NCBI GenBank assembly: GCA_965248535.1
Contig: CBDFJR010000002.1
Coordinates: forward strand, 1,152,001-1,216,000
Reading direction: 5' to 3'
Origin: Phormidesmis sp.
GTDB lineage: Bacteria; Cyanobacteriota; Cyanobacteriia; Leptolyngbyales; Leptolyngbyaceae
Length of the DNA: 64,000 bases
Shown here: piece after piece, positions 1 to 64,000 of the stretch
Layout of the letters: each line of letters begins with the position of its first letter
How positions within the stretch are numbered: position 1 is the stretch's first letter
Position numbers and translations under genes: made by a program
The notes under the pieces: model-generated
Databases searched by the model: none
What the model saw: the letters and a program-made list of their open reading frames with translations, nothing else
Told to the model about the DNA's origin: nothing

Positions 1-342
1 GGCTAAATCTTCTTTTTTGACTAACTCTGTGGTTGCGGCCGCGATGAGTTCATTAACGCGATCGAGACACGCATTCAGTCCGGCGGCAAATTCATAGCGC
101 GTTAACGCCCGGTTGCCTCGATAGGTTTTGTCGGGGTAGCCTGCAATGCAGCCATACCGTTCGACTAGCGATTGCAAAGCCTGAAATGCCCAATCAGTCG
201 GCTTTACATCCGAAAGCTGCGAGACCGAAGTCACTTGCTCGATCTCGATTGGATTGGGTTGCGTCTCGGTTTCTAATGGTTGAGCGATCGCTGGAGTGGC
301 TACTAAAATAAACGCTGGAAACAATGACCACCCAATTTTCAT
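1..342 (-). CDS. SLH-domain OprB/SomA-type cyanobacterial porin, 5' part only (runs off window)
   Basis: Not in the ORF track. Manual translation from ATG 342: MKIGWSLFPAFILVATPAIAQ...QVTSVSQLSDVKPTDWAFQALQSLVERYGCIAGYPDKTYRGNRALTRYEFAAGLNACLDRVNELI, a signal peptide plus the typical cyanobacterial porin SLH segment. Confidence 0.93.
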   Translation of the reverse strand, partial: MKIGWSLFPAFILVATPAIAQPLETETQPNPIEIEQVTSVSQLSDVKPTDWAFQALQSLVERYGCIAGYPDKTYRGNRALTRYEFAAGLNACLDRVNELIAAATTELVKKEDLA

Positions 343-433
343 TAACTCTATCCTCACACACAATAACCCGGCCAAAAAATCTAGTAGAAGCCGATGATGA
401 ACGCTTCTACCAACCGATGGGGATTGATCAATG

Positions 434-1222
434 CTAATGCAGAATTTGTGATAGAAACTTGCGAGTGCGATCGTTGGTTGAATTGTTAAAAAACTTGTCG
501 GGCGTTGTGTCTTCAACCAGCAAGCCCTCGGCTAAGAAGATCACACGATCGGCAACTTCCCGCGCAAACCCAACTTCATGGGTGACACAAACCATCGTCA
601 TGCCTGATTGCGCCAGTCCTCGCATCACGTCTAAGACTTCGCGCACCATTTCGGGGTCGAGGGCAGAAGTCGGTTCGTCAAAGAGCATGACCTTAGGCTT
701 CATCGCTAAAGCACGAGCGATCGCCACTCGCTGCTGTTGCCCCCCCGAAAGCTGACCCGGATATTTGTTTGCCTGCTGATCGATGCCCACTCGCTTTAAC
801 AGCGTCATTCCTAACTCTTCGGCCTCAGCTTTAGACAACCCTCTCAGGTGAATGGGCGCTAGGGTGACGTTGCCTAAAATCGTGAGGTGCGGGAAGAGAT
901 TAAACTGCTGAAACACCATTCCCACTTCTCGTCGCACTAGCTCGATATTTTTAGCGTCGTGAGCGATCAGCGTTCCGTCAATCTCAATGCTGCCTTTTTG
1001 GTAGGGTTCTAGCGCATTAAACGTGCGGATAAACGTGGATTTTCCCGAACCAGATGGCCCCATTAAGACGACAACTTCGCCTTTATTAACCGTTAGACTC
1101 ACGCCTTTGAGAACGTGAAATCCGTTGTCGTAAGTTTTTTCGACATCTTTAGCGACAATGATCGGCTGTAGCTCCGCTGTGCTGCCGCTACTGTGAGCCG
1201 TTCCCGATTGAGAATAAGACAT
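434..1222 (-). CDS. Polar amino acid ABC transporter ATP-binding subunit (GlnQ family)
   Basis: Walker [17 protein letters not shown] signature, [11 protein letters not shown]. Start placed at ATG 1222 behind AGGAG (ORF extends to 1282). Confidence 0.93.
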
Positions 1223-1282
1223 GTCTACTGGTCTCCTTGACTGCAAATTAGTGATAACTTTGGCGTATCGTTGTCTAACCAT

Positions 1283-2179
1283 TTAGGCGGGCGGAGTTAA
1301 ATCAGGAAGCGGTTCGTTAAACCATTTCAATGAGAGTTCGTTGAGTTTTCCAGACTGTTTCATCGCTGTAATAATGGCATCAACTTTGACCACTAACCTG
1401 GCATCACCCTTGCGGATTCCGACATAGCAAGGAGAATTTTTCATGATGTATTTTTTCTCGATCTTTTTGTCTGGATTATCTTTGGTAATTTTGGCCGCAA
1501 CAACGTTTCCCGTCGCAATCAACGGAACTTGACCCGACACGAGCGCGGCAGCCGTTAGACTGTTGTTTGCAAATCGTTTTATCGTTGCAGTTCCCGCAGG
1601 GAGCTTAGAGAGTTCTAAGTCTTCTAAAGATCCTTGAGCAACCCCGATCGTTTGCCCCTTGAGATCCGCCGCAGAGGCGACAACGGCTTCTGGGATGCCG
1701 TAAACGCCCGAAAAGAAGGGGGCATAGGGCTGAGAAAAATCGATAATCTTAGCGCGGTCTTTGTTTTTGCCGAGGCTGGAAATCACTAGATCAGCCCGAT
1801 CGGTTTGCAAGAATGGCACCCGGTAGTTACCAATCACAGGAATCAACTCTAGTTTGACGTTCAGCCCTTTTGCAATCTCACTGGCAACGTCAATGTCATA
1901 GCCCCGCAAATCCATTTTGGGCCCCATTGAACCGAAGGGCGGAAAATCGTCGGGCACCGCCACTCGCACCGTTCCAGCCGCCATAATCTTGTCGAGGGTT
2001 TTACCGCGTTCTCCCGCAGGGGGCACGATTTCAGACGCGCTGATCAGTGCCAATTTCGTTACAGAGGTGGATGGCCCAGAACAGGAAGCCACGCTCACCG
2101 TAACCAGCAGACTGGCGAAGAAGAGGACGATCGCCCGGTGTAACCGATCGGGAAAGAATTCCTTCAATACTTTCATCAT
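1283..2179 (-). CDS. ABC transporter substrate-binding lipoprotein (family 3, PBP2)
   Basis: Lipobox VASC; DFPPFG, GYDID, RVPFLQT and DFSQPY motifs. Confidence 0.9.
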   Translation of the reverse strand: MMKVLKEFFPDRLHRAIVLFFASLLVTVSVASCSGPSTSVTKLALISASEIVPPAGERGKTLDKIMAAGTVRVAVPDDFPPFGSMGPKMDLRGYDIDVASEIAKGLNVKLELIPVIGNYRVPFLQTDRADLVISSLGKNKDRAKIIDFSQPYAPFFSGVYGIPEAVVASAADLKGQTIGVAQGSLEDLELSKLPAGTATIKRFANNSLTAAALVSGQVPLIATGNVVAAKITKDNPDKKIEKKYIMKNSPCYVGIRKGDARLVVKVDAIITAMKQSGKLNELSLKWFNEPLPDLTPPA

Positions 2180-2183
2180 TTTT

Positions 2184-2837
2184 TTATGCCTTGTAGCTCA
2201 GTTTCTTCTCTAGTTGTTGACTCCAAGCCGAGAGCGGATAGCAGAGGGCAAAATAGAGCAAACCTGCTAATGAAAAAACCAGCAGGGATTTCAAGGTGAC
2301 GTTGTTAATCTGGGTCGCAACACGAGAAATTTCGGCAAACCCAATCACTGATGCTAGAGATGTGCCTTTAATGACTTGTACTAAAAATCCCACGGTCGGC
2401 GCGATCGAGAGCTTTACCGCTTGCGGCAAAACCACGAGCCGTAGCTGTTTAAAATAGCCAAATCCCAGCGCTGAAGAGGCTTCCCACTGACCTCTAGGAA
2501 TCGCTTCGATCGAGCCTCGCCAAATGTCTGCCAAAAACGAACTAGTGAAGGCAGTTAACGCTAGCGTTGCGGCTACGAGGGGAGATAAGTTAATGCCAAA
2601 CACAACAGAGATGCCAAAGAAGGCAAGAAATAGCTGTAACAGAAGCGGAGTGCCTTCAAAAAACTCAATGTACACCAAACTGAGAAACTTGACCCACTTG
2701 ATTGACGAGATTCGCATCAGGGTGATTAAAAAACCGACAATGCCGCCCACCACGAAGGCGATCGCGGACAAGATAATCGTCCATTTAGCAGCAACCAACA
2801 AATTGATTAAGATTTGCGAGACGGTAAATTCATCCAT
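2184..2837 (-). CDS. Amino acid ABC transporter permease
   Basis: HisM/GlnP-type TM pattern, GTPLLLQLF, EAA loop (GQWEASSALG). Confidence 0.92.
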   Translation of the reverse strand: MDEFTVSQILINLLVAAKWTIILSAIAFVVGGIVGFLITLMRISSIKWVKFLSLVYIEFFEGTPLLLQLFLAFFGISVVFGINLSPLVAATLALTAFTSSFLADIWRGSIEAIPRGQWEASSALGFGYFKQLRLVVLPQAVKLSIAPTVGFLVQVIKGTSLASVIGFAEISRVATQINNVTLKSLLVFSLAGLLYFALCYPLSAWSQQLEKKLSYKA

Positions 2838-2855
2838 TTCCAACGTCCTAAAAAG

Positions 2856-3530
2856 CTAGCGGCGATATTTAGCAAACTCAAAAAACCGTCGTTCAATCAA
2901 AAATGCCATCGCTTTAATAATCCAAACAAGGGCTAAATAAATTAGCGAAATTGTAAAGTAGATTTCAAAGCTTCGGAAGCTGCGAGCGTTGAGAAAATCG
3001 CCGACAAATGTTAAATCTTCGGTCGCAATTTGAGACACGACGCTGGTAAATAAAACTGCTAGGATCACTTGCCCAACTAGCGCAGGATAGATATTAGCTA
3101 AAGCGGGAAGCAAAATAATATGACGAAAAATAGACAATGGCTTGAATCCAAGCGCCATTCCTGCTTCGACCTGTCCTTTATGAATGCTTTCAACGCCAGC
3201 GCGGACAATCTCCGTAGAATAAGCGCCAAAGTTCACCGCTAATGACAGAATTGCCGCTTGTTCGGCAGTTAATTTAATGCCTAAGTTTGGCATTCCAAAA
3301 AAGATAAAAAATAGCTGAATCAGATAAGGAGTGTTGCGAATAACCTCGACGTAGGCCAGCGCGATCGCATCTAAAATCTTGTTTTTTGACGTTCTAAAAA
3401 TGGCCCCAATGATGCCAATCACTAGACCAAACGCGATCGCTAACAGCGATATTTTAAAGGTTAACCATGCACCTGCCAGCAGCAGTCCAATGTTATCCCC
3501 AATAATCGAGAACTGAAACGAATATCCCAT
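2856..3530 (-). CDS. Amino acid ABC transporter permease
   Basis: RNTPYLIQLF, EIVRAGVESIHKGQVEAG EAA loop. Confidence 0.92.
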   Translation of the reverse strand: MGYSFQFSIIGDNIGLLLAGAWLTFKISLLAIAFGLVIGIIGAIFRTSKNKILDAIALAYVEVIRNTPYLIQLFFIFFGMPNLGIKLTAEQAAILSLAVNFGAYSTEIVRAGVESIHKGQVEAGMALGFKPLSIFRHIILLPALANIYPALVGQVILAVLFTSVVSQIATEDLTFVGDFLNARSFRSFEIYFTISLIYLALVWIIKAMAFLIERRFFEFAKYRR

Positions 3531-3578
3531 AGTCTTCAACGCTTATAGCGAGTAGAAAACAATCAGCGTATTCTGGGT

Positions 3579-3621
3579 ACAGTAGTTAATTTAATAGATT
3601 AAGTTTGTGTTTGAGAGTACA
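3579..3621 (-). promoter_or_regulatory. Putative NtcA-activated (class II) promoter of the ABC-porin operon
   Basis: Minus strand tGTActctcaaaCACa (3621-3606; one mismatch to GTA-N8-TAC), then exactly 22 nt to -10 TACTGT (3584-3579). Confidence 0.65.
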
Positions 3622-3720
3622 CTTTTAATTCAATTTTGTCTTTGCCAAGATAAACTATTAGCATCTCAATTAGGGCAAGGTTACGCATCTCGCTAACTAC
3701 TCAGTCTCTATCTGAATCGT

Positions 3721-5064
3721 CTACTTTTTCGCGGGTTTAAACCGCTCTTTTGCGGCTGCAAACGACTCTCGCATCACGGTCTGAATTCGTTTGGGGTCAG
3801 GCGTGTTGCCGCCCAACAGATCTCCAAAATAGACGCAGGCTGTTTCTCCCAATGCCCACGTGTAAGTGGTTGCCCAAGATGCAGCAATCACACTGCCAAA
3901 ACCAGGGATGAATTTGATTAGCTCACGCCCGATCGCTTGGGCGACAAATCCCCCGGCGATCGCGCTGACCAGCCCCCCCGCCTGAGACGGACTGAGGGTT
4001 TGCCCATAAATTTGCCCTAACAAACCCACCATTGAGGCTTGCAGCGCCGTCAGCACAGGCATCGTTGCTAAAGGGAGTGGCACCGCAGCTAACGCCCCCG
4101 CCATCACCGAAAAGGGCAAAATGTAGCGCCGTCCGGCTTCTCGGTAGAGGTTGCTGATTTGTTTTCCGGCTTCTCGATCGCTCAATAACTGCGATATCGT
4201 CCGAGACTCTGCTTCGGGCAGCAAGTCTGCAAGGGCATCAGCCAGCGCGTCTAAGCCATAAAACACGGGAGTAAAGCCATCGTCTTCTAACGTGAAATCG
4301 ATGAGGACGGTGCGATCGAACAATCCTTCAAATCCGCGCTGCAACTCCACAAAGGCTCGACTCACGTCTTCAAAGCTAGGCGGATAGGCAGGATGATCTT
4401 CAACCTCTGCCGGATAAAGCTCGTGGAGACAGGTCACCGCCAATAAACAAGGCACTTCAGGATGCTGTTGCCGGATTTGATCAGCGACTTGTTTCAGCGT
4501 ATCGGTCGCAAAGTCAGTAATCTTCACCGTTAGGATGAGGATTTTTGCCTGAGTTTCTCCTCGCCCCTTAATAGACTTGCCCTCAATCTCGCCCACAAGC
4601 TCTCGAATGACTTCGGTCGTTTCTTGAGTGCCATCGCCCAAACCCACGGTGTCTGTAAAGACCAGCAGCGGCAAATCATCGGTCGGATAGCTATAGCGTT
4701 GGGTATATCGCGTGTGGGGTCGAAACCCTTGACCAATAATCTCTGTCGAAACGCCTGTTAAACCACGCACGATCGAGCTTTTGCCCGCCTGGGGCTTGCC
4801 AATTAACAGGGCTTCGGTGGTCGGCAACTCTGCCCGAATCTTCTTGAGAATCTCAGCAATTTCGGCTTCGTCAACCCTAAACCATCCGGTGACGGTCTGG
4901 GCAACCTGCTGCACTGGCAGAGCCTGACTTAGATTTGAGGTGACATTCCCCCAAAAATCTCGCGTTTTGTCGAGCCAATGCTGAGTGACCTGCGCCTGAG
5001 ATGGCGCATCAGCGGTTTGAGGCGTGCTAGAAGATGGATGGTTGTCTTCGGGTTGCTCGGCCAT
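3721..5064 (-). CDS. GTPase domain plus DUF697/YcjF-like membrane domain protein
   Basis: G1 GKPQAGKSS, G3 DTVG, C-terminal Gly/Ala-rich hydrophobic helices (KFIPGFGSVIAA). Confidence 0.8.
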   Translation of the reverse strand: MAEQPEDNHPSSSTPQTADAPSQAQVTQHWLDKTRDFWGNVTSNLSQALPVQQVAQTVTGWFRVDEAEIAEILKKIRAELPTTEALLIGKPQAGKSSIVRGLTGVSTEIIGQGFRPHTRYTQRYSYPTDDLPLLVFTDTVGLGDGTQETTEVIRELVGEIEGKSIKGRGETQAKILILTVKITDFATDTLKQVADQIRQQHPEVPCLLAVTCLHELYPAEVEDHPAYPPSFEDVSRAFVELQRGFEGLFDRTVLIDFTLEDDGFTPVFYGLDALADALADLLPEAESRTISQLLSDREAGKQISNLYREAGRRYILPFSVMAGALAAVPLPLATMPVLTALQASMVGLLGQIYGQTLSPSQAGGLVSAIAGGFVAQAIGRELIKFIPGFGSVIAASWATTYTWALGETACVYFGDLLGGNTPDPKRIQTVMRESFAAAKERFKPAKK

Positions 5065-5162
5065 GATCGTCTAGAAGTTCCACAACGGGCGACTTCTCAA
5101 ACTTACCGCAGCTTGCTCTGAGTTAACAGAGCAGGGAACCGAACCCAGACGATCGCCGCTTT

Positions 5163-5471
5163 CTAAGCCTCTTCACGCGGGTCGCCGCCGGGAGACGACC
5201 GATAGAGCGCGTCTAGCTGCTCGCGGGCATCTTCGACGGTCATCGATCGCATAACTAACAGTGGCTCGTTGATCAGCTTACCGTTGTTGTCTAACAATTC
5301 GGGGTGGGGCACTCGGATGCGAGAAGACATCGGGCGAGCCGGGTCATAGCTTCTCGGCGCATAGTGTCGCTGCGACTCAGCCCCTAGAGTCAACAGGTTG
5401 CGAATCAGGTTACCGATCGCTAAAAAAGCAAGCAAGGTAAACGCGAAAATGTAAATCAAATGCAATATCAT
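5163..5471 (-). CDS. DUF2973-type conserved cyanobacterial membrane protein
   Basis: N-terminal TM, HPELLD-x2-G and EPLLVMRS motifs. Confidence 0.8.
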   Translation of the reverse strand: MILHLIYIFAFTLLAFLAIGNLIRNLLTLGAESQRHYAPRSYDPARPMSSRIRVPHPELLDNNGKLINEPLLVMRSMTVEDAREQLDALYRSSPGGDPREEA

Positions 5472-5662
5472 AGCGCCTCTTTAACGGAACCACGCCGACT
5501 TAAATGGATGGAAAACCAGGGCTGCTCTAGCCTTGAGGCAACCCTGCCTGCTGATAGGTCGTGGGGACAACCCCTTCAATTCCAAAAACTTTAGGCAGAC
5601 TGTTTAAAAATTAATCTTTATATCTAATCATCGCTCATAGTCTCTCAGATTTCTCACTCTCG

Positions 5663-5992
5663 TCACATCTCTTTTTGAATGGACGGATTAGAGCGTAGTC
5701 GCATACTCACCTGCCAGCATTCTGTGACGATTTGATGCCAAGTCATCAGCATCGAAGTCTCAACCCCTACCTGCCCATCAGTCACTTTTAGGAGAGTTTG
5801 TGTCGTTCTGACTTCTTGCTGGGCCTGGGTTACTCGTGCGAGTAGGGCGGCTTGCTGCTCGGCTTTGAGAAAAGAGATGGGTGCTGACTCAAAGAGGGAG
5901 CGCGATCGCTCAAACCAATATTGAAAATCGTCTAACAATGGCTCTAAAACGGTCTTTAGCAGATCTGGGTCTGGCAAATTAGAGTTAAACAT
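5663..5992 (-). CDS. DUF2605-type conserved cyanobacterial protein
   Basis: LLKTVLEPLLDDFQYWF...WHQIVTECW motif; usual neighbour of DUF2973 and thrS. Confidence 0.8.
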   Translation of the reverse strand: MFNSNLPDPDLLKTVLEPLLDDFQYWFERSRSLFESAPISFLKAEQQAALLARVTQAQQEVRTTQTLLKVTDGQVGVETSMLMTWHQIVTECWQVSMRLRSNPSIQKEM

Positions 5993-6148
5993 GCATCTAA
6001 ACTATCTTGGAAATTGTCAGGAATCTCTAAAACTATTTACATTTCGCAATGCTTTCTCATCTTACCCCCAACTGGTGACTCTGCGACATTCATCCCATTC
6101 ATCGCGATCGGATCGGTAAGATGGATAGAGTTATATCCAGCACGACCC

Positions 6149-7966
6149 ATGCCTGCCGAAGAATCTTCTAATCAGCCCGAAAAAATCTATTTGCCGCGCA
6201 CCAGCGAATCCGATGCGTTGAAAAAAATTCGCCATACGGCTTCTCACGTCATGGCAATGGCGGTGCAGAAATTGTTTCCCAAGGCGCAAGTGACGATCGG
6301 GCCGTGGATCGAGAATGGCTTCTACTACGACTTTGACAGCCCCGAACCGTTTACCGAAAAAGACTTGAAGGCAATCAAAAAGGAGATGATCAAGATCATC
6401 AACCGCAAATTGCCCGTGACTCGCGAAGAAGTGACTCGCGAAGACGCTGAACGCCGCATCAAAGAGGCAAACGAACCCTACAAGCTAGAGATTTTAGAAG
6501 GCTTGCAGGAGCCGATCACGCTCTATCACCTTGGCGATCAGTGGTGGGATCTCTGCGCCGGCCCGCATTTAGAAAACACTGCCGAATTGAAAGCCGACGC
6601 GATCGACCTAGAAAGCGTCGCCGGAGCCTATTGGCGCGGAGACGAAACCAAAGCCCAGCTTCAGCGCATCTATGGCACGGCTTGGGAGACTCCTGAGCAG
6701 TTGACTGAATATAAGCGTCGCAAAGAAGAGGCTCTCAAGCGCGATCACCGCAAACTGGGTAAAGAACTCGGACTGTTTATCTTCTCAGATCTCGTCGGCC
6801 CCGGTTTGCCGATGTGGACTCCCAAAGGCACCGTGCTGCGATCGACTCTCGAAGATTTTCTCAAGCAAGAGCAAACTAAGCGCGGCTATCTGCCTGTGGT
6901 CACGCCTCACATTGCCAGAGTTGATCTGTTTAAGATGTCTGGACACTGGCAAAAATATCAAGAAGATATGTTTCCGCTGATGGCGGAAGATGATGAATCT
7001 CGCGCCGCAGAACAAGGCTTTGTGATGAAGCCGATGAACTGTCCGTTTCACATTCAGATCTATAAGAGTGAGTTGCGATCGTATCGAGAACTGCCGATGC
7101 GACTGGCAGAGTTTGGCACCGTCTATCGCTATGAGCAATCGGGCGAGTTGGGCGGCTTGACCAGAGTGCGCGGCTTTACGGTCGATGACTCGCACCTGTT
7201 TGTCACCCCCGAACAGTTGGATGCAGAATTTCTCAACGTGGTGGATTTGATTTTGTCGGTGTTTAAGAGTCTGCAACTCAAGAACTTTAAGGCGCGGTTG
7301 AGTTTCCGCGATCCGGCTTCTGACAAATATATTGGCTCTGATGAAGCGTGGGAAAAGGCCGAAGGGGCGATTCGCCGTGCGGTTGAGACGCTGGGAATGA
7401 ACTACTTTGAGGGCATCGGAGAGGCAGCGTTTTATGGCCCTAAATTAGACTTTATTTTTAGCGATGCCCTCGATCGTGAGTGGCAGCTTGGCACGGTTCA
7501 AGTCGATTACAACTTACCTGAGCGGTTCGATCTGGAATATGTCGCAGAAGACGGCACCCGCAAACGTCCCGTGATGATTCACCGTGCGCCGTTTGGGTCG
7601 CTAGAGCGGCTGATCGGCATTCTGATCGAAGAATATGCAGGAGATTTCCCGGTGTGGTTGGCTCCGATTCAAGCTCGGTTGCTGCCTGTGAGCGAGGAGT
7701 TTATGCCCTTTGCCCAACAGGTGGTTGAGCAGATGAAGGCGATCGGCATCCGGGCTGAGGTTGATTTGGGGGGCGATCGCTTGGGCAAAATGATCCGCAA
7801 TGCTGAGAAGGAAAAGATTCCTGTCATGGCGGTGGTTGGGGCCAAAGAGGTCGAAGCCAATGCCTTGAGCATTCGGACTCGCGCATCGGGTGAGTTGGGT
7901 TCGCTGCCCGTCGCCGAAGTGCTAGAGCGGATGAAGGGGGCGATCGTGAACTACACCAACTTTTAA
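6149..7966 (+). CDS. thrS: Threonine--tRNA ligase
   Basis: RHTASH, DLCAGPH, KRDHRKLG, KPMNCP, AFYGPKLD, IHRAPFGSLER motifs; start set at ATG 6149. Confidence 0.98.
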   Translation: MPAEESSNQPEKIYLPRTSESDALKKIRHTASHVMAMAVQKLFPKAQVTIGPWIENGFYYDFDSPEPFTEKDLKAIKKEMIKIINRKLPVTREEVTREDAERRIKEANEPYKLEILEGLQEPITLYHLGDQWWDLCAGPHLENTAELKADAIDLESVAGAYWRGDETKAQLQRIYGTAWETPEQLTEYKRRKEEALKRDHRKLGKELGLFIFSDLVGPGLPMWTPKGTVLRSTLEDFLKQEQTKRGYLPVVTPHIARVDLFKMSGHWQKYQEDMFPLMAEDDESRAAEQGFVMKPMNCPFHIQIYKSELRSYRELPMRLAEFGTVYRYEQSGELGGLTRVRGFTVDDSHLFVTPEQLDAEFLNVVDLILSVFKSLQLKNFKARLSFRDPASDKYIGSDEAWEKAEGAIRRAVETLGMNYFEGIGEAAFYGPKLDFIFSDALDREWQLGTVQVDYNLPERFDLEYVAEDGTRKRPVMIHRAPFGSLERLIGILIEEYAGDFPVWLAPIQARLLPVSEEFMPFAQQVVEQMKAIGIRAEVDLGGDRLGKMIRNAEKEKIPVMAVVGAKEVEANALSIRTRASGELGSLPVAEVLERMKGAIVNYTNF

Positions 7967-7993
7967 CAGGATGAATGTCGTTGAGTTGGGACG

Positions 7994-8839
7994 GTGGTAG
8001 ATCCGCAGGATGAGCGGGAGAGCACGCTAGAGGGCACAGCAGGACATGCCCTCTGGCTGTCATCGTCTGATCAAATTTATGTCGAGATTCAGGGCAACAG
8101 GAATAATCCTGTGGTGCTGTTTTTACACGGATTTTTAGGGAGTTGTCGAGAGTTTGACGCGATCGTGCCTCACCTCCTCGATCGATTTTGCTGTTTGAGG
8201 GTTGACTTACCGGGTCACGGTCAGACTCAGGTTTGTGCAGAAACTTACACGATGCCCAACACGGCAGCATTAATCATTCATCTTCTTGACTATCTCAAGA
8301 TTTCTCAATGCCATTTAATCGGCTATTCAATGGGCGGGCGGTTAGCGTTATATTTAGCATTGCAGTTTCCCGATCGTTGTCTCAAAACAGTGTTGGAGTC
8401 TGCATCACCCGGACTGAGAACTGAGGCAGAGCGCCTGGCCCGAAAACAACACGATGCCACGCTTGCCGATCGCTTAGAGCATGATTTTCCAACGTTTCTG
8501 ACCGCGTGGTATGAACAACCGTTGTTTCGATCGCTGCGGCAGCATCCAGATTTTGAGCAGATTTTTCGGCAGCGATGCAACAATCGACCGTCAGATCTGG
8601 CCCGATCGCTGCGTTATTTGGGCACAGGTGAGCAGCCAAACTTGTGGAATCGGCTCAAGAGTCATCAAAATCCGCTCTTGCTGTTGGTAGGAGAGCACGA
8701 TCGTAAGTTCGTCTCAATCAATCAAGAAATGGCTCATCTTTGCAAAGCGGCTCAACTCAAAATCATTCCAACCACGGGACACACTATTCACGCTGAAGCG
8801 CCTCAAACGTTTGCCCTGCAAATTCGTAGATTTTTGTAA
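7994..8839 (+). CDS. menH: SHCHC synthase (alpha/beta hydrolase, phylloquinone pathway)
   Basis: LHGFLGS, DLPGHG, GYSMGGR nucleophile, LESASPGL, WYEQPLF; true start uncertain. Confidence 0.85.
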   Translation: MVDPQDERESTLEGTAGHALWLSSSDQIYVEIQGNRNNPVVLFLHGFLGSCREFDAIVPHLLDRFCCLRVDLPGHGQTQVCAETYTMPNTAALIIHLLDYLKISQCHLIGYSMGGRLALYLALQFPDRCLKTVLESASPGLRTEAERLARKQHDATLADRLEHDFPTFLTAWYEQPLFRSLRQHPDFEQIFRQRCNNRPSDLARSLRYLGTGEQPNLWNRLKSHQNPLLLLVGEHDRKFVSINQEMAHLCKAAQLKIIPTTGHTIHAEAPQTFALQIRRFL

Positions 8840-8858
8840 ACCGTAGATTTTTGTAAAC
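8825..8858. repeat. Perfect 17-bp tandem duplication CGTAGATTTTTGTAAAC x2 spanning the menH stop
   Basis: Read directly: 8825-8841 = 8842-8858. Confidence 0.9.
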
Positions 8859-8971
8859 CCTTTCAGGACTATCCCGATCAGCGATCGGGCTGGGCGAATA
8901 GTGATCCAGCTATATAAGCATGTATTAAATCGAACTAAGTAATTAGGATCGATAAAAACAAGCTCTTTATA

Positions 8972-8987
8972 TAGTACAAATGATCTA
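8972..8987. promoter_or_regulatory. Possible cyanobacterial LexA box
   Basis: TAGTACAAATGATCTA; one core mismatch to RGTAC-N3-DGTWC, in an AT-rich intergenic region. Confidence 0.35.
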
Positions 8988-9080
8988 TTTTAGGAATAAG
9001 CGCTGGTTGCTCGACAGCCGGGAGCTTTGACAAAAAAGATTCTGTCCATCCCTAAACCCTCAACGCTGGAAGCCAAAATC

Positions 9081-10109
9081 ATGCCGTTGAAACTCTTTGC
9101 CTGTGCTGCACTGCGCTACCCCATTTTGACCAGAGTTCTTCTGATCACTAGCATCTTATTGGCTGCACTGCCAGCTTGGGCGCGTCCGGCAGTGCTAACC
9201 GCGAGTCTTGCCACCAGCCCGATCAACGTGCGAGTGAGTCCTTCTAGCCAGTCGAGTCTGGTCTATTCTGGCTATGCGGGCGATCGGGTAGATGTGCTTA
9301 AACAGACCCAAGCCGCTGATGGTCACACCTGGGATTATGTGACGTTTGATCACTTTGGAGCAAAGGGTTGGGTGAGAAGTGATTTGGTTAGCCCGATCGC
9401 CAGTGCTCCGTCATCGTCACCCGTGAAAAGTCCGGTCGTCTTAGGGCCACCTGAACCGACTGGGGTAATTTCTAACCCTCCCTCAGTTCAGCGTCCTCAA
9501 CAGGAAGTCACGTCAGAGCAAATCAGCTATTTTCTAGAAATCGCGTTGGGGGCAGAGTTTTCTCAGGCGGGCGGCGTTCCGGTGATCCACAAATGGCAAG
9601 GAGACGTGACCATTCAACCGTTGGGGTCGCCCACGCCTGAAGATTTGACCACGCTGAAGTCTGTGATTAGCGAGGTCAACGACTTGACCAAGGGTGAGAT
9701 TCATTTACAGTTGGTTGACCATAACCCGACTATCACAATCCATTTTTCACCTGAATCGCAGTTTAGCCAGATCGAGCCAAACTATCGATCGGGCAACTAT
9801 GGCTATTTTTGGACTCAGTGGGACGAACATAACCAGATTCGCAGCGCCAACATTTTGATCACCACCACAAAAGTCACTCAAAAAGAGCGATCGCACCTGA
9901 TTCGAGAAGAACTCACCCAATCTCTAGGGCTGATGAAAGACTCGTTTAAGTATGCTGACAGCGTGTTTTATCAACCGTGGACTAGTGTGACGCAATATTC
10001 AGCGATCGACCGATCTCTGATCAAACTCCTCTATGATCCCCAAATTTCGCCGGGCATGACTCAAGCGCAGGTCAAAAATGTGCTGACCATCCGTCAGGCT
10101 CACTATTAG
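9081..10109 (+). CDS. Exported SH3b plus DUF2927 (zincin-like) protein
   Basis: Signal peptide (PAWA), INVRVSP...GWVRSD SH3 pattern, Pro/Ser linker, RSHLIREELTQSLGL motif. Confidence 0.75.
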   Translation: MPLKLFACAALRYPILTRVLLITSILLAALPAWARPAVLTASLATSPINVRVSPSSQSSLVYSGYAGDRVDVLKQTQAADGHTWDYVTFDHFGAKGWVRSDLVSPIASAPSSSPVKSPVVLGPPEPTGVISNPPSVQRPQQEVTSEQISYFLEIALGAEFSQAGGVPVIHKWQGDVTIQPLGSPTPEDLTTLKSVISEVNDLTKGEIHLQLVDHNPTITIHFSPESQFSQIEPNYRSGNYGYFWTQWDEHNQIRSANILITTTKVTQKERSHLIREELTQSLGLMKDSFKYADSVFYQPWTSVTQYSAIDRSLIKLLYDPQISPGMTQAQVKNVLTIRQAHY

Positions 10110-10291
10110 TCCGCCAAACTAACTCCGAGGAGTCATATCGAACTCCTTACCAAGATTTCGCTTGCAGGGGGTTTGGGGAAGGCAACCGTCCCCCAATGGG
10201 GTTTTGGGGGCACGTCCCCAAGGGTCGGCAGCCCAAGACCATCGCTTCATCGCCAAAGATCTGGACTAGTCAAAGTTAAGTTGGTGAACTA
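10107..10291. mobile_element. Putative 185-bp MITE with TA ends (IS630-like)
   Basis: Imperfect TIRs TAGTCCGCCAAACTAACT vs TAGTTCACCAACTTAACT (14/18); internal G/C hairpins (TTGGGG...CCCCAA); no transposase. Confidence 0.6.
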
Positions 10292-10315
10292 CCAGCCATC
10301 AACGCTAAATGCCGA

Positions 10316-10353
10316 AAAGAAATCAGGGGGAGCCAGAACTCCCCGGTTGCTTT
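10316..10353 (-). terminator. Probable rho-independent terminator of pdhA
   Basis: Minus strand GGGGAG-ttctgg-CTCCCC followed by a T-rich tail just after the stop. Confidence 0.5.
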
Positions 10354-10358
10354 CGAGC

Positions 10359-11390
10359 TTAATCTTCAGCAAAGATATATTTATACAAATCGGCTGGGTC
10401 GGGTTCGGGGCTGCCTAGGGCAAACTCAACCGCCTCATCAATCTCAGCCTGAATTTCTTTCTCGATATCCTTGAGGGTTTGTTGGTCTGCCAGATTTTGC
10501 TCTAGCAGATAAGCCGCAAACTTTTTGATCGGGTCACGAGCCAGCCAGGCCTCTTTTTCGTCTTTCGATCGTAGCTCGTCGGGGTCTGCCAGCGAGTGAC
10601 CTCTAAAGCGATAGGTCAGACACTCAATCAGCGTTGGGCCGTCTCCTGCACGGGCACGAGCTACGGCTTCTTGGGCGATCGCTCTCACAGCCAGCACATC
10701 CATGCCATCCACTTCATAGCCTGGCATCCCAAACACGCTGGCTTTTTTATAGATTTCTTGCTGAGAGGTGGCGCGCTCGTGGGCCATGCCGATCGCCCAT
10801 TTGTTATTTTCAACCACAAACAAAATCGGCAGCTTCCACAGGGCCGCCATGTTGAGACACTCAAAAAACTGGCCGTTGTTGGTGGTGCCGTCGCCAAAGA
10901 ACGCCGCCGTGACCTGATCAAAGCTTGCATCGCCCAAGGCTTCGCGACGATATTTTGACTGAAACGCGGCACCCAACGCGACCGGAATGCCTTCTCCAAT
11001 AAAGGCAAAACCACCCAATAGCTTGTGCTCTGCTGAAAATAAGTGCATTGAGCCACCGCGCCCCTGGCTGCAACCTGTGGCTTTGCCAAATAACTCTGCC
11101 ATCACGTTGCGGGCCGGAACGCCAGCGCTAAGAGCATGAACGTGATCGCGGTAAGTGCTGCAAACATAGTCTTGACCGGGACGCATCGCCTGAATCACCC
11201 CGGTGGAAACGGCTTCTTGCCCGTTGTAGAGGTGAACAAAGCCAAACATTTTGCCTCGATAATACATCTCGGCGCACTTGTCTTCAAAAAAGCGACCTAA
11301 GATCATGTCCCTATAAAGGATCAGCCCTTCTGGTTGGGTGATTTGGGCAGACATTGATTGAATTGTTGGAAACGTTCTTTCCTGTACCAT
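10359..11390 (-). CDS. pdhA: Pyruvate dehydrogenase E1 alpha subunit
   Basis: [25 protein letters not shown] motif, [12 protein letters not shown]. Confidence 0.98.
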
Positions 11391-11835
11391 GCGCTTTTAG
11401 ATCCTTCGCTGCAATACCCAAACTGGACAATGACCCGAACCCTGATGGTTGCGATCGCCAAGCAAATGCTTTTAAAATCGGTCTGATAAACCCTCTTTGC
11501 CAGCGCTCTCTGTCAAACGCTAAAAATCACTTCACGATCGAGGGCACTACAGAGTTCAACAACAATAATTTAGTCTAAAATACCGTTCTGATGGGTTAAA
11601 GATCAAATTATAAAGGGTCGAACCTGCTAACAGAGACTTGCAAAACTCAAGAATCTATTTTTTCATGAAGTGATGAGGCTTTCATGACTGTTGAGAAATA
11701 GCTGCGGAAAACACTGAACGCTGAGTTTTTCTTGAGGGGACTGCCGACTTTGCATCTACAGGGTATGATGGCACTCAACCGATTAGTGTCCGGGTTCTCG
11801 TCATTTATTATTGCTCACTGCTGGGGAAGTCAACC

Positions 11836-14035
11836 GTGCGTATTCCGCTCGATTATTATCGGATTCTGGGTTTACCCATCCAGGCGACTGCCGACCAACT
11901 AAAGCAGGCGCATCGCGATCGCACCCTGCAACTCCCTCGCCGTGAATATTCTGAAGCAGCGATCGCGGCGCGTCGTCAGTTGCTTGATGAAGCCTACGGA
12001 GTGCTGTCAAAAATAGATCATCGCCAAAGCTATGATGCCAGCTTTTTGGCCAGCCCCTACGAGTCCGATCGCAGCCAGATAGACTTGGTGCAGCCTGATG
12101 CAGATCGTGCCCCCAGACCCCCGATCGCCCAGCATTGAGATCCATGACAAACAACTGATCGGGGCGCTGCTGATTTTGCAGGAGCTAGGCGAATATGAAC
12201 TAGTTTTGAGATTAGGTCGCCCCTATCTCAGCAGTGGCAACGCCAACTTAAAAGACGGTCGCTTTGGTGATCCCAGAATTGTGCTGTCTGATATTGTCTT
12301 GACAGTGGCATTATCCTGTCTTGAGCTAGGTCGCGAGCAGTGGCAGCAGGGGCAATATGAAAACGCAGCCGAAGCGTTAGAAACCGGGCAAGAGCTTTTG
12401 CTGAGAGAAGGGCTATTTACCAGCGTTCGAGGTGAGATTCAGTCCGATCTCTATAAGCTGCGCCCCTACCGAATTTTAGAACTCCTCGCCTTGCCTGATG
12501 ACACCTCGATCGAGCGGCGCAACGGGATGAAACTGCTGCGCGATATGCTGCGAGAGCGCGGCGGCATTGATGGCTCAGGCAATGATCAGTCTGGGTTAAG
12601 CATTGATGACTTTTTGCGGTTCATTCAGCAGTTGCGCGGCTATCTCACCGCCGAAGAGCAGCAGACCTTATTTGAAGAAGAGGCGCGTCGCCCGTCAGCA
12701 GTGGCCACCTATTTGGCGGTTTATGCCCTGATGGCACGAGGCTTTGCAGAGCAGCAGCCCGCGCTGATTCGCCGGGCAAAACTGATGCTGATGCGCTTGG
12801 GCAGTCGGCAAGATGTGCATCTAGAACAGGCTGTCTGTGCACTGCTTTTAGGGCAAACCGAAGAAGCCAGCCGGGCCCTAGACCTCAGTCAAGAATATGA
12901 ACCGCTCGTGTTTATTCGCGAAAATTCTCAAGGGGCACCCGATTTATTGCCAGGGCTATGTCTATATGCCGAGCGCTGGCTGCAAGATGAAGTGTTTCCG
13001 CACTTCCGGGACTTGTCAAAACAGCGCGTCTCGCTCAAAGACTACTTTGCTAACGAGCAGGTGCAAGAATATCTCGAAGAGTTGCCCGCCGAGTCTGAGT
13101 CAGCAGAGTGGACGGCTCAACAGCACTGGAACCGACGCAAAGCCGTTTCTCAAACGATCGCGCCTCAGCCTTCTAACCTCACCCCTTCTAATGGGCGAAC
13201 CATCCGATCGGCTCAGGTTCACGAAATGGATGCCGATCGCTCGTCTCGCGCTGCCACGGCCACGCTGACCGGAGCCGCCGCCAGCGTCGCAACCCTGCCT
13301 GATGCTCAGGAAATAGCCAATCTCTCGCCCGAAGGAGGCTTAGACGCTTCGGGTCAACGCGGGCGATCGGGCGGCGATCGCCCGCGCAGAAATCTCGACA
13401 ATGGGCATCGCGTCCCAGACGCAGACGATTTGCCGCCTCGTCGCAGTGAAGGGCAGCCTGCAAAAGTCAAGCGCCGCCGGGGCTTGCCGCTACCGCTGAT
13501 GCTGTTGGGAATTTTTGCGGTAGGGGCAGTGGGCTTTTTGCTGTTTCGATCGCTGAAGTTTCTGGCGGCTAAATCCACTGACGATCAGCTATTGGTGCAG
13601 CTTGACCAGCCTGTGATCCCGATTCCTGTGCAAACTGCCGCGTCTCCGCTCTCTGGCGAGATGAACCAGGCAATGGCCCAACGAGTTTTAGAGCTTTGGC
13701 TAGATGCCAAGAAAGACGCAATGGGGCAATCTCACACGGTTGAAAAACTGACTCAAGTTTTAGCAGAACCCAAACTGGCTGAGTGGCGCAAAAACGCTGA
13801 AGACGCAAAGCGAGAAAACTGGCACAAACAATATGAGCACACCGTCAAAGTAGAGGCGGTTGAGGCTAGCCCGGCCAACCCCGGCCGAGCAACGGCGACT
13901 GCTACGATCGCTGAAGTGACCAAATATTACGAAGGCGAACAACTCGCCGACACCAAAACCGACAATCTGCAAGTCCGCTATTCACTGGTGCTGCTAGACA
14001 ATCAGTGGCGCATTAAAGACTGGCAAGTCTTATAG
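11836..14035 (+). pseudogene. ftn2: Cell division protein Ftn2/ZipN (ARC6 homologue; J-like N-domain, TM, IMS domain), split by a +1 frameshift; possibly a sequencing artefact
   Basis: ORF 11836-12138 (MRIPLDYYRILG) and ORF 12098-14035 (GALLILQELGE, LRPYRILELL, DLLPGLCLY, YEH...WRI). Removing one C from a C5 run at 12110-12114 or 12118-12122 fuses them. Confidence 0.88.
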
Positions 14036-14168
14036 TGTTGAGTCCGTAACGTCAACGTTAATCAATTCATCACGATTTCTTGCAGTGGATTGAGCAAAGA
14101 AAATCTAAAATCAGAAAGTAACGATTCTAGGGGCATCTCTGGGGAGATCTTCCCCTGGGTGATTTGGC

Positions 14169-15155
14169 ATGATCGAAACTCTGCTCCACGCCTACACGCC
14201 TCTGATTCTTTGGACGGGCCTAGGGATTCTATCTTTTCGATTTGTGCCGCAAACGCTCCCTCGCCTGATGGGTCGCACTCTATATTGGGTTGGCGTTCCC
14301 TGGCAGCTTTTTGCGCTGGCGCGGCAAACTGACTTTTCTCACCAAGTGGGGCTGGCTCCGGCTGTGACCCTAGGAACGCTGGGAACTGGACTGCTCCTAG
14401 CCTGGTCGGTGCTGCAACTGCTCGGTTTTTGGCTCAAGCAAGACGGCTTTCAAGAGCATGAAGAGCAGGGAAAACGGTTGCGATCGTGGCTTCCTCCCCT
14501 CGATCGCCCCCATCAAGGCACCTTTGCGATCGCGAGTATGCTCGGCAACACAGGCTTTGTAGGGTTGGGGATCATTCCCTCACTGCTCACCACAGGCGAC
14601 ATGAGTTGGGCGATTTTCTTTAGCGTGACCCAAAACCTCGTCGGCACCTACGGCATTGGGGTGTTAATCGCCAGTTATTATGGGCGGCTAGAACAACCCA
14701 ACCACTGGTGGCTACTCGGTCGTGATGTGCTCCTAGTGCCATCGCTTTGGGCGTTTACGATCGGCTACTTTACCCAGTCCATTCCCTTTCCTGACGTGGC
14801 AGAAGTCGTGATCGACTCCTCGCTGTTATTTGTGATTCCCGCCGCCTTTTTGCTGATGGGAATGCGCCTGAGCCAGCTTCAGGGCTGGAAAAGTTTGAGA
14901 GTCGCCCTGATTCCAGTGACCCTCAAAATTATGGTGCTGCCAAGTCTGGTCGCCTTGGGAACCACCTTTTTAGGACTCTCTGGTGATCCTCGCTTGTCTC
15001 TTGTCTTAATGGCAGGAATGCCCAGCGCCTTTGCCAGTCTGATTTTGGCCGAAGAATATAACCTCGATCGCGACCTAGCTTCTAGCAGCATTGCCTTAAG
15101 CACAATCGGACTGTTGCTCGTGATCCCGCTCTGGCTATTCCTTTTGGGGGGTTAA
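14169..15155 (+). CDS. AEC (auxin efflux carrier) family transporter
   Basis: About 10 TM segments, GNTGFVG and AGMPSA motifs. Confidence 0.88.
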   Translation: MIETLLHAYTPLILWTGLGILSFRFVPQTLPRLMGRTLYWVGVPWQLFALARQTDFSHQVGLAPAVTLGTLGTGLLLAWSVLQLLGFWLKQDGFQEHEEQGKRLRSWLPPLDRPHQGTFAIASMLGNTGFVGLGIIPSLLTTGDMSWAIFFSVTQNLVGTYGIGVLIASYYGRLEQPNHWWLLGRDVLLVPSLWAFTIGYFTQSIPFPDVAEVVIDSSLLFVIPAAFLLMGMRLSQLQGWKSLRVALIPVTLKIMVLPSLVALGTTFLGLSGDPRLSLVLMAGMPSAFASLILAEEYNLDRDLASSSIALSTIGLLLVIPLWLFLLGG

Positions 15156-15247
15156 CACGCTTAAAGACAAAAAAAATGTATCAATCCATACTAGGGATGA
15201 GATTAGTGCTAGGATTTACTGGAAAAGAATTTGCCTCCAGCACTCCT

Positions 15248-16039
15248 ATGCCAATCGCGTTAACGGCAGAAGCTAAAAGCGCTCAATCCAGCATGAAGCT
15301 AGGTCGAGTGCTCATTGTTGAAGATGAAGATTTGATTCGAGACACGATCGCGCTGACCCTAAGCGAAGAAGGCTATGAAGTGCTGACCGCAGCCGACGGG
15401 CGCAGCGCTCTAGAAGCCATCCAAAATGCAACGGGCAAAAGCCACCTCTCGTCTTTCTCAAGATTCCCCAATCCGCCAGATTCTATCAAGCTCGATCTGA
15501 TCATTTTAGATCTGATGCTTCCCTACATCAACGGACTCGACCTCTGCCGCCTAGTGCGTCGAGAAGGCAACAGCATTCCCATTCTGATGCTGAGTGCTAA
15601 GGGAACCGAAACCGATCGCGTGGTCGGGCTAGAAGTCGGTGCCGATGACTACTTGACCAAACCCTTTGGAATGCGAGAACTCGTCGCCCGATGCCGGGCC
15701 CTGCTGCGACGGCATCAGCAGTTTCAAACCTCTGGGCAGGCTCCTACCCTCAAGTTTCAAGACATTACCGTCTTTTCTCAAGAGTGTCGCGTCACCGTGC
15801 GTGGAGAGGAAGTTAATTTCTCACCTAAAGAATTTAAACTGCTAGAGCTATTTATGGGCCACACCAAGCGAGTTTGGTCACGCGATCAGCTACTCGAAAA
15901 GATTTGGGGGCCTGATTTTATTGGCGACAGCAAAACCGTCGATGTCCATATCCGATGGCTGCGGGAGAAGTTAGAAATTGACCCCAGCAACCCTGAATAT
16001 TTGGTCACCGTGAGAGGATTTGGCTACCGCTTTGGCTGA
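15248..16039 (+). CDS. sphR: OmpR/PhoB-family response regulator (SphR-like)
   Basis: REC domain (VEDE, LDLMLP, KPF) plus winged helix (TVDVHIRWLREKLE, VRGFGYRFG); upstream of a PhoR-type kinase. Start uncertain (15176-15293). Confidence 0.8.
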   Translation: MPIALTAEAKSAQSSMKLGRVLIVEDEDLIRDTIALTLSEEGYEVLTAADGRSALEAIQNATGKSHLSSFSRFPNPPDSIKLDLIILDLMLPYINGLDLCRLVRREGNSIPILMLSAKGTETDRVVGLEVGADDYLTKPFGMRELVARCRALLRRHQQFQTSGQAPTLKFQDITVFSQECRVTVRGEEVNFSPKEFKLLELFMGHTKRVWSRDQLLEKIWGPDFIGDSKTVDVHIRWLREKLEIDPSNPEYLVTVRGFGYRFG

Positions 16040-16129
16040 AATGCGCGAAAATTGAAAGGTTGAAATTAGAGATTGCAGATCGTCACACATTTCCAGTCTT
16101 TGACTTCTATTTTTCATTCTTTTTTGCCT

Positions 16130-17473
16130 GTGAAACTTCTATGGTTTCTAGCGGGGCTTGCTCTGGGGCTGTTGCCACTGATTTGGTATCGAAATCGTTT
16201 GAGTAGGCAACTCAAGCAGATCACTCAACGTCTGGACTTGCCCGATCGGGGAAATCCCTTTTCTATCTCGTCTCAGTTGACGCTGGCGATCGCCAATTAT
16301 CGGCAAGTCAATCAAGACTTAGAGCGGCAGTCAGAAACCTGGCAGCAAATCGTCAACTGCTCGCCCGTGGGCTATTTGCAGGTAGATGAAGACAATCAAT
16401 TGACGTTGTGCAACCCCCAAGCCTGTCAACTCTTGAGCATTCCTAACTGCACCTCCCTTCAGCCACGACTGCTGTTAGAGTGGGTGCGCTCTTATGAGCT
16501 AGACCTTTTGATTGAGCGAGCCAGAGAAGCCGAAAAGCCCTGTCAACGAGAGTGGATGTTTTATCCCACCTCGGTCGATGCGGCTAATTTGAGCGATCAG
16601 CGCACCACGCCGCTGCGGGGATATGCCTTTCCATTGACCGATGACAATGTGGGGGTGTTTTTAGAAAACCGCCAAGAAGCTCTGACCTTGGTGCAACAGC
16701 GCGATCGCTGGGCCTCAGATGTGGCTCACGAGTTAAAAACCCCCCTCACCTCGATTCGGCTGGTGGCCGAAACGCTGCAATCGCGGCTAGAGCCACCCAC
16801 CCGCAATTGGGTCGATCGCCTGCTCACAGAAGCGATTCGATTGAGCACGCTGGTGCAAGAACTGCTCGATCTCAGTCAGCTAGAGGTCAACCCAGTTCAG
16901 CGACTGCATGTGAAGTCGATTGATCTGATCAAACTGATTCACATTGCCTGGTCAGGTTTAGAGCCGCTCGCCAGTGAAAAAAGCTTAACCCTAGACTATG
17001 AAGGGCCTAGCCACTTGCTCATTCAAGCCGACGAGCCTCGACTACACCGAGTCTTGCTCAACTTATTTGATAACGGGATTAAATACAGTCCTCTCAAAGC
17101 CGGGATCAGAGTCCGGGTGAGCCTGCACCATGATTCATCGCCTCTCTCCGGCAGACCTGCTCAGAGCATCCAGATTGATATTGTGGATGCAGGGCAGGGG
17201 TTTCCAGAAATGGCGCTGCCTCATGTTTTTGAGCGGTTTTATCGGGCTGACCCGTCACGATCGCGGCACCCTGATCCCCAACGAGATTTGGCAAGCGCCA
17301 CTCAACCGATTCAGTTAAGCAGTGGCAGTGGGTTAGGGCTGGCGATCGTCCGGCAAATTATCGAAGCTCATCAAGGCTCCGTTAGCGCAAGTAACGATCC
17401 CAACACAGGAGGAGCCTGGTTACAGATTCGGTTGCCGTGCTCTGAGGTTGAAGATTTGAGCAAAAAGGCCTAG
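16130..17473 (+). CDS. sphS: PhoR-type sensor histidine kinase (SphS-like)
   Basis: N-terminal TM, PAS-like region, DVAHELKTPLT H-box, NLFDNGIKY, FERFYRAD, GSGLGL. Confidence 0.8.
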   Translation: MKLLWFLAGLALGLLPLIWYRNRLSRQLKQITQRLDLPDRGNPFSISSQLTLAIANYRQVNQDLERQSETWQQIVNCSPVGYLQVDEDNQLTLCNPQACQLLSIPNCTSLQPRLLLEWVRSYELDLLIERAREAEKPCQREWMFYPTSVDAANLSDQRTTPLRGYAFPLTDDNVGVFLENRQEALTLVQQRDRWASDVAHELKTPLTSIRLVAETLQSRLEPPTRNWVDRLLTEAIRLSTLVQELLDLSQLEVNPVQRLHVKSIDLIKLIHIAWSGLEPLASEKSLTLDYEGPSHLLIQADEPRLHRVLLNLFDNGIKYSPLKAGIRVRVSLHHDSSPLSGRPAQSIQIDIVDAGQGFPEMALPHVFERFYRADPSRSRHPDPQRDLASATQPIQLSSGSGLGLAIVRQIIEAHQGSVSASNDPNTGGAWLQIRLPCSEVEDLSKKA

Positions 17474-17599
17474 TTTTGTAGTAGCTTGTGCTGAGAGCAG
17501 TTTTGTGTAATAAATGTACACATTAGTATTTATACAGAGGTTTATTCAGCAAAAAACGCCGAGTTCCGCAAATTTAAGGATGTATTGGGCGCATAGGCC

Positions 17600-18391
17600 A
17601 TGCCTGAACGAGTGCAAAAAGTTCTATCTCAGTGGGGGATCGCCTCCCGCCGTCAAGCGGAACAAATGATCCTAGACGGGCGCGTGCGTCTCAACGGCGA
17701 AGTGGCCCACCTGGGGCAAAAAACAAACCCAGCCCTTGACGAAGTGGCAGTAGACGGTAGAATTGTGAAGCCGATTGCCCGCCCTCAACTGCTCTACTTA
17801 TTACTCAATAAGCCTGTGGGCGTTGTTTCTACATGTGATGACCCTCAAAACCGATCAACGGTTTTAGACCTCCTTCCTAAAAAGATTCGTCAGGGTCAGG
17901 GGCTTCACCCCGTAGGGCGCTTAGATGTAGAATCAACCGGAGCACTCCTCTTAACCAATGATGGTGAGATGACCCACTCTCTGACTCACCCTCGCTATCA
18001 CGTTCCTAAAACCTATCAGGTTTGGGTTAAAGGGGTAGCCTCAGAGCAGATGTTAAGGCAGTGGCGGCAGGGAGTTTTGTTAGAAGGTCAGAAAACCCTA
18101 CCCGCTCAAGTTAGAGTGGTTTACCGTGCTGAGGCTAAAACCCTCTTAGAAATCATTCTTCACGAAGGGAGAAATCGACAGATTCGTAAAGTGGCCGATC
18201 AACTGGGGCATCCCGTCCTTCAGCTTCACCGCACCGCGATCGACTCCATTCAACTCAATTCTCCCGGCAAGCCTTTCTTGCCCAGCGGCACTTATCGCCC
18301 CCTAGAAAATTTTGAGATCCAGTGTTTAAAAGACCGAATCGACCTGACACCTATCGGGTCATCAGCAGAGATCCAGGAGCACAGCGGATGA
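17600..18391 (+). CDS. rRNA pseudouridine synthase (RluB/RsuA family, S4 domain)
   Basis: ERVQK..SRR S4 start, NKPVG, VGRLD, EGRNRQIR. Confidence 0.93.
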   Translation: MPERVQKVLSQWGIASRRQAEQMILDGRVRLNGEVAHLGQKTNPALDEVAVDGRIVKPIARPQLLYLLLNKPVGVVSTCDDPQNRSTVLDLLPKKIRQGQGLHPVGRLDVESTGALLLTNDGEMTHSLTHPRYHVPKTYQVWVKGVASEQMLRQWRQGVLLEGQKTLPAQVRVVYRAEAKTLLEIILHEGRNRQIRKVADQLGHPVLQLHRTAIDSIQLNSPGKPFLPSGTYRPLENFEIQCLKDRIDLTPIGSSAEIQEHSG

Positions 18392-19236
18392 ATAAGCAAC
18401 CCCTCCAAAACAACCAAGACCAAGCAAAACGGCTAGCCGAAATGGGATTGCAATTGTGTGAATTGCGACAGCAACAAGGGATCTCTCTAGAACAAATTGC
18501 CAGCCAAACTCGAATTCAGCCACGTCTGTTACGGGCGATCGAGCAGGGCGACCTAAAGGGCTTACCTGAATCGGTTTACATTCAAAGTTTTATTCGACAA
18601 TATGCGGAGGCGATCGGGCTAGATGGGGTCAAATTTGCAAGTACTTTTCCCACCTCCCACTACAGCCTGCCTGATCCCCGTCCGTCTTGGCGGAGTCTAC
18701 CAGGGGCGCAGCTTCGCCCGGTACATCTCTATCTGCTCTACATGCTCTTGATCGTCTCCGCTGTGAATGGGCTATCTTATTTTCTCAATCGCTCTTTGGG
18801 TCAGACCCAGCTAGCCAACGCAGAAATGAAGATGCAGCCGATGGCTCCGGCTCCGATCGGGCCAATCAATCCTCTACAAAACGTGGCAAAGGCAACTCTG
18901 GCTCAAAAACAGCCTGGAAGCCAAAAGGCCGTCAGAGTCGGCGTGATGCTCACTGCCCAGTCTTGGGTGCGCGTGGTAGCAGATGGCAAAACCGAGTTTG
19001 AGGGCGTGCTTTCAGAGGGCACTCAGCGCGCTTGGGCTGCTAACCAGCAGGTGGTTGTCAGGGCTGGCAACGCAGGTGGGGTGATGGTGTCATTTAATGA
19101 TGGACAGTCTAAAAAGCTTGGAGAGCCGGGCGCGATCGAAGAAATGTCGTTTCCGCCTGACCCTCGCTTTGCAACCTTGCCCAATGCAGTTCACGAGATG
19201 GGCGTTGAGTCATTAGCGCGGGCAACATCTCACTAA
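18388..19236 (+). CDS. RodZ-like protein (HTH_25, TM, DUF4115)
   Basis: LRQQQGISLEQIA...LPESVYIQSFIRQYAEAIGLD HTH, single TM, SWVRVVADG...RAGNAGGV; ATGA overlap with upstream gene. Confidence 0.85.
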   Translation: MNKQPLQNNQDQAKRLAEMGLQLCELRQQQGISLEQIASQTRIQPRLLRAIEQGDLKGLPESVYIQSFIRQYAEAIGLDGVKFASTFPTSHYSLPDPRPSWRSLPGAQLRPVHLYLLYMLLIVSAVNGLSYFLNRSLGQTQLANAEMKMQPMAPAPIGPINPLQNVAKATLAQKQPGSQKAVRVGVMLTAQSWVRVVADGKTEFEGVLSEGTQRAWAANQQVVVRAGNAGGVMVSFNDGQSKKLGEPGAIEEMSFPPDPRFATLPNAVHEMGVESLARATSH

Positions 19237-19262
19237 AGCCTGTGGGTTACCAAACTCAACGT

Positions 19263-19943
19263 TTAAGGCGCGATCGATTCCACAAGGGGTGCTGTGCAGT
19301 CTGGCGTGTCGTGCAACGGGCTGTTGACGCTTAGGCTTACGGGGTAAGCCGTCATAGAACTGCCCCCATAAGGGCGCAAAAGTGCCTGAAGTGATGCCGA
19401 GTCGAGAGTTGGATCAAGCCAGCGATCGTAGCTCTCTGCTGTCAAAATCACGGGCATTCGATCGTGCACTTGAGCAACGGTCAGATTAGCCTCAGTGGTC
19501 AAAATGGTGCAAGTCTCCAGTCCGTCTGCTTGTGAGGGGTGCCAGCGCTCCCACAGGCCCGCAAATGCAAAAGGACTACCGTTCTCTAATCGAAAATAAA
19601 AGGGCTGCTTTTTGCCTGGCTGCTTGCGCCACTCATAAAAGCCATCTGCCACAATCAGGCAGCGACGCTGCTTAAAGGCAGATCGAAACGACGGCTTTTC
19701 GGCTACTGTTTCTGACCGGGCGTTGATCAGTTTTGCCCCGATCGCTGCATCCTTTGACCACGAAGGAATCAGACCCCAGCGAAGCGGCTTAACCTGACGA
19801 TCGCCGCTCTCGGTTGCCACGATCGCCAAAACCCTCTGAGTGGGCGCAATATTATAGCGAGGTTGCCAGTCAGGAGCCTCGGTGAGTTGGAAGGTGAGCG
19901 CGATCGCTTCACCGGGTAGACTTTGGCTAAATCTTCCACACAT
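19263..19943 (-). CDS. SOS response-associated peptidase (SRAP/YedK/HMCES, abasic-site protection)
   Basis: MCGRF N-terminus (catalytic Cys2) behind GGAGGT; RYNIAP, INARSE, GFYEW, HDRMPVIL. Confidence 0.93.
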   Translation of the reverse strand: MCGRFSQSLPGEAIALTFQLTEAPDWQPRYNIAPTQRVLAIVATESGDRQVKPLRWGLIPSWSKDAAIGAKLINARSETVAEKPSFRSAFKQRRCLIVADGFYEWRKQPGKKQPFYFRLENGSPFAFAGLWERWHPSQADGLETCTILTTEANLTVAQVHDRMPVILTAESYDRWLDPTLDSASLQALLRPYGGSSMTAYPVSLSVNSPLHDTPDCTAPLVESIAP

Positions 19944-20029
19944 CGCAAAAATAACCTCCAAAAATGGGCAATGGATCATTCTAATCACCCACTGCCCATT
20001 CAACTAAAGGATCTGAGGCTGGTTCCGAG

Positions 20030-20515
20030 CTACTTGATAAAGTTGAGCTTCTGAGTCTCTTTGTGGTGTTTCACTTGAGAAACCACGTTGTAGGCGTGTT
20101 CTCCTGGCTCTTGACGAGCATCGACTGCCCCCTCAGTCGAACCACCGATCGCCTTCCATTCCGTCAAGCCACCTTTAAGCTCTGCGATTGCTCGAAACCC
20201 CGCTTCGCGCAGCATCGCCGCCGCCTGGGCAGTCTCCGGCTCACTGGCACCATAGACGTAAATATCTCGCTCAAACTCTAGGCTACTCTTCGCTAGAGCC
20301 ACCAAGTCACTGAGCGGAAAATCCATCGCGCCCATAATATGACTGTCGTTAAACAGGTCACGAGGACGAACATCCAAAATGGTGAGGGCAGGCTCGCCCC
20401 ACTCCAGGCGAGATTTGAGATCATACACAGAAGATTGAGTCTTTAAGCCAGGAGGAGTCGGCGTAACGTTTGGCAGTGCCTCTTTAGCGTTTTGAATCAA
20501 ATCGTCGATGGCCAT
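20030..20515 (-). CDS. Rhodanese-like domain protein
   Basis: LKSRLEWGEPALTILDVR, HIMGA, LKGGLTEW. Confidence 0.85.
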   Translation of the reverse strand: MAIDDLIQNAKEALPNVTPTPPGLKTQSSVYDLKSRLEWGEPALTILDVRPRDLFNDSHIMGAMDFPLSDLVALAKSSLEFERDIYVYGASEPETAQAAAMLREAGFRAIAELKGGLTEWKAIGGSTEGAVDARQEPGEHAYNVVSQVKHHKETQKLNFIK

Positions 20516-20651
20516 AGCTATCCTCAACTTTTTTAATACATCTGTGCCGTAAATGTAATCAAAAGCGGAAGTGAGCTAATCTTTCTCAGGTCAGAGGCGG
20601 CGATCGTCTTGAGGCATAAAACACAGAGGAGGTACGGCCGTTTCACCCCAT

Positions 20652-21590
20652 TTACTGAAGACCCTCATAGCGCCAAGGGGCTGGGTCAACCGATAGTCCT
20701 TGCACATATAAGCCCCAATGCAGGTGAGGCCCGGTTGCCGCGCCTGTGCCGCCTAGAGCACCGATCGTTTGTCCCGCTTTGACGACATCGCCCTCTTTGA
20801 CATCAATGCGGCTGAGATGCAGAAAAATGCTCAAGACTCCTTGCCCGTGGTCAATGCCGATGCAGTTTCCGTGGATTTTAAAGCCCTGAGATTCACGACC
20901 TATTAGGGCAACCCGTCCGGCTGCGGGGGCAATAATGGCCGAGCCATAGTCTCCGGCATAATCAACGCCGCGATGATAATAATCTTTGGCAAACTCGCCG
21001 TTGTAGTAGCGACGCACTCCATAGCCTGTGGTGAGTTCACCCGCATTGGGTCGCAGCAATTTTCCTTGCCAGAGCTTTTGAGGGCTGACAATTTGCTTAA
21101 AGGCATCGACTTTATCAAACTCTAAATCCGTCCCGTTATCGCCCTTGCCGGGGGGAAGCCAAATGCTTTGGGTCGGGAACGATCGGGCTTTTAAGGTCAC
21201 CGTTAGGTCTTGCGCGTCTTGCCCGTCGTTGACCCGCAGCGTCAGTTTGCCAGGGTGATCGAGGGGCGTGGTGGGCAAAAGGGCCCGAAACCGATGATTC
21301 CCCTGCTCAAACGTTGCATAGGTTTTAGCCCCCATGGTTACAGTCGGGTTATTACTAGACTGAACCACGATCGAGAGGGTGTCGCCTAGTTGAGGAGACA
21401 GGGGCGCGATCGTAGCTGTCAGCGCCAGAGAGGGATAAGCCAGCGTGATCAGCGCGATCGCCACCAGCGCGGCCAGCCCCAACTGCCAGAGTAGCGATCG
21501 TCTCATCAAAGCACCCACGGTCCAGATTGCCGAAACTAAGCGATTGCGCGATCGTAAGCGTGGGTCAAAACCCCGGCGAGGAAAGGTCAT
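20652..21590 (-). CDS. M23 family metallopeptidase
   Basis: HRGVD, GPHLHW zinc motifs; N-terminal signal/TM; start uncertain. Confidence 0.9.
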   Translation of the reverse strand: MTFPRRGFDPRLRSRNRLVSAIWTVGALMRRSLLWQLGLAALVAIALITLAYPSLALTATIAPLSPQLGDTLSIVVQSSNNPTVTMGAKTYATFEQGNHRFRALLPTTPLDHPGKLTLRVNDGQDAQDLTVTLKARSFPTQSIWLPPGKGDNGTDLEFDKVDAFKQIVSPQKLWQGKLLRPNAGELTTGYGVRRYYNGEFAKDYYHRGVDYAGDYGSAIIAPAAGRVALIGRESQGFKIHGNCIGIDHGQGVLSIFLHLSRIDVKEGDVVKAGQTIGALGGTGAATGPHLHWGLYVQGLSVDPAPWRYEGLQ

Positions 21591-21791
21591 CGTGAATAGA
21601 ACTCCTTGACGATTTTGGACTTTGGATCAACGAACCGAACCAACAAGTTAACCCCACCCCTCGTGGGAAAAGGGCACCACCCTGTTCTCCCCTCGCCGTG
21701 GCCCTTGGAAAGCAAATGTGAAATTCGGCTCAATCATTCTAGAGGCGTTTGCTCACAAAAAACCTCCGTCCCCCAAGATCCAAACCTCTCA

Positions 21792-22985
21792 TCAGGCCGT
21801 TTTACCAATCACCCCTTCTACCAGCCAGTTCATCGCTTCAAGCTCAGGTGCTTTCTGGGCAAACTCTTTTCCTGAAGGCAATAAAACTTTGCCCGCGTTA
21901 TCCTTAAGTTCACCTTTGTAGATCGCTAAAGAGCCATCCATAAATTTAGCTTTCGCGGCTTCTGCATCTTTCTTAGCAGCGTCATTTACCGCCGGGCCAT
22001 AGGCAGCCAGCTTGACAAACCCATCTTTTAACCCGCCGCGCAGAAGATGAGGAATCCCGCCATTCATCAGAGTTTTGCCCTCTTGAATCATTTTGGCGTA
22101 GTTGGTGTAAACGCTCGTCCAATCCCATTCGGCCCCGGTTAAATAGCCCTTGGGCGCAAGCGAAATCTGGTCAGCGTGGTAGCCACTCGAATAAACGCCG
22201 CGCCGTTCTGCTGTCTCGATCACGACTTTGGGGCTGTCTACGTGACAGGTGATCACATCAATGCCTTGATCAACCATGCTATTAGTGGCTTCGGCTTCTT
22301 TGACTGGAACTGACCAGTCACCCGTAAAAACAACTTGCGTCGTGAGGGTGGGTTTGACACTGCGGGCCCCTAGCGTGAAGCTGTTGATATTTCGCAGCAC
22401 TTGCGGAATCGGCTTGGCCCCGACAAACCCCAGTTTGCCCGTCTTGCTCATGTGGGCAGCCACAATGCCTGAGAGATATTGCATCTCGTCGATATAGCCA
22501 TAATAGCTGCCGATGTTTTTAGGATGTTTGCCTTCGACATACATGCCACCACAGTGAAAGAACTGCACGGCGGGATATTCGGCCGCGAGTTTGAGAATGT
22601 GCGGGTCAAAATAACCAAACGAGGTCGGAAACAAGACGGTGGCTTTGTCTTGCTCAATCATGTTTCGCATCACTTCTTGCACTTCGGTGGTTTCAGGAAC
22701 ACTCGCTTGGTCGATCGTTTTAACTCCGGCCACTTTCGCCAGTCCTTCCTTGCCTTGAAAGTGAGCCTGGTTATAGCCAAAGTCATCTTTGGGCCCAACA
22801 TAGATAAAGCCCATCACCAAGTTTGCCGATGCCGAAGAAGTCCCTGGCGAAGCGTCGCCGCTAGCGCTGGGTTTAGCAGCCGTGCAGCCTGTCCAAAGCC
22901 GCGAGGTTGCACCAAAGGCACCAGCCGCTAGCAGCCCACGAATCACTTGACGACGAGACAGAGATGAAAAAGGTTGATGACTCAT
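21792..22985 (-). CDS. BMP-family (purine/nucleoside-type) ABC substrate-binding lipoprotein with Tat signal
   Basis: SRRQVI twin-arginine, WTGC lipobox, GFIYVGPKDDFGYNQAH, TSFGY, NSFTLGA. Confidence 0.88.
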   Translation of the reverse strand: MSHQPFSSLSRRQVIRGLLAAGAFGATSRLWTGCTAAKPSASGDASPGTSSASANLVMGFIYVGPKDDFGYNQAHFQGKEGLAKVAGVKTIDQASVPETTEVQEVMRNMIEQDKATVLFPTSFGYFDPHILKLAAEYPAVQFFHCGGMYVEGKHPKNIGSYYGYIDEMQYLSGIVAAHMSKTGKLGFVGAKPIPQVLRNINSFTLGARSVKPTLTTQVVFTGDWSVPVKEAEATNSMVDQGIDVITCHVDSPKVVIETAERRGVYSSGYHADQISLAPKGYLTGAEWDWTSVYTNYAKMIQEGKTLMNGGIPHLLRGGLKDGFVKLAAYGPAVNDAAKKDAEAAKAKFMDGSLAIYKGELKDNAGKVLLPSGKEFAQKAPELEAMNWLVEGVIGKTA

Positions 22986-23073
22986 GGCTTCCTCCTGGTG
23001 GTTCTTAAACGTAGGATTTATAACTTAAAAGTCTCTGGCTACGAATTGAAGCATCACTCTTTAGGGTGAATTT

Positions 23074-23087
23074 GTATCGTAAATTAC
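23074..23087. promoter_or_regulatory. NtcA box
   Basis: Perfect GTAtcgtaaatTAC between the divergent BMP and FAD-oxidoreductase genes; TGcTTCAAT extended -10-like element about 23 nt downstream on the minus strand. Confidence 0.6.
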
Positions 23088-23205
23088 GTTTAGAGATTGG
23101 GCTTGATCAAGGCTGGCGCGTCCCGATGGCGAAATGTTAGGAATAGACGATCGTTCCCTGCCTTCACCCCCTAAACTGTCCCTAGTTTCAAGTCTTTAAA
23201 GCCTT

Positions 23206-24382
23206 ATGACGACTCATGATTGGATAGTAGTGGGCGCTGGAATCACGGGGGCTGCTCTGGCCTACGAGCTAGCAAACCAAGGCTTTTCGACCCTGTTGTT
23301 AGACCAACAAAACCCCTTGACGGGGGCGACTCGCTATAGCTATGGCGGCATTGCCTATTGGTCAGGCACCACCGCGCTGACTCGTCAACTGTGCGCTGAA
23401 GGCATTGAGCGCCATCGGATTCTTTCAGATGAGTTAGCCGCAGACACCCAGTTTCGAGAACTGGATTTGCTATTGACCATTGCTGCCGACCGCGATCCGC
23501 AAGAACTTGCCCAGCGCTATCTCGGCTTTGCAATTCCGCCCCGGTTGCTGAGTGTCAAAGAAGCCTGCGAGTTGGAACCGTTGCTGAATCCAGCGGCGAT
23601 CGCCGGGGCATTAACCGTTCGGCATGGTCATATTGAGGCCGAATTGACGACGCAGGCCTATTGTCAAGCCATGCAGCGCTTAGGCGGCGACCTCAAAACT
23701 GCTCAGATGACAGGATTGGTCAAAGATGCTAATCGAGTAACAGGGGTGACAACCACGATCGGCACCTTATACGCCGCTAACCTGGCTATTTGCACCGGAG
23801 GAATCACCCGCCAACTGCTGCAAGCCGCTGGGATTCGGGTCAAACAATATTTCACTCACGCCGAGATTATCGAAACACCTCCTACCGATTTAAAGCTGAG
23901 TACGTTAGTGATGCCAGCCGAGGCTGACCGATTTCAGCTAGAAGCCGACGCAACTCAACCTCTAGTCGAAGCGCTGTGGGACGAACCCGGACATGAACCT
24001 GCGCCAGCGATTTTGGATGCCGGAGCTATCCAATTTCTAGACGGCAGACTTCGGATCGGGCAGACCAGCCGAACGCTTGACTGACCCCAACGCGACGATC
24101 GATGCGGCTCAAAGCGAAGCCGATCTGCGAGCTAAAATCAGTGTCGTCTTGCCCAAAGTCGGCAACCTACCCGGCACCTGGCATCACTGCACGATCGCGT
24201 TTAGCCACGATCGTCTGCCGCTCGTGGGCGCAATTCCCTCTACTCCAGGTCTTCACCTGTTTTCAGGGTTTAGCAATCCACTGGCGATCGTGCCCGCGAT
24301 CGCTCGACGATTTGCCGCCAGCCAAACAGGAGCCAACGACGAAATCATCGAGCAATTATCACCGAGTCGAGACAGAAACTAA
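23206..24382 (+). pseudogene. FAD-dependent oxidoreductase (DAO/glycine oxidase family), split by a +1 frameshift; possibly an artefact
   Basis: VVGAGITG Rossmann motif. ORFs 23206-24084 and 24077-24382 join if one T at 24077-24078 is removed (ACG CTG ACT GAC); the C-terminal part has DRLPLVG. Confidence 0.8.
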
Positions 24383-24385
24383 ACT

Positions 24386-26362
24386 CTAGAAACTAAACTG
24401 AGTTCGCAGGCTGCCCACAAAAACCGTGGGATTGCTGCTGAAGTTGTTGGCGTTGAAAATGGTGTAGAACGTCGGCACCACGGCAATGTGAGGATTGAGC
24501 GGATAGAAGTAAGAGGCTTCTAGCTCATATTGCGTGCCGCCATCGCCCGCCCCAGACGCAAAATAAGTGCGCCCCTTGGTGATATCCATCGGCATCAAGA
24601 AGGTGAGGGTGCCCAGCGCGCCTTTCTTGCCCAAGTCAGGAAAGCCAACCCCCACTTGGAAAGACTGAGTTCTCACCTTTTGGTCGATCGGGTTGAGCTT
24701 TGTGGTGGCAAAACTATAGCGCCCAAACACCCCAAACCCCGGCTTTAGCATCCAGTCGAAGTTAACCCCAAACATATCAGCAGTGGCATATTTCAGCCCC
24801 CCACCGACGACCCCATTTGAGAAGCCGGGCCCGGCATCTAAATAGCCGTAGGGAATCGGTTCTCCGATCGCGCCCCCCACTTGCCCCCCATAGGCTTGAA
24901 TCCGAGTGCGGTTATATTGCAGCCGTAGGTTAATGGTGCGAGTGGGCGAGAAAGTCAGCTCGGCTGAGGCGGTGTTAGTGCCGCCAAATAGACCAAACTT
25001 TGGATTGCTGGAGGTGTTGTAGCCAAACTCAGACGGCAAGAATTCGGTGTTTTCGCCCAGATAACCAACGGTCAGGCGAAACTGCTTGCTGAGAGTGACA
25101 TCGATCACCGCCCCTGACCCGCGATCGACCGCATTTGACTGAGCGCTGTTGGAGGTATCGAAACTGGCTCCTGAGTTAAAGACAAAGTTAAAGCGGTTGG
25201 AATCAAAGTGACGATACCAGTTGATGCGGGGCCCGACGGTCACCTTCACCGCATTGTTGAGCGGAAAGCTATAGAAAAGATCGTGAATCACCACATCAGG
25301 GACACCATTGTTGGTGCCGCCTGATTGGTCGAGAAACGGCACCCCCGCCGAGTTAAAAAAGCCAGCCGACGCATATTGGTTATAGGGAGAAACGCCGTTT
25401 CCAGCCGCCAACTGCGTCACCAACTGATCTTTGCCCGTGAAGGAGGTTGAAAGCGTCAGCCAAGTTAAAAAGCTCTCGGTGATATTAGGGTCTTTAGCCG
25501 TCAGAACCGTGGGTCTGCCCGTGATCGGACTGCGGGTTGCAAAGAACCGTCCGAGAGCATCGCCTTCGCTGCCTGCCGGGCCTTCAAATCGCACTCCTCT
25601 GCTGGCGGTTGCCCCTGTGACGTTGATCCAAACGCTGCCAAACAGCTTGGTGGTGGTTGAAAACTGCTGCTTTTCGAGGGTGGTGGTGCGCGCTTCGAGG
25701 ACATCGACGCGACCACGCAAAGTGGCTAGCTCGGCCGCAAATTCTTCTTGCAGCTTTTGCAGGGTAACTAAATCTTCTTTTTTAACGAGATTGGCGGTGG
25801 AGGCAGCAATTAACTCGTTGACGCGATCGAGACACGCATTCAGCCCGGCCGCAAACTCATAGCGGGTCAGCGCCCGATTGCCGCGATAGGTCTTGTCGGG
25901 GTAGCCCGCAATGCAGCCATAGCGCTCAACCAGCGATTGCAATGCCTGAAAGGCCCAGTCTGTGGGTTTAACATCTGTTAGCTGCGAGACTGAGGTGACT
26001 TGCGCCAATGCCGCATCAGCATCGGCTTCGGGCTTTTCAAAGTCTGCTACATTCTCTACTGAGTCTAAGCTGAGACGGGTGTCAAGGCTAGTCTGAGCCG
26101 GGGTTTTCTGGGCGATCACAATCGCTCGGTTTTCAACCGCCAAGGGGACAGCAGGAACAGCAGCCACCTGGTGAGAAGACAACTCGACGCTTTTCAAGTT
26201 AAGGGCTGCGGGGGGTGAAACTGCCGGGGAAGTCGTCGCGAGTTTCAGGGGGTTTGGAGCCGATTCTGCTCGACCGATGAGTTGAGAGTTGACCCCGTAG
26301 AGCACTGTCCACGCGATCGGAGACAGCAGTAGAGACTTCCACATCTTGGACTGGCTAAACAT
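24386..26362 (-). CDS. SLH-domain OprB/SomA-type cyanobacterial porin
   Basis: SLH (DVKPTDWAFQALQSLVERYGC), coiled coil, QFSTTTKL, C-terminal LRTQFSF. Confidence 0.95.
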   Translation of the reverse strand: MFSQSKMWKSLLLSPIAWTVLYGVNSQLIGRAESAPNPLKLATTSPAVSPPAALNLKSVELSSHQVAAVPAVPLAVENRAIVIAQKTPAQTSLDTRLSLDSVENVADFEKPEADADAALAQVTSVSQLTDVKPTDWAFQALQSLVERYGCIAGYPDKTYRGNRALTRYEFAAGLNACLDRVNELIAASTANLVKKEDLVTLQKLQEEFAAELATLRGRVDVLEARTTTLEKQQFSTTTKLFGSVWINVTGATASRGVRFEGPAGSEGDALGRFFATRSPITGRPTVLTAKDPNITESFLTWLTLSTSFTGKDQLVTQLAAGNGVSPYNQYASAGFFNSAGVPFLDQSGGTNNGVPDVVIHDLFYSFPLNNAVKVTVGPRINWYRHFDSNRFNFVFNSGASFDTSNSAQSNAVDRGSGAVIDVTLSKQFRLTVGYLGENTEFLPSEFGYNTSSNPKFGLFGGTNTASAELTFSPTRTINLRLQYNRTRIQAYGGQVGGAIGEPIPYGYLDAGPGFSNGVVGGGLKYATADMFGVNFDWMLKPGFGVFGRYSFATTKLNPIDQKVRTQSFQVGVGFPDLGKKGALGTLTFLMPMDITKGRTYFASGAGDGGTQYELEASYFYPLNPHIAVVPTFYTIFNANNFSSNPTVFVGSLRTQFSF

Positions 26363-26398
26363 CACTCACACCTATATCTAAAGACACACTAAAGTGTG

Positions 26399-26460
26399 AG
26401 TTTATAGGAGTTAGAGCGCCATTTATGTAGCTTCTAGTACAACTTGTATCCCAAGAGACA
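26399..26460 (-). promoter_or_regulatory. NtcA-activated promoter of the porin gene with a second, degenerate NtcA site
   Basis: tGTAgcttctagTACa (26426-26441) plus N22 to TAAACT (26404-26399) on the minus strand; second tGTAtcccaagaGACa at 26445-26460. Confidence 0.75.
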
Positions 26461-26489
26461 TCAATCTATGGGTCTAGGGCAAAGAGCGC

Positions 26490-29060
26490 TCAAGCCTTGG
26501 CTTCCAGACTTTCTAGGCGGCTTTTGAGCGTCTGATTATCTTTTTTAAGCTGATCGACTTCTTCACGCAGTTGCTTGACGGACTGATCAGATCCCGCTCT
26601 CTTCTGCACGGTTTGCACCGATTCTTCGGCAATGCGACGCACTCGACCATCGGGAGTTTGGTCAGCCAACGATTGCAGAATGCCGATCGCTTTGGTCGTC
26701 TCCATTTGTCCTAAGGCGACGGCCACTGAGACCTGAGTTAAAAAGAATGTCTCTCTTGACAATTCTTGCAGTCGCTCTAAGATCTTCTCTAAATTGACGT
26801 TGGTCTGCCCGCTAGAGATGGCTCCGAGAGCACGAATGGCCGCCAGACGCAGTGGTTGCGGAACGCCGATCGGGGTATAGTCCAAAATCACATCTAAAGC
26901 GGCCTCGGAGGTTTTGAGATGGCTGAGGGCCCCGATCGCGCCCGATCGCACCACTTCGTTCCAGCCCTGCCGCTCTTTGAGTACGCTTTTCAGCAGCTTC
27001 AGCACTTTTTCGGTTTTAGGGGCATCGCTTAACCCGGATGCCGCGACTTTACCCAGGCTCCGCAGGGCAGACGCTTCGACATAATAGCTAGCATCGCCTT
27101 TTTCCACCACAGACTTGAGCGCTTTATAGCTTTCGGGGGTTTTGACCTGCGAGAGAGCTTCGACTGTGGCGCGCCGAACTCGCGCTTCGGGATCTTTGAG
27201 ACCCAACAGCACGCCTGCGATCGCTTGATCGAGCTTGACGGTGACTAAATTTCGGCTGATCTCGGCCCTGACTGCCCAAAAACTATCGGTTTGCAGCGCT
27301 GCCGACAGGATCTTGACGGCTTCTAATCCGCCTTTTTTGGTGATCGCTTCCACGGCATAGAGGCGAGAAATCGGGTCTGGATCGTGCAGAAGTTGGGCTT
27401 TGAGTTCGGGCATTGCGTAGTCAAGCACCACGGTTTTGAGGTGATGATTGCCGACATCAAAGCTGACAAACTCCGGTTTTTGGTCAAGCGGAAAGTAGAA
27501 ACTTTGCTCACGATCGTGGACGCGCACCGTGAAAATCTTGGCGGCAGTTTCAGCAAAGCCAAACCCGATCGGGATCTTCAGATCAAATAAATCTTTCAGA
27601 TTGGTCTCGCTGACTTGGGTTTGAGTGACGGTGACCTTAGCGAGATTGCTGTCTGCATCCCACCCATAAGCCACTTTATAGTCGGGGTGTCCGCCGCGAT
27701 AAACATACTGATCAAACAAGAACATGAGATTGCGTCCGGTGGCTTTCTCGATCGCTCTCAGCAAATCCACCGTTTCGACCGTTTTGTGAGCATTGTCTGT
27801 GAGAAAGGTGGCGATCGATTTCCAAAACAACTCGTCGCCCAACTCCGCCCGAATCATGTGATAGACACAGGCTCCCTTCTCATAGATGTGACGATCGTAA
27901 AGCTCGATCGCTTCTCGATAAACGTGGGTCACCAGCGGGCGACGATAGCGAGACGCATCTTCATCTAAATAGCTGCGGGCTTCACCGAGGAGATAATAGG
28001 CGGCATCATCAGAGCCATATTCTTGCTCAAACCACAGCACTTCAGCATAGGAGGCCATGCCCTCTTTGATCCACGCGTGAGACCAGTGCTTGATCACGAC
28101 TAAATCGCCAAACCATTGATGAGCCAACTCGTGAGCCACTAAAGACTCAGTGCTGCGGTTGTCGATCGCCGCTCGTTCATCCAGCAAACAGCGATCGGTC
28201 AACAGCGTCGTTGAGGTGTTCTCCATGCCGCCAAAGATGAAGTCATCGACGCAGACTTGAGCATATTTGGGATAGGGATAGGGATAGCCATATTTTTGAC
28301 TAAAAAACTCAATCATCTGGGGCGTTTTGCCCATGCTGAGGCGGGCTTGCGCCTCTCGTCCCTTCTCAACGTAGTAGGTGACGGGCTTGCCCTGCCACTC
28401 GTCTTTTAGCTCGGCAAAATCACCCACCGCCAAGGTCATCAGATAGCTGGGGTGAACCTGCTTTTGCAGCCAGTGATAAATCTTACGATCGCCCTTCGTT
28501 TCGGTAGAAATCAACTCGCCGTTTGAAACCGCCATCAGTGACTTAGGCACGCTGACCCGAATCTCAGAGGTGGCCAACTGCCCCGGATAGTCGAAACAGG
28601 GAAACCAAAAGCGAGAGTCTTCATCTTCGCCTTGAGTCCAGACTTGGGTGGGCTTGTCGGGGTAGTGCTGGTCAGGCGCAACGAAATAGATCCCACGCTG
28701 GGGCTTTTCGACTTGGTAAGCGATCGCCAGTTCGATCACGTCTCCGATTTTAGTCGGCTGCTGGAGACGGATGTGAAGCTGCTCGCCATCATAGTCAAAC
28801 GCCTGGTCAACCTCGTCAACTTTAACCGATTGAATGTCGAGATTAACCGCGTCTAGGGTTAAGCGATCGAGGTCATTGCGAACTGGGTTAAGCCTCGTCA
28901 GACAAGTGCCGCTATAGCGTTGATTGGGGATATCCAGACTCAGATCGAGAAAAATATGCTCAACTTGACCCGGACGATCGGGCACATAGTGAGGCCGCGC
29001 CCCCGGCAGTTCAAAAGACTTGTGACCGTTGTTGTCAGGATCAAGATGAGAATGCAGCAT
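26490..29060 (-). CDS. pepN: M1 family aminopeptidase with C-terminal HEAT repeats and coiled coil
   Basis: GGMEN, HELAH-x18-E, YEKG; HEAT-like repeats. Confidence 0.92.
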   Translation of the reverse strand: MLHSHLDPDNNGHKSFELPGARPHYVPDRPGQVEHIFLDLSLDIPNQRYSGTCLTRLNPVRNDLDRLTLDAVNLDIQSVKVDEVDQAFDYDGEQLHIRLQQPTKIGDVIELAIAYQVEKPQRGIYFVAPDQHYPDKPTQVWTQGEDEDSRFWFPCFDYPGQLATSEIRVSVPKSLMAVSNGELISTETKGDRKIYHWLQKQVHPSYLMTLAVGDFAELKDEWQGKPVTYYVEKGREAQARLSMGKTPQMIEFFSQKYGYPYPYPKYAQVCVDDFIFGGMENTSTTLLTDRCLLDERAAIDNRSTESLVAHELAHQWFGDLVVIKHWSHAWIKEGMASYAEVLWFEQEYGSDDAAYYLLGEARSYLDEDASRYRRPLVTHVYREAIELYDRHIYEKGACVYHMIRAELGDELFWKSIATFLTDNAHKTVETVDLLRAIEKATGRNLMFLFDQYVYRGGHPDYKVAYGWDADSNLAKVTVTQTQVSETNLKDLFDLKIPIGFGFAETAAKIFTVRVHDREQSFYFPLDQKPEFVSFDVGNHHLKTVVLDYAMPELKAQLLHDPDPISRLYAVEAITKKGGLEAVKILSAALQTDSFWAVRAEISRNLVTVKLDQAIAGVLLGLKDPEARVRRATVEALSQVKTPESYKALKSVVEKGDASYYVEASALRSLGKVAASGLSDAPKTEKVLKLLKSVLKERQGWNEVVRSGAIGALSHLKTSEAALDVILDYTPIGVPQPLRLAAIRALGAISSGQTNVNLEKILERLQELSRETFFLTQVSVAVALGQMETTKAIGILQSLADQTPDGRVRRIAEESVQTVQKRAGSDQSVKQLREEVDQLKKDNQTLKSRLESLEAKA

Positions 29061-29199
29061 GGTGAATGAGTCGCTCTGTCAAAGCGCATGGGGAGCAGAA
29101 ATAGAAAAGATTAACGAGGGCTTTTGCAAACTCGTTATGACTATGGATAATACCAAAAAGAGAGCCAGACCGCACTATTTATATCCATCACAACATTTT

Positions 29200-30132
29200 C
29201 TAAACCAACCCCAGCAGGCTGGCCATTAGCGCTTTTTGAGCGTGCATCCGGTTTTCGGCCTGATCCCAGATTTTAGATTGAGCACCCTCCATCACGCCAT
29301 CGGTGATTTCTTCGCCCCGATGGGCCGGGAGACAGTGCAGCACGATCGCGTCTTTGGCTGCGTGAGTCATCAACGCCTCATTTACCTGATAGGGCTGAAA
29401 GATCGGAATGCGAGAATCTGCCAGATCTTCTTGCCCCATGCTGGCCCAGACATCGGTGTAAAGCACCTGAGCACCTTGGGCAGCGGCGATCGGGTCACTC
29501 GTCAACATCACCTCCGACCGTCCGGCGGCGATCGTCTTGGCTTGCTGCACGATCGCTTCATTGGGCTGATAGTCTGAGGGCGAAGCAATGCGAATATTCA
29601 TGCCGACGAGGGCACACCCCAGCAAAAGAGAGTGAGCAATGTTATTGCCGTCTCCTAGATAGGTCAGCGTCAAGCCTGAAAGTTTGCCAAAGGTTTCTTG
29701 AACGGTCTGCAAATCTGCCAAAATTTGACAGGGATGCTCTAAGTCAGTCAGGGCATTGATAATCGGAATTTTGGCATATTCAGCAAAGGTTTCGAGATCT
29801 CGCTGCTCAAAGGTGCGAATGGACAAAATATCGACGTAGCGATCGAGCACTCGCGCCGTGTCAGTAATCGGCTCACCCCGACCCACCTGAGTTGCACTCA
29901 CCGCTAGATCGATCACCTGCCCACCAAGTTGAGCCATCGCCACCGTAAAGCTGACACGAGTGCGGGTGGACGCTTTATAAAACAGCAATCCTAGTACAGG
30001 AATGTGCCCATTTTTAGGAGCCGCCGTCACCTTTCCGGCCTTCATTTGGGCTGCGAGGTCAAGCAGCGCCGTGATTTCCTCTGCGGTGAGGTCTGCCAAA
30101 CTCAATAGATCTCGTCCTTTTAATCCACCCAT
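29200..30132 (-). CDS. argF: Ornithine carbamoyltransferase
   Basis: STRT, HPCQ, GDGNN, DVWASMG, HCLP. Confidence 0.97.
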   Translation of the reverse strand: MGGLKGRDLLSLADLTAEEITALLDLAAQMKAGKVTAAPKNGHIPVLGLLFYKASTRTRVSFTVAMAQLGGQVIDLAVSATQVGRGEPITDTARVLDRYVDILSIRTFEQRDLETFAEYAKIPIINALTDLEHPCQILADLQTVQETFGKLSGLTLTYLGDGNNIAHSLLLGCALVGMNIRIASPSDYQPNEAIVQQAKTIAAGRSEVMLTSDPIAAAQGAQVLYTDVWASMGQEDLADSRIPIFQPYQVNEALMTHAAKDAIVLHCLPAHRGEEITDGVMEGAQSKIWDQAENRMHAQKALMASLLGLV

Positions 30133-30426
30133 GCTGATCCTCGATCGCTGCGCCTAAACAACTGAATGCAAAATTTTCTGTGCTTGAGCAGTTAAGAGGC
30201 TCAATCTGCGATCGCACAGGCAAATATCATAAGACCCTACCAAATTCAAAAGCGTTAGCCTAGTGACCGACCCGTTTAAATTGCGGGTTGCCGTTGTGGA
30301 GATGTTCCCATGTCCGAGCAATCTGGCTGACGATTAGGGATTAAATCACCTCGGTGACTCGCAATCGGTTGAAGCACAGCAACCCCGTGTTCCGATGCAA
30401 ATCACCGATCGTGGACATCTATAGCC

Positions 30427-31638
30427 CTAGCCTGCGTTTTTTAACTCAGCCGTCTTGACCGCAAGCTGTTGAGTTTGCTCGCCGCGTCTCAGTTGCAGCT
30501 TGAGGGTCTGTCCTAAGTGACTGCTCTCCACAACGGCTTGTAGCTGCTCGGCTTTGGTGACCGCTTGCCCATCGATTTGAGTAATCACATCGCCTCGACG
30601 CAGCCCCGCCACTGCCGCAGGCGTGTTGGGCAACACCCGAACCACGATCACTCCATTCACTTCGGGCACCATAAACGCCGAGTTGGGATCGCTGTTATTT
30701 TGCTGGGCAATTTCTGGAGTCAGCGTCGTCATCTGCACCCCCAGATAGGGATGGGGAATCGTTTCACCTCGCGCCAACTGATCTTTAATCGACTTAGCCT
30801 TATTGATCGGAATCGCAAAGCCAATCCCCATTGCATCGGCTCGAATGGCAGTGTTAATGCCAATCACCTCACCCCGATCGTTCAACAACGGCCCGCCAGA
30901 ATTGCCCGGATTAATCGCCGCATCGGTTTGAATAAAGTCGATCCGCTTGTCAGGAATGCCAACTTGGGCGCTCGATCGCTTCAAAGTGCTGACGATGCCC
31001 AGGGTCACCGTGTTGTCTAAACCGAGGGGATTGCCAACGGCGATCGCCCAATCACCCACCTGCACCAAATCTGAGTCAGCAAGCGGCGCGACGGGCAAAT
31101 TAGTGCCATTGATCTTGACCACCGCCAGATCAGTGACCTCATCAAAGCCTCGCACTTTGCCCTCAAAGACGCGCCCATCTTTGAGGGTCACCGTCACTTT
31201 GTCTGCCCCGTTGATGACGTGAGAGTTGGTTAAAATCTCGCCAGTTTTATCAATCAAAAAGCCAGAACCCTGACCCCGCAGCCGCTCTTCTCTGGGGCCT
31301 TGAGGAATGGCCTCATCACCAAAAAAGCGCCGAAAGAGAGGATCTTCATAGATGGGATCAACCGTTGCTCGACGAGTCACCGTCCGTTCGGTGTCAATGC
31401 GAACGACGGCTGTTCCGACCAGCTTGACCGCTTCAGCGACAAAGCTCCCTGACTGAATGGCCTTTTTGGGAGGCAAAACTGCGGCTTCTGGAGCAGGTTG
31501 AGCCGGGGTTACAAGTCCCCAAAGCGAGACAGCCTCAGACGGCAGCGGAAAGGAGAGGGTCAACCCCAAACCCAGCAAAATCGACAGCACGCTTCCTAAG
31601 ACTCGACGAAGAAATTTAGAAGATTGGTGGCATTGCAT
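30427..31638 (-). CDS. HtrA/HhoA family serine protease (trypsin + PDZ)
   Basis: GSGF, TNSHV, DLAV, GNSGGPL, C-terminal PDZ. Confidence 0.95.
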
Positions 31639-31832
31639 AGCGTCAACTCATAACGTTCAAAAACCCGATCGACCGCACAACCGTCGCGATCGTCCATTCT
31701 GCCTAAGACAGTTAACCCTATTCTGCCAATTACTCGGCAAACCCGTGTGGCTCAAGCGGTAACCTCATAAACCGCGATCTATGGTTTAAGATCGTCAACA
31801 CCCCTAGAAAGCCACTTCAGAGGCGCTATGTC

Positions 31833-32192
31833 ATGACAACCTCCGATCGTCCCCGCAGTCAAGAGCTAGACACCCACGACCCTGATCACTCTCATGCTCA
31901 TGACTCTGCGGCTCATCCGCACGTTCACACCGAGGAGTCACAGCGCAAAGTGATCAATCGCCTCTCTCGGATCGAGGGGCACATTAGAGGCATCAAGACA
32001 ATGGTGCAGAGCGATCGTCCCTGTCCCGATGTGCTGGTGCAGATTGCGGCAGTTCGGGGTGCTCTCGATCGAGTAGCGCGCATGATTTTGGATGAACACC
32101 TGACTCAGTGCATCGCTCGTGCGGCTAAAGAGGGCAACATTGAGAGCGAAATCGAGGAACTGAAAGCAGCCCTCGATCGCTTCTTAATCTAG
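31833..32192 (+). CDS. inrS: CsoR/RcnR-family metal-sensing repressor (InrS-like)
   Basis: His-rich N-terminus HPHVH, RLSRIEGH, C...H-x3-C ligand pattern. Confidence 0.85.
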   Translation: MTTSDRPRSQELDTHDPDHSHAHDSAAHPHVHTEESQRKVINRLSRIEGHIRGIKTMVQSDRPCPDVLVQIAAVRGALDRVARMILDEHLTQCIARAAKEGNIESEIEELKAALDRFLI

Positions 32193-32223
32193 CGATCGTA
32201 GGCTGGCTTTCCTTTTTAAACTT

Positions 32224-32883
32224 CTAGGCGACGGCCGCAAACAACATCGCTAGGGGCTGCTCTGGAGCATCGGATCTAGCGACAATTTCGACAATTTTGT
32301 TACGAGAACTCGGCTGAAAAACGGCTTCTACGCAGACTTGAGCAACTTTGGTGCGCGGAATGCTGCCTTCTGAGAGGGTGTCTTGAGCCGACATCACGAT
32401 CGCATCGGCGTTATCTTCATTTTTTAAGCCACCCGGACGCACGATCGTATAAGTCAACCCACTTTTCTGAAGATACTCCTCTCCCTGCTTCTTCCACACC
32501 AAAATCAACCAAAACAAATTTAAGGGATGAAAGAATTTTGAGGTGCACAGAGAAGACACCATCACAAACTGCTCGATTCCCAAAGCTTTAGAGGCATCGA
32601 CGAGGTTCTTGGTGCCTTCATAATCCACTTTATAGGGCCCCGTCGGATCGAAGCTAGGACGGGCACCCGTGGCAGAAAACAGCACCGTGCTGTCAGCGAT
32701 CGCGGTTTTTAGACTCTCGGCATTCATCAGATCAGCGGTCACTAACTCAACGCCCGTCGGCAAAATAGCCTGGGCCGATGGCAGATCTCGAACCAACGCC
32801 CGAACGGGAATACCCCGATCAACTAACTGCTGCACAATTCGCCGCCCTGTTTCTCCGGTTGCCCCGGCCACAAATGCTTTCAT
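32224..32883 (-). CDS. NAD(P)-binding atypical SDR (NmrA/Tic62-like)
   Basis: VAGATGETG, VDYEGT, YTIVRPGGL. Confidence 0.88.
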   Translation of the reverse strand: MKAFVAGATGETGRRIVQQLVDRGIPVRALVRDLPSAQAILPTGVELVTADLMNAESLKTAIADSTVLFSATGARPSFDPTGPYKVDYEGTKNLVDASKALGIEQFVMVSSLCTSKFFHPLNLFWLILVWKKQGEEYLQKSGLTYTIVRPGGLKNEDNADAIVMSAQDTLSEGSIPRTKVAQVCVEAVFQPSSRNKIVEIVARSDAPEQPLAMLFAAVA

Positions 32884-33302
32884 GAAAATTCTCGCTATAG
32901 TTAGTAACGTTTGCTACTGGATGTTTAACAATCTTGTCGCTATTCTGACATCTGGTAAAGGTAGGACTCTAGCCAAATCGTCTCAACTCTGATGGGCAGC
33001 TACCTTGACGATTTCGATCACCCATTGTGTTTACCATGAGTTCTAAGATAGATTACGAAATATTGCTGTCTCTGAGTCATGATGGTTTAAAAAGTGCTGT
33101 AGAAACTACTGAGTTTAGAGTTTGGCAACTGAGAAATCCTCAGGTATCTTCTAGACTGAGTATCCGAGAGAACCCTATGTTTTCATTAGAAGATTTAGAT
33201 TCGATGAATTTTCGGGGGAGTCGCCCATTCGCCGTGAAGGATTGAATATCCTCAGGGAACTTTGGAAATAGACATCAGACAACCAACGCAAGAGAATTGT
33301 CC

Positions 33303-34010
33303 ATGCAGTCCCAACCCACCGATCCTTCAGAGTTTCGCCTCGCGAATCGTCCGTTTATTCAAACCGTCTCCCCACGGCTGCCCCACTCAGACCTCAATTT
33401 GCCCGCCGCAGAGAGCACTCAGGGCACGATCGAGCCAACTCAGTTTCGCACCCACTGCGTAGACAGTATGGATATGTATGCGGATAGGCAGAGTGTTGCT
33501 GACTATTTGGACAAGCATTCTGACTGGTTTCATCGCTGCGCCCAACCCATGCAAGTAGAGGCGATCGGGCGCAACAGCTATGCGCTGATCATCGGCAGTT
33601 TTGGGGCTTTTGGCTATGAGATCGAACCCAAAGTAGGCTTAGATCTGCTGCCCCAAGAAGATGGGGTTTATCGCATTGAGACGGTTCCGGTTCCGGGATA
33701 CTCGACTTCTGGCTATGAGGTCGATTTTAGAGCCGCCCTAGAGCTTGTAGAAGGAATTCATCCCGCCACCAAAACTGCGTTGGCCTCAGCGCAGATGACT
33801 CAAGTTCAGTGGCAGTTAGATCTGACGGTGACGATTCAATTTCCGCGATTTATTCACTCGCTGCCTGCCCCTATTATTCAGCGAACGGGCGATCGAATAC
33901 TTCAACAAGTCGTGCGCCAAGTTTCTCGCCGCCTCACGCAGCGCGTCCAAGACGATTTTCATTCTTCCCACGGTTTGTCGATGCCCAAACGCTCAAAAAA
34001 GTGGCTTTAG
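33303..34010 (+). CDS. DUF1997 family protein
   Basis: WFHRCAQPM, FGAFGYEIEPKVGL, IQRTGDRILQQVVRQVSRRLT. Confidence 0.85.
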   Translation: MQSQPTDPSEFRLANRPFIQTVSPRLPHSDLNLPAAESTQGTIEPTQFRTHCVDSMDMYADRQSVADYLDKHSDWFHRCAQPMQVEAIGRNSYALIIGSFGAFGYEIEPKVGLDLLPQEDGVYRIETVPVPGYSTSGYEVDFRAALELVEGIHPATKTALASAQMTQVQWQLDLTVTIQFPRFIHSLPAPIIQRTGDRILQQVVRQVSRRLTQRVQDDFHSSHGLSMPKRSKKWL

Positions 34011-34065
34011 CTCATCTTCAGCTTAAATTTCCCCCTCTGTTGACCTAAAAGCTGAATTTTTCATC

Positions 34066-34099
34066 CTAAAAAACCCTCCTGCATTAGAGGGTTTTTTAG
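34066..34099. terminator. Bidirectional rho-independent terminator
   Basis: CTAAAAAACCCTC-8 nt loop-GAGGGTTTTTTAG, a perfect 13-bp stem between convergent genes. Confidence 0.88.
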
Positions 34100-34121
34100 T
34101 TAGATCGGCAGTTTTTATCCC

Positions 34122-34451
34122 CTACCAGCCTTTTTCAGCCTGACTTAACACATAGTTTGCGACTGCCTCAATCTCGTCATCCTCCAAACGACCCCCAAAG
34201 GCTGGCATCGCGTTCTTACCATTGGTTACCTGATTTTTAATAGCGGACAGAGACCGCATTCCATACTTCTCTAGTGCCTCTTTCCGCAGAGTTTTATTCG
34301 CAATAATGACGTTGTTGCCGCCAATGTGACAAGCCGAACAGTTGGCGTTAAAGATTTGTTGACCATCCGGCTTATTTGCTAAAGCAGGGTGGCTAAACGT
34401 GAATGTCAAGATTGCGATCGCCAGCATTAGAGCAGTCAGCAATTTTCGCAA
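34122..34451 (-). CDS. petJ: Cytochrome c6
   Basis: Signal peptide (PALA), CSACH haem motif, GKNAMPAF, QAEKGW. Confidence 0.9.
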   Translation of the reverse strand: MRKLLTALMLAIAILTFTFSHPALANKPDGQQIFNANCSACHIGGNNVIIANKTLRKEALEKYGMRSLSAIKNQVTNGKNAMPAFGGRLEDDEIEAVANYVLSQAEKGW

Positions 34452-34589
34452 AGCAGTTCTCCCCTATCAAACGCAGATTGTAAGTGAATGTATTGATACA
34501 GAACCATTCTAGGACTTTACCAGACATTTCCAATCAACCGCCTGAACGAGGAGAACTTGAGCGATCGATCTCGTCAAGAGACAGAGACG

Positions 34590-35003
34590 TTAAGCAGCAA
34601 CGACAACCTTACCCACCATGCCAGCACCGCGATGGGGCAGACAGAAATAGGAATAGTCACCTGCGGGAGCATCAGCCGGAATGGTTAGCTCAAACGATTT
34701 GCCAGCACTCTCTAGTTTCTTGTGTGACAGGCTATCTGCCAGAGATTTGTCTTGAGTCGGAATTTTGCTGACATCAAACACCACGTTGTGAGGAGGCAGG
34801 TTACCCACTTCCCACTTCACGGTGTCACCAGGCTTAACGGTGACCACTTTAGGGTCAAACACTAGCCCTTTCGCAGAACCCATCGTGACCGTGTAGGTTT
34901 CAGCCGAAGCAGGATTAGCAGTCAGAAAAAAGCTGCCAACCACTAACAGGACGGTGCAAAGCAGCAAAGAGAGACGGCGCGTAACAGAAGCAACAAGTTT
35001 CAT
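34590..35003 (-). CDS. petE: Plastocyanin
   Basis: PHNVVF, YFCLPHRGAGM type-1 Cu ligands. Confidence 0.95.
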   Translation of the reverse strand: MKLVASVTRRLSLLLCTVLLVVGSFFLTANPASAETYTVTMGSAKGLVFDPKVVTVKPGDTVKWEVGNLPPHNVVFDVSKIPTQDKSLADSLSHKKLESAGKSFELTIPADAPAGDYSYFCLPHRGAGMVGKVVVAA

Positions 35004-35107
35004 ATTTTTCTGTGGAATTCTAGTTTTTCCAATTACTTCAAGTTTAAACCAGTCGATGCCCCACAGAGACTTTTCTCAGGGCGGATCTCTCGACTGGGGG
35101 GCGATCG

Positions 35108-35608
35108 TTAAAACTGATCGGTGCCCCAGCCCGGTGCTTTTTGAGCCGCTCTGAGAATAAACCCCGATAGGGCTTCTACTTCAGCCTGAGAGAGCCAATT
35201 TTCAGAGACTTTCCGGCATGAAAAGGTTTCTTCGCTGCCATCATAGGTCATTGGGTGACGCAGATAGGCAACCAGACGGTCGATCGTGTCTCGTGGGGGC
35301 GTAGCGCCTTGCAAAGCTCTAAGCGACAGCGGCACTGTGGGGTCAGGCAACGTTGCGCCGCCCACATGACAGCTTAAGCAGTTTTGCTCAAACAGTTTTT
35401 TGCCAGCAGTCAGTTCTGGCAGGCTAAACGATCGGGAGGTTCCCTGATCGTCTTTGGCTAAAGCAATGGGTTCAGTCACTTGCAGATAGCGAGCGACATA
35501 GGCATCTGCGGCCTGCGACGAGGGGCTGACCAGCACCATTCCAAGGCAGACGATCGCCCAGAGGCATAGCCCTCGAATCCACGAAAGTCGATGCAGCGTT
35601 TTCAGCAT
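35108..35608 (-). CDS. psbV2: Cytochrome c550-like PsbV2
   Basis: CLSCH, TYDG, axial Cys (FSCR), RAAQKAPGWG; directly downstream of psbV. Confidence 0.9.
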   Translation of the reverse strand: MLKTLHRLSWIRGLCLWAIVCLGMVLVSPSSQAADAYVARYLQVTEPIALAKDDQGTSRSFSLPELTAGKKLFEQNCLSCHVGGATLPDPTVPLSLRALQGATPPRDTIDRLVAYLRHPMTYDGSEETFSCRKVSENWLSQAEVEALSGFILRAAQKAPGWGTDQF

Positions 35609-35657
35609 TCGATCACTCTGTTCTAGAAAATGGCAGCGGTCAGCAGAAAACTGGGGT

Positions 35658-36149
35658 TTAGTAGTAGATTTTGCCGCCGCCCCACTTGTCGCCCACCACT
35701 TTAGGTTGCAGCAGGATGTGACCCGCGATCGCCACTAAGTCTTCGTTGGTCAGGTTCCGCATTTCAGGAAAGAGATCTTTGCTCTTGAGGCTGGGGTGCA
35801 TCTCAGCAATTTCAACGGTGCCGTCGTAGCTAGTGGGTTTTTTCATATAGTCCACTAGTGACTCGACATTGTTGCGGTTAGGGGTGGCTAACGACAGTGA
35901 CTCAGGGTCAAGACCCACGTTGGGGTCAGTTTTGGTGACTCCGCCAGCATGACACTGGGCGCAGGCATATTGAAACAAACGCTTGCCCTCTTTGACTTGC
36001 TTGAGGCTCAAAACCGTGGTGTCGCCGCCTTCATTGAGGGGCACCGTCCGAATGGCTTTGTCTAGCTCGGCGGCGTTAGCATCTGAAACAAAGATTTGAA
36101 ACGCAAAGAATACAACGGCTATGGCAAGCCAGACGTATCTTTTAAGCAT
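35658..36149 (-). CDS. psbV: Photosystem II cytochrome c550
   Basis: CAQCH, TKTDPNV, HPS, WGGGKIYY; start at ATG 36149 behind AAGGAG. Confidence 0.97.
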   Translation of the reverse strand: MLKRYVWLAIAVVFFAFQIFVSDANAAELDKAIRTVPLNEGGDTTVLSLKQVKEGKRLFQYACAQCHAGGVTKTDPNVGLDPESLSLATPNRNNVESLVDYMKKPTSYDGTVEIAEMHPSLKSKDLFPEMRNLTNEDLVAIAGHILLQPKVVGDKWGGGKIYY

Positions 36150-36199
36150 GGTTCTCCTTAAATGTGGCTCGGTTATCGGCATCACAACACAACACATGG

Positions 36200-36360
36200 A
36201 TTCTATGATTGCGACCTCTCGGCACTCAAGCGTTGACGGCTACCTGTGCAGGGGTGTCTGTCAGCAGACAGGGCATCGGTGATCGGGAATTTTTCAACGG
36301 ATTGCAGAACCTGACCGCAGCTTTGAGAGATGCGACGGCTCGATCGGCGAAACCCCAAGA
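36200..36360 (-). pseudogene. Possible decayed remnant of the small conserved 'MGFAD...' gene often found between accD and psbV
   Basis: GFADRAVASL in one frame and SVEKF...QRLSAE in another; position matches recalled synteny only. Confidence 0.3.
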
Positions 36361-36519
36361 TGATGTTTGCTGATAGTGAGGATTACCCTCTTTAATACCA
36401 ATATCATGCCGATGTCCCAATCCTTTGCCCAATCTCTGAGATTGGGGGAGAGTCATGGGATCGCGGGGTAGGAAGTTGGGATTGTGGATTGAATCGGGTG
36501 GGTTGGTTGCGGGGGCCCT

Positions 36520-36544
36520 GGGCACGGCAATGCCGTGCCCGTAC
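36520..36544. repeat. REP-like palindrome GGGCACGGC-AAT-GCCGTGCCC-GTAC
   Basis: Perfect 9-bp stem just after the accD stop; related copies in the 40.8-41.0 kb array. Confidence 0.8.
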
Positions 36545-36568
36545 GCGGGTTTGGGCAAGGCTTAAGGC

Positions 36569-37492
36569 TTAGTCAGGAGAAATTTTGCTGAGGGCTTTGA
36601 TGCCGGGCAACTGCTCAATATGAGAGGTTGGTGCAATGGGCTGATGTAGGCGAATCAGTTGCGCGATCGTCTTTTTTAGCTGGGTGCGAGAGACGATCGC
36701 ATCGACTAACCCATGTTGCAGCAGATATTCAGAGGTTTGAAAGTCGTCGGGGAGCTTTTCGCGCAGGGTTTGCTCAACTACGCGCCGCCCGGCGAAGGCG
36801 ATCATGGCTTTGGGTTCTGCCAAAATAATGTCGCCCAGCATTGCGAAACTGGCCGTCACGCCACCCGTCGTGGGGTGAGTCAACACCGGAATGTAAAGGA
36901 GACAGCTTTCTTGATGGCGCTGCAAGGCTCCAGATATCTTGGCCATCTGCATTAGACTGAGCATTCCTTCCTGCATTCTGGCTCCGCCTGAGGCGCAGAC
37001 AATCACGACGGGGAGGCGCTGTTGGGTGGCCCGCTCGATTAGTCGGGTGAGCTTTTCGCCGACGACTGACCCCATGCTGCCGCCCATAAACCTAAAATCC
37101 ATCACGCCTAGGGCGATCGGGTGCCCATCTAGTTGCCCCAGCCCAGTCTGCACGGCATCGGCTAGCTTGGTCTTCTCTTGGGTGTCGCGAATGTAGTCAA
37201 TATAGGCTTTGCGGGCGCGAAAGTTGAGCGGATCGACAGGCTGTAGGCTTTCGTCGATCGCCACCCAGGTATCAGCATCAATGATCTGGCGAATCCGCTC
37301 GTCGCTAAAGACGCGAATGTGGTGATCGCACTCCAGGCAGACCATTTGATTGGCTCGCAGATCTTTGGTGTAGGTCAACGCTCCACAGGCTTCACATTTT
37401 GTCCATAGCCCATCGGCAATTTCGCGTTCTTGTCCTTCGGGGGTTGTAGAGCCTGATTTCCGACGATTTGCAAACCAATCAAAGAGTGACAT
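36569..37492 (-). CDS. accD: Acetyl-CoA carboxylase carboxyltransferase beta subunit
   Basis: GLWTKC zinc finger, [29 protein letters not shown]. Confidence 0.98.
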
Positions 37493-37624
37493 GGCAAAAA
37501 TTTATAGGTTGAAGTGGGCGGTAGGGGGTGCGATCGCCAGACCGAGAAAAGAGCGTGAAGAGACAGTTCTCAAAGAGTCGGCTCAAACCACAAAACCAGC
37601 ATTAATTATAGAGGTTAACGTTTC

Positions 37625-37852
37625 TCATTCAGCTTCAGACTCTAGAGACTCGTCTGCGATCGGACTCAGCAACAGCCGCGCCATCCACTGATCTTGGGAG
37701 CGCACCTGTAGAGCAGCCGGGCTGCCAACCCCAAAATAAGAGGCTGAACCGAGATCCAGAATTCTCACAGGAATGTCGTGAGCAAGCAAGACCTGCTCCA
37801 TCAGTTCCGCTTCCCAGCGAGTAGCGGTCGTTTTTAACGTGAGCCAGGGCAC
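37625..37852 (-). CDS. DUF2007-type small conserved protein
   Basis: RWEAELMEQVL..HDIP, ALQV..QD...A..LL pattern. Confidence 0.7.
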   Translation of the reverse strand: MPWLTLKTTATRWEAELMEQVLLAHDIPVRILDLGSASYFGVGSPAALQVRSQDQWMARLLLSPIADESLESEAE

Positions 37853-37975
37853 GTAATCGAATTTTTAAACATTAAGACATCCCGTAATTCTACTTCGATA
37901 GTCTTAACAATTTGTGGGAATCATGAACCCATCACACGCTCTAAGTCAGTCTACGCAGACATTTGCGGTTTTTCT

Positions 37976-39031
37976 ATGACTATCTCGACCATTTCTCACT
38001 TGGTGGGTTCCTCTGATTATCAAGCGATCGCCGATGATGCTCTCAAAGATGAAGACAACGCCGCTTGGGTGATGGAACTTGAACCCTCTATCAGAGATGC
38101 CTGGGTTGAACGAATTAGCTGGATCAGGTTAGCCGATCGCCTGGCAGAAAATGAATTGCTCAACCCCGCTGGCTCAGAATTTCAGCGATTTCATGATAGC
38201 TGGAAATGGATGATGGCAACGGGTCAGGTGCAGCCTGGGTGCAGCCATCGCAAAGAGTTTTATCGGATGCGCGATCGCTGGTTTAAAGAGTCGTCTGATG
38301 CGGTCAGTCGTCAAGCTATTCAATCCTGGAATCGATATCTGGCGGCGATCTCCACCTATCATCAAAACAATTTGACCCTGGCAAAGATTGCTGATTTTGA
38401 GGTCATGCTCGAAGAACTAGCTGGCTCATTTTTTCAAGTGTTGCCCTTCTCCATGCAGCATCACTGGCAGGCAGTAGGTTCCTTTGGCGCAGTGGATCAG
38501 TTTCATAACATTCTGCGAGATCTGAGAGAAGATGCCGAGCAGGGAATTTGCTATTTGCCGACTGAGTTGCTCGATCGGTTTGGGGTCAGCCGCGCTGAGA
38601 TTTTAGACCTGCGGGCCTGTGAAAATGTGGGTTATCGCCCGATGATGGAGTTTTGGATGCACGATTATTTGCCGCAGCTACACCGCAAATCTTATGCCTT
38701 GATTTTGGCACCCGATCTGCATCCATCTTGGCAAATGCTGCGAGACTGGTCACTCAACCGCTACAAGCGCATCGAGCGCATCTTTCGGCGCTGTGACTAT
38801 AATTATGTGCAGTTTCCTGAACTTTATTGGCAAGAAGTCAAGCGGGATCTCACGCACATGCTGCCAGGGATGTATGGTCAGCAGCCACGTCAGCGAGGCT
38901 CTGCCTCTGGGTCTTATCTAACGCGCACCAATAAGCTGTTTCAAATTGCCCAGGGAGAAATGCTCTCTGAAGTTAAATTTGAGAAAGTGCCCTTTTTAAG
39001 ATTCTTCCGATCGCTACAACAAGTCAGCTAG
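37976..39031 (+). CDS. Divergent squalene/phytoene synthase-family protein
   Basis: Second Asp-rich motif NILRDLREDAEQGICYLP intact; first motif degenerate (RLADRLAE). Confidence 0.7.
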   Translation: MTISTISHLVGSSDYQAIADDALKDEDNAAWVMELEPSIRDAWVERISWIRLADRLAENELLNPAGSEFQRFHDSWKWMMATGQVQPGCSHRKEFYRMRDRWFKESSDAVSRQAIQSWNRYLAAISTYHQNNLTLAKIADFEVMLEELAGSFFQVLPFSMQHHWQAVGSFGAVDQFHNILRDLREDAEQGICYLPTELLDRFGVSRAEILDLRACENVGYRPMMEFWMHDYLPQLHRKSYALILAPDLHPSWQMLRDWSLNRYKRIERIFRRCDYNYVQFPELYWQEVKRDLTHMLPGMYGQQPRQRGSASGSYLTRTNKLFQIAQGEMLSEVKFEKVPFLRFFRSLQQVS

Positions 39032-40749
39032 TAAAAGCTGCCAGATTTACGGTGCTGCACGGCGGTTACCCCTTTTTGCTCTAAGACCTTGCCGCTTTCG
39101 ACCACGGCATAGAGCAGCCAGTGATCGCCGCATTCCATTCGGTTTTGCACCGTGCATTCTAGATAAGCTAATCCATCCAGCAAGACAGGGCACCCATTTT
39201 CTGCTTTGGCTGTCTCAATGTCAGCAAATCGATCTTCTCCGGGTGCGGCGGGTTTGACAAAATGCCGTCTGAGGGCGCGGCCCTCTTTGAGAATGTTGAG
39301 AACAAACTGATCGCCCGCGTGATCAAGCACACCGTCAGCTCGATCTTTGGCGATCGCCACCGTCACCCCCGGCGGGCTAAAGGTCGCTTGTGACACCCAA
39401 GAAGTGAGCATTCCGGCGGCAGTGTCTCCCTGTTTAGCGGTGACCACACACAGAGAGCCAACGACTCTCCCTAGGGCTTGCTCAGTGCGATCGCTTTGCC
39501 CCACCGAAGCCACTTGCCGCGGCACTCGCACCTTTTTAGCTTTTTTCAACGCTTGAGCAAACTCGGCTCCGGCAGCTTGGCACTGTTGCAGCACTTCATC
39601 AGAGGGTTTGAATTTGACGCGAATCGACTCGAACCCAAACCCAAAGCCTGCGTCTTGCAGTTTGCTTTCGAGGAGGTCAATCGCTTCTCCACTCCAGCCA
39701 TAGGAACCAAACACGCCCGCGAGCTTTGTCTTAGAAGCCGTCGAGAGAATCAGCCCCAGCGCGGTTTGAATCTGAGTCGGAGCGTGGCCGCCCAGAGTCG
39801 GCGACCCGATGATAAAGCCGTCACACTGCTCGATCGCGGCCACGATTTCGGCCGGGTCAGCAAACTCGCAGTTGATCGACTCGATCGCGACTTCGGCTTG
39901 GGTCAGCCCTTTAGCGATCGCTTGTCCCGCAGCGGCGGTGTTGCCATAGGCAGACGTGTAGAGAATCGCTACCGAGAGTTCTTGAGTTTTTTGCTGCTCA
40001 CACCACTGCCGATAGTCGAGATTAAAGCGGCTCAAGCTATAGCGCACCAGCGGCCCGTGACCCACAGCATAAATCTTGGACGGAAAGGCGGCCAACTTGT
40101 CTAAAGCCGCTTCGACCTGTCGAGACTGCGATGCGTGAAGACAGTCAAAATAGTAGTGACGGTCTTCGTCTAGCTGCTTCCAGTTTTCGTCGAGGATGGG
40201 GTCGTCGCAGAGGTGAGCGCCAAATAGCTTATCGGTGTAGAGAATGCGCGTTGCCGGGTCAAAGGTGCAGAGTCCGTCAGCCCAGCGAGGAGTTGGGACG
40301 AAAGCAAATCGTAGCTCGTGTCCTTTGCCTAGGTCTAAGACCTCTTCACCTCTGACAGCATTGATCCGCAGGGTTTGCTCTGGAAAGGCTGCTTTGAGTG
40401 CGATCGCGGCAGGTTTTGAGCACACGATCGTCATTTGGGGCGCAAGCTCGATCAGTCGCTTTAGCGTGGTTAGACGATTGGGATTGACGTGGCCCAAAAT
40501 TACATAGTCTAGCTTTTGAAAATATTGATGATCATGCAGTTCTTTAAGAAAAATATCGGTGAAAGAACTGCCCGGTGGATCGATTAGCGCCGTTTTTTCG
40601 CCCTGAATCAGGTAGGAATTTGCGGTCGTTCCGCGCTGGCGAGAATATTCGATCTCAAACTTGAGCCGATCCCAGGTGCGCGATCGTAGCACCCATGTCT
40701 CTGCCCCAATTTCGGCAACTTGAACGTCTTTGGGTTTGATGTCAGCCAT
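39028..40749 (-). CDS. flv2: Flavodiiron protein, cluster A (non-canonical diiron ligands), most like Flv2
   Basis: Beta-lactamase, flavodoxin and flavin reductase domains; HVNPNR; CLHASQSRQVE, WKQLDEDR and QHRKSG resemble Flv2 more than Flv1 (from memory). Start at ATG 40749. Confidence 0.75.
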   Translation of the reverse strand: MADIKPKDVQVAEIGAETWVLRSRTWDRLKFEIEYSRQRGTTANSYLIQGEKTALIDPPGSSFTDIFLKELHDHQYFQKLDYVILGHVNPNRLTTLKRLIELAPQMTIVCSKPAAIALKAAFPEQTLRINAVRGEEVLDLGKGHELRFAFVPTPRWADGLCTFDPATRILYTDKLFGAHLCDDPILDENWKQLDEDRHYYFDCLHASQSRQVEAALDKLAAFPSKIYAVGHGPLVRYSLSRFNLDYRQWCEQQKTQELSVAILYTSAYGNTAAAGQAIAKGLTQAEVAIESINCEFADPAEIVAAIEQCDGFIIGSPTLGGHAPTQIQTALGLILSTASKTKLAGVFGSYGWSGEAIDLLESKLQDAGFGFGFESIRVKFKPSDEVLQQCQAAGAEFAQALKKAKKVRVPRQVASVGQSDRTEQALGRVVGSLCVVTAKQGDTAAGMLTSWVSQATFSPPGVTVAIAKDRADGVLDHAGDQFVLNILKEGRALRRHFVKPAAPGEDRFADIETAKAENGCPVLLDGLAYLECTVQNRMECGDHWLLYAVVESGKVLEQKGVTAVQHRKSGSFY

Positions 40750-40798
40750 AGGTTTAAAGGGAGAACTTGGGATCGTAGATCGAAGCGGGTTAGCTACT

Positions 40799-41021
40799 GG
40801 CGAGAAGGACACGACGATGCCCTTACCTAGCATTTAGGTTTCAGTCTGTGGGCGAGGACAGGGGGCACGGCGATGCCATGCTTTTACCTAGCATTTAGGT
40901 TTCAGTCTGTGGGCGAGGGCAGGGGGCACGGCGATGCCATGCCCTTACTCACATTTAGGTGTTTCAGTCTGTGGGCGAGGACAGGGGGCACGGCGATGCC
41001 ATGCCCTTACTCAGATTTAGG
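40799..41021. repeat. Tandem array of about 3.5 x 61-62 bp units, each with a degenerate REP-like palindrome
   Basis: Unit starts at 40823, 40884, 40945, 41007; core GGGGCACGGCGATGCCATGCCC. Confidence 0.92.
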
Positions 41022-41041
41022 GTTTATTTATCGGGCGACTC

Positions 41042-42793
41042 CTAGTAATGATTGCCGACTTTGCGATGGTGAACGGCAGTCAGGGCTTCTGATTTGGCGA
41101 CTCGACCCGCGTCGATCGTGCTATAGACGATCCAGTGATCGCTACATTCCATGCGGCTGACAACTTCACACTCAAGATAGGCTAGTGAGTCAGCCAAGAT
41201 AGGAGAACCGTTGGTTGCGGGATAGGTTTTAATCTCGGCAAAGCGATCGGCACCGGGGGCAAACCGTTTTAGGAAGTGCTTCATCAAACTCTGATAGTTG
41301 CCTTCTTCTAAAACGTTGAGCACAAAGCGATCGCCCAAGTGCATAAACGACTCAATGGCGCGATCTTTGGCAACGGCGATCGTGATGCCCAACGGCTCAA
41401 AGCTGGCTTGAGACACCCAAGACGCTAACATGGCGCTGGAAATATCGCCCTTCTTGGCGGTGATGATGTAAAGCCCACCACTGAGACGACCCAGGGCTTT
41501 GTCAAGTTCACCATCAAGAGACTTCATTTGTTTGACGGTGCGATCGCGGATGAGCCACTGTCCTAAATCAGTCCCGGCTTCGCTGCAAAGCTGATAAGTA
41601 GACTCGTTGGGCAGTTCCTTGATTTGAATCGGCGGAAAAGCCTCAGTTAAGCCAATCTCTTGAAACTGGTTGCGAATCGGATAGACCGACTCATCATCAC
41701 CGCCCCCCACCTCAAATAGACCCACAGACTGTTTAGCATTTGTTGCGGCCAAGATGGTGCCGAGTCCTGCTTTGGCATTGGCTGCAAAGTCTCCTGACTG
41801 AGGCGACATTCCGATCACAAGCCCTGTAGACGTTTCGACCAATTCTCGCACTTCTTGAGGGTCAGCTACGCGCAGATCGATCATTTCGACCAACACCCCG
41901 GTTTTGGTGATGCCGTTGGCGATCGCTTGGGCGATTTGGTCGCCGTAGCCATATTCCGCCACATAGAAAATGCCGACAGTGGTCGCGGCTTTGGCTTGAG
42001 TCTGGCTCCATTCTTGATAGCGTCCAACGAGTTCTTTAAGATTGTGACGCAGCAGTGGGCCGTGACCTGTAGCGATCGTAGTAATTTCGGGCAGGGCCGC
42101 CATGCGTTTGAGAGCAGACAGCACCGATCGGGCATTGGGGCCCATCAAACAATCGTAGTAATAGTGATAGTCGTGCTCGATTAACTCCAAGTCTTCGTCA
42201 TAGGTGTGATCATCGCAAAAGTGCATCCCAAACGCATCGCAGGTATAGAGCGTCTGAGTTTTGTGATCGAAGCTAAAAATCGTGTCGGGCCAGTGCAGAT
42301 TGGGCGCGGAAATAAACTCTAGCTCGTGACCGTTGCCCAGATCTAAGCGATCGCCGTTTTTGACCAACTGGCGCTTAAAGGGCTGATGCACAAGCTCTTC
42401 TAGAAACTGAATGGCAACCTTAGCCCCGACTATCGTGATTTCAGGATTAAGCTGCAATAGATCTTTGACTAAGCCGCTATGATCCGGCTCGGTATGACTA
42501 ATAATTAAATAGTCGATCGCGGCTGGATCAATTAGCTCTTGTAGGGCATCGAAATAGAGTTGACGAAACTTTTCATGAGAGGTGTCAACGAGGGCAATTT
42601 TTTCGCCCCGGATGAGAAAAGAGTTGTAGGTTGTGCCGTTTTCTAGAGCAAACTCAATGTCAAAGCGATCGCGATCCCAATCGAGCGATCGCAGCGTGGT
42701 TGTATTGGGCGCAATGTCCACCGTCTGAATGGTGAGTCGCCGCGAAGGACGACTAGGCTGGCTAGCGCTTGCGCGATCAATGAGTGCTACCAT
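41042..42793 (-). CDS. flv4: Flavodiiron protein, cluster B (canonical ligands), most like Flv4
   Basis: RSLDWDRDRFDIEF, HTEPDH, PNLHWPD, CDAFGMH; YPIRNQFQE and TYPATNGS resemble Flv4 (from memory). Confidence 0.72.
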   Translation of the reverse strand: MVALIDRASASQPSRPSRRLTIQTVDIAPNTTTLRSLDWDRDRFDIEFALENGTTYNSFLIRGEKIALVDTSHEKFRQLYFDALQELIDPAAIDYLIISHTEPDHSGLVKDLLQLNPEITIVGAKVAIQFLEELVHQPFKRQLVKNGDRLDLGNGHELEFISAPNLHWPDTIFSFDHKTQTLYTCDAFGMHFCDDHTYDEDLELIEHDYHYYYDCLMGPNARSVLSALKRMAALPEITTIATGHGPLLRHNLKELVGRYQEWSQTQAKAATTVGIFYVAEYGYGDQIAQAIANGITKTGVLVEMIDLRVADPQEVRELVETSTGLVIGMSPQSGDFAANAKAGLGTILAATNAKQSVGLFEVGGGDDESVYPIRNQFQEIGLTEAFPPIQIKELPNESTYQLCSEAGTDLGQWLIRDRTVKQMKSLDGELDKALGRLSGGLYIITAKKGDISSAMLASWVSQASFEPLGITIAVAKDRAIESFMHLGDRFVLNVLEEGNYQSLMKHFLKRFAPGADRFAEIKTYPATNGSPILADSLAYLECEVVSRMECSDHWIVYSTIDAGRVAKSEALTAVHHRKVGNHY

Positions 42794-42946
42794 GACTGCC
42801 TCCCTACAACGTTTTGTAAAATTCTGTTTCCCTCTGATTCTAATCTTCTCTTATAAAACGCGAGTTTGTAAAGTTCTAATAAGTAAAGACACCTATCGAG
42901 AAACCTTATACCCAGACCTTTTTCTATCAAGGCAATAGAAGGAACT

Positions 42947-43717
42947 GTGGCTAAAAACTGGTTGGCCCTGAATATTGGAAACTCTCGCCTACATTGGGCT
43001 TGGTTGACAGGTGAAACGCTTCGACAGACTTGGGAGACTCCGCATTTGAAAACCGATCAGGTGCGGCGGCTGATTAAAAGTCGGTTTAACTTTGAGGAGA
43101 GTGACACGCCGCGATCAACTCCAATTTGGGAGACATCACCCGAACTCTGGATCGCGTCAGTCGTCTCCAAACAGGCAAAACTCTGGGAGACCTATCCCCA
43201 AAACAGGACGATCGAGCTAGCTCAAATTCCGCTGCAAAACGCCTATCCTACACTGGGAGTGGATCGAGCTTTGGCGGTTTGGGGCGCGATCGTCACCCAC
43301 GGTTCTCCGATTTTGGTCGTCGATGGCGGCACTGCTTTGACCTTCACAGCAGCCGAGGGGCAGAGATTTGCAGGCGGGGCGATTCTTCCCGGTTTGCAGC
43401 TACAGTTTAGGGCGTTGGGGCAAGCCACCTCTGCATTGCCTGTGATTGACCAGATGACGCTGCCCGATCGCTGGGCAATGACCACGATCGAGGCGATTCA
43501 GAGCGGCATTTTGCACACGGTGCTGTCTGGCATCCACAGTTTTATCGACGATTGGCAAAAACGGTTTCCTCAAAGCCGGGTCATTTTCACAGGCGGTGAC
43601 AGTCTTTTTCTGTCTAGCTGCTTTCACCAGCAGTGGCCAGACCTTGCCAATCAAATTGTCCTTGACGAAAATTTATGGATTTGGGGGCTGCGATCGCTCA
43701 AGCACCGCTCAGTCTAG
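42947..43717 (+). CDS. coaX: Type III pantothenate kinase
   Basis: IGNSR, LGVDR, VDGGTALT, GGAILPG, TGGD. Confidence 0.9.
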   Translation: MAKNWLALNIGNSRLHWAWLTGETLRQTWETPHLKTDQVRRLIKSRFNFEESDTPRSTPIWETSPELWIASVVSKQAKLWETYPQNRTIELAQIPLQNAYPTLGVDRALAVWGAIVTHGSPILVVDGGTALTFTAAEGQRFAGGAILPGLQLQFRALGQATSALPVIDQMTLPDRWAMTTIEAIQSGILHTVLSGIHSFIDDWQKRFPQSRVIFTGGDSLFLSSCFHQQWPDLANQIVLDENLWIWGLRSLKHRSV

Positions 43718-44164
43718 GGTAGTTCGCCCATTGAAATAGTCTTGCAACTGCTGTCGGTGATCGTGAGCCAGCGGCCCTTCAGGAATCGCATCGGGGGCAA
43801 ACGCCTGCACGTCAGAGACTTCCAGAGTGTCTTTAATCTGCATGGTGCCCTTGACATCGGCTTCAACAACGACACAAATCGAGTGAATGCGCGGGTCACG
43901 ATCGGGCGCTGAATAGACCCCCACCAATCGGCGAATCTGAGCCACTTCTAGCCCCGTTTCTTCGGTCAACTCTCGCCGCACCGCAGTCGGAATGTTTTCG
44001 CCCCAATCGACCATGCCACCCGGAAGACCCCACAAGCCGTTATCGCGACGACGGATCAACACAATGCGACCATCGGGCAAGAGAGGAATAATGCTAGTGC
44101 CTATGATGGGATGGCGGAAAATGATGCCCAACACAGTTTGAGTAAAATGCCACAACCGATCCAT
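43709..44164 (-). CDS. NUDIX hydrolase
   Basis: Nudix box GGMVDWGE...RRELTEETGL. Confidence 0.92.
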   Translation of the reverse strand: MDRLWHFTQTVLGIIFRHPIIGTSIIPLLPDGRIVLIRRRDNGLWGLPGGMVDWGENIPTAVRRELTEETGLEVAQIRRLVGVYSAPDRDPRIHSICVVVEADVKGTMQIKDTLEVSDVQAFAPDAIPEGPLAHDHRQQLQDYFNGRTTLD

Positions 44165-44295
44165 GAATTAAAAATGACAAAGAAGTAGAGAAGTGGAGCT
44201 AAACCACAGCCCGATCGAGCCATGCAAGAGAAGTCTTTTTAAGACTCAGCGATCCAAACAATTCCTCTATAAGAATACTCAGAGTTTGATCCCAA

Positions 44296-44754
44296 TCAGA
44301 CTAAATCACTCAAAATTTGTGCCGCGTGGATGTCTGGCTTAACTTTTCTATAGATTTTCTCGATCGTGCCATCCACCCCGATCACAAAGGTAGTTCGACT
44401 AATTCCCAAATACTCTTTGCCCATGAACTTCTTTAAACCGTAGCTCTCATAGATTTCGGCAACGGTTCCCCCGACATCACACAGCAACGGAAAGGGCAGA
44501 TCATGCTTCGTCACAAATTTTGCGTGGGATTTTGCATCGTCGGTGCTGATGCCCAACACGACCAGATCCCGCGCCTGATAGTCTGCATAAGCGTCTCGAA
44601 AGCCACAGGCTTCTTTGGTGCATCCGGGCGTATTGTCACGCGGATAGAAAAAAAGCACGACGCGCTTGCCCTTTAAGTCTGATAGCTGAATCTGATTTCC
44701 GTGGGTGTCGGGCAGCCCAAAATCGGGGGCCCGATCGCCAATTTGCAAAGCCAT
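44296..44754 (-). CDS. bcp: Peroxiredoxin Q / BCP
   Basis: FYPRDNTPGCTKEAC. Confidence 0.94.
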   Translation of the reverse strand: MALQIGDRAPDFGLPDTHGNQIQLSDLKGKRVVLFFYPRDNTPGCTKEACGFRDAYADYQARDLVVLGISTDDAKSHAKFVTKHDLPFPLLCDVGGTVAEIYESYGLKKFMGKEYLGISRTTFVIGVDGTIEKIYRKVKPDIHAAQILSDLV

Positions 44755-44846
44755 AAAGATTTTCTAACTTACCGACTTGGAGTTTTGTTGAGTGGGCTTA
44801 TGGTAGTTTGTTGGCTTACGAGTGCAAGCACAATGCAGTCTACCTG

Positions 44847-45118
44847 TTAGGGAAAGTATCGGTAAATTTCTTTGCGATGCAAGACACGAGCAAACGTGAT
44901 TGTTTCTTGGACAATAAACAAGCCAACCCGATAATCACCGATGCGAATACGGTACGCACCATCAAAACCCTTGAGTTTTTTCAAAGCTGCTGATCTCTCC
45001 CAAATCTTCGGCATTGAGGAATCTCTTCAAACACGATCGAGCTAAGTGTTTCAAATACAGACGTGCTTTTGAGGGTCTTCAAATCCTTCAAAAAGCTAGG
45101 CAAGTATTCAACGTTCAC
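44847..45118 (-). pseudogene. RelE/ParE-family toxin with two +1 frameshifts (absent from the ORF track)
   Basis: Manual reading: MNVEYLPSFLKDLKTLK...FEEIP / [10 protein letters not shown] / [23 protein letters not shown]...[14 protein letters not shown]. 272 nt = 90 codons + 2; GTGA overlap with the antitoxin stop. Confidence 0.85.
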
Positions 45119-45324
45119 TCCTTTTCCATTTCCTTGAGTGCTTCTTCTAGGCTCAAAGGAGTTTCATGACGAACCTCAGACATTGCGCGGTAAAGTCCTT
45201 CATCTTCAAGCGCTTCAATCAATCTCTGATAATCTGTAACATTGATAACAACTTTGCGGATGTGTCCATCTACATCAGTGATTAATTCTTGTGCAAAAGG
45301 ATAGTCTTTGGCTTGAGCATTCAT
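45115..45324 (-). CDS. Probable type II antitoxin (cognate of the downstream RelE)
   Basis: 69 aa, acidic, DYQRLIEALEDEGL...SLEEALKE; 4-nt overlap with the toxin start. Confidence 0.78.
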   Translation of the reverse strand: MNAQAKDYPFAQELITDVDGHIRKVVINVTDYQRLIEALEDEGLYRAMSEVRHETPLSLEEALKEMEKE

Positions 45325-45378
45325 TCACTTTATTTTGCTGCCGACCCACTAATTTTAATCCTTATCAATGTGCGTAAT

Positions 45379-46794
45379 CTACTTCTCACTTATCCGTTTT
45401 TGAGCGTCTTCTAGAGCTTTTTGCACTTGCTCAAATCCGGTGCCACCATAGCTATTTCGGGCAGAAACGACCTGTTCGGGTGCGATCGCGGCATAGATAT
45501 CCGCCTCAAACGCAGGATGCAACGCTTTCCACTCCTCTAAGGTCAAATCTTTGAGCAGTTTGTTTGCCGCTACAGACGTTTTCACCACCTTGCCCACCAG
45601 ACCGTAGGCTTCACGAAACGGAACGCCCTTTTTGGCTAAATAGTCTGCGACATCGGTGGCGTTAGAAAAGTCTTCGTTCACCGCTTCGGTCAAGCGCGAT
45701 AGACGAAACTCTAGCCCTTCGCTAAACAGAATGGTCATGGCTTCTAAACAGACTTTGACGGTTTTGACTCCATCAAACAGCGCCTCTTTGTCTTCCTGCA
45801 AGTCTTTGTTGTAGGCCAGCGGCAGCCCTTTCATTAACACCAGCATGGCTTGCAGGTGTCCAAACACTCGGCCGGTCTTTCCGCGCACCAACTCCGGCAC
45901 ATCGGGGTTTTTTTTCTGCGGCATAATGCTCGAACCTGTCGCACAGCTATCGGTGAGACTGACAAAGCTAAACTCCTGCGATGCCCAGAGAATCACCTCT
46001 TCAGACAAACGGCTGAGGTGCACCATGATCAGACTGGCTGCACAAAGAAACTCGATCGCAAAGTCTCGATCGCTGACTCCATCCAAACTGTTGGCATAGA
46101 CGCTGCCAAAATTGAGCCGATCGGCGGCAAACTGGCGATCGATGGGAAAGGTGGTTCCGGCAAGTGCCCCAGAGCCTAAAGGCGAAATATTCACCCGTTG
46201 ATAAATTTCGCCTAGACGCTGCCAGTCTCGCTGAGTCATCTCAAAATAAGCCAGCAGATGATGAGCCAAACTGATCGGCTGGGCACGCTGCAAGTGAGTA
46301 TAGCCAGGAATCAGTGTTCTTACGTGCTGACTGGCTAAACTTAGCAAGACCTGTTGAAACTGGCGAATCTGCTGACGAATCTGCTGAATCTGATCCCGCA
46401 AATAGAGCCGAGTGTCGGTGCCTACCTGATCGTTGCGCGATCGGGCCGTGTGCAGTTTTTTGCCGACATCCCCCACTAACTCGGTTAATCGTTTCTCGAC
46501 GGCAAAATGCACATCTTCGGCATCGGTGCCGGGTGTAAAGGTGCCCTGACGATAGTCTTGACGAATTTGCTCAAGTCCGCTAACCAGTTGCGCGCCTTCG
46601 TCAGCCGAAATAATGCCCGTTTTGGCGAGCATTTCAGCGTGGGCCTGAGAGCCAGTCAGGTCATATTCGATCAGTTCAATATCAAATTTGATGCTGGCGT
46701 TAAACTCAGCGATCGCCGGGTGCAAAGCTGATTCAAATCGCTGGCTCCAAGTTTGAGCCGGGGTTGCGTTGGGGGGCTGGTTGGCGTGAGTCAA
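45379..46794 (-). CDS. argH: Argininosuccinate lyase
   Basis: [32 protein letters not shown]. Confidence 0.98.
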
Positions 46795-46892
46795 AAGACA
46801 TCCTCTCTAGATGCGACACCCGACTATACCAGACGAGCCAAAAGGATTCTAGCGGTTTAGAGGAGAGTGTCAGCGATCGCTGAAGAACCGTT

Positions 46893-47040
46893 GGCGTTGC
46901 TGAATCCAAGGATGAATCGGTGGGTAGCGACCTTTCTGGAACGCCCCCTAAATCCCCCACAAGTGAGGGACTTTGAAAGTCCGGGAGTGCCCCAGAATGG
47001 GCGGTTGGGGGGCGAATTCATACCATCGTTCAGCAACGCC
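46893..47040. mobile_element. 148-bp MITE with 8-bp target-site duplication (IS1595/ISPna2-like ends)
   Basis: TIRs GGCGTTGCTGAA (12/12; 19/25 extended); GAACCGTT duplicated at 46885-46892 and 47041-47048. Confidence 0.9.
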
Positions 47041-47051
47041 GAACCGTTTAG

Positions 47052-47300
47052 CTAACCATAAGTGGTCAGCGCCCTCACCATATAGCCTAAAATCAGCCCG
47101 ACTAAAAAGGCCCAAACTTGACCCGTTTTGACAAATTGAGTCCAAGCTCTACCAATATCACCGCCTAGGTCGGTTTCCTTAAATTGCTGGGCAAAAATGA
47201 CCCAATCGTGCGGTAGCTGCCAGTGCAGGGTTTGCAGCAGGTCGCTCCAGTGGGTGATGCCAATGAGCCAAGTGGTCATCTCGTGCATTAGGTGAATCAT
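47052..47300 (-). CDS. Small conserved cyanobacterial membrane protein
   Basis: C-terminal FVKTGQVWAFLVGLILGY TM motif; RBS GAGGAG. Confidence 0.7.
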   Translation of the reverse strand: MIHLMHEMTTWLIGITHWSDLLQTLHWQLPHDWVIFAQQFKETDLGGDIGRAWTQFVKTGQVWAFLVGLILGYMVRALTTYG

Positions 47301-47438
47301 GGCGGTCGTCTCCTCAAACCGGGAAAGATAGCTGCGTTATTTGAGTCTAAGAGCTTTCTTGTACCACAGAATTGAGCAGACGACATTATTTAGAATCGGC
47401 GGCGGCGACGGGCACAGCCCTGATGATTTGGGTAGAGG

Positions 47439-48155
47439 CTAGTTGAGCAGCGGCATCACAGAGTTAGCAATGATGGCAGCTTGAGTGCGATCGCGCAGAT
47501 TCAGCCGTCCTAAAATGCTGGCGACGTGATTTTTGACCGTTCCTTCAGAGATCTCCAGCGATCGAGAAATTTCTCGGTTGCTAGAGCCAGCCGCAATCAG
47601 TCTCAAAACCTGCCGTTCTCTAGTCGTGAGTTTGGTAAACCCAGGCGGCAGCGGAGTCGATCGCCGAGATGCTGCATTGAAGGACACCACGTTTGAACGA
47701 CTGTCTTTGACATCAGCCGTAGACAGCGAGGTAGATTCACCAAACATGCCGCCTAATATTTTGGGCAAAATTCCGGGGCTGAGTTGGGTATAGCCTTTGT
47801 GAACCAAGCGCACGGCGTTGACCAATTCATCGGGGCATAAATCTTTGAGCAGATAGCCCTTTGCGCCAACTTTGAGGGCAGTCGTCACCGACTCTTGATC
47901 GTCTAAATCAGTCAAAATTAAGACTTGACTCTCAGGAAATCGCTGGCAAATGGTCTCAGTGGCCGCGATGCCGTCGGGTTTGGCACAGCAGGGATCAATT
48001 AAAACAATGTCTGGGTGCAGCGTTTCCACCTGGTGAATGGCGCTTGGCCCTGTATCTGCGTCTCCAACCACTTGCAAGTCTTGCTCCTGATTGATCAAAG
48101 CCCTCAAGCCTTCACGAATCAGGTTTTGGTCGTCAACGAGTAATACTCGAATCAT
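47439..48155 (-). CDS. NarL/LuxR-family response regulator
   Basis: LLVDDQ REC, GAKGYLLKD, LTTRERQVL...TVKNHV HTH. Confidence 0.93.
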   Translation of the reverse strand: MIRVLLVDDQNLIREGLRALINQEQDLQVVGDADTGPSAIHQVETLHPDIVLIDPCCAKPDGIAATETICQRFPESQVLILTDLDDQESVTTALKVGAKGYLLKDLCPDELVNAVRLVHKGYTQLSPGILPKILGGMFGESTSLSTADVKDSRSNVVSFNAASRRSTPLPPGFTKLTTRERQVLRLIAAGSSNREISRSLEISEGTVKNHVASILGRLNLRDRTQAAIIANSVMPLLN

Positions 48156-48381
48156 GGCAGATAGCTCCGATCGGGTTTAGCCACGGGTAGCCCTAAGCGA
48201 AAAACCGCTTAAGCTTGTGTCAAGGAACAACCTTTTGCAACGACGATCTCTCATTAGTTTTGTTCCCAGATAGAACGCAATTGATAAGTTTTTCTTTAGT
48301 CTGACTAGATTGGACGATCGCAGACTCTAATTTGCCGACTTGACGTATGCTGAAAAGTCGAACGTGCTTGAGCATTCACTT

Positions 48382-49869
48382 ATGGGGTTCACAAAGCCGA
48401 TCGAGTCCAACAAACTTTGGCTGGGGCTAGGATTGATTTGGGTCGGGTCGCTGGGTCTGCGATTTTGGGGACTCGGACGCTTTAATGCTCTGGTTTTTGA
48501 CGAGGTGTATTATGTCAAGTTTGCTCACAACTATTTGACTCACACCCCTTTTTTTGATGGGCATCCTCCCCTGAGCAAATATCTGATCGCGATCGGCATC
48601 TGGGTCGGCAATCAGCTTCCCTTTGGCAGCGACACGGTTAACTCGCTGGCGGGGTCGCCCCTCACCACTTGGAGCTATCGCTGGCTCAATGCCCTCACTG
48701 GTTCCTTGATTCCGCTGGTGGTGGCGGCGATCGCTTATGAACTCAGCTATCGCCGCAGCTATGCGTTAATCGCTGCCCTGTTTGCCGCCGCCGATGGATT
48801 GTTTTTAGTCGAGTCTCGCTATGCCTTAAACAACGTTTATTTAGTGATATTTGGACTGTTGGGGCAGTGGTTTTTTCTCAAAGCGCTGCACGCACCGGGC
48901 AAAAAATGGCTGCCGTGGATGGCCCTAGCGGGACTGTTTTTTGGGGCTTCTGCGGCGATTAAATGGAACGGTCTATGGTTTTTGCTGGGGGCCTATTTGC
49001 TGTGGGGCATAGCGCTGGCCCTTCGGCTGGTGAGAGGGCTGCTGCGATCGTCCACCTCTCCCCTCCCTGACCCATTGGCACCGATGCCCCTCGATCGGCT
49101 GGCGCGACTCAATCCCGTCTATCTGCTGATAAATTTGGGAGCCGTTCCTGCCATTTTCTATCGCCTGATCTGGATTCCGCATCTCAATCTCAGCCGCGAT
49201 TTTGGCTTTTGGGAGGTGCAGAAACAGATTTTGGCTTATCACGAGCGGGTCGGCAGTGGCGAAGCCATTCACCCCTATTGCTCAACCTGGTTTAGCTGGA
49301 TCTGGATGCAGCGCCCGGTGGCTTATTTTTATCAAGTTGCCAGCAGTTTGACAGCTCCGATTCCGATGGGTAGCACGGTCTCGGCTATCACACCAACCAG
49401 CGTCATCTACGACGTTCATGCGATCGGCAATCCATTTTTATGGTGGTTTTCGACGCTGGCGATCGCCCTAATGGGTTGTGTTGTGATCGAAAACTTCGGC
49501 GCATTGCTCACGCCCCGTCAACCAGTCGGTTTATTGCCGACCCATGACGTTTGGATCGGGCTATTTTTAGTAGTCAATTACGCCGCCAATCTTTTGCCTT
49601 GGGCGAGAGTGACTCGCTGCGTGTTTCTCTATCACTACATGGGGTCTTCGGTGTTTGCATCGCTGGCGTTGGCTTGGCTGGTCGATCGCTGGTTTCGCAG
49701 CAACACACCACGGTTGAGACGGTTGGCAATTTGGACGATCGGGCTAGTCTGTGTCGCGTTTATTTTCTGGATGCCCATTTATTTAGGGTTGCCTTTGATG
49801 GAGCGGCAATATGGTTGGCGGATGTGGCAGGTCGCGATCGGCAATTTTTGGCTACTGCGATGGATCTAA
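48382..49869 (+). CDS. Protein O-mannosyltransferase-like glycosyltransferase (PMT/GT39)
   Basis: FDEVYY DE motif, HPPLSK, KWNG, HPYCS.W.SW, FLYHY; multi-TM. Confidence 0.88.
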   Translation: MGFTKPIESNKLWLGLGLIWVGSLGLRFWGLGRFNALVFDEVYYVKFAHNYLTHTPFFDGHPPLSKYLIAIGIWVGNQLPFGSDTVNSLAGSPLTTWSYRWLNALTGSLIPLVVAAIAYELSYRRSYALIAALFAAADGLFLVESRYALNNVYLVIFGLLGQWFFLKALHAPGKKWLPWMALAGLFFGASAAIKWNGLWFLLGAYLLWGIALALRLVRGLLRSSTSPLPDPLAPMPLDRLARLNPVYLLINLGAVPAIFYRLIWIPHLNLSRDFGFWEVQKQILAYHERVGSGEAIHPYCSTWFSWIWMQRPVAYFYQVASSLTAPIPMGSTVSAITPTSVIYDVHAIGNPFLWWFSTLAIALMGCVVIENFGALLTPRQPVGLLPTHDVWIGLFLVVNYAANLLPWARVTRCVFLYHYMGSSVFASLALAWLVDRWFRSNTPRLRRLAIWTIGLVCVAFIFWMPIYLGLPLMERQYGWRMWQVAIGNFWLLRWI

Positions 49870-50045
49870 ATCTGCCCGGTTGATGCGACACTTTTAAAGC
49901 AGGTGCCTCTTTAGAATTTCTTGAGTTTTTTGGACGGTTCATCCCGCTTTGACCCAAACCGTGTGATGAAGTTAAGTGGGCAACCCATGTCTACGGTCGC
50001 CGTCCAGAGCATTTATCCACTAGGTCTAATCTCACAGGGCAATTT

Positions 50046-50798
50046 ATGCGATCTTTTAGGGCTTTGCGCGAATCGCGATGGGTTGGAATCATTGGCAGCC
50101 TTGGCGTGAGCGTGGGTCTCAGCGCCCTGCCAGTTCAGGCGCAAGTCTCAGAGGCTCAGGTCGGAAAGACGGTTGAGGCGCTGCGGCTAGCCGCCCCCAA
50201 AACAGCCACCCCCAACGACGGTCTCTATAGCGAATGGCAGGTCAAGCCCGAAGCCGTTTCTCACTGGTCAAAACAGTGCACGGGTCACGAGCTTTCATCA
50301 GCCGAGTTTGAAGCCAATGCCACCGCTGCCCGATCGATCGTCACCTGCGTGATTCGAGATGTTTTGCGAGACGAATATCGCGCCAGCGGCAACAACGAGT
50401 TTATAGCGGTGCGGCGAGTGGCTGCCTGGTGGATGACGGGCGATGCTACCAACTATGGCAAACCTGCGATCGCCTCTTATGTCGAAGAAGTCGTCAGCTT
50501 TTACAAGTGGCGCACGCCCATTGCCACCACCAAACCCGCGCCAGCGATGAATAGCCGTCAACTATCGGTCTACGATCGCTACATGCAGGCTGGCCGCGTC
50601 GCCGAGCGACAAAAAGATGCCGCAACGGCGCTGCTCTACTTCACGCGAGCGCTTGATGAGCGCCCCAACGACCCATCTGCCACCCAAGCCCTGCGAACGG
50701 CTCAAGCCGCCCTTGAGCGCACCCGTGCAGTCATCCCCCCGACTCCTAAACCCTCTGTCGAACCGTCGTCTTCTAAACCGTCGTCTCCTAAACAATAA
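50046..50798 (+). CDS. Exported protein with a possible lysozyme/SLT-like domain and a C-terminal TPR
   Basis: Signal peptide (VQA), GLYSEWQVKP, AAWWMTG...YVEEV, TPR-like ALLYFTRALDERPND. Confidence 0.55.
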   Translation: MRSFRALRESRWVGIIGSLGVSVGLSALPVQAQVSEAQVGKTVEALRLAAPKTATPNDGLYSEWQVKPEAVSHWSKQCTGHELSSAEFEANATAARSIVTCVIRDVLRDEYRASGNNEFIAVRRVAAWWMTGDATNYGKPAIASYVEEVVSFYKWRTPIATTKPAPAMNSRQLSVYDRYMQAGRVAERQKDAATALLYFTRALDERPNDPSATQALRTAQAALERTRAVIPPTPKPSVEPSSSKPSSPKQ

Positions 50799-50804
50799 TC
50801 GATC

Positions 50805-51245
50805 GTGATCAAACCCCTGCTTCCCTGCTTGATAGTTGGCGCACTGCTAGCCTACATCCCCGCTGCGTCTGCCGTTGAATGGACTAAGATTGCCGAAAAC
50901 TCTGTCAAAGACAAGTTTTTTGTGGATGAAAGCTCGATTCAGCGCAATGGCGCGATCGTGTGGTATTGGGAATATCGCGAATTTCCCCAGGCAAACAATG
51001 CCTTTTTAGACACCAACGTCGAGCAGCCCGTTCATGGAGCCGTGATTCGCTGGTCAGTAGACTGCACGACCAAGGCCCAGCGCTTAAGAAAAGTCAACGC
51101 CTACACCACCAACAGAAAGCTGATCCAAAAATTTGAGTATGGCGATAGCGGCATGTTATCGCAGCCAAAACCCGGCAGCAGCGCCTATGCGATCGTCGAT
51201 TATGTCTGCACTCCCAAAGATTCTGAAAAGCCCGCACCCAAATAA
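50805..51245 (+). CDS. Exported surface-adhesin E-like protein
   Basis: Signal peptide (ASA), W..I....FVDESSI, DC...C pair. Confidence 0.6.
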   Translation: MIKPLLPCLIVGALLAYIPAASAVEWTKIAENSVKDKFFVDESSIQRNGAIVWYWEYREFPQANNAFLDTNVEQPVHGAVIRWSVDCTTKAQRLRKVNAYTTNRKLIQKFEYGDSGMLSQPKPGSSAYAIVDYVCTPKDSEKPAPK

Positions 51246-51271
51246 CCCGATCGCCAGAAATCTACCTTTGC

Positions 51272-51868
51272 TCATCGCGGCTTTGAGTAGCGCAACTCAG
51301 CCAGCAACGGGATCAATTCTGTTGGGGTTAAATCTCGCCACTGGCCCGGTTGCAGCCCAGCTAAACCGAGGTGAGAAATCGCCACCCTCACCAGTCGCAG
51401 GGTCGGAAACCCGATCGCGGCAGTCATGCGTCTGATTTGGCGGTTGTGACCCTCTGTGAGAACGATCTCTAGCCAGCAGGTCGGAATCGCCTTCCGAACC
51501 CGAATCGGCGGATCACGGGGCGGCAAATCAGGTTCCTGACCCAGCAACGAAACCGCAGCCGGACGAGTGCGATAGGTCTGAATCTGAATGCCTCGGCGCA
51601 ACGGCTCTAGGTCTGTCTCGCCCGGAATGCCCTCCACCTGCACCCAGTAGGTTCGAGGGTGCTGAAACTTAGGATCACTCAACCGATGCTGGAGCGCGCC
51701 GTGATTGGTCAGCAGCATCAGCCCCTCACTGTCGTGATCGAGCCGACCCACGGGATAAACCAGTGGCACGAGAACATAGTCTTTTAGCGTTTGTCGCCGC
51801 GACTGACTGGGGTCAGTAAACTGGCTGAGAACGTCAAAGGGCTTATAGAAGAGTAGATAGCGATACAT
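51272..51868 (-). CDS. rluE: rRNA pseudouridine synthase (RluE-like, no S4)
   Basis: [39 protein letters not shown]. Confidence 0.85.
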
Positions 51869-52005
51869 AGATCACGCTGGCGGCAGTCTTAGATCAATTT
51901 TGACGCGGAGCCGAAATGCCAACCCGATCGCTCCCCTAGGAGCAGACTGGAGCCGAGCGATCGCACAACTCACGTGGGAAGTTTGGCAACCAGCAGAAAA
52001 TAGGT

Positions 52006-52052
52006 TGATGCCGCAGAGTCGGGTCAGAGAGTGTGGCCCGATCGCGGCATCA
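52006..52052 (-). terminator. Strong hairpin immediately downstream of the adhesin operon
   Basis: TGATGCCGC...TCGGGTCA-loop-TGGCCCGA...GCGGCATCA, 13 nt after the stop at 52066. Confidence 0.5.
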
Positions 52053-52065
52053 TTCTAGATCCCCA

Positions 52066-55000
52066 CTAATTGATTCTGACGCGGAAGCGCACAAAACCAA
52101 AGTTGCTGCCCGGCGTATTGGGAAGGTCTCCCAGCCCAAAAATCACAGACCCATTAGGATTCGTCTGATCTGGGCAGGCGTTTCCGGCAGGGAGAGGCGC
52201 TAAGGGCGAGAACACCGTGCCTCCTGATACGGGGGCAGTGGCGTTTTGCTGAATCTGCACCGTGTTGCCAATCAAAGTGGTGCCCGTCGGAATCTGGTCG
52301 CAGAGGTTTGTGGCAAAGGCAGGAGTCGCCCCATCGGACAGGAAGTAGACCGTGTAGGTCACCTCGTCTCCGGTGCGAATTTGGGAGCCGCCCGCGACTC
52401 TAATTTGCCCTTGAAGCGGAATTTGTGACCAACCAGGGGCGTTGTCGTTCAGCGTTGAAGGGTCATCTTGAATGGCATTAAAGTCAAACCCCGAAACGGT
52501 CGCACCGCCGCGAGTCACGTTGGTAATTCGCTTCACCAGCCGCAGCCCTTGACCGCCGATCCTCAAGCCAAAGTTCGCCGTCAAGATCGATTGCCGTGCG
52601 CCTAGCGTTACTGGCAGGGTGACGGGCGTAGTTGCATTGGCCCCTCCCGGTGGGGTAACCGTCACGGTGTAATTTCCAGGGGGCACATTGAGGAAGCTGT
52701 AGTTACCATTGGCATCCGTGATGGTGGTTCCGACAACGACTCCGGCCGCGTTTCTCAACGTCACGGTTGCCCCCCCAATGCCAGGATCACCTGGGTCAGC
52801 AATCCCATTGCCGTTGAGGTCATTGAAGACCAAAGTCCCGATCGTGCCAGGAGCTATTTGCAGACCAAAGGATCGGTTGATCGATCCGCCTGGGGGCGCT
52901 TGGGCCGCCGGAATTCCCTGGGGGTTGGACGTGGTGGTCGTAAACCCTGCGGGAGGGGTGACCACGATGGCGTACGTGATGCCGGGAGGCACGTTGGTGA
53001 ACAGGAAGTTACCTGCTGCATTCGTGGTCGTCGTCGCGATGGTGTTTCCGGCGGGATCGCGGAGCGAGACGGTGACATTTGGAATGCCCGGTTTTCCGGT
53101 TGGGTCGCCGTTCCCTACGTCATCTCGGAAAACAAGCGTGCCGATCGTGATCGGCGGTTGTCTGACTCCAAAGTCTACGGTGTCCAGGTTGGCCCCTGCC
53201 GGAAACGCCACGGTTTGACTCAGGCTCGGTGCCCCCGTCGGAGTGGTCGGCGAGAAGCCAGCCGCGAGGTTGCTAATCGTCACCGTGTATCCCGCAGGGT
53301 TGGCCGCAAGCAGCCCCGTGAAGCTATAGGTTCCCGTCGCGCTGGTGGTAGTAGTGCGGTTAACGGGATTGCCGCCACTGTCTGTGCCTGTTAGGGTGAC
53401 AGTGACTCCTGCTAGACCGGGTTCTAAGCCGTTTTGCAGGCCGTTGCCGTCAAAGTCGTTAAAGACCCGATCGCCCAAGGTTCCCGTTTGAGCAAACACC
53501 CCAAAATCTGCGGTGTCGATGGTTTGTCCAGAGCCGAGAGTGACTGCAATGGGCGTGGGCGTAGTGATTGTAGACCCAACGGGGGCAGCGGCGGTGATGG
53601 TGTAGCTACCAGGCGTGACATTGGTGAACTGGTAGTTCCCGGCGGCATTGGTGGTCGTGGTGGCGACGACGGCTCCGGCCTGGTTCCGCAGGGTCAGCGT
53701 GATTCCGGCCGCTCCCGTCGTTTCACCGGGATCTTGAACGCCGTTATTGTTGACATCGTTGAAGACAAAATCTCCGATCGTGCCAGGAAGTTGCCTAAAC
53801 CCAAAGTCAGCGGTCGGCACATTTTGACCGGGATTTAAGGTGGCGATCGTCTGCACCAAGGGGGTCGTATTTGAGAACCCAGCAGGCGGCGTGACGGTGA
53901 CCGTATAGTTGTTGCCCGGTGGCACATTGGTGAACTGGTAGTTGCCATTGGCATCGGTTACCAGCGTTCCCACAACGGCTCCGGCTGAGTCTCTTAGGGT
54001 CACGGTGGCTCCAGCGATGCCGACTTCTCCGGGATCTTGGGTGCCATTGCCGTTGAGATCGTTGAACACTGTGTCCCCGATCGCGCCAGGACTCTGCCGA
54101 ATCCCAAAATCGACCGTCTGGATGCTCTGCCCCGCAGTCAGCGTCACCGTTTGGGGATTGGGGTTAGTGGCAATAAAGCCCAGCGGCGGCGTGGCTGTCA
54201 CCGTGTAGGTTCCCGGCGAGAGCGTGGCAAACTGGTAGTTCCCAGAAGCATTCGTGACCACGGTTTGGTTGACCGGGGTGTTGTTGGTGTCTCGACCCGA
54301 AAGCGTTAGAGTCACCCCTGCAACTCCGGTTTCACCCGCCTCTTGGGTGCCGTTGCCGTTCGGATCGTTGAACACCGTATCCCCGATCGTGCCCGACCCT
54401 AGGGCGATGGTGGTAGTTTTGGTCACAATCTGCGGCGTGGGTGCTGGAGAACCAGACTGTCGCCGAATATTAGTATCTAGAAAAGAAGTTGCATTAATTT
54501 GCGTCACATCTTGGGGCGGCACTCCTGCATTGGGGGTCACCCGCAAAATAAAGCTGCCCGTCTGCCCGGCTGCCAGAACTCCGGTGTCGGGTATGCCGTT
54601 GCCATCCGTGTCAGGTAGAGGGTTGCCGGCAGCAGTGAGCAAAACTGCGGTGTAGTTGCCGTTTGTGCCTGTGAGCGAGAGATTGATCAGATCGGTGGTA
54701 AAAAAGTTGTTGGTGACGGTAAAGGGATGATCGACCGCCGTGCCAACCTCGGTTGCCCGCGTTGTATCGGGGGTAATCGTGAAGTTTCCGGCTCTGGTGG
54801 GCTGACGATCAAACAAAGGAATGGGATTTCCCGGTGCGGTGCCGAGGTTGGCTTGCAGCAGCGCTTGGTTGTTGGGGGTGTAGTTACTCAGCGTTATTGT
54901 CCAGATCCCGGCATTCGCCAGACCGTTGACGGGGACGATATCACCCCCATTGTTGAGATCGCCCCGGTTGTTCCAAATCGCGTTGTCTGAGCCAGTTCCC

Positions 55001-55782
55001 GCGATGACAGCCCCCGTTGGACTGGTGTAGGAGACAGTTCCGCTGTTGTCCAAATCGAAGTTGCGAAGAAACAGATTGGTAGTGCCCGGAGGAACTAGCG
55101 CATAAAACGGAACGGTGAGGTTTCCCCCAGTGTCTTGCTGAAAGGTGCCCAAAAGTTGCCCAATCAGCAGGTTAGACACCCCTGAAATCGAGATTTGGAA
55201 CCCGTTATCGTCGTCGTTGAGGCTAGGAGTCGTGTCGCCCGAAATTGGGCCTGCGCCTGTTTCACTCGTGATGATATAAACCCCAGGCGCAGTGATTGCC
55301 GGAAAGGTGATATCTGACGAAACCCCGATCGTGGTGGAAGCAGGAGGGGTTTGACTGCTAATCACCGCTCCGGTTGGGCCGAGAAGCTGAAAGCGGGTTG
55401 GGTCAGGGTTAGCGCCTCCAGCGCCGATTAGGTTGGCGTTGTTGTCCACCTCATCTCGCGGCCCATTGCTGCCAGCATCGATGATCGAGATGATGACGCT
55501 GCCGCCAGCACTGGTGATATCTGCTTGGGTAAGGTTGATGAAAAATTGGTGGCGTTGATAGCCCCCAGCTTTGCCCGGCTGATTGGTGGTGTACCAGTCT
55601 CCCACTCCTGCATTGCGAGCGGGCCCACTGGTCTGAAAGTTGAGTCCTGGAACGGATGGAAGAATGGTTTGAGCTTTAACCGGGCTAGGAGGGCACAGCA
55701 AGATTGCCAGGGTGCTGCCAGCCAGTAGGCACCAGAGTTTAGAGAAACGGCTGGTTAAATTTGTAGAAGCAGATGTTCGCAC
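52066..55782 (-). CDS. Large exported adhesin: unknown N-domain, Ig-like domain, six SdrD B-like repeats, C-terminal truncated DUF11 domain
   Basis: Signal peptide (VKA-Q); six GxIG.xVFND.xGNG...T.T.A.GNY.F...FG repeats; LVKRIT...GDEVTYTVYF...CDQIP...GFVRFRVRIN end. Confidence 0.85.
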   Translation of the reverse strand: MRTSASTNLTSRFSKLWCLLAGSTLAILLCPPSPVKAQTILPSVPGLNFQTSGPARNAGVGDWYTTNQPGKAGGYQRHQFFINLTQADITSAGGSVIISIIDAGSNGPRDEVDNNANLIGAGGANPDPTRFQLLGPTGAVISSQTPPASTTIGVSSDITFPAITAPGVYIITSETGAGPISGDTTPSLNDDDNGFQISISGVSNLLIGQLLGTFQQDTGGNLTVPFYALVPPGTTNLFLRNFDLDNSGTVSYTSPTGAVIAGTGSDNAIWNNRGDLNNGGDIVPVNGLANAGIWTITLSNYTPNNQALLQANLGTAPGNPIPLFDRQPTRAGNFTITPDTTRATEVGTAVDHPFTVTNNFFTTDLINLSLTGTNGNYTAVLLTAAGNPLPDTDGNGIPDTGVLAAGQTGSFILRVTPNAGVPPQDVTQINATSFLDTNIRRQSGSPAPTPQIVTKTTTIALGSGTIGDTVFNDPNGNGTQEAGETGVAGVTLTLSGRDTNNTPVNQTVVTNASGNYQFATLSPGTYTVTATPPLGFIATNPNPQTVTLTAGQSIQTVDFGIRQSPGAIGDTVFNDLNGNGTQDPGEVGIAGATVTLRDSAGAVVGTLVTDANGNYQFTNVPPGNNYTVTVTPPAGFSNTTPLVQTIATLNPGQNVPTADFGFRQLPGTIGDFVFNDVNNNGVQDPGETTGAAGITLTLRNQAGAVVATTTTNAAGNYQFTNVTPGSYTITAAAPVGSTITTPTPIAVTLGSGQTIDTADFGVFAQTGTLGDRVFNDFDGNGLQNGLEPGLAGVTVTLTGTDSGGNPVNRTTTTSATGTYSFTGLLAANPAGYTVTISNLAAGFSPTTPTGAPSLSQTVAFPAGANLDTVDFGVRQPPITIGTLVFRDDVGNGDPTGKPGIPNVTVSLRDPAGNTIATTTTNAAGNFLFTNVPPGITYAIVVTPPAGFTTTTSNPQGIPAAQAPPGGSINRSFGLQIAPGTIGTLVFNDLNGNGIADPGDPGIGGATVTLRNAAGVVVGTTITDANGNYSFLNVPPGNYTVTVTPPGGANATTPVTLPVTLGARQSILTANFGLRIGGQGLRLVKRITNVTRGGATVSGFDFNAIQDDPSTLNDNAPGWSQIPLQGQIRVAGGSQIRTGDEVTYTVYFLSDGATPAFATNLCDQIPTGTTLIGNTVQIQQNATAPVSGGTVFSPLAPLPAGNACPDQTNPNGSVIFGLGDLPNTPGSNFGFVRFRVRIN

Positions 55783-57905
55783 TATCTCATACCTCCTGCG
55801 GGTTCTAGTTGCAGGTCTTCTTCTTGGACGGTCACTTCAATGTTTCTGGCATCTTTGTAGATCAGTTCGACGCGCCGATCGCGGGCAAAATCTAAGCGGG
55901 TGTCTCCCTCAGAGATGAGTTGCCGTTCTCCAAACGATCGGAGGGTCATGCGAGATGGATCAACGCCTTTGCGGATTAAGTAGTTGCGGGCTGAGATAGC
56001 CCGTCGCTTGCCTAAATCGAGGTTGTAGGCATCACTGGCGCGGGGATCGGTGTGTCCTTGAAGTTCCACAATAATGTTGGGGTTTTCTAACAGGACTTGA
56101 GCAATGCGATCGAGCACTTTGGCACTGGTGGGGCTGATGAAGTCTTTATCCAGCGCAAAGTGGACGTTTTTGGGCGTTTTGAGCACGATTGGGGTGGTCG
56201 GCGGCACCTCTGGAACAGGAGGCGCTTGGGCGATCGGCGGATTCGTGCAGCGTGGAACCGTGAGTAACGGAATTCTGCTGGAGGAGGTTGCTGAACTGTC
56301 TGCCGTTCTGACTAGGGCATTGATCGCGGGTTCTGAGGTGCCATAGGTTGGATCGGTGGCGATCGCGCTAACCCGTTCTCCTGACTTCAGGGCAGTTGCC
56401 ATAAAGGTGAACTGTCCCTGACTATCGACCGGAATTGATCCAATCGGGTCACCTAATGGGCCGGCCGAGTCTTCACCACTGACGCGATAGATCTGAACCT
56501 GGGAGCCGGGATCAGCTTTCCCCGTCAGTTGAGCCTGATTGCCCGACAGCATGAACTCTCTAGACGCAAATTCGGGGGCGTTGATTGCCGCGTTGGCCGT
56601 GTCTTTGCGACGGTTGGGCGAGTTGCGTTTGGGATTAATGCCATCGCCGCGCTGATAGTCGTGGACGCTGACATTATCTTGCGTGACTAAATCGATGCTG
56701 AGTCCTTCAAGTCTTGAGAAGCGGTTGCTTTCAATCACATTGCGACTGCTGCGCGGAAAGGACGCGACAACTACGCCGGGGCCGGCTTGGTTAGCGATCG
56801 TGTTGCCTGTCACCTGATGGTCATTGCCCATCAAATAAATGGCAGCGCGTCGATAGCGCCGACCGTTGTAGGTGATCTGGTTATCGCGAATCTGCGCTGC
56901 GCCTTCAGGCTTAAACAGGTAAACCCCTGCGCCATCGTTGCCGCAAATTAGGTTTCCGGTGACTTGGGCTTTGTCGATGTTGCCCTCAAGCCGAATCCCG
57001 TCTGGCATTCCGGCGATGCCGTTGCCGACGATCGCATTCTCACTCACGATTAAGTTATCTGCCCGCACCGAGGTAATCACCGCGCTGCCATCGTGATTGG
57101 CGATCCAGTTACGGCGAATGGTGGTGCCTGTGCTGTTAAACACCGACACGCCAAAGGCTGAAGTAGTTGGCGGAACACTCTGATCAGGACGAATGCCCAA
57201 CCAATTGTTCTCAATCAGAACATTTTTAGGTGGCACGTCATCGGGATAGAAGGCCGAGAAATTGGCTGGGGTTTTTTGCTTGCTGACATCAGGCGGGGGG
57301 AGCCGATGGGCGATGAAAATGTCCGCCGGGGGCGTTCTCTCGGTGTCGTCGTGGTTGTCTGTGAAGCCATAAATGCTTAAGCCGCGAATTGTGACGTGAT
57401 CAGCCACAACCGACAAACCACGCGGCACAAACGCGCCTTGACTAACTGTGAGTTCGACGATCGGGGCCGCTAGGGGCAACTCGGCGATCGCCGGAGTGTT
57501 GGCGGCATAGCCCATCTGCGTCGTACCGTCGATCACCACTGGAACAGCCAGATCGGGCAGCAGCTTAGACACTCGAATCACCGTTTGCCCGATCGGTAGC
57601 TGAAAGGTGATTTCTGAGGTCGCTCCCGGTGCCGTCGAGACTTGAGATTTTTCTGCCGCGCTGAGCCGATCGGGGGATAAAGTGCCGTTGACTAGCTCGA
57701 TCGCTTCTCGTAGGGTTAGCCCACCATCAGCCTGAACGCTGTCTTGATCACTATTGACCACCACTCGCAGCCGTGGTAGGGGGGTGCCTTGGGCTAGGAT
57801 CGGCGCTGTCGGCAGCCCTCCCATTAGGGTTAACAACAGCAGGGCAAGGAGTCTTGGTTTACCCATCACCCTGGTCTCTTTTTTCTGTCTTCGATTGCTT
57901 ATCAT
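55782..57905 (-). CDS. CSLREA-like motif, right-handed beta-helix, Ig-like and OmpA C-terminal domain protein
   Basis: VVNSDQD...LTLREAI; I..N.I parallel beta-helix repeats; VHFALDK, GHTD, YNLDLGKRRA, RRVE. Confidence 0.85.
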   Translation of the reverse strand: MISNRRQKKETRVMGKPRLLALLLLTLMGGLPTAPILAQGTPLPRLRVVVNSDQDSVQADGGLTLREAIELVNGTLSPDRLSAAEKSQVSTAPGATSEITFQLPIGQTVIRVSKLLPDLAVPVVIDGTTQMGYAANTPAIAELPLAAPIVELTVSQGAFVPRGLSVVADHVTIRGLSIYGFTDNHDDTERTPPADIFIAHRLPPPDVSKQKTPANFSAFYPDDVPPKNVLIENNWLGIRPDQSVPPTTSAFGVSVFNSTGTTIRRNWIANHDGSAVITSVRADNLIVSENAIVGNGIAGMPDGIRLEGNIDKAQVTGNLICGNDGAGVYLFKPEGAAQIRDNQITYNGRRYRRAAIYLMGNDHQVTGNTIANQAGPGVVVASFPRSSRNVIESNRFSRLEGLSIDLVTQDNVSVHDYQRGDGINPKRNSPNRRKDTANAAINAPEFASREFMLSGNQAQLTGKADPGSQVQIYRVSGEDSAGPLGDPIGSIPVDSQGQFTFMATALKSGERVSAIATDPTYGTSEPAINALVRTADSSATSSSRIPLLTVPRCTNPPIAQAPPVPEVPPTTPIVLKTPKNVHFALDKDFISPTSAKVLDRIAQVLLENPNIIVELQGHTDPRASDAYNLDLGKRRAISARNYLIRKGVDPSRMTLRSFGERQLISEGDTRLDFARDRRVELIYKDARNIEVTVQEEDLQLEPAGGMR

Positions 57906-60900
57906 TGTCCTTCTCCCACAACCACGTTTGCAGTCGGCGTTTGTCCAGCAGGTAATTGCGATTGCGTTGAAAAAGGCTGAAACACAGACGTTGGTGGCTG
58001 CGTTGCTGAGGATTGAGTTCCTGGCGTTGGTGACTGTGTTGTCGGTGGCGCTGCTGCGGTTGGTTTAATCTGTGACTCCTGCTGCTGCGGCGGCGCAACT
58101 TTTTGCAAGCCAAACCCATTAAAGAGTTCGTTCACCTTAAAGGAGAGAGTGGCGTAGAAGCCCCCCTGCGATCGGCTGCCGTTGAAGTCGCGATCGTTGT
58201 TGATGTTTCCAAAGCTATAGCCGCCTGCAACCCTCAAGTTAGGCGTGAGATAATAGCCCGCTTCGAGCAAAAATCCGACTTCGTTAAAGCCCGTGATGGA
58301 CTGGCCGATCCACCGCACTTCGCCGCCCAAATCCCAGTTATAGCCCAGTCGATAGGTGGCGCGTAGCTGAGTTAACGAGATGAAGTTGGTGCCGACGAGA
58401 TCCCGTGCTGAAAAGGATTGTGTGTTGCGTAGGGCGTATTTGCCAAAGAACTCCCATCGGAAGTTGGGGGCATAAATCGCTTCTAAAGAGGCGAGATGCA
58501 CTTTTGAGCCAGTGCCACTGCCAAACAACAGCGTCGTCGGAGTCACCCCAGGGTTTTGCCGATATTCATAGCGAAACAGCATATTGAACTTATCGCTGTT
58601 GGGGTCGCGATAGGCCAAGCCGACCTTGATGTTAGAGGTGTCGCCCAAGCCCGTCAGCAATTGGTTAGAGGCGTTGGCTTGCTGGAAGCGCACCAAGGCA
58701 GTGATGGCTGGAGAGATTTTTCCGGCTGCTCCGGCTGACCAAACCGTGTTGTTGCCGATATCAGAGTTGCGACGCTCAAACCGCGCACTGGCCTTAAAGT
58801 CCGGGTTGTCGGTGTAATCAACTCCGACGCTGTAGCTGTCGCCAGAGTTGACCCCCAGCGAGGCAGAACTTTGCCCGACCGCGTAGGGTTGAGCAAACTG
58901 CTGACCTGCGGCGGTGTAGGCGAAGATGTCTCCAAAAATGCGCTCATAGCCGAGGTTAATTCTCAAGCCGGGAGACAGCACAATGCGGTGATTTAGCCCG
59001 ATCGCGCCCTGCCCTGTCACGCCACCATTCACCCCAGACAGCACGGCATAGCGCCCGGTGAGGGAGGTGTCATCGCTCAACCGCTGATCGACGAGGGTTT
59101 CTAAACTGGTGATCGAGTTGCTAGACGACTGCCCGCCAGAGAGAAACTGCTGCGCCAGTCGCATCGTCACGCCGGGATAGACCTTCCAGTCCAGTCCCAG
59201 GGTGGTGCGATCGGGATAGAGCGAATCATTAGTGCCCAAACTAAGTTCGTTTTGAGCACGGAAGGTGAGGCGATCGTTAAACGGCACCGATAGCCGCGAA
59301 ACCAGTTGGTTGCTGTCGTCGTTGAGATTGTTGGTAACGCGATCTTCGCGGCTGCGGTTGACCCAATCTAAACTGGCGGTGACGATGCCAAATTTTTGCT
59401 CAACGCCCGCGCTGATGGTGGTCAAGCTGTTGTCAACACGACCCGCCCGCAGCGGCTCCTGTCCGCACTGTGACAAACCGGGAGTTGTGCAAAAAACATT
59501 GCTGCTCAGGTCGAATAAATCGACTAACCCGATCGTGGCCGTCGAGGCAAATCCGAAATTTATTTCCCGATCGACCTGGGCCCGAACCTGAGTGTTTTCT
59601 CCTACCTTGGCTGCGACGTTTGCGCCATAGCGGGTTTGCCCCGGCGTAAAGCTAAAGGTGGCATTGTTAGAGAAATTTTCATCTGTCGAGCGATAATAGG
59701 CGCGAGTCAACAAGCCCGGAGTCAGCGTGGCTTTGGCCTCAATTCGATAAGCCGAACCCGACACCTTATCTGAGAAGGGATTGGCATTGTTCGATCGGGC
59801 ATATTCCGCCACAATCTGCCCATCTTTGCCAAACGAGAACAGCGCATCGGCTCCAAAAAGCTCAAAGTCTTGGCTGCCCCGGTCTTCGCGCAGATAGCTC
59901 AACCCTGCCCAGCTTTCTCGCTTGGTTTCGCGAGAGAAGTTATATTGCAGTCGCCCTGCATAAAGATTAGTGCCGCCCGTGCCTGCGCCGTCATATTCAT
60001 AAGTGACGACGATGCGTCGCACCAGCACCCGCCCAAACAGGTCAAACTCAGTCGCCTGCACGGGTCGGCGGAAAATAATCGTGCCCCGATCGTAGTCAAT
60101 CTCATAGTCCTGACCGCGATAAGCAGCCACCCGCTCTACCACGCTACCCGGACGGTTGATTTCCTCCGTCTCGATAAACACGTTTTCACTGCCGCCAATC
60201 ACCAAGCGCCGCGACAAGAAATAGTAGCCACTCGTGCCGTTAGCGGCGATCGTGTCGCGCTGAAACCCGTCCAAATTGTTGCCGTAAGCGGCCGTCGCTT
60301 GCAGATTGCCAAAGTTGTAATTGGCTTTGAAGCCGTGCAGTTGGCGAGTCGTGGCGGTGAAATATTGCGACGCGGTGGCAAACTCTTCGGTGCGATAGTC
60401 GCCCCACATGGCGTAGTTGTGTCCGCCTGAGGGGGAAGTCTGCTCAAGTTTGAGATAGACACTATCGATCGAAGGCGTTAGATAATCAACCGTTGAGCTA
60501 TCGCCATAGGTCGGATAGCTCTGATCGCAGAACTGAAGATCTCGAAACAGCCGCGTCGTGCCGTCGCAAGTCTCATTTAAGGGCCGCTGGTTGTTAAACG
60601 CCCCCGTCAACAGCCAGTTGCCCACTTTGCCCGTGGCAAAAAGAGAGGTGCTGACATCAAAACGAGCACCGCCTACGCCTTCGGGCAAGAAGTCTCGGTA
60701 GCGGCTATAGAAATCCGTTCCGCCTGCGCCGATGCGAAGGTTGATCGCCCCGGAGACCAGCGACGGCCGCAGATTGGTGATGAATTCAACGTCGGTGTAA
60801 GCTTCTAGATAGTCAGAATCCGGTTGCCCTGGCAGCGTTGTCGGAAACGCGAAGGGAGGCTCTGTCAGCTTCAGATCTTTTTTCGGCTCGTCGATCGCTG

Positions 60901-61564
60901 CCCGCACTCGCACCTTTTTTGGCTCTAGCGTGGACTGCAACTCAACCGAAAACCGACCTTGACGAGCGATAACTTGAAAGCCTGCCCGGTCAGTGTCCGC
61001 ATCTGCGCCAATAAACTTCCCGGCGCTGCTGGTCAGCGTCACCGTTGCATCTGCGTTGATGGGAACGCCTTTTTCGTCCACAATCTGTCCCGAAAGGGTG
61101 ACGGTTGAGCGACCGTCAGCAGGAATGCGCGATGCCGAAGCGGGAACGAGTTCGACCCGCACGATCACCGCCTTGACCGGACTAGCGATCGGCGCTACTA
61201 TTCCGCCGGGTGTAGGAGTAGCCGGATCTTGCGGAGCCGCAGGAGGCGCGATCGGGGCGACATCTTGCGGACTCGGCGCTTGCTCTCGCTGCGTCGGCTC
61301 TGGAACCTGAGCCGTTTGAGCTTTAGTTGGGTTAGCAACAACTGGCTGCACCCGATTCAGCGTCAGGGTCGCCGCCAGCCCTGAAGAATTGGGGAGCGGA
61401 GCGGCTTGAAATACGGGTTCTAGGTTGCCTGTGGTGCTCAGACCTGCTGACGCTTGAGGAAAAGACGGTAACTCAACGGCTCGACTGGCTGACGCGATCG
61501 TAATCACTCCAAAGGCAGAGGTCATTAAACTCAGCCCGAACTTAAATGATGAGAGATGTTGCAT
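57902..61564 (-). CDS. Very large outer-membrane beta-barrel protein with an N-terminal invasin-type Ig domain
   Basis: Signal peptide; IPADGRSTVTL Big_1-like domain; about 900 aa of alternating amphipathic strands rich in Y/F/G; no TonB box recognised. Confidence 0.75.
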   Translation of the reverse strand: MQHLSSFKFGLSLMTSAFGVITIASASRAVELPSFPQASAGLSTTGNLEPVFQAAPLPNSSGLAATLTLNRVQPVVANPTKAQTAQVPEPTQREQAPSPQDVAPIAPPAAPQDPATPTPGGIVAPIASPVKAVIVRVELVPASASRIPADGRSTVTLSGQIVDEKGVPINADATVTLTSSAGKFIGADADTDRAGFQVIARQGRFSVELQSTLEPKKVRVRAAIDEPKKDLKLTEPPFAFPTTLPGQPDSDYLEAYTDVEFITNLRPSLVSGAINLRIGAGGTDFYSRYRDFLPEGVGGARFDVSTSLFATGKVGNWLLTGAFNNQRPLNETCDGTTRLFRDLQFCDQSYPTYGDSSTVDYLTPSIDSVYLKLEQTSPSGGHNYAMWGDYRTEEFATASQYFTATTRQLHGFKANYNFGNLQATAAYGNNLDGFQRDTIAANGTSGYYFLSRRLVIGGSENVFIETEEINRPGSVVERVAAYRGQDYEIDYDRGTIIFRRPVQATEFDLFGRVLVRRIVVTYEYDGAGTGGTNLYAGRLQYNFSRETKRESWAGLSYLREDRGSQDFELFGADALFSFGKDGQIVAEYARSNNANPFSDKVSGSAYRIEAKATLTPGLLTRAYYRSTDENFSNNATFSFTPGQTRYGANVAAKVGENTQVRAQVDREINFGFASTATIGLVDLFDLSSNVFCTTPGLSQCGQEPLRAGRVDNSLTTISAGVEQKFGIVTASLDWVNRSREDRVTNNLNDDSNQLVSRLSVPFNDRLTFRAQNELSLGTNDSLYPDRTTLGLDWKVYPGVTMRLAQQFLSGGQSSSNSITSLETLVDQRLSDDTSLTGRYAVLSGVNGGVTGQGAIGLNHRIVLSPGLRINLGYERIFGDIFAYTAAGQQFAQPYAVGQSSASLGVNSGDSYSVGVDYTDNPDFKASARFERRNSDIGNNTVWSAGAAGKISPAITALVRFQQANASNQLLTGLGDTSNIKVGLAYRDPNSDKFNMLFRYEYRQNPGVTPTTLLFGSGTGSKVHLASLEAIYAPNFRWEFFGKYALRNTQSFSARDLVGTNFISLTQLRATYRLGYNWDLGGEVRWIGQSITGFNEVGFLLEAGYYLTPNLRVAGGYSFGNINNDRDFNGSRSQGGFYATLSFKVNELFNGFGLQKVAPPQQQESQIKPTAAAPPTTQSPTPGTQSSATQPPTSVFQPFSTQSQLPAGQTPTANVVVGEGQ

Positions 61565-62571
61565 TACTTGCGCCGCCCCTCCCCAAAGGTTGGTGTCACT
61601 GCAAAATTCATTCTGACTAACCCGCTGGGCGCGACTTTGACCAAGCGTGATTGACTGTTGTTTTCAATGCGATAGCGGTTGGGGGCCAGGGTGTATCCGG
61701 GCAGGCTCGTCAAGTCGAGGGTGCCATTTCGGTAGCCTGCGATCACAAACTGAAGCGAGAATAAGCCGTTAGCATCGGTGGTGATGCGGTTGCCATCATC
61801 CATATAGATCACAGCATTGGGAACGCCCGGTTCTCCGGGCTGCTGTTCGCCGTCAAAGTTTTTATCGACGAACACACGACCGATGATGGTGCCACAGTCT
61901 GACAAGATGCCGTTACGAATTCGCAGCAGGTGGCTGGCTGTGTTGCTGGTCAGTAATCCCAGGGGGCTGGTTGCTTGGGCGACGGCCAGGTTGCGACCCG
62001 TGCCACGAATTGCGTCAGGGGACAGGACGGCGGCGTAGACGAGGGTGAGCGTTTGTTGGGGGGCGAGGGTGCCAGAGAAGCTGAAGGTGATCACCGATCG
62101 AGCGACCGTGGGCTGGGCCAGGCTGCTGCTGACATCGGTCGTGGTGCCTCCGGTCGTCAAGGAAGCTTTTTGTGACTTTGAAATGTATTGCAGACCGAGG
62201 GGAAGCGTGTCTCGCACCGTGATATTGCTTGCCGAAGCAGAGCCTGAATTGCGGATCACGAGGCGATAGATAATGGTGTCGCCGGGTTCGGCGGCGGCCC
62301 GATCGCCCGTTTTTACAAGTTCTAAACCGGGGCGACCTGCCACCGTGGCGGTCACAGAAGTTGGGTTGGAAGTGGCACCCTGAACAGGCGTAGCGGGATC
62401 AGCCGCAGGACGAAAATTGCCAGCCGCCGTGTTGACCACCTCGATCGCGGTCTGGCTATTTGCAGGCAAAATCCGATTATTAAAGCCTCCTGTCACCAGG
62501 AGCACTAATAGAAGACGCAGGAGTCCACTCCCCAACGGTTTTGTCGGGAAATTCATCAAAAACATCACCAC
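61564..62571 (-). CDS. Exported DUF11 (isopeptide-type Ig) plus SdrD B-like domain protein
   Basis: LELVKT...PGDTIIY...N.G...VRDTLP...RNLA; GTIIGRVFVDKNFDGEQQPGEPG; start could be 62571, 62565 or 62556. Confidence 0.85.
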   Translation of the reverse strand: MVMFLMNFPTKPLGSGLLRLLLVLLVTGGFNNRILPANSQTAIEVVNTAAGNFRPAADPATPVQGATSNPTSVTATVAGRPGLELVKTGDRAAAEPGDTIIYRLVIRNSGSASASNITVRDTLPLGLQYISKSQKASLTTGGTTTDVSSSLAQPTVARSVITFSFSGTLAPQQTLTLVYAAVLSPDAIRGTGRNLAVAQATSPLGLLTSNTASHLLRIRNGILSDCGTIIGRVFVDKNFDGEQQPGEPGVPNAVIYMDDGNRITTDANGLFSLQFVIAGYRNGTLDLTSLPGYTLAPNRYRIENNSQSRLVKVAPSGLVRMNFAVTPTFGEGRRK

Positions 62572-63037
62572 ATTAATTTTTATCGTCTCAGTAGATGCAC
62601 GCCGCTCGATCGGTCAGTTAATAGGGGAAATCAAATCTTTGCTTTATAAAAAGACTGACCGACCAATATTTCTCTGCCCCAATTAATAGCCTGAACAGAA
62701 TAATACGGTAAGTTTGTGATAATTTTTAAGTGTTTATAATAAATTTATATTTGCCTTAAAAAAATCGACAACGTTTCCGATCAACTAAAAAGAATGCTCC
62801 CATCCATGGAGGCTGGTGTCATCAAGATTGAGTCTTCTAACCGCCGCCAAGAGACCGATGTAAGAAAAAATACTAAAGATTTGATGGACTGAAACGCGGG
62901 AACTTTAGTTTTGATTAAATCGTCACTGAGACTTAGACTTTGTTGTTCTAAGTTCGTGTTCCTGTGTTGAAAGTAGCTAGTTTTGTCGGAAATTTAGCTT
63001 TCTTTGTGGGCAGAGCGACTCCTAGCTCTAAACGGTT

Positions 63038-63055
63038 CTTAAGTAGATACTTAAG
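63038..63055. promoter_or_regulatory. Perfect 18-bp inverted repeat, candidate operator
   Basis: CTTAAGTA-GA-TACTTAAG in the 605-bp AT-rich divergent intergenic region. Confidence 0.4.
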
Positions 63056-63176
63056 TCCAGAATGAATTTTAAGATAAATACTTGACAAAGCGATATCCTG
63101 TTGAGTCCTTAATCTTCTCCTCCAGATACGATAACCTGGTCATGGAGGCGCTTTTCTGTCCCACCCTCCGCCAGCC

Positions 63177-64000
63177 ATGACGCAAAGCACCGAATTTCTT
63201 AGCCACCTCAACGCTTCGCAACGGCAAGCGGTCGAGCATTTTTGTGGCCCGCTCTTAGTGATTGCGGGCGCAGGCTCTGGCAAAACCCGCGCGCTCACCT
63301 ATCGGATCGCCAACCTGGTGCTCACCCATCGGGTTGATCCAGAAAGCATTTTGGCGGTGACGTTTACCAACAAAGCCGCCAAAGAAATGAAAGAGCGGAT
63401 CGAGAAACTGTTTGCCGATCGTCAGGCTCACAGCGAGTTTGGCAAACCCCTATCCGAGTTGTCCAATCAACAGCAAACCAGCATCCGATCGAAGGTTTAT
63501 AAAACCATCATCAAAGATCTGTGGATTGGCACCTTTCATGCCCTTTGCTGTCGAATTTTGCGGTTTGATATTGAGAAGTTTCAGGATGAGAAGGGGCGCA
63601 AATGGACAAAAAATTTCTCGATTTTTGATGAGTCAGATGCTCAAAGTTTAGTCAAAAACATCATTATCAATCAACTCAATTTAGACGACAAAAAGTTTGA
63701 GCCGCGATCGGTTCGTTATGCGATTAGCAACGCTAAAAATAAAGGCTGGTCGCCACGAGAGTTAGAACAAGAACAGCCAAACTTTAGAGGCCGAGTAATT
63801 GCCAATGTCTACAGTCTTTATCAAGATAAATTAGCCGAAAATAATGCCGTAGACTTTGATGATTTAATCTGGTTGCCCGTGCAGCTATTTCGTCAAAATG
63901 AACAGATTCGAGCCTACTGGCACAAACGCTTTCGTCACATCTTAGTAGACGAATATCAAGACACCAACCGCACTCAATATGACCTGCTGCGAATGTTGGT
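63177..64000 (+). CDS. pcrA: ATP-dependent DNA helicase PcrA/UvrD, 5' part (runs off window)
   Basis: Not in the ORF track. Manual translation MTQSTEFLSHLNASQRQAV...AGAGSGKT...TFTNKAA...GTFH...DFDDL...VDEYQDTN. Confidence 0.96.
   Translation, partial: MTQSTEFLSHLNASQRQAVEHFCGPLLVIAGAGSGKTRALTYRIANLVLTHRVDPESILAVTFTNKAAKEMKERIEKLFADRQAHSEFGKPLSELSNQQQTSIRSKVYKTIIKDLWIGTFHALCCRILRFDIEKFQDEKGRKWTKNFSIFDESDAQSLVKNIIINQLNLDDKKFEPRSVRYAISNAKNKGWSPRELEQEQPNFRGRVIANVYSLYQDKLAENNAVDFDDLIWLPVQLFRQNEQIRAYWHKRFRHILVDEYQDTNRTQYDLLRML

Follow-up and report, generated by a model that had tools for sequence, protein, structure and literature searches.

A CLIPPER-Like Isopeptide Domain Probably Split Between an Adhesin and Its Adaptor in One Operon of the Cyanobacterium Phormidesmis sp.

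Genes and Gene Products of the Operon

The window analyzed here, a stretch of 64,000 nucleotides from Phormidesmis sp. (assembly GCA_965248535.1, contig CBDFJR010000002.1, positions 1,152,001 to 1,216,000), contains an operon whose genes are listed below in the direction of transcription.

61564..62571, minus strand: gene for the adaptor (335 aa), which has a signal peptide, the donor hairpin, a complete DUF11/CLIPPER domain and, at its C-terminus, a conserved SdrD_B-like domain
57902..61564, minus strand: gene for a giant protein of 1220 aa, putatively an outer-membrane beta-barrel, carrying an Ig-like domain at its N-terminus
55782..57905, minus strand: gene for a Beta-helix/Big_6/OmpA-domain protein (707 aa; Pfam OmpA E 9.2e-19, Beta_helix E 7.8e-13)
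52066..55782, minus strand: gene for the adhesin (1238 aa), made up of a signal peptide, an N-terminal region, six SdrD_B repeats and the acceptor domain at the C-terminus

The adaptor gene overlaps the gene for the 1220-aa protein by a single base. More than 2000 homologues of the adaptor were found, mostly cyanobacterial judging from the names among the matches listed. Its SdrD_B match in Pfam is weak; the SdrD_B repeats of the adhesin are recognized in six stretches with an E-value of 2.7e-123. The 1220-aa protein yielded only weak Pfam matches (Big_1, E 3.8e-5; DUF2490, Invasin_D3 and GH2_C5), and its neighbours in the protein atlas are either unnamed clusters or carry the label 'outer membrane protein'. 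The 707-aa OmpA-domain protein, peptidoglycan-binding as judged from its sequence, is encoded in this operon and, according to the ORF lists, not in a paralogous second operon of the same genome.

A sequence-only reading of this DNA had proposed that the adhesin is attached without the help of a sortase. In keeping with this, no match to the sortase family (PF04203) was found in the genome (completeness 99.76%), nor was there any match to PapD-type chaperones (PF00345), a family that did give matches in control genomes. Pfam searches revealed no gene for a ligating enzyme within the operon and no match of the 1220-aa protein to the usher family. The adhesin itself ends with the last strand of a domain, and not with an LPXTG-type sorting motif.

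Donor Hairpin of the Adaptor and Acceptor Domain of the Adhesin

The adaptor can be divided into the following segments and residues of interest.

62455..62571, minus strand: predicted signal peptide region (residues 1-39), a hydrophobic stretch followed by an Ala-x-x motif
62341..62454, minus strand: donor beta-hairpin (residues 40-77), two strands predicted to complete the last domain of the adhesin
62431..62433, minus strand: N47, candidate for the Asn that forms the isopeptide, conserved in adaptor homologues and part of an N-x-A motif together with A49
62365..62370, minus strand: S68-N69, start of the second donor strand, with N69 as the alternative reactive Asn (conservation and model contacts)
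61915..62325, minus strand: the adaptor's own complete DUF11/CLIPPER domain (residues 83-219; K87, D121, N194), based on Pfam, the match to PDB 9IFR and conservation
61567..61914, minus strand: residues 220-335, the C-terminal domain and best-conserved region of the adaptor, with dense invariant columns in alignments A1 and A3

The signal peptide, part of which (residues 16-28) is modelled as a low-confidence helix in the monomer, is presumably cleaved near residues 36-40, going by the sequence. The domain within the adaptor itself belongs to the CLIPPER/DUF11 family as an ordinary member: PF01345 matches residues 83-187 with an E-value of 9.4e-13 and 48.9 bits (curated cut-off 24.6), TIGR01451 reaches 56.3 bits (cut-off 24), and the profile matches PDB 9IFR (E 5.3e-7), the crystal structure of a CLIPPER/DUF11 (PF01345) domain for which an intramolecular isopeptide bond is described in excerpts of the corresponding paper (Protein Sci 2025, PMC12617251). 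In the monomer model this domain has a pLDDT of 84-93 and strands A, B, C, ... E, F, G (carrying N194) and H, so that one chain holds the complete triad, with the Lys on the first strand, the Asp, and the Asn on the penultimate strand as placed by the model. Each residue of this cis triad (K87, D121 and N194) is present in 120/120 homologues, and A196 in 115/120. The C-terminal domain would serve as a docking module for the outer-membrane protein, a role that we propose because of the gene order and the one-base overlap of the two genes.

The donor hairpin lies between the signal peptide and this complete domain. Its strands (residues 42-47/50-53 and 64-67/71-76) are modelled in the adaptor monomer with a pLDDT of 51-69 only. 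The sequence-only reading had named N47 as its reactive residue, and N47 is indeed retained in 119 of the 120 adaptor homologues and A49 in 115; S68 and N69 are each present in 120/120. This pattern parallels that of N194 and A196 in the adaptor's cis motif, and it recurs in a paralogous type-2 adaptor family, where the equivalent N34 and A36 are found in 119/120 and 114/120 proteins, respectively. The hairpin had been described as an orphan copy of the strands that close the complete domain. The conserved N47, A49, S68 and N69 uphold the orphan hairpin; in sequence it does not resemble the G-H hairpin of the adaptor significantly (hhalign E 0.04-0.3), and the register of the alignment is a different one, with N47 placed on N210. 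A sequence duplication of the G-H hairpin was therefore dropped as an argument; as judged from the sequences, the orphan hairpin is real, and the case for it rests on conservation and not on sequence likeness. Docking of the hairpin in cis onto the adaptor's own domain was likewise rejected, because this domain possesses its own G and H strands and because of the low pLDDT of the hairpin in the monomer.

The counterpart of the hairpin is found at the C-terminus of the adhesin.

52069..52554, minus strand: C-terminal acceptor domain (residues 1077-1238), a CLIPPER-like fold of seven strands with the last two absent
52531..52533, minus strand: K1084, acceptor Lys on strand A; Lys in 132/136 relatives (3 gaps, 1 Val)
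52297..52302, minus strand: C1161-D1162, invariant Cys and candidate catalytic Asp (both 136/136; D1162 at 52297-52299)
52174..52176, minus strand: C1203, second invariant Cys (136/136)
52069..52071, minus strand: N1238, last residue of the adhesin; N/D/E/Q in most relatives

The positions assigned in the sequence-only reading hold throughout: 62341-62454 encodes adaptor residues 40-77, and N47, S68/N69, K87, D121, N194 and S209/N210 of the adaptor, as well as K1084, D1162 and the end at N1238 of the adhesin, are where they were said to be.

The acceptor comprises the last 162-168 residues of the adhesin, with a local HMM match spanning residues 1077-1238. A search of the representative database with adhesin residues 1071-1238 gave 993 representatives at E<=1e-3. 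Among the best 150, in proteins 113-2266 aa long, the domain is positioned at the exact C-terminus in 136, and it is to these 136 that the residue counts refer. Besides the residues listed above, Y73 (domain numbering) is invariant (136/136), and C1161 and C1203 form a probable disulfide, as judged from the sequence. The last residue is N in 72, D in 45, E in 10, Q in 5 and another residue in 4 of the proteins; this preference for N, D, E or Q is unexplained by the split-domain model and could point to a reaction in cis.

When modelled alone, the acceptor gives a confident structure (pLDDT 89.2, pTM 0.86) of seven strands, of which strand F is the last before the stop codon. The model contains no strands equivalent to adaptor residues 191-202 and 212-218, those carrying N194 and S209/N210; hence the truncation proposed earlier is borne out at the level of the model, in which both the penultimate, Asn-bearing strand and the last strand are missing. 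We equate the last strand of the adhesin with the adaptor strand preceding the Asn strand because of the order of the predicted strands, an assignment to which the sequence alignment lends no support.

The identification of this domain as DUF11 held in part. On the positive side, TIGR01451 scores 27.3 bits (cut-off 24), over residues 1137-1178 only, and a local hhalign comparison with the adaptor DUF11 core gives an E-value of 9.5e-6 over 47 columns, covering only strands B-C and the Asp-x-x-Pro motif. The hhalign comparison was made with trimmed alignments; the untrimmed version aligned an upstream ordinary DUF11 domain instead, which other members of the acceptor-protein alignment carry. On the other side, Pfam PF01345 gave no match at E<=0.01, and BLASTP of the adaptor against the acceptor reached only E 0.049 over 37 residues. 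No match at E<=1 was found to PDB sequences, and none at E<=1e-3 when the model was compared with the PDB by Foldseek. The best structural match in VIA has a Z-score of 7.9, in the middling range of this tool, and 9IFR is absent from the best 50 matches; at the level of the model, such Z-scores suffice for a 'CnaA-like pilin middle domain' and are too low for family membership. We class the acceptor as a split and not as an ordinary member of the CLIPPER/DUF11 family, because its model ends after strand F without an Asn-bearing penultimate strand in the same chain.

Predicted Complex and Gene Linkage

The complex of the adhesin C-terminal domain with adaptor residues 40-82 was predicted with a score of 0.86, the best control reaching 0.01. 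In the calibration, which is only rough here since the input alignments were self-built, 116 of 157 solved complexes passed at this mark, against 2 of 215 mismatched pairs. The runs agreed in at least 92% of their 131-140 contacts, and the pLDDT of the partner was about 86 (at least 85). The passing score may stem from what the model has learned about intact CnaA/CLIPPER folds, which commonly happens with the halves of a split domain.

As the sequence-only reading had anticipated, the hairpin is placed as the two missing strands of the acceptor, pairing with strands A and C (domain:adaptor residues 90-92:49-51, 85-88:53-54 and 12-16:66-71). Adaptor residues 43, 45-57, 61 and 63-78 form the donor interface, and the donor covers the core-facing acceptor residues 12, 14, 16, 71, 73 and 75 of strands A and B, which would otherwise be exposed. 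K1084 and D1162 both contact A49; N47, two residues away and facing the same side of the strand, is itself part of the interface. In the model K1084 contacts adaptor residues 49, 68, 69 and 71, the residues named by the 25 least-uncertain contacts; the pair K1084-N47 is not among these 25, and for this reason N69 remains an alternative reactive residue. The contacts match the arrangement of CnaA-like isopeptide domains given in excerpts of the CLIPPER paper, in which the bond runs from the first to the penultimate strand across opposing sheets (PMC12617251).

Two other readings of the conserved residues deserve consideration here. Strands may be complemented just as described and yet remain non-covalently bound, with Lys, Asp and Asn merely stabilizing the interface. 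The position of K1084-N47 outside the best-defined contacts is compatible with this, the bond itself being something that we infer, and so are the oligomers of BsaA from Clostridium perfringens, SDS-stable even without their bond according to excerpts of the preprint (bioRxiv 10.1101/2024.11.04.621531). We nevertheless regard this version as unlikely: Lys (132/136), Asp (136/136) and Asn (119/120) show the same strictness of conservation as the adaptor's cis triad, and they occupy the very topology in which intact CLIPPER domains form the bond. It is far less probable that the acceptor domain closes itself by reaction of its Lys in cis with the conserved residue (Asn, Asp or Glu) that ends the chain. 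Such a reaction would give meaning to the 132 of 136 chains ending in N, D, E or Q, and Lys-Asp isopeptides do exist in CnaB-like domains (PMC12617251, in excerpts). In the complex model, however, the last residue ends strand F, of which only residues 161 and 167-168 are at the interface, where they contact the donor; Glu and Gln would be a poor fit to a reactive role; and the invariant donor Asn would be left unexplained.

The genes for donor and acceptor are linked. Among 151 cyanobacterial genomes, which are kin and thus not independent, 17 contain both the domain and a strong adaptor match, one the adaptor only, none the domain only and 133 neither. The acceptor-domain gene is situated 5-15 kb downstream of the adaptor gene on the same strand in 23 of 27 cases, and the four unlinked genes all stem from two fragmented assemblies. 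In each of the eight operons checked (five genomes), the order is adaptor, giant outer-membrane protein, cargo. A scan of the genome for further donor starts and truncated ends, suggested by the earlier reading, led to the second operon, which encodes proteins that either begin with the donor motif or end in the truncated domain, and an 855-aa DUF7925 protein with both, a candidate shaft subunit. In a further protein, of 207 aa, the Lys and the Asp are absent. The donor motif is present in 86/97 type-1 adaptors, 91/100 type-2 adaptors and 113/113 members of the 855-aa family, and in 0/81 full-length proteins with a terminal acceptor domain.

The truncated domain had also been viewed as a sorting signal, and its exact C-terminal position and its gene linkage to adaptor and outer-membrane protein agree with this. 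One could go further and suppose that the domain alone suffices as a signal for sorting or secretion, recognized by the giant outer-membrane protein, and that the hairpin serves another purpose. The strictly terminal position (136 of the best 150), the good model of the domain on its own and its constant association with the outer-membrane protein gene (8/8 operons) are all compatible with such a signal. We consider it improbable, since it accounts neither for the score of the complex relative to the controls (<=0.01) nor for the coverage of the core-facing residues of strands A and B, gives no role to the unpaired, near-invariant Lys-Asp pair, and leaves the donor/acceptor grammar over three protein families without explanation.

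Truncation, conservation, predicted complementation and gene linkage are in silico results. All computational checks suggested by the sequence-only reading turned out in favor of it. We favor, with a probability of roughly 0.6, the reading in which two secreted proteins from the same operon each hold a part of a single split CLIPPER isopeptide domain (DUF11-type, CnaA-like), which tethers the adhesin. The adhesin and the adaptor probably snap together, since the strands missing from the former sit at the front of the latter, encoded in the same operon, and a covalent lock may form without an enzyme. We infer the covalent bond, the identity of the reacting Asn and the docking to the outer-membrane protein.

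According to this split-domain reading, strands one to seven would come from the very C-terminus of the adhesin, together with K1084 and the catalytic D1162, and the two remaining strands, penultimate and last, from the stretch of the adaptor that immediately follows the signal peptide, together with N47 of the N-x-A motif. Following export by Sec, the adaptor hairpin would enter the unfinished adhesin domain, its first strand antiparallel to strand C and its second strand parallel to strand A; this insertion would bury a hydrophobic face and bring Lys, Asp and Asn together. A Lys-Asn isopeptide would then probably form spontaneously, as within intact CLIPPER domains. The conserved C-terminal half of the adaptor would be held by the giant outer-membrane protein encoded by the neighbouring gene, and for this reason the adhesin would be tethered to the cell surface through its C-terminus, without a sortase or a chaperone.

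Comparison With Known Systems and Implications

The known systems are compared here as described in excerpts of the papers cited. CLIPPER domains share the fold family and the logic of the triad, with a first-strand Lys, an Asp catalyst and, in the opposing sheet, an Asn on the strand before the last; their bond, however, is formed within one chain and stabilizes adhesin stalks, whereas here it would join two proteins (PMC12617251). The excerpts of that paper contain no mention of split domains. In BsaA (TasA family), N35 of an N-terminal donor strand bonds to K74 of the next subunit with E56 as the catalyst and without an enzyme, a mechanism called 'donor strand exchange and lock' (bioRxiv 10.1101/2024.11.04.621531). 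As in BsaA-type fibres, a donor Asn, an acceptor Lys and an acidic catalyst are conserved together in the proteins studied here, a likeness of mechanism only: BsaA is a homopolymer of TasA-like fold from a Gram-positive biofilm matrix (bioRxiv 10.1101/2024.11.04.621531), whereas our case concerns a split CnaA-like domain, unlike partners, a diderm cell and a giant outer-membrane protein. Pfam recognizes DUF11 and SdrD_B, and the fold matches are CnaA-like pilin domains and not TasA/camelysin-like ones.

Completion of an Ig-like fold by the N-terminal extension of a partner, here a prediction only, is likewise known from chaperone-usher pili (type 1 and P pili), in which the adhesin at the tip acts solely as acceptor and the subunit at the base solely as donor; these pili differ in being non-covalent, in donating a single strand and in needing a PapD-type chaperone and an usher (PMC11821415), for neither of which a counterpart was found here (no PapD homologue in the genome, no usher match of the 1220-aa protein in Pfam). 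The precedent invoked by the sequence-only reading, the archaeal thread Saci_0406, fits in part: donor-strand complementation with a proposed inter-subunit isopeptide bond is described, but the partners of this bond are Asn57 of subunit n+2 and the N-terminal amine of Asp24, and not a Lys-Asn pair, in an archaeal system with another subunit fold (Nat Commun 2022, PMC9715654).

Sortase-assembled pili (RrgB, BcpA, CppA, PilA) have isopeptide-bearing middle domains that resemble the acceptor fold (Z 6.7-7.9), and they link surface-fibre proteins covalently; the bond between their subunits is made by sortase at an LPXTG-type motif, and no match to a sortase was found in this genome. SpyTag/SpyCatcher and related split domains are laboratory-made from intact Gram-positive CnaB-type domains; a peptide with one reactive residue completes a truncated domain that holds the other two and locks covalently. 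Here, a CnaA-like domain would have been split in nature. We found no published description of such a split-domain tether. Three candidate precedents were set aside: the 'DUF11' matches of the tafi paper are DUF1102, the Litorilinea preprint concerns a single-chain protein of 49 DUF11 domains, and the Synechococcus paper borrowed only the signal peptide of its DUF11 protein.

More tentatively, at somewhat less than even odds, the split CLIPPER domain could serve to couple the parts of diderm surface fibres of a class not described before, made up of acceptor-only tips, shafts that combine a donor with an acceptor (the 855-aa DUF7925 protein being an example) and donor-only base adaptors held in a giant outer-membrane protein. 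Assembly would proceed by a covalent click without chaperone, usher, sortase or ATP; the acceptor would act as a portable 'attach me' signal on hundreds of cargo proteins, and the pair would represent a natural, orthogonal counterpart of SpyTag/SpyCatcher.

To our knowledge, covalent fibre assembly is otherwise tied to Gram-positive sortases. If the split-domain reading is correct, Gram-negative-type cells would fix large adhesins covalently to an outer-membrane anchor without an enzyme, and in the case of the second operon probably entire fibres as well. The reading would then provide a function for a conserved, unnamed C-terminal domain (the 993 representatives found at E<=1e-3) and for thousands of 'DUF11 domain-containing' cyanobacterial proteins, explain how fibrillar adhesins are anchored in filamentous cyanobacteria, and offer natural tag/catcher pairs for protein engineering.

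The donor-motif pattern gave six matches among the 1238 signal-peptide-like ORFs of the genome, three of which are proteins of the two operons. The three others are two dehydrogenases, which are cytoplasmic enzymes, and one TPR protein.

Adaptor operon and proposed donor hairpin

A single operon of four minus-strand genes, with overlaps of 1-4 bases, lies between a pseudouridine synthase gene and a divergent gene for a UvrD-type helicase; no enzyme gene was found within the operon when it and its flanking genes were examined.

Genes of the operon (window positions)
61564-62571, minus strand: adaptor, 335 amino acids
57902-61564, minus strand: 1220-amino-acid protein, read as a giant outer-membrane barrel (weak Pfam matches only)
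55782-57905, minus strand: beta-helix/Big_6/OmpA protein, 707 amino acids
52066-55782, minus strand: adhesin, 1238 amino acids, six SdrD_B repeats

The protein atlas clusters of the 1220-residue protein are either unnamed or called "outer membrane protein." On the opposite strand, 1-4 kb downstream of the operon, are genes for a PMT-family protein O-mannosyltransferase homologue (48340-49866, plus) and a small Adhesin_E-like protein (50805-51242, plus); a tie to adhesin glycosylation would be speculative.

The sequence-only reading had credited the adaptor with a complete DUF11 domain, and this domain is indeed regular (PF01345, E 9.4e-13); the adaptor family profile also matches 9IFR, the one solved DUF11/CLIPPER structure (E 5.3e-7), in which a Lys715-Asn806 isopeptide is formed with Asp748 as the catalyst. 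In CnaA-like domains generally, such a bond spans the two sheets, from the first strand to the penultimate one, and the accessible part of the same report describes the CLIPPER/DUF11 family with intramolecular bonds only (PMC12617251).

Directly after the signal peptide of the adaptor, two strand pairs are predicted for residues 42-76, with a monomer pLDDT of 51-69 vs. 84-93 in the neighboring domain. Among 120 homologues, N47 is found in 119, A49 in 115, and S68 and N69 in all, a strictness comparable to that of the cis triad K87/D121/N194 (each 120/120); the N-x-A spacing of the donor is that of N194-x-A196 (A196 in 115/120). Paralogous type-2 adaptors (about 480-550 amino acids) carry the same feature directly after the signal peptide (N34 in 119/120, A36 in 114/120). 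The claim that this hairpin is an orphan copy of the closing strands of the adaptor did not gain support from alignment, which was not significant and fell in a different register (hhalign E 0.04-0.3), and it therefore rests on conservation and structure.

A truncated domain at the C-terminus of the adhesin

The residue numbers and codon coordinates of the sequence-only reading all proved correct on recheck. Its assignment of the last adhesin domain to DUF11 holds in part: Pfam makes no such call, but the domain passes TIGR01451 (27.3 bits vs. a cut-off of 24), and its profile aligns with the DUF11 core of the adaptor (E 9.5e-6), the aligned part being strands B and C with the Asp-x-x-Pro motif. 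Modeled alone by AlphaFold2 from 23 sequences (pLDDT 89.2, pTM 0.86), this acceptor has seven strands, the last of which closes the protein; in the model of the adaptor cis domain, the same strand order is followed by two more strands, with N194 and S209/N210. Its best structural neighbors are the isopeptide-bearing middle domains of the Gram-positive pilins CppA, PilA, BcpA, and RrgB, at Z 6.7-7.9, a middling range for the comparison tool.

Queried with residues 1071-1238, a set of 1.84 billion representatives yielded 993 proteins at E<=1e-3; at E<=1e-10, 296 remained. In 136 of the 150 best representatives, the domain sits at the exact C-terminus; these 136 are 113-2266 residues long. Of the remaining 14, 12 are giant proteins and one is a 1169-residue protein (P0250), all with core-only matches as internal repeats; the last is P0268 (1078 amino acids), where the match ends a few residues short at both ends. 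The acceptor is a conserved, strictly terminal, truncated domain. The giant proteins (P0121, P0128, P0143, P0146, and eight others; 3305-6303 amino acids) have 14-39 such repeats and P0250 has nine; these repeats make up tandem CLIPPER-like stalks of the ordinary kind, related to the terminal module.

Within the 136 terminal domains, the Lys equivalent to K1084 is kept in 132 (three gaps, one Val) and the Asp equivalent to D1162 in all, as are C1161 (52300-52302), C1203 (52174-52176), and one Tyr. C1161 adjoins the candidate catalytic Asp, and the two cysteines are probably joined by a disulfide near the reactive site. The last acceptor residue (52069-52071) is N in 72, D in 45, E in 10, and Q in 5 relatives (together 132/136); a cis reaction of the acceptor with this conserved residue would make a partner dispensable, and we consider it very improbable beside the matching conservation of the donor.

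Predicted complex and proposed coupling

We predicted the complex of the acceptor with adaptor residues 40-82, each with its own alignment. The strand insertion anticipated by the sequence-only reading was obtained in the model, with a score of 0.86 vs. 0.01 for the best control. Of the solved complexes used for calibration, 116/157 attain this mark, as do 2/215 mismatched pairs; the self-made input alignments limit this calibration, and the two parts of a split fold are prone to pass this test through likeness to solved intact domains. Three runs agreed in at least 92% of contacts, with a partner pLDDT of at least 85. Numbering the acceptor 1-168 for adhesin residues 1071-1238, the first donor strand runs antiparallel to strand C (90-92 with adaptor 49-51, 85-88 with 53-54) and the second parallel to strand A (12-16 with 66-71); in the model, the donor covers residues 12, 14, 16, 71, 73, and 75, which face the core on strands A and B. 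The modeled complex reproduces the layout of CnaA-like domains: the Lys lies on one sheet and the strand that bears the Asn on the opposing one. The juxtaposition of K1084, D1162, and N47 was borne out in part: both K1084 and D1162 contact A49 and N47 lies within the interface, but the least-error contacts listed for K1084 are adaptor residues 49, 68, 69, and 71, not 47, so that N69 stays a candidate for the reactive Asn.

Truncation and conservation are observed in silico, as is linkage (below), together with a predicted fit. We put at roughly 60% the reading that the exported adaptor hairpin completes the last adhesin domain, that the assembled Lys-Asp-Asn site would spontaneously form an isopeptide, with N47 or N69 as the presumed partner, and that the highly conserved C-terminal half of the adaptor would be held by the outer-membrane protein. 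Strand complementation without a covalent bond, in which the conserved Lys, Asp, and Asn would serve to stabilize the interface, appears unlikely. The sequence-only observation is confirmed, and computation, as far as it reaches, supports its interpretation.

The closest mechanism to the proposed one is the "exchange and lock" of BsaA (N35, K74, E56), which differs in its TasA-like fold and Gram-positive host, as far as the available part of that report goes (bioRxiv 10.1101/2024.11.04.621531). Archaeal threads also use donor strands, but the accessible text places their bond at the N-terminal amine (PMC9715654). In the full-text literature searched, with subscription journals outside its scope, no description of a naturally split DUF11/CLIPPER domain or of this operon was found.

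The proposed adhesin-adaptor coupling also resembles SpyTag/SpyCatcher, which are engineered pairs.

Linkage and a second operon

In an even set of 151 genomes of the phylum, the terminal domain occurs in 17, all of which have a strong full-length adaptor match; no genome had the domain without the adaptor. Since the sampled genomes are kin, these counts and the gene-order counts below are not independent. The reverse case is a single genome, G128, with a strong adaptor match (contig 47, 9070-9921) inside a 1310-residue open frame, perhaps a fusion of adaptor and outer-membrane protein or an artefact of assembly. Of 27 domain genes, 23 have an adaptor gene 5-15 kb upstream, on the same contig and strand; the remaining four are in two fragmented assemblies. 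In the 8/8 operons checked (five genomes), the adaptor gene comes first, then that of the giant outer-membrane protein, then the cargo gene. An autonomous sorting signal would fit the terminal position of the acceptor; set against the predicted complex with the adaptor hairpin, we regard this explanation as improbable.

A scan of the source genome for proteins ending in a truncated DUF11 or beginning with the donor motif, as the sequence-only reading had proposed, revealed a paralogous operon about 90 kb away (L005, contig 2, 1104000-1120000), in which no OmpA gene was found.

Genes of the second operon (positions within L005)
13269-15836, minus strand: 855-amino-acid DUF7925 protein
12618-13241, minus strand: 207-amino-acid DUF11 protein
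11015-12466, minus strand: type-2 adaptor
7464-11018, minus strand: 1184-amino-acid outer-membrane protein paralogue
4288-7467, minus strand: 1059-amino-acid cargo ending in the same acceptor domain

The 855-residue family (117 sequences aligned) has the donor motif after the signal peptide, with Asn, Ala, Thr, and a later Thr-Ser-Asn each at least 95% conserved, and ends in a truncated domain with conserved Lys and Glu; having both donor and acceptor parts, it is a candidate shaft subunit. The donor-motif pattern occurs in 86/97 type-1 adaptors, 91/100 type-2 adaptors, and 113/113 members of this family, and in 0/81 full-length proteins with the terminal domain; genome-wide, it picks out six of 1238 signal-peptide-like open reading frames, of which three were expected and the others encode unrelated cytoplasmic proteins. 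This tip/shaft/base grammar is that of chaperone-usher pili, yet neither a PapD-type chaperone nor a sortase was found in the source genome. The 207-residue protein ends like a truncated acceptor that lacks Lys and Asp at the expected places; its role may be that of an unreactive cap or of a chaperone for donor hairpins. In genome G083 (contig 20, 19101-26414), three tandem acceptor-ending genes follow a single pair of adaptor and outer-membrane genes, which suggests that several cargoes share one anchor type.
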